Source of the DNA: an uncultured Alphaproteobacteria bacterium
Lineage (GTDB): Bacteria; Pseudomonadota; Alphaproteobacteria; RF32; CAG-239
Reading direction: 5' to 3'
Length of the DNA stretch: 64,000 nucleotides
NCBI GenBank assembly: GCA_947630965.1
Contig: CANRJO010000004.1
Span: 3,143 to 67,142, forward strand
Both the position numbers and the translations under genes were made by a program. Under the pieces are notes generated by a model. The model made no database searches. It worked only from the letters and a program-made list of their open reading frames with translations, and was not told the origin of the DNA. This document shows, one piece after another, positions 1 to 64,000 of this stretch (positions are counted from its first letter, which is position 1; each line of letters opens with the position of its first letter).

Positions 1-27
1 TGTATTCAGAGGTTTTTAAGCTAGCAA
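1..27 (-). terminator. Partial copy (cut by window edge) of the conserved hairpin terminator downstream of WG-repeat gene 30..713
   Basis: Positions 1-20 (tgtattcagaggtttttaag) match the 3' arm of the hairpin that recurs at 791-827, 1523-1557, 1953-1988, 2869-2904 and 3656-3694. Confidence 0.4.
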
Positions 28-29
28 GG

Positions 30-713
30 CTAAGCTTCCGCAACATTCGCATTATACAAAAGATAGCCGTCTTTTGTTTCAAACAAGCAGAAATCATCAT
101 AAGCGCCGCCGTCTTTTAATTTGTCTTCAACGAGCGAGCCGTCTGGCCAATGCAATGTCAAATCGTCGACCGTTTGCAACATGTAGCAACCGCTCTCAAA
201 AACACCGCACCACTTGAGTTTGTCAGCAACAAGTGATTCGTCTGCTCGGTACAAAGCACAACCCTCAGTTGTTTCCAACCTGTACCAACCGTTGTTATAA
301 ACATCACAATTTTTCAGTTTATCGGCAACAAGTGAGCCGTCCGCCCGATACAAAGCACAACCCTCAGTTGTTTCCAACATGTACCACCCGTTGTTAAAAA
401 CATGACAGTCCTTGAGTTTATTGGCAACAAGTGATTCATCTGCTCGGTACAGAGCCCAATAGCCCTCTTGTGTTTGAAGCACATACCAACCATTGTCATA
501 GACCCAAGCCTCAATCAGCTTATCAGAAACGAGCGATTCGTCTGCTCGGTACAGAGCCCAGTAGCCCTCTTTTGTTTGAAGCTCATACCAACCATTGTCA
601 AAAATACCATAGCCATAAAGCTTATGAGCCACCAGACTTCCGTCCGCCCGATACAAAGCAATGTTTTTAGCTGTTTCGCGCACATACCAACCATTTTTAA
701 AAGTCGTTTTCAT
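30..713 (-). CDS. Repeat protein with six ~33-aa NGWY..ALYRADGSLVADKL repeats (WG/KWG-like beta repeat), no signal peptide
   Basis: 227-aa ORF; internal tandem periodicity is visible in the translation; paralogous to 840..1445, 1576..1875, 2005..2793, 3012..3557 and 3706..4362. Confidence 0.8.
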   Translation of the reverse strand: MKTTFKNGWYVRETAKNIALYRADGSLVAHKLYGYGIFDNGWYELQTKEGYWALYRADESLVSDKLIEAWVYDNGWYVLQTQEGYWALYRADESLVANKLKDCHVFNNGWYMLETTEGCALYRADGSLVADKLKNCDVYNNGWYRLETTEGCALYRADESLVADKLKWCGVFESGCYMLQTVDDLTLHWPDGSLVEDKLKDGGAYDDFCLFETKDGYLLYNANVAEA

Positions 714-754
714 AATTTTTATTCTTAATAGTTAAACAAAATAATTTTCTTTGG

Positions 755-790
755 AAGTAAATATTAACCTCTTTTGAAGAGGAGTCAACA
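755..790 (-). promoter_or_regulatory. Sigma70-like promoter for gene 30..713 (minus strand TTGACT-N16-TAATAT), embedded in the U-tract of the upstream gene's terminator
   Basis: Minus-strand reading gives ttgactcctcttcaaaagaggttaatatt. The same module recurs upstream of every paralog, followed by a conserved 5'UTR (aaagaaaattattttgt). Confidence 0.45.
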
Positions 791-827
791 AAAAACCTCC
801 GAACACGTTACGTATTCAGAGGTTTTT
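787..827 (-). terminator. Rho-independent terminator of gene 840..1445 (inverted repeat aaaacctccgaaCAC..GTAttcagaggtttt plus T-run)
   Basis: Near-perfect inverted repeat followed, on the minus-strand transcript, by UUUUUUGUUG; conserved behind each paralog. Confidence 0.6.
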
Positions 828-839
828 AAGCTTGCAAGG

Positions 840-1445
840 CTAAGCTTCCACGCCTTTCGCATGATGCAAGAGAGAACCTTCTTCTGTGTCCACTATATAA
901 AAATTAGCATCAGGCTCACAGTCTTCTAAGTTGTCAGCAACGAGCGAGCCGTCTTCCCGATACAGAGCCCAGAAGTCCTCTTGTGTTTGAAGCGCATACC
1001 AACCGTTTTCATAGATATCGCACCACTTGAGTTTGTCAGCAACGAGCGAGTCATCTGCCCGATACAAAGCAAAACCTTCTTCGGTTTCCAAGCTATACCA
1101 ATCGTTGTTAAAAAGATCGCAATCTTTTAACTTATCAGCAACGAGCGATTCACTGGCTTTATACAAGGCATAACCTTTTTTGGTTTCCAATATGTACCAC
1201 CCGTTGTCAAAGACATGACACCACTTGAGTTTATTGGCAACGAGTGATTCATCCGCCCGATACAAAGCCCAACCGCCCACTTGTGTTTGAAGCACATACC
1301 AACCATTGTCATAGACCCAAGCATAAATCAGCTTATCAGCAACCAATGAACCGTCAGCTCTGTATAAAGCTTCTCTGTTGAGCTTCTTTTCCAGATACCA
1401 CCCGTTTTCAAAAATAATCTCAATGTTTTTTAAAATAATCTCCAT
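840..1445 (-). CDS. WG-like repeat protein paralog (201 aa, 5 repeats)
   Basis: Same repeat consensus as 30..713. Confidence 0.8.
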   Translation of the reverse strand: MEIILKNIEIIFENGWYLEKKLNREALYRADGSLVADKLIYAWVYDNGWYVLQTQVGGWALYRADESLVANKLKWCHVFDNGWYILETKKGYALYKASESLVADKLKDCDLFNNDWYSLETEEGFALYRADDSLVADKLKWCDIYENGWYALQTQEDFWALYREDGSLVADNLEDCEPDANFYIVDTEEGSLLHHAKGVEA

Positions 1446-1487
1446 AATTTTGATTTTTATGAATTACACAAAATAATTTTCTTTGGA

Positions 1488-1523
1488 AAAAAATATTATC
1501 ATTTTTTTAAGGAGAAGTCAACA
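1488..1523 (-). promoter_or_regulatory. Sigma70-like promoter for gene 840..1445 (TTGACT-N17-TAATAT on minus strand)
   Basis: Minus-strand reading gives gttgacttctccttaaaaaaatgataatattt. Confidence 0.45.
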
Positions 1524-1557
1524 AAAAACCTCCGAACACGTTACGTATTCAGAGGTT
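1519..1557 (-). terminator. Conserved hairpin terminator of gene 1576..1875
   Basis: The aaaaaacctccgaacacgttacgtattcagaggttttt inverted repeat. Confidence 0.6.
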
Positions 1558-1575
1558 TTTCAATTTGCACAACTT

Positions 1576-1875
1576 TTAATAATACTTTTTGATCAAAGTG
1601 CCATCAGATTTGTATAAAGCAGAGTACTCTTTTGTTCGCAGATAATAGGTGCCATTATCATAAACATCACAATCTTTCAGCTTATCAGCCACAAGTGATC
1701 CGTCCGCCCGATACAATGCACAACCGTCAGCTGTTTCCAACATGTACCAACCATTGTATCTATAAACATAGCACCACACCAATTTGTCAGCCACCAGACT
1801 TCCGTCCGCCCGATACAATGCAATGTTGTTGGTTGTTTTGATCATATACCAACCATTTTTAAAAGTTTTTTCCAT
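1576..1875 (-). CDS. WG-like repeat protein paralog, short (99 aa, ~2.5 repeats)
   Basis: Same repeat consensus; its C-terminal ...YKSDGTLIKKYY motif is shared with the paralogs 2005..2793 and 3706..4362. Confidence 0.7.
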   Translation of the reverse strand: MEKTFKNGWYMIKTTNNIALYRADGSLVADKLVWCYVYRYNGWYMLETADGCALYRADGSLVADKLKDCDVYDNGTYYLRTKEYSALYKSDGTLIKKYY

Positions 1876-1917
1876 AAATTTAAATTTTTAATAATTACAC
1901 AAAATAATAATTTTCTT

Positions 1918-1953
1918 GAGCGGATATTATCATTTTTTGAAGAGGAGTCAACA
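1918..1953 (-). promoter_or_regulatory. Sigma70-like promoter for gene 1576..1875 (TTGACT-N16-TAATAT)
   Basis: Minus-strand reading gives ttgactcctcttcaaaaaatgataatat. Confidence 0.45.
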
Positions 1954-1988
1954 AAAAACCTCCGAATACATCGCGTATTCAGAGGTTT
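1949..1988 (-). terminator. Conserved hairpin terminator of gene 2005..2793
   Basis: The aaaaaacctccgaatacatcgcgtattcagaggttttt inverted repeat. Confidence 0.6.
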
Positions 1989-2004
1989 TTGTTTAACATA
2001 ATCT

Positions 2005-2793
2005 TTAACAATACTCTTTTACCAAAGTGCCGTCTGGTTTGTATAAAGCGGCATACTCTCTGTGAAGGTAATAGGATCCGTCTTCATAAACATCGCAATC
2101 TTTCAGTTTATCAGCCACAAGCGATCCATCCGTCCGATACAAAGCACAACCGTCAGCTGTTTCCAACATGTACCAACCATTGTCAAAAACATCGCAGTCT
2201 TTTAACTTGTCAGCAACGAGTGTTTCATCCGCGCGAAAGAGAGAAAGACTGTCTTTCATTCCGAGCATATACCAACCATTGTTGTAAATGCGGCACCATT
2301 TCAGTTTATCGGTAACAAAAGACTCATCTGCGCGATACAAACTCCAACCATCAGCCGTTTCCAACATATACCAACCGTTTTCATAAACATTGCATGAAAT
2401 CAGCTTGTCAGCCACCAAACTTTCATCTGCCCGGTACAAAGCCCGATTGCCGGATGTTTCCAACACATGCCAAGCATTAGGATAAACATAGCAGAAATCC
2501 AACTTGTCAGCAACGAGTGATTCGTCTGCTCGGTACAAAGCGATACCTTCTTCAGTAATCAGTTCATACCAGTCATTGTCATAAACAAAACAGTCTTCTA
2601 AGTTGTCAGCAACGAGCGATTCGTCTGCTCGGTACAAAGCGGCGCCATAGAATGTTTTCAACACATACCAACCATTGTCAAAAACATCATAGTCATCAAG
2701 CCTATTAGCCACCAGACTTCCGTCTGCCCGATACAAAGCAATGTCTTTAGCCGTTTCGACGACATACCAACCATTTTTAAAAGTCGTTTTCAT
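2005..2793 (-). CDS. WG-like repeat protein paralog (262 aa, ~7 repeats)
   Basis: Same repeat consensus. Confidence 0.8.
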   Translation of the reverse strand: MKTTFKNGWYVVETAKDIALYRADGSLVANRLDDYDVFDNGWYVLKTFYGAALYRADESLVADNLEDCFVYDNDWYELITEEGIALYRADESLVADKLDFCYVYPNAWHVLETSGNRALYRADESLVADKLISCNVYENGWYMLETADGWSLYRADESFVTDKLKWCRIYNNGWYMLGMKDSLSLFRADETLVADKLKDCDVFDNGWYMLETADGCALYRTDGSLVADKLKDCDVYEDGSYYLHREYAALYKPDGTLVKEYC

Positions 2794-2834
2794 AATTTTT
2801 ATTTTTAATAGTTAAACAAAATAATTTTCTTTGA

Positions 2835-2869
2835 GAACAAGGTTATCACAATTTTAGAAGGAGTCAACA
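2835..2869 (-). promoter_or_regulatory. Promoter-like module for gene 2005..2793 (TTGACT-N16-TAACCT, weaker -10)
   Basis: Positional homolog of the other cassette promoters. Confidence 0.35.
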
Positions 2870-2904
2870 AAAAACCTCCGAATACATCACGTATTCAGAG
2901 GTTT
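2866..2904 (-). terminator. Conserved hairpin terminator, ~100 bp downstream of gene 3012..3557
   Basis: The aaaaaacctccgaatacatcacgtattcagaggtttt inverted repeat. Confidence 0.55.
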
Positions 2905-3011
2905 TAAGTTGCGGTTACAAAATGAAAGCCGGATAACTTACTCTTTGAGGAGTGTTCCGTCAGCCTGATATGATAAAATCTTATCGCCTAAGGTTTTCAT
3001 CTTATACATAA

Positions 3012-3557
3012 TCAGATTCGGGTAAATATAAAGCCGGATAAAACCTTGCCGTCTAAGGTTATCATCTTATACCGCCCATCGTCGTAAACGCGGCAGCATT
3101 GCAGTTTATCAGCAACAAGCGATCCATCCGCCCGATACAAAGCTCGGCCGTAAGTTGTTTCCAACTCATACCAACCATTAGGGTAAACATAACAGTCCGC
3201 CAACTCTTTAGCCACCACAGTTCCGTCAGCGCGATACAAAGTGATACCCTTATTCGTTTCTAGGGCGTACCAATCATTTTTATAAACATTGAACCACATC
3301 AAGTTGTCAGCCACAAGCGAGCCGTCCGCCCAATACAAAGAAAGGCCTTTCTTTGTTTTCAAATTATACCAATTGTTCTCAAAAACATTGCAGGAAAGCA
3401 ATTTATCGGCAACCAAGGAGCCGTCTTTCCGAAACAGAGCCCAACCATCAGGCGTTTTCAGCTTATACCAACCGTTTTCAAAGACATGAGCGTGTTTAAA
3501 ATGAAAGTGATAAACCTTACGCAACCGCAGTCCGATTTTTTTAAAAATAGTTTTCAT
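3012..3557 (-). CDS. WG-like repeat protein paralog (181 aa) with a basic N-terminal leader (MKTIFKKIGLRLRKVYHFHFKH) shared with 3706..4362; its 3' end appears rearranged
   Basis: Repeat consensus present. A frameshifted remnant of the family C-terminus (…YKMKTLGDKILSYQADGTLLKE*) lies at ~2937-3008 on the minus strand. Confidence 0.7.
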   Translation of the reverse strand: MKTIFKKIGLRLRKVYHFHFKHAHVFENGWYKLKTPDGWALFRKDGSLVADKLLSCNVFENNWYNLKTKKGLSLYWADGSLVADNLMWFNVYKNDWYALETNKGITLYRADGTVVAKELADCYVYPNGWYELETTYGRALYRADGSLVADKLQCCRVYDDGRYKMITLDGKVLSGFIFTRI

Positions 3558-3601
3558 AATTTTTGTTTTTTTTAATAGTTATACAAAATAATTTTCTTTC
3601 A

Positions 3602-3638
3602 AAACAGATATTATCACATTTTTTGGCAAAAATCAACA
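3602..3638 (-). promoter_or_regulatory. Sigma70-like promoter for gene 3012..3557 (TTGATT-N17-TAATAT)
   Basis: Minus-strand reading gives ttgatttttgccaaaaaatgtgataatat. Confidence 0.4.
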
Positions 3639-3649
3639 AAAAACTATCA

Positions 3650-3694
3650 CAAATCAAAACCTCCGAATACGTTAAGTATTCAGAGGTTTTAGGC
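3650..3694 (-). terminator. Conserved hairpin terminator of gene 3706..4362
   Basis: The aaaacctccgaatacgttaagtattcagaggtttt inverted repeat. Confidence 0.55.
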
Positions 3695-3705
3695 GAACGC
3701 AGTTT

Positions 3706-4362
3706 TTAACAATACTTTTTGATCAAAGTGCCGTCCGGATTGTATAAAGCAGAACCTTTTTTGGTTTCTATTTCATAATCTCCGTTGTCAAGGACATTGC
3801 ACCATTTCAGCTTATCAGCAACCAAACTTTCATCTGCCCGATACAATGCCAAGCCCTTAGCATTTTCCAACATATACCAACCGTTCCAAAAAACAGAACA
3901 ACTTTTAAGTCTGTCGGCAACAAGGCTTTCATCTTTTCGGTGGAGTTCAAAACCTTTTTCAGTTTTAAGCTCATACCAACCGTTACTGTAAACGAAAAAG
4001 GTTATCCAGTCAGTGGCGACAAGCGATTCATCCGCCCGATGCAATTTCCAACCGTCAGCCGTTTGCAACATATACCAACCGTTTTCATAGATATCGCACC
4101 ACTTGAGTTTGTCAGCCACAAGCGTTTCATCTGCCCGATACAAAGCATAGCCTTCTGTGGTTTTAAGTTTAAACCATCCGGTACCACATACGTGACAGCC
4201 CATTAGTTTATCTGCCACAAGCGAGCCATTTTTCCGATACAACGCCCAACCGTCAGGCGTTTTCAAGGCATACCAACCGTTTTTATAAACATGTCTGCGT
4301 CTGAAACAAACGTGATAAACCTTGCGCAACCGCAGTCCGATTTTTTTAAAAATAATTTTCAT
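3706..4362 (-). CDS. WG-like repeat protein paralog (218 aa) with a basic N-terminal leader
   Basis: Same repeat consensus; first gene of the array. Confidence 0.8.
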   Translation of the reverse strand: MKIIFKKIGLRLRKVYHVCFRRRHVYKNGWYALKTPDGWALYRKNGSLVADKLMGCHVCGTGWFKLKTTEGYALYRADETLVADKLKWCDIYENGWYMLQTADGWKLHRADESLVATDWITFFVYSNGWYELKTEKGFELHRKDESLVADRLKSCSVFWNGWYMLENAKGLALYRADESLVADKLKWCNVLDNGDYEIETKKGSALYNPDGTLIKKYC

Positions 4363-4411
4363 AATTTTTGTTTTTTAAGTAGTTATACAAAATAATTTTC
4401 TTTCAAGTATG

Positions 4412-4450
4412 TTTGTATTATATTTTTAGGGAAAGTTCAACACAAAATTG
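4412..4450 (-). promoter_or_regulatory. Promoter-like region for gene 3706..4362 (TTGTGT-N17-TATAAT on minus strand)
   Basis: Minus-strand reading gives ttgtgttgaactttccctaaaaatataat; followed by the conserved 5'UTR. Confidence 0.35.
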
Positions 4451-4470
4451 CTTACTAAAAAAAGCGATTT

Positions 4471-5085
4471 TTAGGACAAATGTTTCAGAATGTTTTGGAT
4501 AGAAGAATCAATAAGTGCGGAATGCTTTTTTTCATCAAAGGAATGAAGAATATAATTTTCTGCCACGGCTGAAGCTTTTTTACCGATGGCGGTATAAATT
4601 TCATCTTCGGCTTTTTCAAGCATAAAAGTCATATTTTGTTCGGCTTCCGCCGTGCGTTTTTTGAGCTCCGCATTAAGCGAATTTGTCATATTCCGTTTAT
4701 GGCGCAAAGCCGCCGTATGCGCAGAGGATATAATGGCATCAGCTTCATCTTGAGCGTTCACAAAACGTTTTTCATAATCCGCCAAAAGCAGTTGCGCATC
4801 ATCGCGAAGTTTTTGAGCCTCCTCGATTCGTGCAATGATACTATCGCGGCGTTTAATGAGCATATTTTTAAGCAAGCCACCCACAGGTTTTGCCAAAGCC
4901 ACCACCACAAGCACAAAAGCAACGCCCACCCAAAACTCGGCGGACAAATAAAAAGGCTCATTTGGGTGCGGGCTGAAAGTGCCGGCATCTTCTATAAGAG
5001 CAATTTCCTCATTTACGTTTTGTGCCATGGTTTTCCTTTGATGAATATTTTTCAAGATCGCTAATTTTAACAGCGCCCACATCAA
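4471..5085 (-). CDS. atpF: F0F1 ATP synthase subunit b
   Basis: 204 aa; N-terminal TM then a long charged coiled coil; last gene of an atpI-B-E-F'-F order typical of alphaproteobacteria. Confidence 0.8.
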   Translation of the reverse strand: MMWALLKLAILKNIHQRKTMAQNVNEEIALIEDAGTFSPHPNEPFYLSAEFWVGVAFVLVVVALAKPVGGLLKNMLIKRRDSIIARIEEAQKLRDDAQLLLADYEKRFVNAQDEADAIISSAHTAALRHKRNMTNSLNAELKKRTAEAEQNMTFMLEKAEDEIYTAIGKKASAVAENYILHSFDEKKHSALIDSSIQNILKHLS

Positions 5086-5506
5086 GTTTTTTCAAAATTT
5101 CTTGTGCCAAATTTAAGGACAAAGCGTCAATATGCTCCATAATTTCTTGACGCTTCATCTCAATACTTTTTTCATTCTCGGCAATTTTTTGAGAAAGCTT
5201 TTGTTCCATTTCAAGCCGTTTTTCTGCAACATTTTTTTCCAATGCGGTCTTATTTTTAGAGAGCATTTCATCAGCATTTTCGCGAGCTTTAGCAATAGCT
5301 TTTTCATATTTTTCCAGAGATTGCAACGCTTCCTTATTAAGTTCTTCTGCCTTTTGGACATAGTCATCAATTTTGAGGCGCCGTTGTTCTAAGATATTTT
5401 CAATTTTGGGCACAATAAACAGCGACATCATCCCCCACAGGCTGAAAAAGCAAACAATCAGCCAGAAAAATTGAGAGATATATGTTGCTGTTTCGAGTTG
5501 AGGCAT
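5009..5506 (-). CDS. atpF': F0F1 ATP synthase subunit b'
   Basis: 165 aa; one TM (LIVCFFSLWGMMSLFIV) plus a coiled coil; position between atpE and atpF. Confidence 0.75.
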   Translation of the reverse strand: MPQLETATYISQFFWLIVCFFSLWGMMSLFIVPKIENILEQRRLKIDDYVQKAEELNKEALQSLEKYEKAIAKARENADEMLSKNKTALEKNVAEKRLEMEQKLSQKIAENEKSIEMKRQEIMEHIDALSLNLAQEILKKLDVGAVKISDLEKYSSKENHGTKRK

Positions 5507-5508
5507 TT

Positions 5509-5730
5509 TTATTTACCGGTCAGAATCACCAAAGCCACAACAAGGGCATAAAGCGCAATAGCTTCAATGGCAGCAAAGCCTGCCCAACCATAGATATCAA
5601 CATCTTTTTTAACTTGCGGATTACGCCCAACGGTTTCAATAATTGTTGTCCAGAGCTTTGTCACGCCCCAGGCGGCAACAGTCATTGATAATGCGCAAAT
5701 AGCAGCAGAAATATAAGCTAACGGTTCCAT
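5509..5730 (-). CDS. atpE: F0F1 ATP synthase subunit c
   Basis: 73-aa two-helix proteolipid with the GAAIGIGN-type motif (YGWAGFAAIEAIALYALVVALVIL). Confidence 0.9.
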   Translation of the reverse strand: MEPLAYISAAICALSMTVAAWGVTKLWTTIIETVGRNPQVKKDVDIYGWAGFAAIEAIALYALVVALVILTGK

Positions 5731-5750
5731 TTTAATTTCCTTTCTTAAAA

Positions 5751-6476
5751 TTAATGATGATGTATAGCATCACCCAAATAAATGCAGCTTAATATAGTAT
5801 AGATATAAGCTTGCAAAAGTGCAATAAACATTTCAAAAATAATAATACAGGCGTCAAACAAAAGCGGAACAACGCCCGCCACGCCAAGCGCCACAATAAA
5901 GCCTGCCAAAATTTTGAGCATAATATGCCCAACCGTCATATTTGCCACAAGACGCACTGTCAGGCTAAAAGGTTTAGATAAAAGAGAAATCGCCTCAATC
6001 GGCACCACAAGAGGTGCCAAAGCAACAGGGATCCCTTTGGGTAAAAATGTGTGCAGATAGCCCCATTTTTTAGTATAAATCCCCACGCAAATATTAAAAC
6101 ACAGTGCCAAAACAGACAAACACCCCACAGCGGCAACATGCGAAGTAAAAGTAAAGCTGTAAGGGAAAAGCCCAAGCAAATTACCAAAAGCAATAAACAA
6201 GAACAAAGAAAAGATAAACGAAAAATATTTCAGCCCGTCTTTGCCGATGCTGTCGCGCATCAGATTATGAATAAACTCATAAATTGCTTCCGGCACCGAT
6301 TGCGCCAAATTCGGCACAACCGTCCTTTTCCGAAGACAAAGCGTAAACAATAAAACAATGGAGCAAACAGCAATAACCATCATCAAAGACGAGTTTGTAA
6401 AGGAAACATCATAGCCCTTAATAGAAAGGGGAATAATCGGCTTAATTTCAAATTGTTCCAAAGGGCTTGACATCAA
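5751..6476 (-). CDS. atpB: F0F1 ATP synthase subunit a
   Basis: 241-aa polytopic membrane protein; conserved R in RLVANMTVGHIMLKI (the stator arginine helix). Confidence 0.9.
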   Translation of the reverse strand: MMSSPLEQFEIKPIIPLSIKGYDVSFTNSSLMMVIAVCSIVLLFTLCLRKRTVVPNLAQSVPEAIYEFIHNLMRDSIGKDGLKYFSFIFSLFLFIAFGNLLGLFPYSFTFTSHVAAVGCLSVLALCFNICVGIYTKKWGYLHTFLPKGIPVALAPLVVPIEAISLLSKPFSLTVRLVANMTVGHIMLKILAGFIVALGVAGVVPLLFDACIIIFEMFIALLQAYIYTILSCIYLGDAIHHH

Positions 6477-6784
6477 TTTCTCCTTTTATGTGGTGTTTCG
6501 TCTTTGAACGAGCGATAAACATTCAAAATGCCTGCCGCGCCGCCAAAAATCGTAAAAATTACCAAAAGCCAAGGTTTTGTTCCAAAAAGCCCATCTAAAA
6601 AATAGCCGATTGCGGCCCCCACAAGAACGCCCGCCAAAAGTTCAGCGCTGATCTGAAAGCCCGCTGCCGCGCGAGAATATTCATCTTCTTGCGCTGAAAT
6701 TTTCCGCACATGCTTGGCGTTTTTCTTCCTAAAAGAAGAAATCCGTTCATCAAGCGCTTCAATTTCTTTTGTTTTTTTCGCCAT
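6473..6784 (-). CDS. atpI: ATP synthase protein I (AtpI/AtpZ family small membrane protein)
   Basis: 103 aa; two TM helices with ELLAGVLVGAAIGYFLD; lies immediately upstream of atpB. Confidence 0.7.
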   Translation of the reverse strand: MAKKTKEIEALDERISSFRKKNAKHVRKISAQEDEYSRAAAGFQISAELLAGVLVGAAIGYFLDGLFGTKPWLLVIFTIFGGAAGILNVYRSFKDETPHKRRN

Positions 6785-7539
6785 TATTCACCCTTATTTT
6801 CAAGCCTTTTTTCAATATAGCTTTTAAGAGAATCATAGCCCGAAACGCCATAAATAATCTCATTTGAGCCATTACCGCTAATTAAGAAAGCGGGCGTGCC
6901 CTGCATTTTAAGCTTATCGATTCCTTCTTGCCTGTTTGCCAAAATCTGTTCGGCAAGCTTATCATTTTTAAGGCAATCTTTAGCGGCCGTGTTAGAAAGA
7001 CCGTTTGCTTTGGCATATTTAAGAAGATACTCTTCCGTACTGGAGGAAAGCATCCATTCACGTTGTTTTTCAAAAACCATTTTAATGTAATTATCGCGGT
7101 TTTTGGGGTTTACACATTCAGCAAGCATAGCAGCCTGCATAGATTTTTTTTCAAGCGGAAAACTCACAAATACAATGTTTAACTTGCCGCTTTCAACAAA
7201 ATCTTTTTGAAGATCCGGCAAAATGCTCAAATGAAAATCAGCGCAGTGCGTGCAACTCAAAGAAGAAAGTTCAAACATTGTTAAGGGTGCGTCAGGGTTG
7301 CCAATCAGGTTGTTTTTGGGAAAATTAAGAGCCAAATTTTGATCCAAAACAGTCGCAATGCCGTTTGTCTCAAGCTGTGTTTCATCTGGAAGGGTTTCCT
7401 CCGCATTTGCGGCTTTAACCAAAACAAAAGTGCCATCCTGATAAACAAAGCCCTTATAAGAAAGATAAAGATAAGCAAAGAAAACATAAACGACAACCGA
7501 AGAAATAACGGCGCTAAAAATTCGTATAAATTTTTCCAA
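6784..7539 (-). CDS. DsbA-family thiol:disulfide oxidoreductase (thioredoxin fold, CTHC active site), N-terminal signal anchor
   Basis: 251 aa; CXXC motif SCTHCADFH; N-terminal hydrophobic segment. Confidence 0.7.
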   Translation of the reverse strand: MEKFIRIFSAVISSVVVYVFFAYLYLSYKGFVYQDGTFVLVKAANAEETLPDETQLETNGIATVLDQNLALNFPKNNLIGNPDAPLTMFELSSLSCTHCADFHLSILPDLQKDFVESGKLNIVFVSFPLEKKSMQAAMLAECVNPKNRDNYIKMVFEKQREWMLSSSTEEYLLKYAKANGLSNTAAKDCLKNDKLAEQILANRQEGIDKLKMQGTPAFLISGNGSNEIIYGVSGYDSLKSYIEKRLENKGE

Positions 7540-7548
7540 AACAACCTC

Positions 7549-8082
7549 CTATTTGTTTTTTTCAAAAACTTTCCGACCCAAACTTTCGAGTCGCGCTTTC
7601 AAATCAGGATTTTGAACCTCTGAAACAGTTTCCTTAATATAAGTTTCTTCTTCCGGCGTTACAAGCTTTTTTTCAGGGTTATGAATAGCATTTGACGCAC
7701 GCTCTTCAGAGCTTAAAGAAAACCCTTGATGAATTTTAATTTGTGAAACGGCACGATAACCGAAAAATGTGTTGATTTTATCAATTAAATAAGGTGTTTT
7801 GTGCCCAATTTCCAAAGCATATGCGCCATTTTCGCAAGCGAGATGAAGTATGCCCTCAGAGCGTGCTTGTGGCTTAAAATCAATTCGCAAAGGTTGCGTT
7901 GCTGCCGCTAATTCTTCGCCGGCAATATTTGCCCAATTTGATAAAATTTCAATTTCAGCAGTACCTTTATCGCCAAAAAGTTTTTTCGTGATTTTGCTCA
8001 CATCGTCTGCCATGCTGATAAGCCCGCCGCCCCGATGTTCTTTACTGATAAAATTTTTAGATTTTTTCTCGCTCATCATCAA
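7549..8082 (-). CDS. DUF721/DciA-like protein
   Basis: 177 aa; ILSNWANIAGEELAAATQPLRI...LHLACENGAYALEI core typical of the DUF721 family found next to core replication/recombination genes in alphaproteobacteria. Confidence 0.55.
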   Translation of the reverse strand: MMMSEKKSKNFISKEHRGGGLISMADDVSKITKKLFGDKGTAEIEILSNWANIAGEELAAATQPLRIDFKPQARSEGILHLACENGAYALEIGHKTPYLIDKINTFFGYRAVSQIKIHQGFSLSSEERASNAIHNPEKKLVTPEEETYIKETVSEVQNPDLKARLESLGRKVFEKNK

Positions 8083-8085
8083 TCC

Positions 8086-8988
8086 TTAAAGCTTAAAGCT
8101 GTTCATCGGGTGTTTTGAGCGTGCAGTTTGCAAAAGCTTATCCGATGTAATATGCGTATAAATTTCCGTTGTGGTAATGTTTTCATGCCCAAGCATTTTT
8201 TGCACCGAGCGCAAATCGGCATCGTGATTAATGAGGTTTGTGGCAAATGAATGTCGCAACGTGTGTGGCGAAATAAGATCTGTGTTAAACCCACATTCAA
8301 GCGCCAATTTTTTAAGCATTTTAAAAAACATATCACGCGTTATATGCCCGGAAGCCGAAGTTTTAGAGGGGAATAGCTTGTCCGAAATTTTACCTTTCGG
8401 AGCAAAACTTTGCCGATACGATTCATATTCCAAAAGAGCGTGCAAAGCTTTATCTGAAACGGGTACAAGGCGTTCTTTGGCGCCTTTCCCGCGAACGGTA
8501 ATGAGCTTTTTATCAAAGTTGACAGCGTTGGCAGGCAACCCCACCAACTCGGAAACGCGCAACCCTGTGGCAAACATCAGCGCAATCATCACCCCGATTC
8601 GTTTATAGCTTTCCTTGTGGTGCATAAGAGCTTGTTTACCTAACTGCTGAATTTGTGCCGCTGTCAGAAATTTTGGCAACGGTTTTTCCTGCTTTGGCGC
8701 GCTCACATCAAGCGTAGGATTATCGTTTATAATTTTTTCACTAAAAAGAAAACGGCAAAAATCGCGCACGGCGGAAAGCTTGCGCGCCTGTGATTTTGGC
8801 GCATATGCGCGGGCGCCCAAGGCTTGCGTATAAAGACTTATATGACGAGCCGAAATATCTTGAGGTTCGCACCCACAAATTTCAAGGAACTGCTTAAGAT
8901 CATTTTCATAAGCTTCCAACGTGCGGGGCGAAGCGCCTTTTTCGGCGGCCATCATATCCAAAAACATATCAAGCGGATGCCGACCCAT
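8086..8988 (-). CDS. xerD: Tyrosine site-specific recombinase XerD (XerC/XerD family)
   Basis: 300 aa; catalytic box RHSFATNLINHDADLRSVQKMLGHENITTTEIYTHI; adjacent to aroK as in Rhizobiales. Confidence 0.75.
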   Translation of the reverse strand: MGRHPLDMFLDMMAAEKGASPRTLEAYENDLKQFLEICGCEPQDISARHISLYTQALGARAYAPKSQARKLSAVRDFCRFLFSEKIINDNPTLDVSAPKQEKPLPKFLTAAQIQQLGKQALMHHKESYKRIGVMIALMFATGLRVSELVGLPANAVNFDKKLITVRGKGAKERLVPVSDKALHALLEYESYRQSFAPKGKISDKLFPSKTSASGHITRDMFFKMLKKLALECGFNTDLISPHTLRHSFATNLINHDADLRSVQKMLGHENITTTEIYTHITSDKLLQTARSKHPMNSFKL

Positions 8989-9150
8989 GGTAACCTTAAA
9001 AAGTTTTCACTTCTTTCTCAACATGTTGTTGCACAGGCGTTAAATCCATGGTTGCAACATACGCCACGCCGGCAAGGATAGCCAAAATCACAACATAAAC
9101 AACCCATTTGTAATTTTTTTGTTTCATGGTAGAATACCTCATAAAAAATA

Positions 9151-9762
9151 TTGATAAATAAACATAACGCGGGTATGATACTACACAAGATTTTTGAAAG
9201 AAGCGTTAAGAAAATGATAAAAAACAACAAAATAATTCTTTTGGTCGGTTTAATGGGCAGTGGCAAAACAAGCGTTGGCAAAAGGTTGGCTCAAAGGCTT
9301 GATTTACCTTTTGTTGATGGCGACCGAGAAATTGAAAAAGCGGCAGGGCTTTCGCTGATAGATGTTTTAAAATGCTTTGGCGCGGAAGAATATCGAGCGG
9401 GCGAAATGCGCGTGATGAAACGCCTTTTGCAATCAACGCCTTGCGTTTTGGCATCAGGCGGCGGCTCTTTTGTGGCGGAACAAACCCGAAAGCTCGCCAA
9501 GCTCAATGCACTCACAATTTGGCTCAAGGCGGATCTTGATTTATTGTATAACCGCACGGCAGGGCGCAAACATCGTCCGTTTTTAATGGGCGAAGATTCG
9601 CGTTTAAAGGAAAAATTGGAAAAGTACATTAAGGAAGAATATCCGTTTTATTCCGAGGCGGATATCGTGGTTGAAACGCATGATGAGCGCGTTGAAAATA
9701 CAGTGGATCGTGTGGTGGCGGCGATAGAGCAATATTACTTAAAGGAGGGCAAAAATGCGTAA
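9151..9762 (+). CDS. aroK: Shikimate kinase (true start may be the internal Met near 9214)
   Basis: Walker A LVGLMGSGKTSVGKRLA and shikimate-kinase-type core; no aroB follows. Confidence 0.8.
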   Translation: MINKHNAGMILHKIFERSVKKMIKNNKIILLVGLMGSGKTSVGKRLAQRLDLPFVDGDREIEKAAGLSLIDVLKCFGAEEYRAGEMRVMKRLLQSTPCVLASGGGSFVAEQTRKLAKLNALTIWLKADLDLLYNRTAGRKHRPFLMGEDSRLKEKLEKYIKEEYPFYSEADIVVETHDERVENTVDRVVAAIEQYYLKEGKNA

Positions 9763-10468
9763 GGAAAACCGAGCCGAAAGTGCCTTAAGACAAGTGGAAA
9801 TCATCCCGAACGTTAATCCTTATGCCGAGGGTTCGTGCCTGATAAAATGCGGCAACACGCACATTTATTGCACGGCAACGGTGGATGACAAATTACCTGC
9901 ATGGTTAAAAGGGCAGGATCGCGGTTGGATAACGGCAGAATATGCCCTGTTGCCCCGCTCAACGCAAACGCGTGTCCCGCGCGAAACAAATGGACACAGT
10001 GGTCGCACGCATGAAATTCAGCGTTTAATCGGGCGTTCTTTACGCGCCGTTACGGACTTATATTTGCTCAAAGATTATGTCGTTCAAATAGATTGCGATG
10101 CCTTGCAAGCAGACGGCGGCACGCGGACAGCATCAATCACCGGCGGTTTTGTGGCGTTGTATTTGGCTATGCAAAAATTGGTGGCGGAGGGCAAACTTCA
10201 TGAAAATCCGATTCGTGAATTCGTGGCGGCGGTTTCTTGCGGCTTGCAAGGCGATGTCCCACTGCTTGATTTGGATTATAGCGAGGATTCAAACGCCCGC
10301 GCGGATGCTAATTTTGTTTTGACCGAAAGTGGCAAAATTGTTGAGGTGCAAACCACGGCAGAGGGCGCACCGTTTTCAAAGGAGCAGTTTGAAGAGTTGT
10401 TTAATTTAGCAAAATCAGGCATTAAAGAGCTTGTTAAATTGCAGAAAAAAGCGTTAGGAATAAAATAA
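9755..10468 (+). CDS. rph: Ribonuclease PH
   Basis: 237 aa; RNase PH signature (GSCLIKCGNTHIYCTATV... TAEYALLPRST); overlaps aroK by 8 nt. Confidence 0.9.
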   Translation: MRKENRAESALRQVEIIPNVNPYAEGSCLIKCGNTHIYCTATVDDKLPAWLKGQDRGWITAEYALLPRSTQTRVPRETNGHSGRTHEIQRLIGRSLRAVTDLYLLKDYVVQIDCDALQADGGTRTASITGGFVALYLAMQKLVAEGKLHENPIREFVAAVSCGLQGDVPLLDLDYSEDSNARADANFVLTESGKIVEVQTTAEGAPFSKEQFEELFNLAKSGIKELVKLQKKALGIK

Positions 10469-11055
10469 TGGACGTCAAAGAAATTGTTTTTGCAAGTCGG
10501 AACAAAGGCAAAATTGCGGAAGTTTCGGCATTGCTCGCACCTTTAGGCATCAGTGTTCAATCGGCGCTTGATTTAGACTTGCCTGATGTGGAAGAAACGG
10601 GCAAAACTTTTGAAGAAAACGCTAAATTAAAGGCTTTTTCGGCGTGCAATTTGACGGGTAAGCCCGCCCTTGCGGACGATTCCGGCTTGTGCGTTAAAGC
10701 CTTGAACGGCGCACCGGGGGTATATTCAGCGCGTTATGCGCCGGAGCGCGATTTTGCAAAGGGCATGCAAAAACTTTTGGCAGAAATTGAAAACAGCGGC
10801 TCGAAAGATCGCGCGGCATATTTTGCTTGCGTTTTGGTTTTGGCTTTCCCTGACGGAAGTTTTCAAAGCTTTGAAGGCAGAGTTGACGGACATATCGATG
10901 ACCAACCACATGGAACGGGCGGCTTTGGGTACGATCCTCTTTTTGTTCCCGAAGGGCAAAATCAAACGTATGCCGAATTGAGCGCCGCATATAAAAACAA
11001 AACTTCACATCGGGCGCGGGCAATGGAAAAGTTAAAAACATATCTTCAAAAATAG
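10468..11055 (+). CDS. rdgB: Non-canonical purine NTP (dITP/XTP) pyrophosphatase RdgB/HAM1
   Basis: 195 aa; IVFASRNKGKIAE... FGYDPLFVP motifs; start overlaps the rph stop. Confidence 0.85.
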   Translation: MDVKEIVFASRNKGKIAEVSALLAPLGISVQSALDLDLPDVEETGKTFEENAKLKAFSACNLTGKPALADDSGLCVKALNGAPGVYSARYAPERDFAKGMQKLLAEIENSGSKDRAAYFACVLVLAFPDGSFQSFEGRVDGHIDDQPHGTGGFGYDPLFVPEGQNQTYAELSAAYKNKTSHRARAMEKLKTYLQK

Positions 11056-11062
11056 GTGCACA

Positions 11063-13975
11063 ATGGAAAGGCACATTTACAACATACCGGCAAGTTGTCC
11101 GTTTACGGATACGCTAGCATTGCGCGTGAGTGCAGGAGCAAAAGGCAATCCGGCGGCACTTTCGCGCATATTGTTTTTGTTGCCCAACAGGCGTGCATGT
11201 CAATCATTAAAAGAGGCTTTTGTGCGCTTAAGCGGAGAAACGCCCGCTGTTTTGCCGCAGATGATCCCGATTGCGGATTTAGCGGAAGATGAGGTTATTT
11301 TCAGCGCGCTCAATACGGAAACATTTCTTGAAAATCTGCCGCCTGAAATTTCTAATTTAGAGCGTATGTTCTTGCTTGCAAAGCTGATTTTTGCGCGCCC
11401 GAAAGAATACGGCTTGGTTGAAATGACTTTCGCACAAGCTCTATCTTTGGCGCAAGAGTTGGCAAAGCTGATGGATTCGGTTTATAACGAACAACTTAAT
11501 TTTGATAAACTGGAAGAGATTGTGCCGGCGCAATACGCCACGCATTGGCAAGATACGCTTCATTTTTTGAAAATTATCACACATTGGTGGCCACAAATAC
11601 TCAAAGAAAAAGGTGTGGTCGATTCCATTTATCGGCGTAACGAGCTTTTAAAGGCGCAAGCTGAAATTTGGCGCAAAAATCCGCCGGCGGAAAAGGTTGT
11701 TGCGGCGGGCGTGAATGCGGCGTTTCCGGGATTGCAAAATCTTTTAAAAGTTATTGCAGAAAGCCCAAACGGCGAGGTTTATTTTTGTGGGCTTGATAAA
11801 TATTTAGACGCCACCTCTTGGGAACAGATTGATGAAAACCACCCGCAATACAACCACAAACGTTTACTAGAAGCTTTGGGTGCCGAGCGTGATGACGTCA
11901 AAAACATTTTAGCAGCTGAAAATGAACCGCGTGAAAATATGGTTTCGGAAATAATGCGTCCGGCGTGTGAAACCGTTTATTGGCAAAATTTAAAAGATAA
12001 CCCGCTTGATGAGCGCGCATGGCAAGGACTGCATATCCTGAACTGTTTTGATAGCCAACAAGAGGCATTAAGCATTGCTGTTTTAATGCGTCAAACGCTA
12101 GAAACGCCGCAAAAAACGGCGGCGCTTGTCACCCCTGACAGAAATTTAGCACGGCGTGTGGCGGCGGCGTTAAAGCGTTGGAACATCAAAATTGATGATT
12201 CCGCCGGTTTGCCTCTGCACTTAACGCCGGTCGGCATATATTTTGGGCTGATTGTGGCGTGGTTAGAACAGCCTTTTTCAAATGTGCAAATGTTGGCACT
12301 TTTAAAAAATCCATTTGTGCGTTTGGGATGTTCGGCAGCTGAAATTCGGCGCAAAGTACGCGCGTACGAGCACCAAAAGAGAGAACCTAAATTTAACATT
12401 CAAGACATCAATCAAGCCGATGAAACGCCCGAATTTTTGCAAATTTTGGAAGAAAAATCAGCGCCAATGCAAAAATTATTTCAGCAAAAAGAAGCGCCTT
12501 TCAAAGAGCTTTTAATAAATCATATTGCTTTGGCGGAAGCCTTGGCAGAAAGCGATGACCGAAGCGGCGCCGAAAATTTATGGCGTGCGGAAGATGGTCG
12601 GAGTGCCGCCGCGCTGATGAGTGATATTTTGGAAAAAGCCGATGTCTTGGGCAATATTGAAACTGAGCAATACGGCGCTGTTTTAAAAACGCTGATGGCG
12701 GGGCAGACGGTTCGCCCGCTTTACGGCACGCATCCGCGACTCAAAATTTTAGGCCCCATTGAAGCGCGTTTTAACCGTTTTGATACGGTTATCATCGGCG
12801 GTTTAAATGAGGGGGTGTGGCCAACGGCAACCGCGGCGGATCCGTGGATGTCGCGCCCCATGAAAAAAGATTTCGGCTTGCCGTTACCAGAGGTCAATAT
12901 TGGCGTGTTGGCGGACGATTTTGCGCACCTTTTGTGCGCCCCCGAAGTTTATTTAACACGTGCGCAAAAAGCGGAAGGCTCGCCGGCGGATAAATCGCGT
13001 TGGATGTTGCGCTTGGAAACCGTTTTAAAAGCTTACGGACTTCCCGAAGGTGCCTTGGAAGATTCGCCTTGCTTGTCACAAGCGTTATATTTAGATACAC
13101 CCAAAGAGCGCCAGATAATTAAAGCACCCGCGCCATGCCCCGATGTTGAAAAACGCCCGCGTGTGCTTTCGGCAAGTGCTGTTGAAAAACTCATGCGTGA
13201 TCCGTATGAAATTTATGCGGAAAAGATTTTGAAGCTCAAACCCTTAAACGAAATTGATGAAGAACTTTCCATGAAGGAATACGGCAGCTTTGTGCACAAA
13301 GTGCTTGAAGTTTTTTGTAGAAAATATCCCACGGAATTTCCCGCAAATGCTGAACAAGAGCTGATGAAAATCGGGCAAAATCTGCTTGAAGAAATGAAAG
13401 TTGAGCCTGAAATCAAAGCCTTTTGGGCGCCCAAATTTGAAAAAACGGTGCGTTGGGTTGTGGGTGAGGAAAAAACTTACAGACAAGATGTCGCGAAAGT
13501 TTATCCCGAAGTGCAGGGTGCTTTTTCCTTTGAGGCGCCAGCGGGCACCTTTACCATCACGGCGCGAGCTGACAGGCTTGATGTGTTAAAAGACGGCAGT
13601 ATAAATGTGATAGACTATAAAACGGGTGAAATTCGCAAACCGAAAGAAATTAAACTCGGCTATGCCCCGCAGCTCCCGATTGAAGGGCTGATTGCCCGTG
13701 AGGGCGGTTTTAAAAACAAGGAAGAAAGCATCAAAAAAGCCAATGTCAATGAGCTCATTTATTGGCGCTTGGGCGAGGAAAAATCGCAAACGGCGGCAGA
13801 CGATGAGGACTTGCTTGATAAAACGTTAGAGCGCTTGAAAGAACTTGTCGAAAAGTTTGATGATAAACAAACGCCTTACTATGCACGCCCCAACCCGAAA
13901 CATGTTTTGAAATACACCAATTATGAGCACCTTGCACGTGTTAAAGAATGGCAATCAGGAGAGAACGATGAATAA
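11063..13975 (+). CDS. addB: Double-strand break repair protein AddB (alphaproteobacterial type, C-terminal PD-(D/E)XK nuclease)
   Basis: 970 aa; C-terminal DRLDVLKDGSINVIDYKTG nuclease motif; immediately upstream of addA. Confidence 0.8.
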   Translation: MERHIYNIPASCPFTDTLALRVSAGAKGNPAALSRILFLLPNRRACQSLKEAFVRLSGETPAVLPQMIPIADLAEDEVIFSALNTETFLENLPPEISNLERMFLLAKLIFARPKEYGLVEMTFAQALSLAQELAKLMDSVYNEQLNFDKLEEIVPAQYATHWQDTLHFLKIITHWWPQILKEKGVVDSIYRRNELLKAQAEIWRKNPPAEKVVAAGVNAAFPGLQNLLKVIAESPNGEVYFCGLDKYLDATSWEQIDENHPQYNHKRLLEALGAERDDVKNILAAENEPRENMVSEIMRPACETVYWQNLKDNPLDERAWQGLHILNCFDSQQEALSIAVLMRQTLETPQKTAALVTPDRNLARRVAAALKRWNIKIDDSAGLPLHLTPVGIYFGLIVAWLEQPFSNVQMLALLKNPFVRLGCSAAEIRRKVRAYEHQKREPKFNIQDINQADETPEFLQILEEKSAPMQKLFQQKEAPFKELLINHIALAEALAESDDRSGAENLWRAEDGRSAAALMSDILEKADVLGNIETEQYGAVLKTLMAGQTVRPLYGTHPRLKILGPIEARFNRFDTVIIGGLNEGVWPTATAADPWMSRPMKKDFGLPLPEVNIGVLADDFAHLLCAPEVYLTRAQKAEGSPADKSRWMLRLETVLKAYGLPEGALEDSPCLSQALYLDTPKERQIIKAPAPCPDVEKRPRVLSASAVEKLMRDPYEIYAEKILKLKPLNEIDEELSMKEYGSFVHKVLEVFCRKYPTEFPANAEQELMKIGQNLLEEMKVEPEIKAFWAPKFEKTVRWVVGEEKTYRQDVAKVYPEVQGAFSFEAPAGTFTITARADRLDVLKDGSINVIDYKTGEIRKPKEIKLGYAPQLPIEGLIAREGGFKNKEESIKKANVNELIYWRLGEEKSQTAADDEDLLDKTLERLKELVEKFDDKQTPYYARPNPKHVLKYTNYEHLARVKEWQSGENDE

Positions 13976-16900
13976 AGAAGAAGTCAAAGACTTAAAAGAC
14001 AAACGCCTTCTGATTGCCGCGCGTCAACAAGGGCAGGCGGCGGATCCTCAAAAGTCCATATGGGTGGAAGCCTCGGCAGGTACGGGCAAAACGCGTGTTT
14101 TGTCTGATAGAGTTTTGCGGCTTTTGCTCCAAGGCGTTAATCCCTCGCGCATCTTATGCCTCACATACACCAAAGCCGCCGCGGTTGAGATGAACGCGCG
14201 TATTTCCAAGTGCTTGGCAAATTGGGCGGTTATAAAAGACGCTGATCTGATTGAGGAGCTACAGAAACTTACAATCAAAACCACAAACCGTAATTTCCCA
14301 AAACTAATGCAACGCGCGCGGATTTTATTTGCTTTAATGTTAGATGTTCCGGGCGGTATCAAAATTCAGACCATACACAGTTTTTGCCAGGATATTTTAA
14401 AAAGATTTCCGTTGGAAGCGGGCGTTTCGCCATATTTTTCAGTCATGGACGACCGTATGGCGGCAGAAGCCGTTGCCGCCGCGCAAAAAGAGCTGATTTT
14501 AAAAATTGAGAACGAGCCTGATTTTCCGGCGGCGCAGCAGGCGGCTTATTTAACACAGCAAGTGAAAGAATTTAAGTTTAACGAGCTGATGTCCAAAATA
14601 GCGGAAAACAGAACAATTTTAAGCCACATTTTGGAACAATATCCGGATATGCCCTCATTTTTAAAAGCGCTGCAAAATAAGCTTTCTTTAGATAAAATTT
14701 GCACGCCGGAAGAAGCGATAAAAGATTTTGAAAATTCAAGAGATATTCCGTTTTTAAAGACGATTGCGCAAGCTTTAAGCCATGGCGCCCCAACAGATCA
14801 AAAGCGCGCTGAAAACTTGTATAATCAATGCCTTAATTTTGACTACGACACATATAAGCCGATTTTTGTGACCAAAGGAAATGAGTTTTATTCTGAAGGA
14901 AAGTTAGCAACAAATGGCGCCGTGAAGTTTGATTCGGAAATCAGACTTAAGGTGATGCAAGAGGCGGAAAGGATTCTTGCGCTTGAAGAAAAGCTTACAA
15001 GATTAAGTTTATATCACGCCACAAGTGCCTTAATGCAGATTGCGGGCGCCTTAACAAATGCGTATCAAAATTTTAAACGCAAAAATGCTTTGTTGGATTA
15101 TGAAGATTTGATTGTTATCACAAGGCGCTTGCTAGAAAATCAGAATGTGGCGGATTGGGTTTTGTTCAAGCTTGACGGCGGCATTAGTCATGTTTTGATT
15201 GACGAGGCGCAAGATACATCGCCCAATCAATGGGCAATTGTGAAGGCATTGACGGCGGAGTTTTTCTCGGGTGCAGGGCAAAGCGAAGAAACGCGCACGG
15301 TTTTTGCAGTTGGTGATCGCAAGCAGTCCATATACAGTTTTCAGGGTGCGGATCCCGAGGCTTTTGATGAAATGTCAGCTTATTTTGCCAAAGTCGGCGG
15401 GCAAAATTTTGAAAAAGTGCGCTTGGATGTTTCTTTCCGTTCAACGGCGGCGGTTTTGGAAACGGTCAACAATTTGTTTGCCTTGCCGGAGGCAAAGTCG
15501 GGCGTTGTTATTGACAATCAGGAAGTTTCGCATTTGCCGTATCGTTTGGGTTCGGAAGGTTTGGTTGAGCTTTGGGAGCTTTTAGAGCCCGAGGAAGATG
15601 ATGCGCAAGATGTTTGGTATCCGCCGGTAGAGGTCGAAACAAAAACTGCGCCACATACAAAATTGGCTGAAAAAATTGCGCAAAAAATTCACCAAATGGT
15701 GCAATCGGGCGAGAAATTGCGTTCACAAGATCGCCCCTTACAATATAGCGATTTTATGGTTTTGGTGCAACGCCGTGCGGGCTTTGTGGAAGATTTTGTG
15801 CGTGCTTGCAAGCAAATTGGCGTTGGTGTGGCGGGCGCCGATAGGCTCAAATTAAGCGAACAAATTGCAGTGCAAGATTTACTTTCCTTGGGGCATTTTT
15901 TGCTTTTGCCGACAGATGATTTAAGCTTGGCGGAGGTTTTGAAATCGCCTTTATTTAATTTGGATGATGACGATTTAATCAAGCTTTGTTACAATCGGGG
16001 CAACGCATCTTTATGGCAACGTTTAAGAGCAGACGCCTCTTATCAGCAGGTGGCGGATAAGCTTTCGGATCTTCTCACAAAAGCCGACATTTTGCGCCCG
16101 TTTGATTTATATCAGGAAGTTTTAGGCACCCTCAATGGCCGGCGCAATTTTGTTTCGCGCCTTGGTGAAGAGGCGGAAGACGCGTTGGACGAGTTTGTGA
16201 ACTTAACGCTTCAATTTGAACAAACGCACGAGCCCTCGCTCCAAATTTTCATCATGTGGATGGAAGAAGATGATGTTGAAATCAAGCGCGAAACGGATCA
16301 GCCTGATAACAACGCCGTACGGATTATGACGGTTCACGGTTCAAAAGGTTTGCAAGCGCCGATTGTTATTTTGCCCGATACGGTTCGTTTGCCGAACATC
16401 AAGAAAGAAAGTGGTGTTTTGCAAGACGGTTTCGATATGATATATTTCCCGTTAGAGTCCAAAATGTATGATTCTAATTGCACGCGGATTTTTGAAAAAA
16501 ATAAGCAAAAAGCGTATGATGAATATCGCCGCCTGCTTTATGTGGCGTTAACGCGTGCGGAAGACAGGCTCTATATTTGCGGGTTTAAGGGCAAGAATAA
16601 CATCAATGAAAATTCGTGGTATCAGCTTTGCGAAAATATTTTGAAAAAGGAAGGCAAAGAGGAAAACAAAAAATGGATTTTCAAATGCCCGCAAGTTGTT
16701 GATGTAAAAAAGGAAGAAAAAGAAGAGAAAAAAATAATCAAGGAGGAAATTCCCGCGTGGCTCACGCAAGAGGCGGCGGCGGAAAGCGCACTTTCGCGCC
16801 CTTACACGCCCTCACAGCCTGACCGTGAGGATGATACGCCCGCGGCATCGCCCTTGGCGGAAGAGGGCAATTTTTACCGCCGCGGCACGCTTATTCACCG

Positions 16901-17339
16901 CCTTTTGCAACTTTTGCCCTGGAATGCGGATAACAACACCAAAGCGCGTTTAATGGAAAAATATCTGGAGCAAAACGCCTCAGATTTAACGCCCGCTTCC
17001 CGCGCACAAATCCAAAAAGAGCTGATGACGTTGTTTGAAAACCCTGATTTAAGCTTTATCTTCGGAGCAAACGCGCAGGCGGAAGTGCCTATCATCGGGC
17101 GCGTTGGTGAAAAAATTGTTTCCGCCCAAATTGACCGGCTTGTCATTTTGGAAGATAAAGCGGTAATTATAGATTTCAAGACAAACCGTCCCGCCGCGCA
17201 AAACGAAAAAGACGTGCCCGAGGTATATAAAAACCAAATGGCAGCTTATAAACAACTTGTTGAAAAAATTTATCCGCATCTGCCGGTTGAAACTTATATT
17301 TTATGGACGAACACCGGCAAGCTAATGAAGATGAACTGA
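13968..17339 (+). CDS. addA: Double-strand break repair helicase AddA (UvrD/Rep superfamily 1 helicase-nuclease)
   Basis: Walker A ASAGTGKT, DExx box LIDEAQDTSPNQ, C-terminal nuclease IDFKTNRP. Start chosen at ATG 13968, which has a GGAGAG RBS and overlaps the addB stop. Confidence 0.85.
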   Translation: MNKEEVKDLKDKRLLIAARQQGQAADPQKSIWVEASAGTGKTRVLSDRVLRLLLQGVNPSRILCLTYTKAAAVEMNARISKCLANWAVIKDADLIEELQKLTIKTTNRNFPKLMQRARILFALMLDVPGGIKIQTIHSFCQDILKRFPLEAGVSPYFSVMDDRMAAEAVAAAQKELILKIENEPDFPAAQQAAYLTQQVKEFKFNELMSKIAENRTILSHILEQYPDMPSFLKALQNKLSLDKICTPEEAIKDFENSRDIPFLKTIAQALSHGAPTDQKRAENLYNQCLNFDYDTYKPIFVTKGNEFYSEGKLATNGAVKFDSEIRLKVMQEAERILALEEKLTRLSLYHATSALMQIAGALTNAYQNFKRKNALLDYEDLIVITRRLLENQNVADWVLFKLDGGISHVLIDEAQDTSPNQWAIVKALTAEFFSGAGQSEETRTVFAVGDRKQSIYSFQGADPEAFDEMSAYFAKVGGQNFEKVRLDVSFRSTAAVLETVNNLFALPEAKSGVVIDNQEVSHLPYRLGSEGLVELWELLEPEEDDAQDVWYPPVEVETKTAPHTKLAEKIAQKIHQMVQSGEKLRSQDRPLQYSDFMVLVQRRAGFVEDFVRACKQIGVGVAGADRLKLSEQIAVQDLLSLGHFLLLPTDDLSLAEVLKSPLFNLDDDDLIKLCYNRGNASLWQRLRADASYQQVADKLSDLLTKADILRPFDLYQEVLGTLNGRRNFVSRLGEEAEDALDEFVNLTLQFEQTHEPSLQIFIMWMEEDDVEIKRETDQPDNNAVRIMTVHGSKGLQAPIVILPDTVRLPNIKKESGVLQDGFDMIYFPLESKMYDSNCTRIFEKNKQKAYDEYRRLLYVALTRAEDRLYICGFKGKNNINENSWYQLCENILKKEGKEENKKWIFKCPQVVDVKKEEKEEKKIIKEEIPAWLTQEAAAESALSRPYTPSQPDREDDTPAASPLAEEGNFYRRGTLIHRLLQLLPWNADNNTKARLMEKYLEQNASDLTPASRAQIQKELMTLFENPDLSFIFGANAQAEVPIIGRVGEKIVSAQIDRLVILEDKAVIIDFKTNRPAAQNEKDVPEVYKNQMAAYKQLVEKIYPHLPVETYILWTNTGKLMKMN

Positions 17340-17508
17340 ATCAAAAAAACGCTTGCAAATTTAAGATTTTTATTTAACATAATTTTTGCCGTCTATGGGC
17401 GGTGGTGTCTCAAAAACACTTTTCTACTAAACTCCTTGTTAAGGGGAGTTTCCGACATAAGGCTTTTGCTCGAATAAGGAAGACTGGTTAGTAGCAGTTT
17501 TTGAGCTC

Positions 17509-17538
17509 CCCACCTTTTTTATAAAGGTGGTTTTCTTT
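17509..17538 (+). terminator. Rho-independent terminator-like hairpin (ccaccttt-tttat-aaaggtgg plus TTTTCTTT)
   Basis: Perfect 8-bp stem plus a T-run, ~170 bp after the addA stop and directly before the RBS of ORF 17557. Confidence 0.4.
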
Positions 17539-17556
17539 AATTAAAAGGAGCTGAAA

Positions 17557-17808
17557 ATGAAAATAAAAAACAAAGATCTGACACTTTACATCAAAAAAAC
17601 GATGATGACGCTTTTTCGTGAAGAACGTATTAAAAGGCGCGAAACTCTGGAACAAACGGCACGCAAAATTGATATTCCGCTTTATGAGCTTGATTTTTTG
17701 GAAAGCGGAAGAGGCTGTATTTCTTGGAAAAAAATGATTGATTATTTAGAAATGTACAACAAAACGCTTAAAATCACTTTAGAAGACGACCCCGATGATG
17801 AAAAATAA
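17557..17808 (+). CDS. Small XRE-family helix-turn-helix protein (83 aa)
   Basis: ETLEQTARKIDIPLYELDFLESGRGCISWKKMIDYL matches the XRE HTH pattern; strong RBS AAAGGAG; lies in the AT-rich insert. Confidence 0.5.
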   Translation: MKIKNKDLTLYIKKTMMTLFREERIKRRETLEQTARKIDIPLYELDFLESGRGCISWKKMIDYLEMYNKTLKITLEDDPDDEK

Positions 17809-17869
17809 GATCTGAAGCCCGTAAGTTTTGCGTTTTACGCAAAACTTACGGGCTAAAAGGGCTTTAGTC

Positions 17870-18301
17870 TTAACCGCTTTTGACTTTGTTTTCCTGATAA
17901 AACATTTTCAAAAACATAATCAGACCGCAAGCGTATAATATATAAGATAATATTTCTAAAAATGCGCCATATAAGCTTGTAAAAGTTTGTATGGTTTCAG
18001 AGTGTGCAAGCGTTAAATAAATAAAGCTCAGGGGTAATGATAAATAAGGCAAAATGCCAATCCACATCAAAAAAGCGGAAATCTTTGGAAATTTAGTTTT
18101 GAAATTTTCCAAATTTTTATTCTCTGGCTTAAATAAAATGATAACAATGTTATAAATAAAAAACAAAAAAACAAGAAGCCCAAATGTTTCAAAAACTACA
18201 TTATGAAACATTGTTGCTAAAATTGATAAAAGATCAATAAATCCGCCAAGTAAAAGCAGATTTTTGATTTTAGATTTCCAAATATTTTTCATTTTTTTCA
18301 T
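17870..18301 (-). CDS. Small integral membrane protein (4 predicted TM helices), unknown function
   Basis: 143 aa with four hydrophobic stretches; AT-rich codon usage. Confidence 0.5.
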   Translation of the reverse strand: MKKMKNIWKSKIKNLLLLGGFIDLLSILATMFHNVVFETFGLLVFLFFIYNIVIILFKPENKNLENFKTKFPKISAFLMWIGILPYLSLPLSFIYLTLAHSETIQTFTSLYGAFLEILSYILYACGLIMFLKMFYQENKVKSG

Positions 18302-18344
18302 TTTTTCAAGTTATCATAAAAAACACCTCTTTGAGAGGTGTTTT

Positions 18345-27911: not shown

Positions 27912-29534
27912 CTAAATCTTTGTCCGAGTTTCAGGTAACAACGGCGATTCTAAAACCACCGGTGTTAACAAAATAACCAAAATTGAACGTGTTTTTTCGG
28001 CTTGAGCTGTACCACCTAAAACAGAGGCGTCTACGGAGCCCACACCTGTCTTATTCGCCGAGTTTTCAACACGCTCATAGCCACTTAACACCAAAGTTTC
28101 ACCGGAGGTCATAGCCACCTCTTGGGTAAAGCCACGTGTTTCGATAATCGGGTTTTGAATATATTGACCGCTGTTCGGATTATCCGGATCATTTGATCCG
28201 CCCAAATCCACACGTTCCAAAGCAATCAAATCCGAAAGCGTTAAGTTAAACAGCATCATCAAACGACCATGTTCCAAAATACGCGGCAAAATATCAAGTG
28301 TGAAACCGGTTTCAATCTCTTCTGTTTCTGTTGAAAGATCATAATAAGAACCGTCACTTCCCGAGTTTGTTTTTGTAATTTCGGAAATATAGTTTTGCGT
28401 TTGAATAACTTGAATAGGCGCAGGCTTATTGTTTAAAGTTGTGACCGTGCCGCTTGTAACCAAGTTTGTTGTGCCTTGTTCAGAAAGCGCTTGGAAAACA
28501 GAGTTAAAAGACCATCCGCCTGAAACAATGTTCATAGCAAGCGTATTCGGCACTTCGGCGCCCAATCCGCCGGCGCCGGCAACGCCCACGCTCCGAACGG
28601 CGTTTTCCGTACTGGAAAAGGCTGCGTTTAAGTCTAAGCCGTAACTATCACTATCTGTAATATTAACCTGCAAAACTTTAACACTAATGGCCACTTGGCG
28701 TGACAAACGAATATTTTGCTCATTCACAAACTTGGCAACTTTACGAATATCCATCGGCGTACCGGTTAAAACAATGGTACCGTTAGATTGATCTGTTGTG
28801 AGCGTTGCGCCTTTACTGATCATATTTTTGATGGAAGATTCAATGTTCGTCCACAAATCAATATTAGCGCTATTGGTTAATGAAACAGAAGATGAACCGG
28901 CGCTACCTTCTGTTGAAGATCCGCCAACGTTAACCGAAAGTGATGGCTTTGTCGGCAAGGAATAAAACACGAAGGTTTTTGTAATATACTTATAAAATGT
29001 AATCTGCTTCTTTTCATATTTCCACCAAATACCAAAACGGTTAGAAACCTCATCAAGCAAACCGCTCAAAGGACCTTTGTAAGAGAGTAACATTTTGGTA
29101 CTATCCGTCCACTGTGCGCCAACGGTTTCAATACTGGGTTGGTTATCATCGGCAAGCTTGGAAGCGTCAACATCCAAGTCATTTTCGTAGCGCACGGAAA
29201 GCGATGTGATTTTATTAATCATATCACCAATTTCGTAAAGGGTGATCGGACGATTGCTGATAAGCGTCACGCCGTCAGGTGCTTCCAAATAGCTTGGTAA
29301 GGGCTGACCTTCATATTCAACCTCGCTTGTGTCGCCAAGCCAAATATCATCCTTAACGCGCACCACATCAACCGGTGCAGGCGGAGTAGGTACTTTAGCC
29401 TCTTCTTTCAAGCGCACGGTATTTTCAACCTCGCGCTCAAGTGTCGAGTCCAAATCTGTTGAAACGGAGCAGGCCGCCAACAAACCGATAGCAGCAACGC
29501 CGAAGATATTTCCGACAGAATTAATCAAACGCAT
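27912..29534 (-). CDS. Secretin lipoprotein (GspD/PilQ superfamily; TcpC/BfpB/R64-PilN-like)
   Basis: Start chosen at Met MRLINSVGNIFGVAAIGLLAAC (lipobox LAAC). C-terminal secretin domain (VILLTPVV, GSVDASVLGGTA...). Confidence 0.8.
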   Translation of the reverse strand: MRLINSVGNIFGVAAIGLLAACSVSTDLDSTLEREVENTVRLKEEAKVPTPPAPVDVVRVKDDIWLGDTSEVEYEGQPLPSYLEAPDGVTLISNRPITLYEIGDMINKITSLSVRYENDLDVDASKLADDNQPSIETVGAQWTDSTKMLLSYKGPLSGLLDEVSNRFGIWWKYEKKQITFYKYITKTFVFYSLPTKPSLSVNVGGSSTEGSAGSSSVSLTNSANIDLWTNIESSIKNMISKGATLTTDQSNGTIVLTGTPMDIRKVAKFVNEQNIRLSRQVAISVKVLQVNITDSDSYGLDLNAAFSSTENAVRSVGVAGAGGLGAEVPNTLAMNIVSGGWSFNSVFQALSEQGTTNLVTSGTVTTLNNKPAPIQVIQTQNYISEITKTNSGSDGSYYDLSTETEEIETGFTLDILPRILEHGRLMMLFNLTLSDLIALERVDLGGSNDPDNPNSGQYIQNPIIETRGFTQEVAMTSGETLVLSGYERVENSANKTGVGSVDASVLGGTAQAEKTRSILVILLTPVVLESPLLPETRTKI

Positions 29535-30507
29535 TTTCGTCCTCCATTGTTTCAACAACCAAAACTCTGTTACCATTATAAAAAGTAGCAATCGGCGCAG
29601 GTCTTGCGCGAGCAAAAGCTCTGATAAGCGCGGAGCTCACATCAGCAAAACGACCGCGGAAAATAGCACCGGCGCTCAAAACATAATTACGGTTTGTGTT
29701 CCAAACCAATCGCCAACCAGATTCTTGACTCCATTGTGTCAGCAAAGCTTTCAAATTTTGTCCCTCGTCGGCAAACCAGTCACGTACAGGGTCATCCACA
29801 GGAGCGGAATAGGGCTCATCTTCAACATAAACTTCTTCCCTCTCATATCTGTTCCTGTCATATCTGCCTCTGGTTCTTTCTCTATCATATCTGTCCATAA
29901 CAACGCAATCTTCGCCACCCTCTTCTTCAATGCACTCGTCTTCAAAAACCAAATCCACATCTGTTCCCGCGGCAGGTGCTCTAGAGCCTGATCCCTTTCT
30001 GGCGGAATGCTTGCGAGCAGGGCGCGCGCGTACTTTCTTGGATGTGTCTTTCTTAACCTCACGAGCCGGATGGTATGAATCATCTTCCGCAGCGTTAGCC
30101 ATTAAAGCGGCATCGTCAGAGACTTGCTCTTGATAAACAACAATCTCATCTTCAATTGACGGGGGAATAGATGCCGAAATGTTGTTACCTGCTGCGGCTT
30201 GAGAAATTCTTTGATCTCTCGGTGTGCGCTCACCAAAACGTCTGAAGTCAGCGGGCGTGCGCGTAAAATTCACAAAAGGATCTGTAGCGCAGAGGCTCGG
30301 ATCGCCGCTTTCTTGGCATATTTCGGGAAGCGCTGCCGGCTCATAGGGTTCTTCAACCATATCAGCCGTATAATATTCATCGCTGCAGTTTGGACCGAAG
30401 CACTCATTATTGCCATAGCGCGAATTAATCCATGAACAGCCTGAAAGGCTAATCAGACAAAGCGCTAAAACCAATTTATTGTTCATATTTATTCCCCTGT
30501 TATACAT
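29521..30507 (-). CDS. Lipoprotein with C-terminal TcpQ/PilL-like domain (also the DotD family fold)
   Basis: Signal plus lipobox LISLSGC; C-terminal LTQWSQESGWRLVWNTNRNYVLSAGAIFRGRFADVSSAL resembles the TcpQ domain; acidic/basic low-complexity middle. Confidence 0.6.
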   Translation of the reverse strand: MYNRGINMNNKLVLALCLISLSGCSWINSRYGNNECFGPNCSDEYYTADMVEEPYEPAALPEICQESGDPSLCATDPFVNFTRTPADFRRFGERTPRDQRISQAAAGNNISASIPPSIEDEIVVYQEQVSDDAALMANAAEDDSYHPAREVKKDTSKKVRARPARKHSARKGSGSRAPAAGTDVDLVFEDECIEEEGGEDCVVMDRYDRERTRGRYDRNRYEREEVYVEDEPYSAPVDDPVRDWFADEGQNLKALLTQWSQESGWRLVWNTNRNYVLSAGAIFRGRFADVSSALIRAFARARPAPIATFYNGNRVLVVETMEDENAFD

Positions 30508-30573
30508 AAATTTTTAACTATCATACATTTCTCAAAACTAACAATCAAGCACAACAAAAAACTTATTACCAGT

Positions 30574-32091
30574 TTAATAATATGTTCTTGGAGGTGCCAC
30601 AGAAGAACTTTTTGTACGCTTATTTTGCTGTTCCTGCTTAAAGCGGATATTGCGGATAATAAGCGAGTTAGGTTCTCTTGTGGTTGCAATCACGTTTATT
30701 TTTCTGAAATCCACACCGCGATCGGCAAAAATCTTGGAAAGAAGCTTTAAGCGCTTCTTTTGTAGATTAATTGAGCCGTTCGTATCTACGCGAACTTCCA
30801 AAAAAACATCATCATGATCGCGGGCATTGTCCGCAAAGGCACGTATCCATTGCAAAGATTGCCCTGAAATTTCCGCCCGATTGGGCTGAAATGAAAGTCT
30901 TAACTCAGCCGGCATAATAGCATTTTCTTGCGCGGCAAGAGGAGGTGGCACAACTTGTCCTTTCCGGCGCCGTCCTTGGCTTGGCGGCTGAACAAGCGCA
31001 GTGGCGGAATTTCCGTCAGAATTTTCGCTTGTTTTATCATCGTTTTCTTTTTTGCTAAACCATGAAGTAATGCTTTTGAACAGCCCACTGTCTTTATCTT
31101 CTTCACTCATCTCGTTATCTTCAGGTTCAGGCGCCGTGGGTGTACCGTCAATTTTTTCCTCATGGGGCGAGTAAGAAAGCTGCGGTGTCAAATCAGCATC
31201 ATTCATAATTTCGTCCGGAATGGGAATAAGTAAATTTTGAATCATTTTATATGCTGTTTGGCTTGATTCATCAGGTTTTTGCAAAAGCTTGGGCTTAAAA
31301 GTTTCTTCAATTTGAGCAAGCTCCTCATCGGGCAGCTCTTCAAGATGAACCTCTTCTTCAGGCTCGGGCTCTAAATCTTGCTTCGAATCTTGTTCAGGTT
31401 CAGGCTCGGTTTCATCTTTCGGCTCGGGTGTAACCACAGGCTCGAACTCAGCAAAAGTTTCAACTGCGAGTTGATTTTTGGCATATCTGTTGGCGCTTGC
31501 AACAACCCAAGGTGTTTCTTGGTCGGCATCAGCTTCTTCAAGGGCTTTTGTTTGAGCAGCCAAACTTAGGTCATTATCTTCCACTAAATTGCTGTGATAA
31601 ACAGGTTTTGAAAGAAAATTAAGCGGTGTCAGCGCGGCAAAATCAGCGCTTTGAATGCTCTGATGTGTCACGGGCTCGCCTTGCTCAAGCGGAATAATTT
31701 CTTCATCGTCAGGCTCACCCTCATAAACAATCTTGCTATCTGTCGGGGTAGTGTCTTCCAAAACAATCGCATGTGCTTGCGCTAATTCTGTGGCTGTATT
31801 CGCCGGCGGGGGAGGCAGAAGGCTTTCGGAAGCTTCTTGAAAGGTAATTTCAGGTGTTTGGGCTTCATCTTGCGCCGTTATCGGGGCGGGTTCAGAAACA
31901 GCGTCAAAAGTTTTTTTCTTTGTTTCAATAGGCTCTGAGAACAAAGAAATATCAGGAGTTTCAATATATTTTGGAGCGGGATTTTTGAATATGTTTTGAG
32001 GCGAATGGAGCACAAATTTATCGGCGCACACAATGGCAAGCATCGATAAAATAAAGCTACAAACAAAATTTTGAATGCCGTTTTTTTGCAT
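30574..32091 (-). CDS. Signal-anchored Pro/Glu-rich protein with a putative degenerate OmpA/MotB-like C-terminal domain; first gene of the pilus operon
   Basis: 505 aa; N-terminal hydrophobic segment, long acidic PE-rich linker (EPEPEQDSKQDLEPEPEEE), C-terminal ...VFLEVRVDTNGSINLQKKRLKLLSKIFADRGV. Confidence 0.4.
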   Translation of the reverse strand: MQKNGIQNFVCSFILSMLAIVCADKFVLHSPQNIFKNPAPKYIETPDISLFSEPIETKKKTFDAVSEPAPITAQDEAQTPEITFQEASESLLPPPPANTATELAQAHAIVLEDTTPTDSKIVYEGEPDDEEIIPLEQGEPVTHQSIQSADFAALTPLNFLSKPVYHSNLVEDNDLSLAAQTKALEEADADQETPWVVASANRYAKNQLAVETFAEFEPVVTPEPKDETEPEPEQDSKQDLEPEPEEEVHLEELPDEELAQIEETFKPKLLQKPDESSQTAYKMIQNLLIPIPDEIMNDADLTPQLSYSPHEEKIDGTPTAPEPEDNEMSEEDKDSGLFKSITSWFSKKENDDKTSENSDGNSATALVQPPSQGRRRKGQVVPPPLAAQENAIMPAELRLSFQPNRAEISGQSLQWIRAFADNARDHDDVFLEVRVDTNGSINLQKKRLKLLSKIFADRGVDFRKINVIATTREPNSLIIRNIRFKQEQQNKRTKSSSVAPPRTYY

Positions 32092-32503
32092 TTTGCCCCT
32101 GTTTTGAATCTCCCCAAAACCGCACGCTTAAAGGGGTTTAAGCGCTTATAAAGAAGAAATACTAAAAAGCCTGACTCTCGTCAATGCCTTTTTTGGTTTA
32201 TGTTTGAAGAACCTGTCGAAAATGAGTCTGAGCGAGTCAAAGGCGATTCAAAGGCTTGTGCATAACTTTTTTAAGAAACGTTTTTTTAATCTTTTACTTC
32301 GAATCGAAGGTGATGTTCTAAAGTTCACAAATCATAAAAAGCGGTTATTAACGCATTATTCATAAAAAGAGTGTATCTTTAAAAAAGAACACCTTTTTTC
32401 GGACAAACTCATAAAAGACTAAATGGCGAAAAGGGGATAAAAAAGGAATAAATCTTGAAGAACGCAACTTTGCGACTTTATGATTAAGGCAAAAGGAAAC
32501 GAA

Positions 32504-32794
32504 ATGAGAGATATGATCTTAAAAGCCGTTGCCCAGCCGCCCAAAATTTTTTGGGGGCCCGTGTTGCCTGTTGCGTTAAACGCTGGTTTACAGTTTCCGT
32601 TTATGTTTATGATGATTGGTATCGGCGATGTCAACCCATTGTTTTTTGTGGTCAGCATTATTTTAGTCCATACAGGCATTGTCCTTTATGGCACGCGAGA
32701 ACCGCATCTTTCGGCGATGATTCAGGCGTTTGGTCAAACAAACGTAGTCTCGCATAACCTTTATTCAGAGAGGGGGAATAAATTTGAGCCCTGA
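32504..32794 (+). CDS. virB3: Type IV secretion system protein VirB3
   Basis: ~97 aa, two hydrophobic segments; RBS AAAGGAA before ATG 32504; overlaps virB4. Confidence 0.65.
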   Translation: MRDMILKAVAQPPKIFWGPVLPVALNAGLQFPFMFMMIGIGDVNPLFFVVSIILVHTGIVLYGTREPHLSAMIQAFGQTNVVSHNLYSERGNKFEP

Positions 32795-35219
32795 TTTTGA
32801 TTTTTTCAGCTTATTTGCACAAGGTTTAAGCAATGTTGAAGTCATGGTTGCCGTCATCGGTATCATTTCCGCGGCGGCATTTGGCGTCTTGTTAGCCACG
32901 CGTTTTGGTAACTGGATTTTACCGCAACCGCGTGAATCTCGCGTGTCAGACTTTTTGCCTTTTGCGCGTTTAATGGAAGATGGTGTCACCATTCGTTGCA
33001 GCAATGGCTCATACGCGCGTGTTTTCCGCATCAACGGCATAGACCTTTCTTCCGCAACTGAAGAAAAAACTTATTCGATGATGGAAGCGCGCAAAGCCTG
33101 GATAGATAATATGTCCGAGCTCCAGATTGTTTGCCGCGTGATAACACTGCGTGATCTGACAGCATTGGAAAAAGCAGAAGGCGAGTTTAACAACGAAATT
33201 TTGGAAAAAGTTTCCGAAATTTGGTATGAAAATATGACTCGCATTTATACCAACACACATTATATTGTTATTTCTGTGGCGGATCGGAAAGACGCCATCA
33301 AAGACCTTAACTATGCCTCACAAAGTCTTGTTGCCACATTAACCGAGTATGGCGTTGCTCAAATGTACGAGGCGCCCGACAGTCCCGCAACCGATAGCCC
33401 GCTTTATCTTTTTAGCCGGCTTGTGAGCCCCATTTCTAAGCCTGAGCCCAAAATCCGAAACGCCCAAAATGCCGAACTCAATGAAATGTTAACAGCTGAT
33501 CACATACATTTCACCCGCGAACAAGGCATCATTCGGTTTTTCTCGGGCGATAAAGAAAAGTATGAAATTGCCATGGGCATTCGCACCACAGGTGATTATA
33601 TGGATGAGAATATGATTATGTCGCTTTTATCCATAGATTCAGAGCTTGTCTTGTTGCATAACATTCGCCCCATATTCAAGCCTCAAGCACGAATGATGCT
33701 TATTCAGCAACAGCGTATGGCTGTTTTAACAAGTTTTTCGCCGGAAGTTGTCAATCAATATTCCCAAGCGTTAGGAACCATTGAAGATTCAGACGCTGAT
33801 TATCAAGCTTTAACAGAATATGCCATGACGGTTTTAATCCGCGGTGAAACAAAAGAGGAGCTTGACTTTGGTGAATCTGAAGTTCAGCGTATTTGTCGTT
33901 CATTTGGTGTCACGCCAGTGCGTGAAGGTTGGGTGGCACAAGCCACATTTTTCAGCCAATTCCCAACTTATGACACTTACCCCCGGACATACCGCTATTT
34001 ATCGCGTGTTGTAGCCATGGCGGTGTGCTTTGATAAGCCTGCGGAAGGTTTTGGAAAGTCTGACTGGGGGCCGGGCGCCATTACGGTTTTCCGGACCATG
34101 TCGGGTTCGGCTTATCGGTTCCAATTCCACGTTTCTGCTGAAGAATCAGCTGTGGCGCACTGTTGCATTATTGGTCCAACCGGACAAGGTAAAACAACAT
34201 TGCTCACATTCTTGGCAGGGCAGGCAATGCGCCATTCTGATTTAAAAGTGTTCTTCTTTGACCGTCACCGCGGTGCTGAGATTTTTACCCGTGCCATTGG
34301 CGGTGCATACGTTGGTTTTGACGGCGATAATAAAAATGTTTCCTTAAATCCGTTTGATGCCGATAACACACCGAATAATCGCGCCTTTTTGCGCCGTTGG
34401 ATGAAGGCCATTACCCTGGCAGATGATGCGCTTTCCGAGCGTGAAATTGCTCGCGCGGTCACCACCGCGTTTGATTACTTGCGTCCTGAAGAGCGCGTGA
34501 TGAAAAACCTTTACAAAAGCTGTTTCTCGCCAACAGGAACGATGCGCCGCGAACTTTACAGGTGGATAAACCCTGATCAATATGGCAACATCTTTAACGC
34601 CGATACAGATAGTTTGGACTTAAAAGCCAAGCGCTTTATGGCATTTGACTTCACGCACATTTTTGAAGATGAAACCTTGGCGCCGGCGGTCATCAGCTAC
34701 ATCATGCACCGCATTCAATCTGAAACCGGCGAAACAGGTGTGCCGTCTCTGATTATGATTGATGAAACGGCGCCGATGCTCAAACACCCAATGTTTAGAG
34801 ATTACTTCATTATTGGTTTGCAGGAAGGTCGTAAAAAGCGCCAAGCATATTTGTGCGCGTTTCAACAGCCAAACATTATTGATAAACTTGGCGTTGGTGA
34901 GGTCATTCGTGGTCAATGCCAAACAATCATTTTCTTTAGAAACCCGCAAGCCATGCCTGAGGATTACGCCACATGGAACTTAACACAAGCGGAGTTGGAT
35001 TTTGTATTTGGTAAAACTTACCGCGAATTTCCGTATGCCATTTTGCTTTCGCGTCCGGCAACGGGTGAATCGGTTATTTTAGACGTTAATTTAGGCGCCT
35101 TAGGACCATACCTCAAGCTTTACAACTCAGGCCGGAAGAACGTTTTGCTTGTTGAACAACTCATTAAAGAATACGGCGAAGAAAACTTTGTTACAAAATA
35201 TTTAAATATTGGCGAGTAG
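32784..35219 (+). CDS. virB4: Type IV secretion system ATPase VirB4 (TTG start)
   Basis: 811 aa; Walker A CIIGPTGQGKTT, Walker B LIMIDETAP; RBS AGGGGGAA upstream. Confidence 0.9.
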   Translation: MSPDFDFFSLFAQGLSNVEVMVAVIGIISAAAFGVLLATRFGNWILPQPRESRVSDFLPFARLMEDGVTIRCSNGSYARVFRINGIDLSSATEEKTYSMMEARKAWIDNMSELQIVCRVITLRDLTALEKAEGEFNNEILEKVSEIWYENMTRIYTNTHYIVISVADRKDAIKDLNYASQSLVATLTEYGVAQMYEAPDSPATDSPLYLFSRLVSPISKPEPKIRNAQNAELNEMLTADHIHFTREQGIIRFFSGDKEKYEIAMGIRTTGDYMDENMIMSLLSIDSELVLLHNIRPIFKPQARMMLIQQQRMAVLTSFSPEVVNQYSQALGTIEDSDADYQALTEYAMTVLIRGETKEELDFGESEVQRICRSFGVTPVREGWVAQATFFSQFPTYDTYPRTYRYLSRVVAMAVCFDKPAEGFGKSDWGPGAITVFRTMSGSAYRFQFHVSAEESAVAHCCIIGPTGQGKTTLLTFLAGQAMRHSDLKVFFFDRHRGAEIFTRAIGGAYVGFDGDNKNVSLNPFDADNTPNNRAFLRRWMKAITLADDALSEREIARAVTTAFDYLRPEERVMKNLYKSCFSPTGTMRRELYRWINPDQYGNIFNADTDSLDLKAKRFMAFDFTHIFEDETLAPAVISYIMHRIQSETGETGVPSLIMIDETAPMLKHPMFRDYFIIGLQEGRKKRQAYLCAFQQPNIIDKLGVGEVIRGQCQTIIFFRNPQAMPEDYATWNLTQAELDFVFGKTYREFPYAILLSRPATGESVILDVNLGALGPYLKLYNSGRKNVLLVEQLIKEYGEENFVTKYLNIGE

Positions 35220-35295
35220 GTCAAATTTTATTTTGTTGTTAACTATTTTTATGTTAAAATACTTTTTATGAATGGACTGATAGACGGAGGTCGGT

Positions 35296-36843
35296 ATGAA
35301 AAAATCCCTCATTTTAAAGCTTTTTCTCTTTGGGACCATGGTTTTACCTGCGCATTCTTCATTTGCGCAATGGCCCACACTTGATATAACGGCAATTAAA
35401 ACAATGATCAGCAGCAATAGTGAGGAAATTGAACAAACCGCTCAAACTGCTGAAAAAACAATGTTAGAGGCTGAAAACTTGGCAGCCACAGGTGCGCCGT
35501 CCAAAACGCTCATTCTTGAAGATGCTAAAGAAAAAGCGGAAAAAGCCAAAGAAAAAGCAGAACGTGTTCGAAAAAGATTAGAATGGTTGCAAAAGAAAAA
35601 AGAGCAATATGAAAAGCTAAAAGAGCGTAAGGAAAAAACGCAAATGTTCATAGAGCAAGGTAAAGATCTGTATTTATCCGGCAAACAAGCTTTTGAGCAA
35701 GGCGAAGAACTTTTTGATGATATCGAAGATAGTGGTTGGGAGGGAGCTACCCAAACAGGTCAAGAAAACTTAAATTACGGGCAACAAACACCTGATTCGG
35801 AAAAAGAGATTCCAAATAACAACACCGAAGAAAAACCACAACAAAATACTCAACCGCAAACACCGCAGAATCAGAGACAAACTCCGTCTGCGCCTTCCAA
35901 CAACAATACAGCCCCCTCATATAGTTCGGGGGGAGATAGTGCTTATTTTCCGGGAAGTTCAGTAGAGCTTCCGCCTGAAAACGAAGAATTTTCTGAAGGG
36001 ACATGGAATATAGAAGGGGAAGAACCGCCTGCGGTCACAAACGGTCAATCTGAAGAGGAAAGTGAAGATAGCGTAGAAGAAAATGAGCAAACGGAAGAAG
36101 CCCTTGAAGGCTCGGAAGATGAGCAAAACTCGGAAGGTGTAGGCGATGAAGCCTCTTCTGACGAACCACAGCGCCGTGCTTTCCGCAAGCCTTCTGAAGA
36201 AGAAAACCAGACCGAAGAGCCCTCATCTGAAACACCAGGTGAAGATCAGCCTCAAGAGCCTTCTTCTGAAACACCAGGTGAAGAAAGCGAAGAACCCTCG
36301 CCTGCAACACAAACAAGCGCTGTTGAAAAAATATACTTCCAAAACCAGATGGCATTCGCTCAAGAGGGCTGCTCGGAATATAAAACAGGGAGTGATGAAG
36401 AAGGAACTTTTATTTTTTCAGACATCATTGCCAACAAATGCTGTATGGGTTTGGAAGATTTAAATGAGGAATCTATTCAAGAGTGCATCAGAACTTGGGT
36501 ATTTGCCATGAATGATCCTGATGCCTCCGATGCCGATGAAGCAAAGAATGAGTATGATAAAGCCTTGCACGATCATATTTCGGCAGATGCTGTAAAATCG
36601 CTTGATGGTGTGGCTTACGCAGCTTCCTTTAAAAAAGATATAGCAGAAGAACTCCGCAAAAAATCGGAGATAACAACCTCCATCCGTGATGAAGAGGGAT
36701 TTATGGGCAAGCTTATGCAAACAAATGTTGATATGATGATGCATTTGTTGGAAATAAACGCCTCTGATTTAACTTATGATTCTTTAAAAGAAGTAAAAAT
36801 TCTGACAAAAGAATATTACGATGAAAACGAGGAAGAAAAATGA
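35296..36843 (+). CDS. Secreted highly acidic protein with a coiled-coil N-region, (E/P/S/T)-rich repeats and a Cys-containing C-terminal domain; T4SS-associated
   Basis: 515 aa; signal peptide (AHSSFA); tandem EPSSETPGE repeats; occupies the virB5/virB6 slot. Confidence 0.5.
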   Translation: MKKSLILKLFLFGTMVLPAHSSFAQWPTLDITAIKTMISSNSEEIEQTAQTAEKTMLEAENLAATGAPSKTLILEDAKEKAEKAKEKAERVRKRLEWLQKKKEQYEKLKERKEKTQMFIEQGKDLYLSGKQAFEQGEELFDDIEDSGWEGATQTGQENLNYGQQTPDSEKEIPNNNTEEKPQQNTQPQTPQNQRQTPSAPSNNNTAPSYSSGGDSAYFPGSSVELPPENEEFSEGTWNIEGEEPPAVTNGQSEEESEDSVEENEQTEEALEGSEDEQNSEGVGDEASSDEPQRRAFRKPSEEENQTEEPSSETPGEDQPQEPSSETPGEESEEPSPATQTSAVEKIYFQNQMAFAQEGCSEYKTGSDEEGTFIFSDIIANKCCMGLEDLNEESIQECIRTWVFAMNDPDASDADEAKNEYDKALHDHISADAVKSLDGVAYAASFKKDIAEELRKKSEITTSIRDEEGFMGKLMQTNVDMMMHLLEINASDLTYDSLKEVKILTKEYYDENEEEK

Positions 36844-37538
36844 GAAAACTGGTTTACTTCTTGCTTTTTCTGTCATTGCCGTTTGCGCTCTATATTAAAT
36901 CGGCGCGCGCGGATATTGATATCATACGCAAAATTGTAGATATATACCGTGAAATTAATCAAGAAGCAGATACGGAAGAAACAATATTAGGCGCCAAGAT
37001 AGAACAAGGGAAAAAAGATATAGTAGGCTTTGATAAAAAGAATCTTGAAACAATTTATAAGAAAGCCCAAAAAGCAGCCGAACAAGCAAAACAGCTAATA
37101 ACTAATCCGTTTGGCACAGGTATAGAACTGGCTCAAACTTTACAAGGCAAATTAGAAACTGATAAAAACGCATCAGATGCAGATAAAGCAGATGCCGTGA
37201 AGGAAATGTATAGCCGAACAAAAGATTCAAGCATTGATGCCGCTGAGGAACAGCAAAAAGCCACCAATTTATTGCTTATTGCCAACACATCGAGTCTTTT
37301 TGCTAAAGCAATGGTTTTGCGTGTAAATTTAAATGAAGAAGAAACAGATATACCTACCCTTGAAACAAAAGAAGATGCCTTGCGGGCAACAACACAATCA
37401 CAGCTGAAAGATATGGAACGTTGGAATGAAATTTTGAAAATGCAAGCCTACATCAGCAATTTTAATAACTTCTTGGAAAACCAAAACTACGCATTGGATA
37501 ATGAAGAAGACGATGATGATAAGGAGGAAGAAAAATGA
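36840..37538 (+). CDS. Small secreted helical protein (232 aa), possible VirB5-like minor pilus/adhesin component
   Basis: Signal peptide (ALYIKSARA); predicted all-helical; size and position are VirB5-like; acidic C-terminus. Confidence 0.35.
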   Translation: MRKLVYFLLFLSLPFALYIKSARADIDIIRKIVDIYREINQEADTEETILGAKIEQGKKDIVGFDKKNLETIYKKAQKAAEQAKQLITNPFGTGIELAQTLQGKLETDKNASDADKADAVKEMYSRTKDSSIDAAEEQQKATNLLLIANTSSLFAKAMVLRVNLNEEETDIPTLETKEDALRATTQSQLKDMERWNEILKMQAYISNFNNFLENQNYALDNEEDDDDKEEEK

Positions 37539-38785
37539 GAAAGCACATCATTTTTTTGGTTGCGCTTGGCACCATATTTTTGTTCTCTCCTGACAATACC
37601 TTTGCGCAGGCTGTCATCAAGTTTGATGCGGCCGGCACGGCATCTAACGTGAGCAAAACCATCACAACCGCCGGCAAAGCTGCGGGCGATACCATAGATA
37701 CAGCCATTAAAGCAAAAGAACAATTAACAATTTTAGATAAAGTAAAAAAGTGGTATGAGGTACAAAAATCGCGCCTTGAAGCCATTAAAACAACGGTGGA
37801 AGCCGGGCAGGAAGCTTATCAAAGCGCGGTAGATGTTGGTGAAACGGGCATAGACCTTTATGAAGATAAAAAATCAGAGATAGAAGCAGAAATGAATGCC
37901 GCCATGTCGGGTTCTGTTGGGAATGCCGCTCAAATAAGAAGAGACATACAAGAGCTAAACAAACAAATGGAAGAACGAAAAAATGTTTTAACAGAGGAAA
38001 ACACGGCAAAAACCAAGGCTGCACAGGAAAATTATGAAACCTTGCAAACTTTATTAAATAACGCAAGCGATGATGAAACACGTGCCAAAATTGAGGCGCA
38101 AATGTCGGCTGCGGCGCAATCAATTACAGAATATGAAGAAATTAAAAGACAACTAGAGCAAGGCGGAGATTACCTTTTAAATGATGGCGAATATCAATCT
38201 TTAGCTCAACAAAAAGCATCATTAGAACAACAGCTTGAGAACCTGGCTGTAGGCGAGCTTGAATCTTTGGCAAGCATGTTGGTGGAAAAGCTCTCCCAAA
38301 AAACGGAAGCGCAAATACAGCAAGAGTATCAGGAAGTGATTAATGAAAACTTTCTTGGCGAAACTGAGCCGATCAACTCTGAAACAACCAAGCGGATCAT
38401 GAAACATCGGCGGGAAGTTTTGCTCAAAGACATCATTCATGCATTTGATGTCGGCACGAAGAAAATGATTTCTCTGCCTCAAAAAAAGAAAACGGCAGAA
38501 AAATTGGCGGGCAACATTTTAAGGGTAGATTTATCATCATCAGCAGAGAGTCTCTTGATAGAAATGAAGATTGAGGAACTCAAAAATTTATTTGATTATG
38601 TAGAGATTCTGCTTGCGGATATGCGGCTTAAAACGGCGCGGAATATGCTTAACCAAGACTTTAAGCTGAAAGATTACACTAAAAACCCCGCGGCAATAAA
38701 TTTGGATAATTATGTTTTCACGGAAGAAGATATTCTTTCGGATCAAGATCAGTCTAGCTTTTTAGATAACGTCCAACCTAAGTAG
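37535..38785 (+). CDS. Secreted coiled-coil protein (416 aa), T4SS-associated
   Basis: Signal peptide (TFAQA); extended heptad-rich sequence; translationally coupled to its neighbours. Confidence 0.4.
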   Translation: MRKHIIFLVALGTIFLFSPDNTFAQAVIKFDAAGTASNVSKTITTAGKAAGDTIDTAIKAKEQLTILDKVKKWYEVQKSRLEAIKTTVEAGQEAYQSAVDVGETGIDLYEDKKSEIEAEMNAAMSGSVGNAAQIRRDIQELNKQMEERKNVLTEENTAKTKAAQENYETLQTLLNNASDDETRAKIEAQMSAAAQSITEYEEIKRQLEQGGDYLLNDGEYQSLAQQKASLEQQLENLAVGELESLASMLVEKLSQKTEAQIQQEYQEVINENFLGETEPINSETTKRIMKHRREVLLKDIIHAFDVGTKKMISLPQKKKTAEKLAGNILRVDLSSSAESLLIEMKIEELKNLFDYVEILLADMRLKTARNMLNQDFKLKDYTKNPAAINLDNYVFTEEDILSDQDQSSFLDNVQPK

Positions 38786-38795
38786 GAGAAAAACA

Positions 38796-41700
38796 ATGAA
38801 GAAACACTTTCAATATGCTTTAATGGTGGCACTCTTACTTGGTGTTTTATCAAGTATACCTGCAAGCGCATTTTTCCCGCTTCCTCCAGGACCCACAACT
38901 CCGGATGCAGACCCCGCAACTGATACAACAAACGGTTTGGCGTATTATATGGAGCAATTAACCAAAAAATTTAATAATTTTGCCACCCAAATGGAAGATA
39001 CGTCAAAGAAAATCCAATCATTGGAGGACAAAGCATCATTAGTTTCTTTCCTTTCTGAAAAAACAGAGGCGGCAAAGGAAACTTTAAGTGTCAAGAAAGA
39101 AAAAGGGAAGTCATCTGTTGACAGCGCAAAGAAAATAGAAGAATGCACCATCGCAGATATTAAAAGCGAAGAGTCTGTGGCTGAGGCGTTTAAAAAATTA
39201 TTTACAAAATATCCTGCAGACATTTTAAAAAAGCACCCGCTCGATTCCAAAATTGTGACAACAGCATATCGCAAAAAAGGTGTGGAATTCAGCAATGATA
39301 TCATGATAGAGGCTTATCTTGTTTCGCGTCAGCTCCAAGAGCGCATGGACGCCTTGCGTGAAGATTATAACACACTTACCGAATGTTACGTTGATGGTAA
39401 GAAAAGCAATGGCGATTCTTGTAAAGCCGCATCAGATACTAGTGATGAAGTTGGCATAATAGTGAACTATTACAGACTAAATGCTATTTACGATTCGCTT
39501 TTACGCATTGCGGAAGAACTCACCGCTTTAAATGCACAATATCGAGCAGCGCAAACCTTGCGTGAAGGTATCAGACCAATTATGCCAGAAGAAGAGGAAA
39601 ACGCACAAAATAACAGCGAGGGCGATAACAGCGAGGGCGAAAATCAGGCATTTAACTTTAGAATGGTAGAAAAAATGTCTTTTGCGCAAATGTTGCCTTC
39701 TTCATCAGGAGAAGAGCCTCAACAAAAGCAGCCTGAAGAGCAAAACAACGCGCAAAATGATGAGAAAAAAGCTTCTCCTAATGCTAGCAAGCTTGATAAA
39801 TTAAGAGACGCATTAACCCCTGTCGTCATGAAAGAACCGGAGCTGTCTTCGCTTTTAAAGGGAACAGATAAAGTGTTTGAAGATATGGCACTTTATGATG
39901 AATTGTACGGTAAGCTCAGTAACGCGCAAAAAATTCACAATTTTAAGGTTGTTATGCCGTTTTACCGTGAAGTTTTTGTGAATGTGCGTCAAATAAGAAT
40001 ATTATATGAAGAAGCCTTAAAACGTCTTAACGCATCAAAGCAATGTGCTATCAATCATTTAACGACTTATTACGGCGGTATGGACTTTGAAGCATTCTTA
40101 AGTTGGGTGCGTTCATCTTATCAGGCAACAAAAGCCCAAACCGCAGTGGAGGTTACGGAAGATGAGTTTTCGCCGCGGCAGGTAGATGATTTTGCCGGCA
40201 CAGGCGATTTATCTCAAATAAGCGAGCTAGAAAAAACTTTGCGTGTTGAGCAAGATTCCGAAACAGGAGATAGCGCGCTAAGACACCCGAGCCTGGAAGA
40301 ACCTCATGAAAAAAATGTACGAGGGCAAGAAGTTTTGTCGTGGCTTATTGGCGAGCAGGCAGTTGAAGACATTAGTGCCGATATGAAAGCTTCAGGCGTT
40401 GGGACCGATAAAAAGCCTGAGGCTGTGAATGTTAAATGGGGCGTTCCCGTCAAGCCTTACCCGCTTTGGGAAGATGAAAAATACTTTTATAAAGAGTATG
40501 TTCTTCAAAAATATAACAATATGAAAATATTTATCCGAAATCTGAATATGCGTGGCGCAGTGGCAGAAATTGTGCAAACAATGCTCGATTCTTTAGATGC
40601 AGGGGAAGAAATTGATGATGTGCCCGCTGTTGATGTTAAGAACTACGGCAATAAAGCGTTAAGCCAACTTTCCGGTAGCCTTGGCGCACCTGATAAGGAA
40701 AATGCTGATCTTGAGGAGATTAAAAAGCAAATTGATGAAAGTTATAAAAAGATGGAAGAGACTAAATTACATTATAAGGAGCTTCTTGAATCGCTTGAAA
40801 GAAAAAAGCAAGGACTTTACCAAGAATATGATAATTATAATGTGGAGCTTACTTCTCTTAAAGAAGATTATAACAACTTCATGGATGAAAAGAACAAAGC
40901 AGATGTCAATGCTCAAACGCAAGATATTGTTTTAGACATCAACCAAGAGCGCATGGATAAGAGCAAATATGCAACGGATGTTCTTGCCAATATGGCAACC
41001 GAAGATAAAAAAGTGGCTGAGGAAACATCTGCTCAAAAGCAAAAAGAAGCTGAAGCGCTTTTAGAGAAGATGGAAATATTAAGGGAAAAAATTGATGATG
41101 TTCGTGCAAGAATTGATGATATAAAGAATTTAATAGAGGCCACTAAAGACGAATTTGGTGGAGCAATGTATGGGCTTAGCAAAGAAAATGAGGATCTTTG
41201 GGAGCAGGCTTGGGAACTTGCAGCCACGCCCAAAGACGATGTCACGCTCTCAAGCGCGTTAGATACGCTTTCTGATAAATCGGGCGATTTATATGCCATA
41301 TTCTCCGATATGGTTAGCACGGCAGATAATCTTATGGCGGATGCTGTAGCTGATGCCATAAAGCGTATTGATGAAGCCTTACAGCAATATGATGAGCTTG
41401 GTAAAGATTTTTATAAGCCGGAAGAGGCGGACAAGGTTTTAAAAATTCACACCGATTTAATGCGTGATTTACAAATGCAGCCCCTGAAATCAACTTTAGG
41501 AAGTTTTGAAGATGTGGTGGATTCCTCGCAAATTCTCAGTATGGCGCAAAACGTTTTTCAAAAAACATTAATGACGGCAACTTGCCAAGGGGGGAGTTGT
41601 TATGCGCCTGATACGGAATTTTTCGTAGGCCTTCCGGCAAAGGCAAGAGATTTTACCGCGCCCAAGAAAATTGAATATACATACACACCGCCAATGCGCG

Positions 41701-42809
41701 AGATTGTCCATTTTGACACAATAGATTATGACACAGTTGTTAAAACGGTTTTAGATGAGCTCGCTCGTGATGCGTTGCTTGAATATGACGAGAGCGCGTA
41801 CTTACCGGAAATATGGCATCGAATCTTGGGACCAAAAGGCTTTGTTGAAAATAATTTTAATGCCAAAAAGATGCTAGAGGCTATTGATCCTGAAAATACC
41901 GCTCCGTTGCTTAACGGGGGTGAATATCCTTGCAAAGCGGGCAAATATATCATCGGGTTTAAAGACAATGCCCTCACCTTGTGGCAAGAAAATGACAGTT
42001 CCTTGCAAGAGTGCTCAGGTATTGAGGAAATTGAAGTGCAGTCTTCAGGTAAAGTTAACGTAAATTTTGAAAATGGCGACCAAATAGTTGGAAGAATGTC
42101 TTCAGACTTTAGCGATGAAGATGCCGAATCTATGTGCAATTCTAGTGAACTGGCAACACTTCTTTCTTATACTGGAAAGTACACTTATAATGGGAAGTTG
42201 AAAGAAATTTACAAATTCTTTGCAGAAGCTTATGATGGTAAGAATTTATCTGAAAGCGATAGCGGTAAAGTGAGAGTTTATAAAAATGCCTTACTGGTTC
42301 GCAACCAATTTGGCGATTATCTGAACTTTGTCGAGTTGGTAGAAAATTATAAAAAAGTTTTAGATGAAATGGAAGTAAAGCTTGATGAAACACGTGAAAG
42401 CATAAAAAAATCTCTTAAAGTCATAAATTATGAGCCGCCGGCAGATTTTGATTTGGCTGACAAAGCAACATATGACGAAATTATGGAAAAGCTTGAAACG
42501 GCTAAAAATGGGCTTATTGAGGAAGTTGTGCCGAAAATAAAAACAATGCATCAAGGCAATGAAGGTATGGATGAAAACATCCAAAAACTGAAGGATATGG
42601 TCAGTGCGCTTCAGCTTGATAAAGACGAGGTTGTTTCACTTTCGGATAACATGAAAGGCGATAGCGAGCTAGCTGAAAAAATTAAGTCAAAAATGGCTGA
42701 TATTGAAATTGTAAACCGCTATAATAAAGAAGCAGAAACAGCGGCGGAAAAAGAAATCAGAAATTTCGGTACGCCTTACTGCGCAAGCACATGTGATTTC
42801 GGTTCTTAG
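38796..42809 (+). CDS. Giant secreted protein (1337 aa), T4SS-associated; no internal TM segments, so not a canonical VirB6
   Basis: Signal peptide (SIPASA); long helical/coiled-coil regions; scattered Cys pairs; C-terminal CASTCDFGS. Confidence 0.45.
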   Translation: MKKHFQYALMVALLLGVLSSIPASAFFPLPPGPTTPDADPATDTTNGLAYYMEQLTKKFNNFATQMEDTSKKIQSLEDKASLVSFLSEKTEAAKETLSVKKEKGKSSVDSAKKIEECTIADIKSEESVAEAFKKLFTKYPADILKKHPLDSKIVTTAYRKKGVEFSNDIMIEAYLVSRQLQERMDALREDYNTLTECYVDGKKSNGDSCKAASDTSDEVGIIVNYYRLNAIYDSLLRIAEELTALNAQYRAAQTLREGIRPIMPEEEENAQNNSEGDNSEGENQAFNFRMVEKMSFAQMLPSSSGEEPQQKQPEEQNNAQNDEKKASPNASKLDKLRDALTPVVMKEPELSSLLKGTDKVFEDMALYDELYGKLSNAQKIHNFKVVMPFYREVFVNVRQIRILYEEALKRLNASKQCAINHLTTYYGGMDFEAFLSWVRSSYQATKAQTAVEVTEDEFSPRQVDDFAGTGDLSQISELEKTLRVEQDSETGDSALRHPSLEEPHEKNVRGQEVLSWLIGEQAVEDISADMKASGVGTDKKPEAVNVKWGVPVKPYPLWEDEKYFYKEYVLQKYNNMKIFIRNLNMRGAVAEIVQTMLDSLDAGEEIDDVPAVDVKNYGNKALSQLSGSLGAPDKENADLEEIKKQIDESYKKMEETKLHYKELLESLERKKQGLYQEYDNYNVELTSLKEDYNNFMDEKNKADVNAQTQDIVLDINQERMDKSKYATDVLANMATEDKKVAEETSAQKQKEAEALLEKMEILREKIDDVRARIDDIKNLIEATKDEFGGAMYGLSKENEDLWEQAWELAATPKDDVTLSSALDTLSDKSGDLYAIFSDMVSTADNLMADAVADAIKRIDEALQQYDELGKDFYKPEEADKVLKIHTDLMRDLQMQPLKSTLGSFEDVVDSSQILSMAQNVFQKTLMTATCQGGSCYAPDTEFFVGLPAKARDFTAPKKIEYTYTPPMREIVHFDTIDYDTVVKTVLDELARDALLEYDESAYLPEIWHRILGPKGFVENNFNAKKMLEAIDPENTAPLLNGGEYPCKAGKYIIGFKDNALTLWQENDSSLQECSGIEEIEVQSSGKVNVNFENGDQIVGRMSSDFSDEDAESMCNSSELATLLSYTGKYTYNGKLKEIYKFFAEAYDGKNLSESDSGKVRVYKNALLVRNQFGDYLNFVELVENYKKVLDEMEVKLDETRESIKKSLKVINYEPPADFDLADKATYDEIMEKLETAKNGLIEEVVPKIKTMHQGNEGMDENIQKLKDMVSALQLDKDEVVSLSDNMKGDSELAEKIKSKMADIEIVNRYNKEAETAAEKEIRNFGTPYCASTCDFGS

Positions 42810-42818
42810 GAAAGAAAA

Positions 42819-43574
42819 ATGCCTGAAAAGCTTGAAAATAACGGAATACAAAAACTAGCCATAACAGACGGGGCTGCCGCGCATTTTGATTATATCACCA
42901 CGGAAGAGGCGGAAAGACGTACGGCAAAAGAGGCTTATTATTGTTGGCTTTCAAGACTTGTGATGTTGTTGGCGGTGTTATCTTTTGGCTTTTTTGCAAG
43001 CGCGTCTTTGGTTTTGTTTCGTTTGGCGCCTGAAGTAACGATTGAGCCGTTTTTGATTATGCGGCAAGATAATTCTGAAACAATGGTGCGTTCAGAAGTC
43101 ATTTCGCCCAATATGGCTTCGGCAAACCAACTCATGGAAAATTTTGTGCGCCAATACATCACTTTGCGCAATTCCATAGTCAATGATGAGCGTGAGATGC
43201 AATCTCGTTGGTATTTAGGCGGTATGGTCAGTTATCTTTCCTCAGCCAAAGTGTTTAAAGAATTTGACAAACCGGCGCGTGAGTTATTGCGTACCGCATC
43301 ATCTAACCATCTGGTGCGAGATGTTGAAATCATATCTGTCAGCAAGGCAGGCGGTGAAAAAAGCCCGGTATGGAAAGTTGATTTTAGAACATATGATCTT
43401 TCCTTGGAAAACAGAAATGATCAAACTGGTGCCTTGGTTTTGGTCACGCGTTATTGGACAGCCTCTGTGACGGCGTTTTTCATCCCCGAGCGGATGTTTA
43501 TGACAAAGCGTTTAATGAATCCCTTAGGTTTTACCGTCACGCGTTATTCACAAGCAGAAGTTGAAATTTTGTAG
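42819..43574 (+). CDS. virB8: Type IV secretion system protein VirB8 (paralog a)
   Basis: 251 aa; N-terminal cytoplasmic region + one TM + periplasmic NTF2-like domain with C-terminal NPLGFTVTRY motif. Confidence 0.75.
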   Translation: MPEKLENNGIQKLAITDGAAAHFDYITTEEAERRTAKEAYYCWLSRLVMLLAVLSFGFFASASLVLFRLAPEVTIEPFLIMRQDNSETMVRSEVISPNMASANQLMENFVRQYITLRNSIVNDEREMQSRWYLGGMVSYLSSAKVFKEFDKPARELLRTASSNHLVRDVEIISVSKAGGEKSPVWKVDFRTYDLSLENRNDQTGALVLVTRYWTASVTAFFIPERMFMTKRLMNPLGFTVTRYSQAEVEIL

Positions 43575-43725
43575 TTTTTTCAAGGCTTTTATGCAAAAAA
43601 ATATTTTTCGAATCGCTAACTTGTTGATAAGTTGGGGATTCCTTATGTTCGAGTTAGACATTTCAAAATAAAAAGTTTAATCTACAGTTGTCTAGACATA
43701 TATTTATAAACAAAGGAACATTGCA

Positions 43726-43914
43726 ATGTATAAAAAAATCATATTGTTTCTTGCCGTTTTGTTGTTATCGGCGTGTGGTTTGTTTGGCTCTTATTATGAG
43801 CCGGAGCCTGTAGGTATCGGTAAAGATGTGAACGAGCTCAAGCTTTCGCCGTGCGCCTGTATTGAGGTGGAGCTTCCTAAAACTCTGCCGGATTGGTTTG
43901 TTGCAACAATTTAA
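43726..43914 (+). CDS. Small lipoprotein (62 aa), VirB7-like by size and position
   Basis: Signal plus lipobox LLSACG; lies between the two virB8 paralogs as in the rvh-type virB8-virB7-virB8 arrangement. Confidence 0.5.
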   Translation: MYKKIILFLAVLLLSACGLFGSYYEPEPVGIGKDVNELKLSPCACIEVELPKTLPDWFVATI

Positions 43915-43928
43915 GCTAAGAGAGTTTC

Positions 43929-44669
43929 ATGGCTGAACAGTTAGGTTCAAATCAAGGCGAACAAAAGTTGCTTGCAGGCAGGGGAACGCCACGCCGAGCA
44001 GTATCGCGTGAGCGCAACTCTTCAGAGGAAGTGATTGTCGTCAATGCTAGTGAAAAGCGCTACTTGTGGACAGCGCGTGCTTTTGCGGTCATTGTTGTCA
44101 TCAGCCTTTGTTGCAACTTAGTGTTAATATTGGCAATCATGCAGCTTGTGCCTCTTTATCGTTTAGAGCCCTTTATGCTCACTTTTGAAAACAAAGAGGA
44201 ACAGGTCTATGATATTGTTCCACTGAAAAATATGGAAGATCAAAAAGGTATAACGGAGGTTTTTGTCCGTGAATATATCTTAATGCGGAGCGCTTTCACA
44301 GGTGATGTTGCTGAAATGGAATCGCGTTGGATGCCGGGCGGACCTTTGCAGGAAATGTCCTCTTCTTCTGTTTATCAGTCATTTGTTGATCGGACGGCAA
44401 AGCCGGCGCTAGATCTCATTCGGACAAAAGGTCTTGTGCGTTTGGTGCGTATCATGACTGTCAACGAACTTGGCCGCGGTTTGTGGCAGGTTGAATACGA
44501 AACACGTGATATGTATCCTGATTCGGCTGCGCCGGAAATCAATTATTGGACAGCCTCTTTGCGGGTGACGTATCGTAAGAAAAATGTCAAATTCGGCGAA
44601 CGTCTGAACAATCCCATTGGGTTTACCGTCACACGTTATTCGCTTTCACGCAATAATCAGGCGGAATAA
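43929..44669 (+). CDS. virB8: Type IV secretion system protein VirB8 (paralog b)
   Basis: 246 aa; one TM (FAVIVVISLCCNLVLILAIMQLV); C-terminal NNPIGFTVTRYSL motif. Confidence 0.7.
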   Translation: MAEQLGSNQGEQKLLAGRGTPRRAVSRERNSSEEVIVVNASEKRYLWTARAFAVIVVISLCCNLVLILAIMQLVPLYRLEPFMLTFENKEEQVYDIVPLKNMEDQKGITEVFVREYILMRSAFTGDVAEMESRWMPGGPLQEMSSSSVYQSFVDRTAKPALDLIRTKGLVRLVRIMTVNELGRGLWQVEYETRDMYPDSAAPEINYWTASLRVTYRKKNVKFGERLNNPIGFTVTRYSLSRNNQAE

Positions 44670-44685
44670 AAAATAAGGTGTAAAA

Positions 44686-46422
44686 ATGGAACGTTATTTT
44701 ACAAAATTAAGTTTAGTTATAAGTATGGTTTTAGCATCAGCTTCCGCATATGCGCAGGCAACCATTGACAGCCTCAATCAAAATGCTGATCAAAGCCAAG
44801 GAATGTACCAACCAATGAATATGGGCTATACGGGCATTTCTTCCTTAGGTATGACCCAAAGCGCCTGGCTTGATCCGTTGCAAAATTTGGGCGAGGGGCA
44901 ATCAAAGCCGGCATATTCAAAATATTATTGGTCACCTGATCTGGTTTTGCCAATCAGACTGCGTGAAGGGATGATTACGCTTTTAAATTTTCCGCAATGG
45001 GAATTAGTGGAAGATGTTTATATTGGTGATAGCAAAACTTTTGACGGACGCATTTCCGGCCCCAACACGCTTTTGCTTTACCCGAAATCAGGTGCCATGG
45101 TTGGTGTAGATACAAACATCATTGTTTTCGGACGTTCAGGAAACAAATATGTGTTTTATGCCAGAAGTGAGGGCATTAACACCGAGCGCTTAACAAACTC
45201 CATTATTGATATTGAGGTTATAGACGCTGCTTCCCCACAGGGAAAAGCGGGCACGGGAAACGGATCTAGTAGAGTAAACGCAAGCGCTTACAGAGGTGGT
45301 AATAACCTATCGGTCGATTCTAATTTCACAAAACGCTTTCAAAAGGATGACTGGATTCAAAGCATTCCCTTGGATCCAACCCAATTTAAATTTGATATAG
45401 AGGTTTACGTTCCCAACCCTGATGATGTTGTGATTGCACCAGAGCGTGTATGGCGTGATGATATTTTCACATACATTGATTTAGGCGAAAAAGCGCTGAA
45501 TATGGTTCAACGCCCAATTGTCACGTTGATTGTTGAGCGTGTGGAAACGCCTGTCGGGTTTAGGGCAAAAGGACCGAACAATCGGCTGATTATTGTTGAA
45601 GGCGTTGGCGATATGGTTTTAAGAAACGGCAAACGTATTGTATGCTTAAAGTTACGCCGCTCCGATGACGCGGACATCAACCCCACATATTACAACAATC
45701 CGGATGAATGGGATGTTTCTGAAAAATTACCGCTAAGCATGAACAATGTGGCAGGCTCGGCGGGGGCTCCTGCAGCGGCAGCGTCTTCTGCAAACGCGGC
45801 AGCAGCTTCTTCGACTCCTGCTCCGGCAGCAAGTGGCGCGGATTTAGATGATGACGAAGAAGATAACAGTTGGTTGGCAAAATATTACACACCGCCGGCA
45901 GGTTCGGGCTCAAATGCTGACAAAGACGGCTTTAGCTTGGCAAAAGATTCTTCTGTCGGACAAGAGGCATTGGTTGGGGAATATAATGAAAAAGTCGGTG
46001 CAGACGGCGAACTCTTAATTCCGCAATATCTCCAAGATCCGTCCAAAACGGTAGATTACAGCAAAATGCACAAGTTGCCTCATCTGCAAGCCGATTCGAA
46101 TAAAGATGTCAGCAACCTCTTATCATCATACGGCTATGGCAGTGGTTTTGCTGATGCTGAGTTTGGCAATATTTCAGTGGAACTTGGCACAGACGCTGAT
46201 GTAAACAATCTTGAAGGTTTGTGGAATGATTTAAGCGGTCGTTACACGAAGTTACTTGGTTCTTATCAGCCTTTTTATTCGGTTGATGCGCCGGCAGACG
46301 GTCAAGGGCGCGAGCTTTACCATCTGCGTATAGGACCAGTGCCTTCCATTGAAAAAGGCGATAAAATATGTTCTCAACTAGGGCGTAACGGTGTTTTCTG
46401 TAGTGTAGTCAGAGTGCAATGA
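44686..46422 (+). CDS. virB9: VirB9/CagX/TrbG-family outer-membrane core protein, extended (578 aa) by an Ala/Ser-rich linker and a C-terminal SPOR-like peptidoglycan-binding domain
   Basis: Signal peptide (SASAYAQA); VirB9 N-domain; C-terminal RELYHLRIGPVPSIEKGDKICSQLGRNGVFCSVVRV resembles SPOR. Confidence 0.65.
   Translation: MERYFTKLSLVISMVLASASAYAQATIDSLNQNADQSQGMYQPMNMGYTGISSLGMTQSAWLDPLQNLGEGQSKPAYSKYYWSPDLVLPIRLREGMITLLNFPQWELVEDVYIGDSKTFDGRISGPNTLLLYPKSGAMVGVDTNIIVFGRSGNKYVFYARSEGINTERLTNSIIDIEVIDAASPQGKAGTGNGSSRVNASAYRGGNNLSVDSNFTKRFQKDDWIQSIPLDPTQFKFDIEVYVPNPDDVVIAPERVWRDDIFTYIDLGEKALNMVQRPIVTLIVERVETPVGFRAKGPNNRLIIVEGVGDMVLRNGKRIVCLKLRRSDDADINPTYYNNPDEWDVSEKLPLSMNNVAGSAGAPAAAASSANAAAASSTPAPAASGADLDDDEEDNSWLAKYYTPPAGSGSNADKDGFSLAKDSSVGQEALVGEYNEKVGADGELLIPQYLQDPSKTVDYSKMHKLPHLQADSNKDVSNLLSSYGYGSGFADAEFGNISVELGTDADVNNLEGLWNDLSGRYTKLLGSYQPFYSVDAPADGQGRELYHLRIGPVPSIEKGDKICSQLGRNGVFCSVVRVQ

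Positions 46423-64000: not shown

Follow-up and report, generated by a model that had tools for sequence, protein, structure and literature searches.

Downstream of the atp F0 operon of an uncultured gut alphaproteobacterium, six minus-strand genes stand in tandem, each encoding a protein built from the same short repeat, and the question this locus raises is what such proteins do and how whole expression units came to be multiplied with them. A sequence-only reading had described an array of separately expressed cassettes and seen in it a recombination-prone locus for a variable intracellular or host-interaction protein family. We confirmed the observation itself, while the interpretation is partly supported. 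The explanation that we consider probable is a lineage-specific multigene family of uncultured gut-type Alphaproteobacteria, carried as autonomous monocistronic cassettes; that it encodes multivalent binding proteins is a more tentative guess.

Six paralogous genes encode arrays of a 33-residue unit

Throughout, the window denotes the whole 64-kb stretch of DNA that was analysed, and all array features lie on its minus strand. The six paralogues (99–262 aa) were found as first described. g1 (3706-4362; 218 aa, pI 9.0) opens with a basic segment of ~21 aa, after which come five full units and a terminal one, and g2 (3012-3557; 181 aa, pI 9.2) has such a segment followed by four full units. g3 (2005-2793; 262 aa, pI 4.3) carries seven full units plus a terminal unit, and g4 (1576-1875; 99 aa) three units; g5 (840-1445; 201 aa; C-terminal ...HHAKGVEA) and g6 (30-713; 227 aa; C-terminal ...YNANVAEA) contain five and six full units, respectively, each with a degenerate terminal unit. 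The products had been thought to consist entirely of repeats, which does not hold for g1 and g2, whose N-terminal segment is very basic and non-repetitive (KIGLRLRKVYH.CF...), and the 2.5–7 units originally counted per gene become 3–8 once the degenerate terminal unit is included. The last unit of g2 is truncated and ends aberrantly (...KVLSGFIFTRI); a partial tandem duplication, with 40 bp missing from the first copy, displaced the original 3′ end, still recognizable as a remnant (...YKMKTLGDKILSYQADGTLLKE*, 2905-3011). This rewritten C-terminus suggests that some copies may be decaying. No hydrophobic stretch was found in the array proteins (Kyte-Doolittle maximum ≤1.19 over 15 aa), and they therefore lack a signal peptide, as had been noted, and a transmembrane segment.

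The six ORFs split into units of 33–34 aa (n = 35 units) with the consensus CxV[YF]xNGWYxLxTxxGxALYRADxSLVADKLxx, and a 99-nt period is visible in the DNA. Every unit combines a conserved aromatic and polar set (N6 G7 W8 Y9, Y20 R21 D23, S25, D29 K30) with 8 variable positions, and the coding sequence is under purifying selection (pS 0.68, pN 0.25, pN/pS 0.36; n = 29 units). The array holds at least six genes and may extend past position 1: the window start falls inside the hairpin that follows g6, and the public contigs L001 and L003 end just past the g6 stop codon.

Each gene carries its own predicted promoter, leader and terminator

The inverted-repeat terminator of ~37 bp that had been proposed after each gene was recovered as five complete hairpins (~37 nt) between the genes and a sixth cut at the window edge. 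The window contains five matches to the hairpin pattern AACCTCTGAATAC-N5-GTATTCGGAGGTT, all of them after g1–g5, against a chance expectation of zero, and the folding energies are -22.8 to -25 kcal/mol (z -6.8 to -7.8; n = 5). After g1 (3655-3691), the predicted intrinsic terminator has a 16-bp stem and a UUAAC loop (-24.7 kcal/mol) and is followed by the T-tract UUUUGAUUUG. The predicted terminators after g2 (2871-2905; -25.0 kcal/mol), g3 (1955-1989; -22.8 kcal/mol), g4 (1525-1559; -23.6 kcal/mol) and g5 (792-826; -23.1 kcal/mol) are followed by UUUUUUGUUG, and this tract continues into the -35 box of g3, g4, g5 and g6, respectively; the hairpin after g6 is represented by its 5′ arm (AAAAACCTCTGAATACA, 1-19), truncated where the window or contig begins. 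One predicted hairpin per gene thus combines a stable, G+C-containing stem-loop with a U-tract at the gene's 3′ end, as expected of an intrinsic terminator, and across species compensatory changes preserve the stem, while the loops are free to vary. The -35 box adjoins the hairpin T-tract directly (GGAGGTTTTTTGTTGACT), much as its placement within the upstream U-tract had implied, although no hairpin lies upstream of g1.

The predicted promoters have -35 and -10 hexamers near the sigma-70 consensus within the usual 16–18 nt spacing; their spacers are 16 or 17 nt long and contain A6–A8 runs. A TTGACT-N16/17-TAATAT promoter, previously assigned to all six genes, is exact for g4 (promoter and leader 1876-1951; TTGACT-16-(TGA)TAATAT, 1951-1924), g5 (1446-1521; TTGACT-17-(TGA)TAATAT, 1521-1493) and g6 (714-788; TTGACT-16-TAATAT, 788-761), but g1, g2 and g3 deviate. 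For g1 (4363-4445) the best reading is TTGTGT-17-TATAAT (4445-4417), for g2 (3558-3636) TTGATT-17-(TGA)TAATAT (3636-3608), and g3 (2794-2867) has TTGACT-16-(TGA)TAACCT (2867-2840), with a degenerate, poor -10 box. Four of the six carry a TGn extended -10 (TGnTAATAT type). A generic promoter scan over a 9.2-kb region gave 24 hits against 19.8 in shuffles, which is no enrichment, so the evidence for these promoters is their conserved position, not their count.

The leaders are ~40 nt long, A/U-rich and unstructured, and matched no Rfam family. The motif AAAGAAAATTATTTTGT is exact in five of them (0.18 expected), at 4387-4403 (g1), 3583-3599 (g2), 2816-2832 (g3), 1468-1484 (g5) and 736-752 (g6); the 5′UTR reported as common to all genes is present in g4 as a variant two nucleotides longer (AAGAAAATTATTATTTTGT, 1899-1917). 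None of the six array genes has a Shine-Dalgarno sequence; of the 25 other genes of the window that were checked, 17 have an SD-like motif in front of them. We regard this anatomy of promoter, leader, repeat ORF and terminator as very likely. Judging by the quality of the predicted promoter and terminator signals, it is plausible that the array genes are independently and strongly transcribed; g1 may also be transcribed by read-through from the atp operon, since no convincing terminator lies between g1 and atpF (-5.6 kcal/mol).

The layout does not match integron gene-cassette arrays, in which promoterless cassettes with imperfect attC sites adjoin intI and share a common Pc promoter. Here, every gene has a predicted promoter of its own, the stems are perfect and followed by U-tracts, and the only tyrosine recombinase nearby is of the XerC/D type, encoded 3.7 kb away within a block of conserved housekeeping genes.

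Cassettes are gained and lost between lineages, while units are diverged within the array

The proposal that the whole expression unit was duplicated is borne out at other loci. The same samples contain a second array (L016), in which the paralogues are flanked by the same cassette, with a homologous hairpin, a TTGAYT...TGATAATAT promoter and a AAATTATTTTGT leader; so is a four-gene array at a different chromosomal site in another species (L008). Between atpF and the downstream flank, the L027/L028 lineage, whose flanks are 90% identical, has one gene where the present array has six or more. The array therefore grows and shrinks on an evolutionary time scale. The copy-number difference anticipated for this locus is therefore found between lineages, but not among strain assemblies: across the array, three independent assemblies of the strain show at most a single SNP, and no indel or change of length, tract or copy number.

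This pattern bears on whether the array is a contingency or antigenic-variation locus, in which repeats and duplicated cassettes would generate rapid strain-level size and on/off variation in a host-exposed family, on the model of the Mycoplasma Vlp genes with their poly-A promoter spacers and in-frame repeats. The Vlp proteins of Mycoplasma hyorhinis are lipoproteins with near-identical repeats, and the long poly-A tracts of their genes undergo frequent switching. The two systems are alike in their tandem paralogues, one promoter for each, A-runs in the spacer and in-frame repeats that vary in number (3–10 units across paralogues and species in our family). Changes in gene number between 90%-identical lineages, spacers of two lengths, a few inter-gene segments at 89–94% identity that are compatible with gene conversion, and cassettes that form the break points of short-read assemblies would all suit such a locus. 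However, mean nucleotide identity between units is only 66% and synonymous sites are saturated, which makes slippage or frequent homologous exchange unlikely, and by their sequences the units are old. The longest near-identical stretch in the array is 181 nt at 91%, and together with the near-invariance among strain assemblies this weakens the earlier claim that the locus is now prone to recombination. The homopolymer tracts, at 6–8 nt, are short; neither a lipobox nor an invertase was found, and the missing signal peptide also makes a classical role at the surface or towards the host less likely. We consider a phase-variable locus of this kind unlikely.

The unit falls outside described repeat families

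In hmmscan searches against Pfam, WG_beta_rep, KWG, MORN and MORN_2, the first three of which had been suggested as candidates, were absent from the six proteins (E ≤ 1) and from 18 family members (E ≤ 10). Like our unit, WG_beta_rep (PF14903), KWG (PF07656) and MORN are beta-hairpin repeats of short length that carry a conserved aromatic-Gly motif, and they occur in bacterial proteins without assigned function, but our family differs from them in period and motif (NGWY...LYRADGSLVADKL). The array proteins had no match in NCBIfam, PADLOC or PDB sequences (best PDB sequence hit E = 0.36), and no Pfam or NCBIfam match to known propeller repeat families (WD40, NHL, Kelch, PQQ and others). Weak profile matches to SH3b-rich proteins and to PDB 3npf arise because a local hairpin motif, NGWYxVxTxxGxxGW, is shared; the SH3b (SH3_3) domain differs in its length of ~60 aa and its topology, and the similarity covers ~12 residues at E-values of 0.05 or worse. 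About 30 true relatives were found among 1.84 billion representative proteins, and those that could be traced to a source all belong to uncultured Alphaproteobacteria. By sequence, then, this 33-residue beta-sheet unit appears to lie outside any described family, and we name its carriers NGWY-repeat proteins.

Repeat-type immunity proteins, YwqK/MORN variants among them, are known from polymorphic toxin systems, and by analogy the array could be an orphan set of immunity or antitoxin-like genes, whose small cytoplasmic beta-repeat products would neutralise diverse incoming toxins. Small, signal-less proteins from individually promoted tandem paralogues in a gut bacterium, with diversified surface positions and charge, would fit such a role. 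Yet no toxin, LXG, Rhs-CT or secretion-linked gene adjoins any array, and no toxin-like neighbour was found in the window or at loci L008, L009, L013, L016, L021 and L027; the arrays adjoin housekeeping operons instead. Pfam Imm families matched neither the six proteins nor the 18 family members, and PADLOC defence-protein HMMs matched none of the six (E ≤ 0.1). Cassette and unit are moreover conserved between species, which is more in keeping with a core function of the lineage than with an arms race, and we judge the immunity reading very unlikely.

The window also holds a type IV secretion system (VirB4, CagX/VirB9-like, TrbI/VirB10-like and VirB11-like) and a pilus cluster (PilS/PilO/secretin/TcpQ), and the array products might be substrates of this secretion or type IVb pilus machinery, 15–55 kb away, acting on host or competitor cells. 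Here the conserved basic N-terminal segment, seen in a subset of paralogues, could be taken as favourable, but the C-termini are neither basic nor otherwise like the T4SS signals that are generally known. The T4SS region is higher in GC content (0.45–0.51 vs 0.40) and looks like a conjugative element, and arrays at other loci are not near T4SS or pilus genes. A role as secreted substrates is accordingly highly improbable.

NGWY-repeat proteins are predicted to be all-beta arrays

AlphaFold2 models were obtained for g3 (pLDDT 93.8, pTM 0.76) and g4 (pLDDT 96.3, pTM 0.85), and DSSP assigned both an all-beta structure with four strands per 33-aa unit, a four-stranded antiparallel repeat as in a propeller blade. 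These results leave little room for a non-coding reading, in which a degenerate satellite or REP-like DNA repeat keeps open frames by chance: it could draw on the regular 99-nt period, several spurious ORFs open on the opposite strand and in other frames, and the absent Shine-Dalgarno sequences, but it is effectively refuted by the selection on the units with saturated synonymous sites, by the confidence of the models, and by the conservation of frame, start and stop at other loci and in other species.

The best Foldseek matches were all beta-propellers (designed Cake/Scone, NHL, WD40 and PQQ; entries include 6tji, 6tjg, 7ax2, 7qrw, 8j72 and DCAF1). The propeller fold raised earlier as a candidate is thus echoed in the predicted four-stranded antiparallel beta-meander unit and, for designed propellers, in the run of consecutive near-identical units, but the global matches are weak (TMq 0.3–0.58, rmsd 5–12 Å, sequence identity 8–14%). 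Natural beta-propeller blades are roughly 40–60 aa long; the NGWY unit has only 33 aa, matches no propeller Pfam model and occurs in runs of 3–10. The products are confidently predicted, from these models, to be rigid all-beta arrays that resemble beta-propeller blades only loosely. Propeller blades form a closed toroid, usually sealed by an N/C-terminal 'velcro' contact; the NGWY arrays may be such rings or open arcs.

A lineage-specific family of candidate binding modules

For the NGWY-repeat family as a set of autonomous cassettes, we propose that unequal crossing-over between the repeated hairpin/promoter junctions would add or remove whole cassettes, and new copies would therefore be born with their own promoter and terminator, insulated from their neighbours. 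Translation would initiate independently of a Shine-Dalgarno sequence on the unstructured leader.

Ralstonia RSL and Burkholderia BambL are soluble bacterial beta-propeller lectins without a signal peptide, in which chains of few blades build a multivalent binding surface. NGWY-repeat proteins are likewise small, signal-less and rich in aromatic residues, although they have no sequence or convincing structural match to these lectins, and the analogy concerns nothing more than a possible mode of action. The conserved polar residues may instead serve a purely structural purpose, for example as inter-unit salt bridges. We advance a binding function tentatively. The proteins would then act as soluble multivalent binding modules in which every unit presents the identical conserved aromatic and polar set, while the variable positions, the number of units (3–8) and the net charge (pI 4.3–9.2) would set the surface, valency and partner of each paralogue. 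The ligand, as our preferred guess, would itself be repetitive: a glycan or another polymer.

Results

Six tandem minus-strand genes encoding NGWY-repeat proteins occupy window 1–4450, downstream of the atp F0 operon, which confirmed the sequence-only reading of this stretch with minor corrections. From the atp side these are g1 (3706–4362; 218 aa; 6 units), g2 (3012–3557; 181 aa; 5 units), g3 (2005–2793; 262 aa; 8 units), g4 (1576–1875; 99 aa; 3 units), g5 (840–1445; 201 aa; 6 units) and g6 (30–713; 227 aa; 7 units), these counts including the degenerate last unit. Unit number does vary by gene as proposed, but over a range of 3–8 rather than 2.5–7. Cutting at the NGWY motif gave 35 units of 33–34 aa across the six products, and a 99-nt period in the array DNA was found independently of this protein splitting. 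Alignment of the 29 full units gave the consensus CxVxxNGWYxLxTxxGxALYRADxSLVADKLxx, with L19 and V27 invariant and N6, W8, Y9, D23, L26 and L31 conserved in at least 90% of these units. Polar or aromatic columns were conserved in every unit (N6, W8, Y9, T13, Y20, R21, D23, S25, D29 and K30), and eight columns were hypervariable (2, 5, 10, 14, 15, 17, 32 and 33). No hydrophobic stretch was present in the g1–g6 products (maximum Kyte-Doolittle ≤1.19 over 15 aa), and they therefore lack a signal peptide or membrane segment. The proteins had been described as signal-less and built entirely of repeats; the second part does not hold for g1 and g2, which begin with a very basic, non-repeat segment of ~21 aa (KIGLRLRKVYH.CF...). 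In g1 (3706–4362) this segment, KIGLRLRKVYHVCFRRRHVYK, resembles an insertion, as its counterpart in L027 (7055–7351), a lineage with a single gene at the array site, also starts MKIIFK and then runs directly into NGWY; the segment is also present in many paralogues of L008, from another species, and of L016, a second array from the same samples. By pI, the products form a basic group (8.3–9.2; g1, g2 and g4) and an acidic group (4.3–4.6; g3, g5 and g6).

The intergenic regions of the array align as a single cassette. We found the hairpin AACCTCTGAATAC-N5-GTATTCGGAGGTT five times in the 64-kb window, after g1–g5 only (0 chance matches expected), with a sixth copy truncated at window position 1–19, which bears out the proposal of a shared inverted-repeat terminator for each gene. 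All five hairpins fold strongly (−22.8 to −25 kcal/mol; z about −7) and are followed by a T-tract (UUUUUUGUUG in four of the five, UUUUGAUUUG after g1). A generic terminator scan detected just one of them because the A/T stem ends absorb the T-tract, and direct folding was decisive. Each gene has a single hairpin, positioned 3′ of it, so the hairpin is that gene's predicted terminator and not part of the next promoter. An operator role for the palindrome at the downstream promoter was rejected on this count, and also because g1 has no upstream hairpin, the last L008 gene has a hairpin with no promoter after it, and a 40-bp insertion separates hairpin and promoter in L008. The stem core GAATAC...GTATTC is constant across loci and species while the loop is free to vary, and the outer stem pairs are compensatory (CCTCTG/CGGAGG, CCACTG/CAGTGG, CGCC/GGCG; CCCTCGGATAT/ATATCCGAGGG in L013, a locus near rplL). 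Between species the stem is far better conserved than coding sequence (window 786–3693; L008 10395–13698; L016 3284–4227; L021, a lone gene, 4463–4495), which might point to a function besides termination.

The −35 box follows directly on the hairpin and T-tract (e.g. GGAGGTTTTTTGTTGACT), close to its proposed location within the upstream terminator's U-tract. The promoter TTGACT-16/17-TAATAT, assigned to all six genes, is exact for g4, g5 and g6, whereas g2 has TTGATT-17-TAATAT, g3 has TTGACT-16-TAACCT and the best reading for g1 is TTGTGT-17-TATAAT. A TGn extended −10 accompanies four of the six predicted promoters. Between atpF (stop codon 4471) and g1 there is no convincing terminator (best fold −5.6 kcal/mol; z −2), so that transcription of the atp operon may also read through into g1. 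The leaders of the six genes (window 714–4403) are ~40 nt long, A/U-rich and unstructured (z about 0). Within the 40-nt leader lie the element AAAATTATTTT and the motif AAAGAAAATTATTTTGT, the latter exact in five of six leaders (0.18 expected), variant in g4 and conserved in L008 and L016. Inside AAAGAAAATTATTTTGT is an 11-bp A/T palindrome, AAAAT-T-ATTTT, possibly a candidate operator, a candidate translational enhancer, or neither. None of the six repeat genes has a Shine-Dalgarno (SD)-like sequence, which 17 of 25 further genes checked in the window do have. A riboswitch or sRNA reading of the leaders was dropped, as they do not fold and Rfam gave no match (none at gathering score over the whole window; none at E ≤ 1 for positions 1–4600).

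Comparison of 29 units over a 27-codon core gave a mean nucleotide identity of 66%, with pS saturated at 0.68 and pN at 0.25 (ratio 0.36); purifying selection acts on the protein, and the units are mostly ancient. The closest unit pairs are found between genes at corresponding positions (g3u7–g4u2, 94%; g5u2–g6u3, 93%; g3u1–g6u1, 89%), and g3 and g6 share 91% identity over a 181-nt stretch that takes in their leaders and gene starts. Together, these likenesses point to whole-gene duplication or conversion and not to recent intragenic expansion. The 3′ end of g2 has been rewritten (window 2905–3080) by a partial tandem duplication in which 40 bp are missing from the first copy, giving an aberrant C-terminus: ...YKMKTLGDKILSYQADGTLLKE is replaced by ...YKMITLDGKVLSGFIFTRI, and the original end, ...LSYQADGTLLKE*, persists as an untranslated remnant. 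The rewritten end is common to all three public contigs.

In the same strain, two public contigs span the whole array and a third stops within g6 (99.97–100% identical to the window). Both same-strain contigs that reach the 3′ end of g6 terminate just past its stop codon, which indicates that the cassette breaks short-read assemblies; contigs frequently end at cassettes of this family. In the L027/L028 lineage, the flanks are 89.6–91% identical to the window and colinear with it as far as the start of g1, and atpF is followed by a single 98-aa, three-unit gene with the same leader and a hairpin whose UUAAC loop is like that of g1, and then by a DUF5131 gene, which also follows the L008 array. 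A contig of a third lineage (L026; 92% identical) breaks within the first leader. With one gene in L027/L028 and at least six in the window, this site has gained or lost genes within a genus-level clade. L028 3448–3625, after DUF5131-ASCH, is homologous (80% identical) to window 17344–17521, after addA, a conserved non-coding intergenic sequence with no Rfam match; DUF5131 and ASCH are both absent from the window. The different placement of this stretch implies that DNA was inverted or otherwise rearranged, one breakpoint falling at the array's distal end.

Searches of Pfam, NCBIfam, PADLOC and PHROGs returned nothing credible for the six proteins, and the suggested memberships (WG_beta_rep, KWG, MORN) failed, as neither these models nor NHL or WD40 matched any of 18 members scanned at E ≤ 10. 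Sub-threshold hits to IRF-3, PUB62-63_C and phrog_23963 were repeat-inflated noise and treated as spurious, and the best match among PDB sequences had E = 0.36. Against 1.84 billion representative proteins, a unit profile gave 60 matches at E ≤ 1e-3, of which 16 reached E ≤ 1e-10. Large, weak matches (MucBP, SH3b, SpaA/SdrD and WD40 proteins) covered half a unit only and were rejected as members, which leaves a true family of a few dozen small proteins without a Pfam domain. Among 185,579 species, one genome each, a single locus was found (L008; MAG 'uncultured Alphaproteobacteria bacterium ... Lapin-001__bin79'), where four genes lie in tandem (176, 349, 252 and 347 aa; 5–10 units) at a different chromosomal site. 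Its cassettes have the same hairpin, promoter and leader, supporting the claim that the whole expression unit was duplicated. P0001 (369 aa) and its 169-aa paralogue form a more remote pair, with no annotation beyond 'hypothetical protein [Alphaproteobacteria bacterium]'. The same samples yielded a three-gene array (L016 2692–4658; 194, 251 and 118 aa) downstream of rpsM-rpsK-rpoA and, at another site, a lone 74-aa, two-unit gene (L021 4255–4479); their coverage is similar, and both probably belong, as additional loci, to the same genome or to a sister genome. In every locus seen, members adjoin highly expressed housekeeping operons: downstream of atpF (window 4363–4470), between priA and atpHAGDC (L009 8001–11653), downstream of rpoA (L016 1207–4658), near rplL (L013 3228–5270) and near 5S/23S rRNA genes (L008 9854–14893). 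Traceable members are from uncultured Alphaproteobacteria, and animal-gut-type samples account for most of them. JGI metagenomes held no relative by protein or hairpin DNA pattern, and neither did IMG/VR viral contigs or PLSDB plasmids, so the family is not evidently phage- or plasmid-borne. Literature searches on the motif, the sample accessions and the Pfam names returned nothing relevant.

AlphaFold2 models built from paralogue alignments were highly confident for g3 (pLDDT 93.8; pTM 0.76) and g4 (96.3; 0.85), and both are all-beta proteins in which each unit contributes four strands (SLVADKL, CxVY, NGWYxLxT and GxALYR). Foldseek searches of PDB and BFVD returned solely beta-propellers as top matches (the designed Cake and Scone, NHL, WD40 and PQQ), with TMq of 0.30–0.51 for eight units and 0.44–0.58 for three, rmsd of 5–12 Å and identity of 8–14%. 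Of the propeller and solenoid folds raised by the sequence-only reading, the units recall propeller blades, though loosely at a global TMq of 0.30–0.58, and the chain may form a closed ring or an open arc.

Discussion

The NGWY-repeat genes are autonomous promoter-leader-ORF-terminator cassettes whose ORFs encode selected, signal-less, predicted rigid beta-repeat proteins, and cassette number has changed during evolution. We hold this anatomy of the locus with very high confidence. The sequence-only interpretation is borne out in part, for cassette duplication and for copy-number change between lineages. As a sequence family the repeat is new, though of a general kind already known, that of beta-repeat proteins whose blades resemble those of propellers, and the array arrangement is ordinary, if neat. 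Unequal exchange at the repeated hairpin/promoter junctions would copy or delete whole cassettes, strong hairpins would insulate neighboring genes, and translation would be SD-independent. The proteins may act as multivalent binding modules, a function we put forward tentatively. Conserved columns together with hypervariable ones fit a repeated binding site with paralogue-specific surroundings; they could equally reflect structural contacts. A fuller account, itself unlikely, would make the NGWY unit a new, unusually compact, 33-aa, four-stranded blade, in propeller-like or open-arc proteins whose number of blades (3–10) varies freely. The genes would form a co-regulated set with SD-less leaders carrying AAAAT-T-ATTTT (possibly an operator), encoding a graded-valency, lectin-like or polymer-binding family specific to gut Alphaproteobacteria, and the terminator stem might also serve, for example, as a processing or cassette-recombination site.

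Among other explanations, a contingency or antigenic-variation locus is rather improbable. Gene number does differ between lineages, but the expectation of a recombination-prone, currently hypervariable locus was not borne out: same-strain contigs, all from one strain, carry at most one SNP and no indel within the array, and its units share 66% nucleotide identity. There is a slender chance that these are orphan immunity proteins; the paralogues stand in tandem, and PADLOC was among the libraries with nothing credible. Slimmer still is the chance that they are T4SS substrates, encoded in a window that also carries a T4SS. Window 18700–60000 is a large secretion/conjugation-type region (GC 0.45–0.51 vs 0.40) with a minus-strand type IVb pilus cluster (PilS-like pilin, 21663–22226; T2SSF; T2SSE ATPase; PilO; secretin, 27912–29615; TcpQ) and the T4SS genes for VirB11-like (20692–21654), VirB4 (32784–35219) and CagX/VirB9-like (44686–46422) proteins. 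Giant proteins of 1262 aa (46419–50207; beta-flower, DUF3659 and RHS repeats) and 1437 aa (50119–54432; beta-flower repeats fused to TrbI/VirB10) are encoded there, and two more (38796–42809 and 55535–59962) have no Pfam match; the region possibly represents an integrated conjugative element whose core components are unusual in being decorated with repeats. That the array is non-coding repeat DNA, for all its 99-nt periodicity, has a negligible likelihood given purifying selection on the protein.

If real, the NGWY proteins would be an undescribed repeat family without a Pfam, NCBIfam or PDB relative, numbering a few dozen among 1.84 billion representative proteins. With a fold predicted at very high confidence and short blades that are nearly identical, they would be an appealing counterpart in nature to propellers designed with variable blade number. 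The layout, in which the terminator T-tract runs straight into the following −35 box and the leaders lack an SD sequence, would be a clean example of copying a whole expression unit, with insulation and expression in place for every new paralogue from the start, a process that one versus at least six genes at a single locus would document.

Follow-up and report, generated by a model that had tools for sequence, protein, structure and literature searches.

A rapidly diverging cassette of secreted, putatively VirB5-derived proteins in a type IV secretion operon of uncultured gut Alphaproteobacteria

The gene cassette and the surrounding operon

The stretch of DNA analysed here (the window) comprises 64,000 nucleotides of contig CANRJO010000004.1 from an uncultured alphaproteobacterium (assembly GCA_947630965.1). 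It contains four tightly packed ORFs on the plus strand, which encode proteins of 515, 232, 416 and 1337 aa and are named A (35296-36843), B (36840-37538), C (37535-38785) and D (38796-42809) below. ATGA overlaps join A to B and B to C, spacers of 10 nt and 9 nt separate C from D and D from the following virB8 gene, and a Shine-Dalgarno-like purine run precedes each of the four starts. All four products carry a single hydrophobic segment at the N-terminus, which terminates in an AxA-like site (predicted cleavage at SFA/Q, ARA/D, TFA/Q and ASA/F in A, B, C and D, respectively), the alanine of which is almost invariant in orthologue alignments; no additional segment exceeded the Kyte-Doolittle threshold. 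All four are thus predicted to be exported by a Sec-type route and to lack membrane segments beyond the signal peptide. The first-pass annotation had described four secreted, translationally coupled proteins without membrane segments in a type IV secretion system (T4SS) operon, and the coordinates, overlaps and signal-like segments agree with this description. The predominance of helical or coiled-coil sequence that it had also noted was supported by composition, by PDB matches of the family profiles (coiled coils only) and by DSSP assignments of the structural models.

The order of the operon is virB3-virB4, A-D, virB8-(lipoprotein)-virB8-virB9, a gene for a 1262-aa protein and virB10-virB11, all on the plus strand. 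The first gene (32504..32794; 96 aa, two hydrophobic segments) was assigned as virB3-like from sequence and hydrophobicity; its product is 56-94% identical in related loci, its plasmid counterparts carry a VirB3 annotation, and no virB2 was found ahead of it. The virB4 ATPase gene (32784..35219; 811 aa; TIGR00929, 1.6e-113; PF03135) is 77-93% identical among relatives at the protein level. Downstream of the cassette, two virB8 paralogues (42819..43574 and 43929-44669; PF04335, 3.3e-17 and 1.3e-19) flank a gene in the VirB7 position (43726..43914), whose sequence predicts a 62-aa lipoprotein with the lipobox LSAC. This small protein is highly conserved (63-98% identical in relatives) and has the motif P.GIG..N.LK.SPCACI in common with lipoproteins of 58-68 aa that precede virB8 on plasmids. 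The virB9 product (44686-46422; PF03524, 4.2e-11) has a C-terminal SPOR domain with a match of 20.2 bits, slightly under the 21-bit cut-off of Pfam. The region 46419..55413 encodes the 1262-aa membrane-anchored protein with beta-flower repeats, a 1437-aa VirB10 in which such repeats precede the TrbI domain, and VirB11 (PF21785, PF21784, PF03743, PF00437), with hydrophobic segments at N-terminal ends. VirB2, VirB6 and VirD4 genes were not found within the window. Judging from these assignments, the host system is a predicted chromosomal VirB/Trb-type T4SS of uncultured gut Alphaproteobacteria.

For comparison, we used 80 related loci from gut Alphaproteobacteria, 68 of which span the whole cassette. 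In every spanning locus (68/68) the cassette lies between virB4 and virB8 and consists of 4-7 ORFs, with C-like and D-like genes being universal; these ORFs have at most two predicted membrane segments besides the signal peptide, and nearly all have none. Since the reading frames are kept in the 68 loci, A-D represent real genes. One may suppose that they are unrelated coiled-coil envelope proteins, placed in the operon by chance and having no role in secretion, as none of the four has a match to a curated family. However, gene order is kept in every related locus examined while the upstream neighbours vary (a pilus cluster adjoins the operon in the window and is absent upstream of it in locus L091), and both the translational coupling and the profile links to VirB5 described below argue against such an accidental association, which is already disfavoured and appears very improbable.

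Relationship of A, B and C to VirB5

The nearest annotated T4SSs are located on alphaproteobacterial megaplasmids (VirB4 35.5-37.5% identical), on which VirB4 is followed in order by VirB5 (251-273 aa), a secreted VirB5-like protein of 420-450 aa, a lipoprotein and VirB8. One of the megaplasmid VirB5 proteins passes Pfam PF07996 (30.3 bits, cut-off 24.7), and hhalign relates the megaplasmid VirB5 to its long paralogue at 96% probability. None of the proteins in the window reached the Pfam VirB5 threshold, and the VirB5 links of A-D are profile comparisons made via these plasmid intermediates.

A is an extremely acidic protein (D+E 23%, pI 4.2). It begins with a signal peptide (aa 1-24), followed by a VirB5-type mature N-terminus (P27-x-x-D30 ... 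G66), a Lys/Glu-rich helix, an acidic disordered insert (approximately aa 140-345) that carries EPSSETPGE repeats (two copies and one variant copy), and a C-terminal module (aa 345-515) with four cysteines (359, 382, 383 and 397). The acidity and the repeats had been recognized before, although calling the C-terminal domain Cys-rich overstated the presence of only four cysteines. Among 69 first-position proteins, G66 is invariant and P27 and D30 are almost invariant; the P-to-G spacing of 39 residues, counted on aligned plasmid sequences, is the same in the plasmid VirB5 of locus L088. The best of 961 plasmid ORFs was a VirB5 ORF both for the N-terminal HMM of A (E 0.0033, reversed control 1.8) and for the C-terminal one (E 2.3e-6, reversed control 5.4). 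When the family profile was compared with 177,635 PDB sequences, TraC (1r8i) and TrwJ (7o3v) ranked 6 and 8, respectively. A itself did not reach the PF07996 threshold, and N-terminal hhalign probabilities were only 44-57% once signal peptides had been removed. Reversed helical profiles likewise tend toward VirB5 ORFs as their best, non-significant match, which implies that composition adds to the forward scores. In some lineages, A occurs as two separate genes. On the basis of these profiles and conserved positions, A is probably a very diverged homologue of VirB5 that carries a long acidic insert.

B, a short protein with a secretion signal, is predicted to be paralogous to the C-terminal half of A-type proteins, as the A C-terminus and B were aligned by hhalign at 94.3% probability (E 1e-7, 133 columns; reversed control 0.2%). 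The family, found in approximately 45 of the 68 loci, has invariant R161 and R194 and a conserved mature start, DIE; it has no match in Pfam or among PDB sequences, and a direct link to VirB5 was not found. C was found in each of the 68 spanning loci. The top three of the 961 plasmid ORFs for its HMM were the three VirB5 genes (E 4.9e-6, 2.1e-4 and 0.01; reversed control 0.23), and its C-terminus was aligned with the C-terminal half of VirB5 by hhalign (73.5%, E 3e-5, 113 columns). The second gene of the megaplasmid series (Microvirga, Erythrobacter and Sphingosinicella; annotated as hypothetical protein) resembles C in position, similar size, Sec signal and absence of a membrane segment, whereas its Cys-Pro-rich N-terminus is absent from C, and no direct profile match between the two was found (hhalign 0.2%). 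C therefore appears to be a long secreted helical VirB5-like paralogue; B and C are assigned to the VirB5 family less surely than A.

The cassette occupies the VirB5/VirB6 slot between virB4 and virB8, as had been pointed out previously. The accompanying suggestion that A-D replace VirB5 and VirB6 holds for the slot only: VirB5 itself would not have been replaced, since A is likely a very diverged member of its family, as are, with less certainty, C and B, and likeness to VirB6 was not observed, A-D having no membrane helices.

The giant protein D

Homologues of D, with 1217-1654 aa, occur in every related locus, and their public records read hypothetical protein. Among 1.84 billion proteins, D matches only 185 clusters (50% identity); of the best 150 matches, most are 1100-1850 aa long and aligned at the C-terminus, and the shorter ones align by their own ends. 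The scattered cysteines noted previously for this 1337-aa protein number 11, and comparison of 69-83 homologues shows that six of them (C417, C930, C935, C1046, C1073 and C1329) are conserved.

Four regions could be distinguished, all on the plus strand. The N-terminal module (aa 26-260; 38871..39575), which is weakly B/VirB5-like, is a separate gene for a secreted protein of approximately 220-264 aa in some relatives. An HMM of aa 26-300 detected such a gene just upstream of a shorter D in seven loci (E 1e-43 to 6e-55); of the 45 B-family members, five matched this HMM at E <= 1e-3, the best with 2e-5. The module bears only a weak similarity to plasmid VirB5 (E 0.075, compared with 2.8 for the reversed control). 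The conserved middle domain (aa 340-600; 39813..40595) has invariant H381, N382, G519, W558, D560, Y568, K572 and Y573 and no Pfam match in 69 members; AF2, run with an eight-sequence alignment, predicted two segments with pLDDT of about 70-85 and an intervening stretch below 50. The poorly conserved coiled-coil stalk (approximately aa 600-904; 40596..41507) has low column information and consists of long helices in the model (pLDDT 70-86), with PDB coiled-coil matches to SMC, MukB and tail-needle proteins. The C-terminal domain (aa 905-1337; 41508..42806) was modelled from an 83-sequence alignment with pLDDT 90.6 and pTM 0.77; in the model, a mixed alpha/beta region that includes beta strands leads into four long helices. 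D952, P956, R968, E969, D974, D977, P1004, W1007, C1046, C1073 and C1329 are invariant or nearly so, and a conserved PYCAxY motif closes the domain. The structural comparison that the first-pass annotation had proposed was carried out for this domain; Foldseek gave no fold match in the PDB (best E 0.53) or BFVD (0.23), with query-normalised TM <= 0.11. D is best explained as a small B/VirB5-like module fused to some 1100 residues that comprise the middle domain, stalk and head. It appears to be a lineage-restricted family whose C-terminal head, as modelled, is without a fold match in the PDB or BFVD.

The lack of such a match would also suit Sec-dependent cargo, in which case A-D would be toxins or effectors that assemble in the periplasm before a T4SS without VirD4 expels them. 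Pertussis toxin, which is assembled in the periplasm and exported by the VirD4-less Ptl system, provides a precedent; all four proteins have Sec-type signals, the coupling protein VirD4 is not encoded within the window, and effectors commonly evolve fast. However, A and C appear to be kin to VirB5, a structural protein, and the A-D genes are embedded in the operon of the machine, where stop and start codons overlap. Moreover, all 68 loci carry C and D in strict synteny, unlike typical effector repertoires, and no member matched a toxin or enzyme family. We consider export as cargo improbable.

Divergence, possible role and comparison with known systems

A-D diverge approximately ten times faster than the surrounding secretion machine, and they do so clade-wide in these gut bacteria. 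In the closest relatives, identities are 51% (A), 44% (B), 51% (C) and 46% (D), compared with 93% for VirB4, 94% for VirB3, 98% for the lipoprotein, 79-85% for VirB8 and 80% for VirB9; the corresponding dN is 0.38-0.51 for A-D and 0.046 for VirB4. Over the 80 loci, A-D are 21-41% identical and VirB4 77-91%. In a within-species variant, nonsynonymous/synonymous differences were 15/21 in D, 5/4 in part of C and 0/10 in the first VirB8 paralogue. The gene-wide dN/dS of A-D is approximately 0.2-0.4, not above 1, and the fast change could therefore reflect weak constraint on helical or disordered proteins rather than selection at the surface.

We infer, with a probability of roughly 60%, that A-D are secreted proteins derived from VirB5, are encoded by a rapidly diverging cassette and serve as distal, contact-making parts of the T4SS. 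After export by Sec, folding would take place in the periplasm and would include disulfide formation in A and D. The proteins would then come together at the distal end of the channel, at the cell surface, as does VirB5 in characterised systems, where it is found in a stalk pentamer and at the pilus tip. There, A-D may contact the target, either a host surface or another cell, with D as a long element reaching out. Such surface exposure would account for their roughly tenfold faster divergence relative to the ATPase and core. As for the anchoring of a VirB5-type stalk or tip, the window carries no VirB2 pilin, VirB6 or VirD4 gene.

In a different arrangement, A-D could belong to an unexposed scaffold or stalk in the periplasm, taking the place of the absent VirB6, and perhaps VirB2, in a re-engineered channel; their fast divergence would then be due solely to the tolerance of long helices and disordered linkers to change. 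No polytopic VirB6-like gene is present in the operon or in any related cassette, and the closest plasmid operons (Erythrobacter and Sphingosinicella) have no VirB6 between virB4 and virB8 and yet look complete; the low dN/dS without gene-wide positive selection, and the coiled coil and linkers being the least conserved parts, fit as well. On the other hand, a soluble protein cannot substitute for a polytopic inner-membrane subunit, VirB6 may simply be encoded at another genome site, and the VirB5 relatives of studied systems are located at the distal stalk or pilus tip. As regards the rate, the globular head of D is also strongly variable between species, with a small invariant core kept, and other periplasm-located parts (the VirB8 paralogues and VirB9) stay 79-85% identical. 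A scaffold of this kind is thus rather unlikely, though less so than export as cargo.

Like VirB5/TrbJ (PF07996; TraC of pKM101, 1r8i; TrwJ of R388, 7o3v), the cassette directly follows virB4 and encodes predicted Sec-exported, helix-rich proteins. The P-x-x-D ... G register at the mature N-terminus of plasmid VirB5 recurs in A-type proteins, whose profile likeness extends across most of TraC and TrwJ, and C matches the C-terminal half of VirB5. The differences are 4-7 genes instead of one, lengths of 515, 416 and 1337 aa instead of about 220-270 aa, the acidic disordered insert of about 200 residues in A, and the lack of a nearby virB2/virB6 partner.

CagL, CagI and CagH of Helicobacter pylori are also extra secreted T4SS proteins, with proposed surface location and host-receptor binding, CagL being considered an analogue of VirB5. 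Likening A-D to these proteins had led to the proposal that they act at the surface or tip or as adhesins, which is still the best-supported reading, but the Cag likeness did not hold at the sequence level: no sequence or profile similarity to A-D was detected, and none of the CagL structures in the PDB was among the A-D matches. The layout also differs from that of Cag, the core here being of the compact VirB/Trb type, and A-D contain no RGD motif of the integrin-binding kind.

In the rvh T4SS of Rickettsiales, large and variable polytopic proteins of the VirB6 family are encoded in tandem after virB3-virB4, and virB8 is duplicated. VirB6 paralogue arrays of this kind are the subject of two reports (PMC2653234, PMC7648143). 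The position after virB3-virB4 and the duplicated virB8 are similar to those seen here, whereas A-D are without membrane helices beyond the signal peptide.

The Trw system of Bartonella, a contact-making T4SS that is not known to have a VirD4, is the closest comparison for the proposed contact-making parts and provides the best functional analogy. As in the cassette, a single T4SS locus holds several VirB5-type paralogues that change fast compared with the core, with no VirD4 gene nearby. Its surface-exposed VirB5 (TrwJ) and pilin (trwL/VirB2) copies are amplified and diversifying and mediate host-specific erythrocyte adhesion (PMC10936683). However, these copies arose by recent tandem duplication of a VirB5 of normal size, and VirB6, VirB7 and pilin genes were amplified along with it, whereas the cassette, in a locus lacking pilin and VirB6 genes, consists of ancient paralogues of differing architecture and includes a 1337-aa protein.

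Gene layout of the A-D cassette

The four ORFs that the first-pass annotation placed inside the T4SS operon were all present with the sizes given there, and co-oriented on the forward strand: A (515 aa, 35296-36843), B (232 aa, 36840-37538), C (416 aa, 37535-38785) and D (1337 aa, 38796-42809). Their claimed tight coupling was also evident, with ATGA overlaps at A/B and B/C and gaps of 10 nt from C to D and 9 nt from D to virB8, and a purine-rich run resembling a ribosome-binding site precedes all four starts. In agreement with their description as signal peptide-bearing proteins without transmembrane segments, each contains a single N-terminal hydrophobic stretch with an AxA-type end, a site retained among orthologues, and no further membrane-like segments. 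Protein A is as acidic as reported (D+E 23%, pI 4.2, two EPSSETPGE repeats) and has four Cys residues, all in the final third. D contains 11 Cys in total, six of them conserved, and the Cys pairs noticed earlier include conserved pairs in its C-terminal region.

The operon order is virB3, virB4, A, B, C, D, virB8, a 62-aa lipoprotein gene, a second virB8, virB9 (with a SPOR-like tail), a gene for a 1262-aa beta-flower-repeat protein, virB10 (1437 aa, with beta-flower repeats), virB11 and a gene for a 1475-aa Cys-rich protein. The location is chromosomal, with ATP synthase a/b/b', xerD-like, dciA, aroK and rph genes in the window. None of virB2, virB6, virB1 and virD4 was found in these 64 kb, and the intergenic gaps (including 32091-32504) are too short to conceal one. 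One rival explanation takes up this parts list and sees in A-D periplasmic cargo of the Ptl kind, in a system that lacks VirD4. When an AB5 toxin fold or ADP-ribosyltransferase was sought, A-D gave no toxin or enzyme family match, and the sole AB5-like Foldseek entry for the D C-terminal domain was noise (E 2.5).

It had been proposed from their position that A-D replace VirB5/VirB6. The VirB6 part of this idea failed: the signal peptide is the only hydrophobic segment in each of A-D, versus at least five membrane helices expected (a true VirB6 examined for comparison, on a Paracaedimonas plasmid, has 352 aa and five segments). Cassette ORFs in the 68 related loci that span the region have at most two predicted membrane segments in addition to the signal peptide, and nearly all of them lack any. 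A-D were thus rejected as VirB6/TrbL because membrane helices are absent. The suggested likeness to CagL/CagI/CagH fared no better. Cag proteins were absent among the PDB profile matches of A-D, and a check for integrin-binding motifs found no RGD in A-D and one KGD in D; with neither similarity nor RGD, a Cag-like identity was discarded. As for VirB5, the placement is of the VirB5 type, directly 3' of virB4, with a Sec-exported product that has no membrane span, and the same virB4-adjacent arrangement occurs in the 68 related loci and in four plasmids.

Probable relationship of A, B and C to VirB5

By curated thresholds, A-D are not recognisable as VirB5. None of the four reached the gathering threshold of PF07996, and no match to this family was found among 69 A-type, 45 B-type and 69 C-type homologues, each scanned singly. 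Pfam and NCBIfam searches of A-D, and Pfam searches of up to 138 homologues singly, returned coiled-coil noise only, and DUF4141 weakly matched the N-termini of 4 of the 69 A-type proteins (best E 1.3e-4).

The nearest annotated systems are on megaplasmids of Microvirga, Erythrobacter and Sphingosinicella, whose VirB4 proteins are 35.5-37.5% identical to that of the window. Their gene order is virB2, virB3, virB4, VirB5 (251-273 aa), a protein of 420-450 aa that lacks membrane segments, a lipoprotein of 58-68 aa, virB8, virB9, virB10, virB11 and virD4. One plasmid VirB5 passes PF07996 (30.3 bits vs 24.7). The 62-aa lipoprotein of the window is a clear homologue of these plasmid lipoproteins, and the motif P.GIG..N.LK.SPCACI is common to both. 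The 420-450 aa proteins that follow VirB5, annotated as hypothetical proteins (Erythrobacter locus L088, 23225-24709; Sphingosinicella locus L089, about 12230-13647; a further megaplasmid locus, L087, 24061-25347), resemble VirB5 (hhalign 96%). The GTG starts annotated in L088 and L089 lie too far downstream, and the corrected N-terminus there carries a signal peptide and, after it, a Cys-Pro-rich motif (C..PPPC-IV.D). Both of these loci lack a polytopic VirB6-like gene in the virB4-virB8 interval; virB2 and virD4 are present. Since a plasmid VirB5 stands in tandem with a long VirB5-like protein, such a tandem predates the gut clade.

HMMs were run blindly against 961 stop-to-stop ORFs from four plasmid loci, with reversed profiles as controls. 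The top ORF was a VirB5 ORF both for the A N-terminal HMM (in register, E 0.0033; reversed 1.8) and for the A C-terminal HMM (E 2.3e-6; reversed 5.4), and the top three for the C HMM were the three plasmid VirB5 genes (4.9e-6, 2.1e-4 and 0.01; reversed 0.23). Composition aids these forward scores, because reversed helical profiles also favour VirB5 ORFs as their best, non-significant match. Among 177,635 PDB sequences, the full A-type profile ranked TraC (1r8i) sixth (E 0.013) and TrwJ (7o3v) eighth (E 0.023). In the 69 A-type first-position proteins G66 is invariant and P27 and D30 are nearly so; counted on aligned sequences, this P-x-x-D ... G(+39) register is common to A-type proteins and plasmid VirB5 (IPVID ... 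IGQVG). Signal peptides inflate the N-terminal links, whose hhalign probabilities are just 44-57% once these are removed. C aligned with the C-terminal half of VirB5 (hhalign 73.5%, 113 columns) and B with the C-terminal module of A (94.3%, 133 columns), so that B is tied to VirB5 only via A. On this profile evidence, A probably belongs to the VirB5 superfamily, as, less surely, does C, and the alignments show B as a paralogue of A. Taken together, we rate A-D as a probable old, architecturally diversified cassette of VirB5 paralogues with a giant lineage-specific member.

Distribution and divergence in the gut clade

Several assemblies of gut type in ENA and Logan contain the same genes at 100% identity. 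A VirB4 scan of species-representative genomes revealed at least 226 stretches encoding a relative of the window virB4, of which 80 loci were retained for comparison. Nearly all of these are metagenome-assembled genomes labelled as uncultured Alphaproteobacteria, Candidatus Scatocola (placed by NCBI in Rhodospirillales), CAG:495 and similar, and their record names indicate human, ruminant, chicken and other gut samples. We take this clade to be RF32 in GTDB. To our knowledge, it is common in the guts of humans, ruminants, birds and other animals and has never been cultivated, and we know of no description of its interactions with hosts or neighbours. No literature on its T4SS was found.

In all 68 loci spanning the region, the virB4-virB8 interval is 7.4-9.8 kb long with 4-7 co-oriented ORFs, and includes C-like (388-618 aa) and D-like (1217-1654 aa) genes. 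B-like genes occur in about 45 of the 68, with extra copies inserted in certain lineages, and variability is greatest for the first-position gene. Some lineages have A as two genes, the N-terminal HMM matching one and the C-terminal HMM the next. A search with tblastn for C and D in 72,556 plasmids gave no match. The possibility that A-D are unrelated passengers in the operon is disfavoured by this synteny and by the coupling of the genes. We rate the T4SS as having an unusual parts list, with its cassette conserved throughout a large gut clade of uncultured bacteria; the retention in 68 of 68 spanning loci, together with at least 226 virB4 relatives, argues that the T4SS is central for the clade. 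The 90%-identity cluster of A (members P0156 and P0157) also includes a 488-aa variant, which suggests that the length of A varies within the species, the acidic repeats being a possible site of this variation.

Protein divergence of A-D is tenfold faster than that of the core. Identities to the window across the 80 loci were 77-91% for VirB4, 56-89% for VirB3, 58-94% for the 62-aa lipoprotein, 43-74% for VirB8a, about 48-78% for VirB8b (true orthologue) and 64-85% for VirB9 (partial coverage), and 21-41%, 22-38%, 21-37% and 21-33% for A, B, C and D. In L091, the related locus closest to the window, the same core proteins were 93, 94, 98, 79, 85 and 80% identical and A-D 51, 44, 51 and 46%. 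Against L091, dN was 0.38-0.51 for A-D and 0.046 for VirB4, with dS saturated. A variant from within the species, differing at 1.2% of nucleotides, carried 15 nonsynonymous and 21 synonymous changes in D, five and four in C (partial), and none and ten in VirB8a. For the cassette, these codon differences and dN values therefore give a dN/dS of about 0.2-0.4, against nearly zero for the core, and the cassette is far less constrained than the core. Gene-wide positive selection on the cassette was rejected on the same dN/dS. A further rival, that A-D form a purely periplasmic scaffold which evolves fast through lax constraint, agrees with a dN/dS below 1.

Architecture of D, possible function and neighbouring genes

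The build of D was shown to be modular. Residues 1 to about 260 form an autonomous module, which in seven loci is a secreted protein of its own, 220-264 aa long and encoded just ahead of a shorter D (E 1e-43 to 6e-55). The module shows weak similarity to members of the B family (best E 2e-5) and to VirB5 (E 0.075). After a linker, there are a conserved domain at aa 340-600 (invariant H381, N382, W558, D560, Y568, K572 and Y573), a poorly conserved coiled coil at about aa 600-900, and a C-terminal region with invariant D952, P956, R968, E969, P1004 and W1007 and a C-terminal PYCAxY. When 1.84 billion representatives were scanned in full by HMMER with residues 905-1337, only 185 clusters matched. 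The best 150 of these are mostly 1100-1850 aa long and match in their C-terminal part, the shorter ones matching by their own ends, so the family appears, on these 150, to be confined to the lineage and to have kept one architecture. Public records name the relatives of D hypothetical proteins, and none of the records checked carries a name. In a homologous-protein search, D alone gave seven matches, the 69-sequence D alignment the same six, and an artificial concatenate (C, B and parts of A) nothing; we suspect that low-complexity and coiled-coil words swamp the word index. An AF2 model of residues 101-1300 based on an 8-sequence alignment had a pLDDT of 52, with globular parts below 50. The C-terminal domain was confidently predicted and matched no PDB or BFVD structure; Foldseek with this model gave no match to TraC, TrwJ or CagL. 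D thus adds a family of about 185 clusters with a confidently predicted domain that lacks a PDB or BFVD match.

In studied systems, VirB5 forms a pentamer on the stalk, is located at the pilus tip and acts as an adhesin. By analogy, A-D would be exported by Sec and then assembled at the distal end of the channel, where the assembly may contact the target, and the coiled coil of D might hold a species-specific head off the cell. The closest functional analogy is the Trw system of Bartonella, in which amplified, diversifying copies of VirB5 (TrwJ) and pilin are surface-exposed and mediate host-specific adhesion (PMC10936683). The variable cassette is an obvious candidate for a specificity determinant in this T4SS. 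If A-D are the outer end of the machine, they would provide antigens, receptor baits and strain markers for an unexplored host-microbe interface, and would show to what extent the VirB5 module can be elaborated. A bolder reading is a new architectural type of T4SS: a contact machine without pilin and VirD4, with an exterior of several ancient VirB5 paralogues and a giant coiled-coil D whose head, of undescribed fold, binds a host or microbial receptor, the species-specific heads setting host or partner specificity. We hold this only tentatively, at a probability of roughly 0.3.

Several other features of the operon were observed. At 42819-46422, two virB8 paralogues lie on either side of the 62-aa lipoprotein gene, whose product is highly conserved (63-98% identity across species), and the SPOR-like peptidoglycan-binding tail at the VirB9 C-terminus scored just under the cut-off (20.2 vs 21 bits). 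In the region 46419-54432, the 1262-aa protein consists almost wholly of beta-flower repeats (PF21785, 1.3e-93) behind an N-terminal membrane anchor, and the 1437-aa VirB10 carries about 1000 residues of the same repeats ahead of its TrbI domain; the two ORFs share an 89-nt overlap. A beta-flower segment was also seen in one D-family homologue (E 7.8e-5, under the Pfam cut-off). The operon ends, beyond virB11, with the gene for the 1475-aa protein (55535-59962), which has a signal-like N-terminus and 92 Cys with regular EGF-like spacing (aa 127-762). It had no significant family match (Teneurin EGF, 21 bits, under the cut-off) and is a candidate surface protein or cargo. Just downstream of the operon, the reverse strand (60241-61389) carries a gene for a Fic/DOC-domain protein that has an HTH at its C-terminus.

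Upstream, the T4SS adjoins a divergent type IVb (R64 thin-pilus/Tcp-like) pilus cluster on the reverse strand (21663-32091), with a PilS-like pilin, a T2SSF platform protein, an ATPase, PilO, a secretin and a TcpQ-domain protein. It includes an acidic 505-aa protein (30574-32091) that is likewise fast-evolving (30-42% identical). This adjacency is not universal, as murJ and infA lie upstream in L091. A PD-(D/E)XK nuclease gene followed by a UvrD-type helicase-nuclease gene was read as addB/addA. Between the latter and the pilus cluster, a 475-aa ORF (18731-20158) without a family match has a GC content of 34%, compared with 40-50% around it, and may be a small foreign insert.

What the first reader, a model, noticed from the sequence alone, without database searches (positions are those of the whole stretch)
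44686..46422. VirB9 homolog fused to a C-terminal SPOR-like peptidoglycan-binding domain
This VirB9 is about twice normal size. Its N-terminal VirB9/CagX domain is followed by an Ala/Ser/Asp-rich linker (AAASSANAAAASSTPAPAASGADLDDDEED) and a C-terminus, YHLRIGPVPSIEKGDKICSQLGRNGVFCSVVRV, matching the SPOR fold. SPOR domains target denuded glycan at septa. A SPOR-anchored VirB9 would tether the outer-membrane core complex to peptidoglycan, and possibly to division sites. This is not a described feature of VirB9.
Basis: partly seen in the sequence, partly recalled or inferred. Interest (0 to 1): 0.55.

Follow-up and report, generated by a model that had tools for sequence, protein, structure and literature searches.

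The report
VirB9 with a variant SPOR tail
This secretion-machine outer-ring protein (VirB9) does carry a flexible tether ending in a cell-wall-binding-type SPOR domain, conserved across hundreds of gut Alphaproteobacteria, but the domain has replaced the glutamine that normal SPOR domains use to grip bare cell-wall glycan, so what it binds is open.

Summary
Window 44686-46422(+) encodes a 578-aa protein with these parts:
- a Sec signal peptide;
- a divergent but complete VirB9/CagX core (aa 78-321, Pfam E=4e-11);
- a ~160-aa variable, disordered Ala/Ser/Gly/Asp linker;
- a conserved 93-aa C-terminal domain.

That domain belongs to the SPOR family:
- The window protein alone is borderline in Pfam (20.2 bits, cut-off 21), but 76 of 89 relatives hit SPOR.
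- A profile of the domain reaches genuine multi-SPOR proteins among 1.8 billion sequences.
- The AF2 model (pLDDT 84) matches RlpA and CwlC SPOR structures (TM 0.73-0.78, rmsd 2.3-2.6 Å).

The fusion is widespread. It sits in a conserved chromosomal VirB7-B8-B9-B10-B11 module in at least 374 species of uncultured gut and rumen Alphaproteobacteria, and on plasmids of cultured Erythrobacter and Sphingosinicella.

The key glycan-contacting Gln (FtsN Q251, RlpA Q270) is Glu in 137 of 139 VirB9-SPORs and Asp in the Sphingomonadales. Q251E is a published binding-defective mutation. The aromatic residue and one Arg are also lost.

The most likely role is a peptidoglycan tether for the outer-membrane core complex with non-canonical specificity. 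Septal targeting is unproven. I rate it a new variant of a known kind, of moderate interest.

The parts
44686..46422 (+). Complete VirB9-SPOR gene (578 aa plus TGA). Its stop overlaps the ATG of the next gene (ATGA).
44686..44754 (+). Sec-type signal peptide, aa 1-23 (MERYFTKLSLVISMVLASASAYA|Q). The cleavage site is inferred from the AxA rule.
   Evidence: Sequence. AF2 predicts a helix at aa 2-19. The cleavage site is an inference.
44755..44916 (+). Family-specific N-terminal segment, aa 24-77. It is 80-96% identical across relatives but predicted disordered. Its role is unknown; it may be a partner-binding segment.
44917..45648 (+). VirB9/CagX core, aa 78-321. It comprises an N-domain (~78-180), a variable Gly/Ser/Asn insert (181-220) and a C-domain (~221-325).
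   Evidence: Pfam PF03524 E=4e-11, profile positions 4-195 of 198. Conservation profile. All 89 relatives hit CagX.
45661..46140 (+). Disordered low-complexity tether, aa 326-485, rich in Ala/Ser/Asp/Gly. Its length ranges from 96 to 164 aa across the family.
   Evidence: Up to 74% gaps and high entropy in the alignment. pLDDT below 50. Composition and length range.
46141..46419 (+). C-terminal SPOR-family domain, aa 486-578. The structured beta-alpha-beta-beta-alpha-beta core spans aa 496-577.
   Evidence: Pfam SPOR 20.2 bits, E=7e-4. 76 of 89 relatives hit SPOR. AF2 pLDDT 84. Foldseek top hits are RlpA and CwlC SPOR. Reciprocal profile hits to true SPOR proteins.
46180..46182 (+). Codon GAA = Glu499, at the position of the glycan-contacting Gln of canonical SPOR domains (FtsN Q251, PaRlpA Q270).
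   Evidence: Alignments. Literature: PMC6895207 and bioRxiv 10.1101/2024.05.13.594014.
46321..46329 (+). His546-Leu547-Arg548 on strand beta3. H546 is equivalent to FtsN R285 and PaRlpA R309. R548 is equivalent to PaRlpA R311 and is invariant.
46369..46401 (+). Cys562 (helix alpha2) and Cys572 (strand beta4). This near-invariant pair is shared with the closest true SPOR proteins. A periplasmic disulfide is inferred.
   Evidence: 208 of 209 in the family and 204-206 of 209 in other SPOR domains. The disulfide itself is an inference.
43726..43914 (+). 62-aa lipoprotein (lipobox LLSA|C) between the two VirB8 genes. It is a VirB7-like candidate partner of the VirB9 C-domain.
   Evidence: Conserved in 82 of 82 loci.
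42819..44669 (+). Two VirB8 paralogs (42819-43574 and 43929-44669) flanking the lipoprotein gene.
   Evidence: Pfam VirB8 E=3e-17 and 1e-19.
50119..54432 (+). 1437-aa VirB10: about 1100 aa of beta-flower repeats followed by a TrbI/VirB10 domain. It is the partner of VirB9 in the outer-membrane core complex.
54442..55413 (+). VirB11 ATPase.
   Evidence: NCBIfam TIGR02788 E=3e-42.
32784..35219 (+). VirB4 ATPase, marking the start of the T4SS cluster. A VirB3-like 104-aa membrane ORF lies at 32480-32794.

Best explanation
The gene encodes the VirB9 subunit of a chromosomal, Rickettsiales-vir-like type IV secretion system of an uncultured gut alphaproteobacterium.

Shown:
- The protein has a signal peptide and a complete VirB9 N-domain plus C-domain core.
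- It lies in a conserved order: VirB8, small lipoprotein, VirB8, VirB9, (beta-flower protein), VirB10, VirB11.
- It carries a 96-164-aa disordered tether ending in a SPOR-family domain.

Inferred:
- After export, the core assembles with the VirB7-like lipoprotein and VirB10 into the multi-copy outer-membrane core complex.
- Each VirB9 copy lets its SPOR domain, probably disulfide-stabilised, hang down on the tether to the peptidoglycan layer.
- The ring of 14 or so SPOR domains latches onto glycan strands through the conserved beta-sheet face. Together, through multivalent binding, they anchor or position the machine in the sacculus.
- The canonical glycan-contacting Gln is Glu (Asp in the Sphingomonadales homologs), the stacking aromatic is Asp, and one Arg of the basic patch is His. 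The ligand or affinity therefore probably differs from the classical denuded glycan bound by FtsN, DamX and RlpA. I would expect either weaker binding that works only through many copies, or recognition of a chemically different (for example less anionic) form of the glycan.

Whether this directs the machine to septa or poles is not known.
For: - VirB9 identity: Pfam CagX above the gathering score over the whole profile; canonical gene order, conserved in 82 loci.
- SPOR identity: 76 of 89 relatives hit PF05036, best E=1e-6. The domain profile retrieves proteins whose only Pfam domain is SPOR (E 1e-22 to 1e-34) at library-wide E 1e-11 to 1e-5. Two independent AF2 models each give RlpA and CwlC SPOR structures as their top three PDB hits, at rmsd 2.1-2.6 Å, while every other ferredoxin-like hit is at roughly 5 Å or worse.
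- Architecture mirrors known SPOR proteins: envelope anchor, long low-complexity linker, C-terminal SPOR.
- Strands are more conserved (entropy 0.46-0.62) than helices (1.2-1.5).
- The tail persists whether or not the giant beta-flower proteins are present (L086 and the Sphingomonadales plasmids). Its partner is therefore something universal, such as peptidoglycan or the core machine.
- It is the only SPOR-bearing ORF in each of 85 loci.
- Precedent: Legionella DotK, a PG-binding protein associated with the core complex, is needed for polar Dot/Icm placement (PMC10266036).
- One lineage (P0209) carries Gln at the key site, so the pocket is one mutation away from canonical.
Against: [quoted passage not shown]
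- In RlpA, the Gln amide donates H-bonds to the MurNAc lactyl carboxylate and the GlcNAc N-acetyl group. A carboxylate cannot do that and should repel the lactyl carboxylate.
- The F274-equivalent aromatic is Asp, the R309 equivalent is His, and the beta2-beta3 loop is acidic (DAPADG).
- No binding experiment exists.
- The domain profile has no sequence-level PDB hit, and the window protein alone is 0.8 bits under Pfam's SPOR cut-off.
- Higher conservation of strands than helices is also expected from core packing alone.
Confidence: 0.55

Rival explanations
1. Canonical SPOR function. The domain binds amidase-generated denuded glycan, concentrates VirB9 at the division septum, and so installs the T4SS at new poles. 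This would be analogous to AMIN-domain targeting of the PilQ secretin (from my own knowledge, not tested here).
For: - All characterised SPOR domains bind denuded glycan (abstracts).
- The fold matches the RlpA SPOR-glycan complex best.
- G501, R548, G550 and P551 of the SPOR signature are retained.
- No VirB1-type lytic transglycosylase was detected in the cluster, so assembly at a site of ongoing PG remodelling would be convenient.
- Fourteen or so copies could compensate for weak individual affinity (inference).
- The Legionella T4SS is assembled at mid-cell and ends up polar.
Against: - The near-invariant Q-to-E/D change equals a known binding-defective mutation.
- The aromatic and one Arg of the basic patch are lost.
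- Among non-VirB9 SPOR domains, Glu never co-occurs with the aromatic (0 of 16 against 94 of 129; Fisher p=9e-9, though the sequences are not independent). That suggests a coherent alternative binding mode and not simple tolerance of the change.
Confidence: 0.17
2. The domain keeps the SPOR fold but has been re-used as a protein-protein module within the secretion machine. It might dock onto VirB10, VirB8 or the inner-membrane complex, or onto neighbouring VirB9 copies to form an extra periplasmic ring. In that case it would not bind peptidoglycan at all.
For: - The key glycan-binding residues are replaced.
- The beta-sheet face is very strongly conserved, including acidic residues that could pair with a basic partner.
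- Expanded T4SSs commonly add extra ring-forming domains (PMC12857230).
- The gene is translationally coupled to the next gene.
Against: - A 96-164-aa linker that is highly variable in length and sequence fits a reach-and-grab tether better than a fixed structural ring.
- The tail is retained in systems with very different accessory proteins.
- The closest non-VirB9 relatives of this 'E-type' domain are stand-alone two-SPOR proteins encoded outside T4SS clusters, so the variant is not specific to T4SS.
Confidence: 0.2
3. The tail is surface-exposed and the SPOR-like domain acts as an adhesin for glycans on a target cell or the host.
For: Only indirect. Giant repeat proteins encoded next to it (beta-flower/YD-like) look like surface or contact proteins. 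The altered binding site could suit another glycan.
Against: - In solved core complexes, the VirB9 domains lie on the periplasmic side of the outer membrane (review PMC12857230).
- There is no outer-membrane-spanning segment after the C-domain.
- SPOR domains are periplasmic or wall-associated wherever they have been studied.
- A conserved Cys pair fits periplasmic folding.
Confidence: 0.04

Closest known systems
SPOR domains of FtsN, DamX, DedD, RlpA (Pfam PF05036) and B. subtilis CwlC
   Same: - Same beta-alpha-beta-beta-alpha-beta RNP-like fold, with best structural matches 6i09/6i05 (RlpA) and 1x60 (CwlC).
- Same sequence signature elements: xLGx on strand beta1 and (R/H)xRxGP on beta3.
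- Same placement at the extreme C-terminus behind a long low-complexity linker.
- A stabilising Cys at the FtsN C312 position.
   Different: - The glycan-contacting Gln is Glu (Asp in Sphingomonadales). The aromatic is Asp. The R285/R309 equivalent is His.
- The beta2-beta3 loop is longer and acidic.
- The disulfide partner is in helix alpha2 and not in beta1.
- The domain is attached to a secretion-system subunit, not a divisome or lytic protein.
Canonical VirB9/TrbG/TraO (A. tumefaciens VirB, pKM101, R388) and H. pylori CagX
   Same: Pfam CagX match across the whole profile; signal peptide; gene order B8-B9-B10-B11; a small lipoprotein encoded nearby.
   Different: - Very divergent: NCBIfam VirB9 equivalog scores 28 bits against a cut-off of 218, and there is no sequence-level hit to any solved VirB9.
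- It adds a conserved 54-aa N-terminal segment and a ~250-aa C-terminal tether plus SPOR.
- Tail-less relatives are 318-345 aa.
Legionella Dot/Icm DotK (OmpA-like lipoprotein of the T4BSS outer-membrane core complex)
   Same: A peptidoglycan-binding-type module physically associated with a T4SS outer-membrane complex. DotK binds PG, and its loss mislocalises the machine. Its binding is tuned by a PG modification, GlcNAc deacetylation (PMC10266036).
   Different: DotK is a separate subunit with an OmpA-like fold that recognises the peptide stem (mDAP). Here a SPOR-type, glycan-recognising fold is fused directly to VirB9 in a type IVA-like system. No experiments exist for this system.
PG-binding accessories of other trans-envelope machines: PilQ AMIN domains, TsaP/FimV LysM, GspA/ExeA, T6SS TagL (from my own knowledge; only the general statement appears)
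   Same: The general principle: an outer-membrane or trans-envelope machine carries its own cell-wall anchor, which can also dictate where the machine is placed.
   Different: The domain families and secretion systems are different. None of them is a SPOR domain on a T4SS core subunit.
Uncharacterised two-SPOR proteins of ~420-480 aa (P0220, P0236, P0274, P0283, P0315) and multi-SPOR or ankyrin-SPOR proteins (P0217, P0221, P0218)
   Same: These are the closest sequence relatives of the VirB9 tail. They share the Cys pair, and the two-SPOR proteins share the 'E-type' beta1 motif (x-E-[LIV]-G, no aromatic) in their first domain.
   Different: They are stand-alone proteins not encoded in T4SS clusters. 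Most of their domains keep the canonical Gln.

Membership tests
VirB9/TrbG/CagX (PF03524) | Sequence match to the family profile above the curated threshold, covering both the N- and C-domains | tested here: met
   43.5 bits against a cut-off of 34.2; profile positions 4-195 of 198 at aa 78-321. All 89 relatives match.
VirB9/TrbG/CagX (PF03524) | Equivalog of P-type VirB9 (NCBIfam TIGR02781) | tested here: not met
   28.3 bits against a cut-off of 217.7. The protein is a divergent member of the superfamily and not an ortholog of the Agrobacterium-type protein.
VirB9/TrbG/CagX (PF03524) | Encoded between virB8 and virB10 in a T4SS cluster, with a VirB7-like lipoprotein | tested here: met
   Order VirB8, 62-aa lipoprotein, VirB8, VirB9, (beta-flower), VirB10, VirB11, conserved in 82 loci.
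VirB9/TrbG/CagX (PF03524) | Periplasmic export signal | tested here: met
   Hydrophobic N-terminus with AYA|Q. The cleavage site is an inference; no dedicated predictor was available.
VirB9/TrbG/CagX (PF03524) | Beta-sandwich folds of the N- and C-domains; assembly into the core complex with VirB7 and VirB10 | tested here: inconclusive
   The full-length AF2 model is poor over the core (pLDDT 25-74), so no VirB9 structure was retrieved. Assembly cannot be tested with these tools.
SPOR domain (PF05036) | Sequence match to the family profile | tested here: inconclusive
   The window protein scores 20.2 bits against a cut-off of 21, E=7e-4. At family level the feature is met: 76 of 89 relatives hit at E<=0.01 (best 1e-6), and several distant cluster representatives score above the cut-off (21.7-27.7 bits). 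Reciprocal profile hits reach true SPOR proteins.
SPOR domain (PF05036) | RNP-like beta-alpha-beta-beta-alpha-beta fold of ~75 residues | tested here: met
   AF2 pLDDT 84, with strands and helices in the expected order. Top PDB matches are 6i09, 1x60 and 6i05 at TM 0.73-0.78 and rmsd 2.3-2.6 Å, with DedD at rank 12.
SPOR domain (PF05036) | Conserved Gln on strand beta1 that contacts the glycan (FtsN Q251, RlpA Q270) | tested here: not met
   Glu in 137 of 139 VirB9-core proteins, Asp in the Erythrobacter and Sphingosinicella homologs, and Gln in one lineage only.
SPOR domain (PF05036) | Basic patch and aromatic or hydrophobic contacts on the beta-sheet (RlpA R302/R309/R311, F274, L307) | tested here: inconclusive
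   R548 (=R311) and L544 (=L307) are retained. H546 replaces R309 (Arg in distant members). D503 replaces F274. The R302 region is an acidic loop.
SPOR domain (PF05036) | Binding to denuded peptidoglycan glycan strands and septal localisation | not testable with these tools
   Needs sacculus pull-down or ITC and a GFP-fusion localisation assay.
OmpA-like, LysM or AMIN peptidoglycan-binding modules of secretion machines | Match to those domain families | tested here: not met
   There are no such Pfam hits on VirB9 or on any other protein of the cluster.

The most novel reading that the evidence does not exclude
The VirB9 tail and its stand-alone relatives define an 'E/D-type' SPOR subclass whose acidic pocket recognises a different cell-wall feature from classical denuded glycan. 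Candidates are glycan carrying free amines (N-deacetylated GlcN/MurN), or carboxylate binding bridged by a metal ion. T4SS placement or anchoring would then be coupled to a specific peptidoglycan-editing state, in the way DotK and PgdA are coupled in Legionella. This would extend the ligand range of SPOR domains and reveal a built-in positioning device in a T4SS family that is nearly universal in a major uncultured gut alphaproteobacterial order.
Probability: 0.2. Interest if true: 0.7.

Novelty: new variant of a known kind. Interest (0 to 1): 0.5.

Why it matters
Trans-envelope machines must cross and hold on to the cell wall. For type IVA secretion systems, no dedicated wall anchor on the core complex has been described.

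Here a core subunit carries one, conserved over at least 374 species of uncultured gut and rumen Alphaproteobacteria. It also occurs on plasmids of two culturable Sphingomonadales, which makes the idea testable by experiment.

For SPOR biology, this is a large natural family in which the 'essential' Gln is replaced by the very residue used as a loss-of-binding mutation, while the rest of the binding sheet is under strong constraint. If the domain still binds wall material, it will show how far SPOR specificity can shift.

The practical gain is modest: better annotation of a widespread, unstudied gut T4SS and a ready-made hypothesis about how it is positioned.

Tried and rejected
- Sequence search of the whole protein, the C-terminal profile (A2) and the full-family profile (A1) against PDB sequences gave no useful hit. 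Fold comparison was needed instead.
- The full-length AF2 model was too poor over the VirB9 core to confirm its fold.
- The word-indexed homolog search with the SPOR profile returned only fragments of the same family. The exhaustive HMMER search was needed to reach true SPOR proteins.
- Cluster look-ups gave no taxonomy for divergent members or for the two-SPOR proteins. The genomic contexts of the two-SPOR proteins gave no clue to the ligand.
- The idea that the C-terminal region is the canonical VirB7-binding domain was rejected. That domain lies at aa 221-325, inside the Pfam CagX match.
- The idea that the ORF is an assembly fusion of two genes was rejected. It is continuous in hundreds of independent genomes.
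- The idea that the split VirB9 + SPOR arrangement in L096-L098 is a designed two-gene variant was rejected. The junction differs by indels or Ns between ~4x-coverage assemblies, and the SPOR ORF would lack a signal peptide.
- The idea that the SPOR tail is a partner of the neighbouring beta-flower giants was rejected. The tail persists where those proteins are absent.
- The Microvirga VirB9 tail resembles SPOR by eye but is not significant (E=0.03), so it is not counted.
- Looked for a VirB1/SLT, amidase or PG deacetylase gene in the cluster that could define the ligand. None was detected by Pfam or NCBIfam.
Full report

Yes. Window 44686-46422 (+) is a clean ATG-to-TGA ORF of 578 aa. The opposite strand is closed by stops.

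Pfam places a complete CagX/VirB9 match (profile positions 4-195 of 198, 43.5 bits against a cut-off of 34.2) at aa 78-321. It also gives a borderline SPOR match (20.2 bits against 21, E=7e-4) at aa 506-576.

A conservation profile over 120 relatives shows the domain layout directly:
- conserved blocks at aa 21-180 and 221-325, which form the VirB9 core;
- a short variable insert at 181-220;
- a gap-rich, highly variable stretch at 326-485;
- a conserved final block at 490-578.

Tail-less plasmid relatives are 318-345 aa, so 'about twice normal size' is fair.

**2. Where does it come from, and what surrounds it?**

The identical protein is on two ENA metagenome contigs. Over 1,000 database proteins are related. 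A scan of one genome per species found 374 species carrying it. The 80 loci listed are all uncultured gut, rumen or faecal Alphaproteobacteria MAGs, some labelled 'Azospirillum sp.' or Ca. Scatocola.

The window is chromosomal. It carries shikimate kinase, RNase PH, AddAB-type nuclease/helicase genes, XerC-like and DciA genes, then a type IVb pilus cluster on the minus strand (21.6-32 kb), then the T4SS.

The T4SS gene order is:
- VirB3-like ORF;
- VirB4;
- three unknown genes;
- a 1337-aa unknown;
- VirB8;
- a 62-aa lipoprotein (lipobox LLSA|C, VirB7-like);
- VirB8;
- VirB9-SPOR;
- a 1262-aa beta-flower repeat protein;
- a 1437-aa beta-flower + VirB10 protein;
- VirB11;
- a 1475-aa unknown.

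The block from VirB8 through the beta-flower protein is conserved in all 82 related loci, and VirB10 in 80 of them. The VirB9 stop overlaps the next start codon. No VirD4, relaxase, VirB1-type transglycosylase or amidase was detected in the cluster.

**3. Is the C-terminal domain a SPOR domain?**

Four independent lines say yes.
- **Pfam across the family.** 76 of 89 relatives hit Pfam SPOR at E<=0.01, best 1e-6. Several more divergent cluster representatives score above the cut-off.
- **Reciprocal profile search.** A profile built only from the VirB9 tails (A2) was searched exhaustively against 1.8 billion representatives. It first finds VirB9-type proteins with the domain at their C-terminus. 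After a gap it then finds proteins whose only Pfam domain is SPOR, in two or three copies (Pfam E 1e-22 to 1e-34), at library-wide E of 1e-11 to 1e-5.
- **Fold match.** AF2 folds the 93-aa tail with pLDDT 84 (core above 90) into beta-alpha-beta-beta-alpha-beta. Foldseek against PDB gives RlpA SPOR bound to denuded glycan (6i09, TM 0.78, rmsd 2.3 Å), CwlC (1x60) and apo RlpA (6i05) as the top three, with DedD at rank 12. All other hits are generic ferredoxin-like folds at roughly 5 Å rmsd or worse.
- **Independent model.** The separately computed full-length model gives the same top three.

A sequence-only search of the tail profile against PDB finds nothing, so the relationship is remote but real.

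The overall architecture also matches all classical SPOR proteins: envelope anchor, long low-complexity linker, C-terminal SPOR. The linker here is predicted disordered. Across the family it is 96-164 aa long and rich in Gly/Ser/Ala/Asp.

**4. Does the binding site look canonical?**

It does not. I aligned the tails with E. coli FtsN and RlpA, taken from the K-12 genome, and with the true SPOR repeats. The RlpA-glycan crystal-structure paper defines the contacts (PMC6895207):
- Q270 ('highly conserved') donates H-bonds to the MurNAc lactyl carboxylate and the GlcNAc N-acetyl group;
- F274 stacks on MurNAc;
- R302, R309 and R311 form the basic pocket for the carboxylate;
- the FtsN equivalents are Q251, S254, W283, R285 and I313.

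In the window protein the equivalents are E499, T502, D503 (for F274), L544, H546 (for R285/R309) and R548 (for R311). The beta2-beta3 loop is a longer, acidic, invariant 'DAPADGQG'.

Counting over every domain retrieved:
- Proteins with a VirB9 core have Glu at this position in 137 of 139.
- Non-VirB9 SPOR domains have Gln in 130 of 166 and Glu in 22, even though that sample is biased towards domains resembling ours.

[quoted passage not shown] The VirB9 family therefore carries, as its wild type, the substitution used experimentally to disable denuded-glycan binding.

The change is not isolated:
- Among non-VirB9 SPOR domains, Glu never co-occurs with an aromatic at the F274 position (0 of 16 against 94 of 129; Fisher p=9e-9, with the caveat that the sequences are related).
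- An 'E-type' motif also occurs in the first domain of stand-alone two-SPOR proteins of ~420-480 aa.
- The two Cys (C562 in helix alpha2, C572 in strand beta4) are conserved in over 97% of both the VirB9 tails and these relatives. This points to a disulfide and to a common origin. The disulfide itself is inferred.

**5. How far does the fusion extend?**

Cluster representatives below 50% identity still show CagX plus a C-terminal SPOR. Their genes sit in chromosomal B7-B8-B9-B10-B11 modules among housekeeping genes. One has a beta-flower VirB10 (L087) and one has a normal 663-aa VirB10 next to mitofilin/HemY genes (L086).

A tblastn of the VirB9 core against 72,556 plasmids finds the nearest annotated relatives on plasmids of cultured Alphaproteobacteria:
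- Erythrobacter aureus YH-07: 40% identity, VirB9 of 432 aa;
- Sphingosinicella sp. BN140058: 40% identity, 430 aa;
- Microvirga sp. VF16: 33% identity, 550 aa.

All three lie in VirB8-B9-B10-B11 clusters, and the Erythrobacter and Microvirga clusters, viewed in full, run from VirB2 to VirD4. Pfam sees no SPOR in the two scanned, Erythrobacter and Microvirga. A broader SPOR profile built here matches the full tails of the Sphingosinicella protein (aa 339-429, E=1e-11) and the Erythrobacter protein (aa 342-430, E=3e-11). Both have Asp at the Gln position and keep the Cys pair. Microvirga is only marginal (E=0.03).

Relatives at 31% core identity or less have no tail: Paracaedimonas, Magnetospirillum, Thalassospira, Roseibium and Azospirillum. 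So the fusion marks one alphaproteobacterial VirB9 subfamily. Within it, the canonical Gln is essentially never present. One lineage, P0209, has 'VQLGS'.

In each of 85 loci, the VirB9 gene is the only ORF with a SPOR-type domain.

**6. What does it most likely do?**

*Shown:* an exported VirB9 with a disordered tether and a SPOR-fold domain, co-inherited with the core-complex genes, whatever accessory proteins are present.

*Inferred:* the VirB9 core builds the periplasmic and outer layers of the core complex with the lipoprotein and VirB10 (architecture as reviewed in PMC12857230). The tether lets each of the ~14 copies reach the peptidoglycan layer. The SPOR domain binds the wall through its beta-sheet face.

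Points in favour of the wall as partner:
- homology to SPOR;
- the tether design;
- independence from accessory subunits;
- the existence of stand-alone relatives of the same subclass;
- precedents such as Legionella DotK, an OmpA-like lipoprotein associated with the core complex, which binds PG in an acetylation-dependent way and is required for polar placement of Dot/Icm (PMC10266036).

Points against canonical denuded-glycan and septal targeting:
- the Q-to-E/D change;
- the F-to-D change;
- the R-to-H change;
- the acidic beta2-beta3 loop.

I therefore commit to 'peptidoglycan tether with non-canonical specificity or affinity' at about 0.55. The rivals are canonical septal targeting at about 0.17, a re-purposed protein-protein module at about 0.20, and surface adhesin at about 0.04.

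**7. Comparison with what is known, and novelty**

The protein is a divergent member of the VirB9/CagX superfamily. It is not an equivalog of P-type VirB9 (28 bits against a cut-off of 218).

Its tail belongs to the SPOR family by fold and profile but fails one defining feature, the conserved Gln. I therefore file it as a SPOR-family variant. I do not claim that it works like FtsN's SPOR.

Wall anchors on secretion machines are a known theme. A SPOR-type domain fused to a T4SS core subunit was not found in any paper searched, and a comprehensive 2025 T4SS review does not mention SPOR at all. However, automated Pfam annotation already marks SPOR plus CagX on some relatives.

**Verdict:** a real feature, and a new variant of a known kind. 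Interest is about 0.5, raised by the natural 'Q251E' state and by the existence of culturable carriers, and limited by the absence of any functional data.

Noticed in passing
window 46419-50207 and 50119-54432: Two giant proteins (1262 and 1437 aa) are packed with beta-flower (PF21785/PF21784), DUF3659 and YD-like repeats. The second ends in a TrbI/VirB10 domain (aa 1116-1312; best NCBIfam hit is ComB10). It is therefore a VirB10 with a ~1100-aa repeat extension, reminiscent in concept of H. pylori CagY. The pair is conserved in 80-82 of 82 related loci. In L087 the two are one 1507-aa protein.
   Followed up: partly
window 21663-32091 (- strand): A complete type IVb pilus cluster lies immediately upstream of, and divergent from, the T4SS. 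It includes a PilS/bundlin-like pilin, T2SSF platform, T2SSE ATPase, PilO-like protein, secretin and TcpQ.
   Followed up: no
window 32480-59962: The T4SS cluster shows no detectable VirD4 coupling protein, relaxase, VirB1/lytic transglycosylase or VirB5. The 1337-aa (38796-42809) and 1475-aa (55535-59962) proteins match no family. Two VirB8 paralogs are present. The organisation resembles Rickettsiales vir-homolog or effector/competence-type systems more than a conjugative plasmid. In L087 a ComEC gene lies nearby.
   Followed up: partly
window 44755-44916 (VirB9 aa 24-77): The segment upstream of the Pfam VirB9 match is 80-96% identical across the family, yet AF2 predicts it as disordered (pLDDT 29-46). 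It is probably a family-specific partner-binding element.
   Followed up: no
L096-L098, about 4719-6351 in each locus: In one lineage (22 contigs), VirB9 is called as two ORFs split inside the linker: 405-438 aa followed by a 116-aa SPOR ORF. The junction differs by small indels and a run of Ns between assemblies of ~4x coverage. This is probably an assembly or strain-level indel in low-complexity DNA and not a genuine two-gene form.
   Followed up: partly
P0209 (493 aa): This is the one VirB9-SPOR cluster representative with the canonical Gln ('IAVQLGS') at the E499 position. It would serve as a natural comparator for binding studies.
   Followed up: no
P0218, P0223, P0248: These proteins combine N-terminal ankyrin repeats with two or three C-terminal SPOR domains, an unusual architecture. 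They are among the closest non-VirB9 relatives of the tail.
   Followed up: no
window 60241-61389 (- strand): A Fic/DOC-family protein with a C-terminal HTH domain is encoded just downstream of the T4SS. Fic proteins are frequent T4SS effectors or toxin modules.
   Followed up: no
L088 8845-10143 and L090 2339-3631: RefSeq annotates the Erythrobacter aureus and Sphingosinicella plasmid VirB9 proteins simply as 'TrbG/VirB9 family'. Pfam misses the SPOR-type tail in the Erythrobacter protein (the Sphingosinicella protein was not scanned). A broader profile detects the tail in both at E~1e-11.
   Followed up: yes
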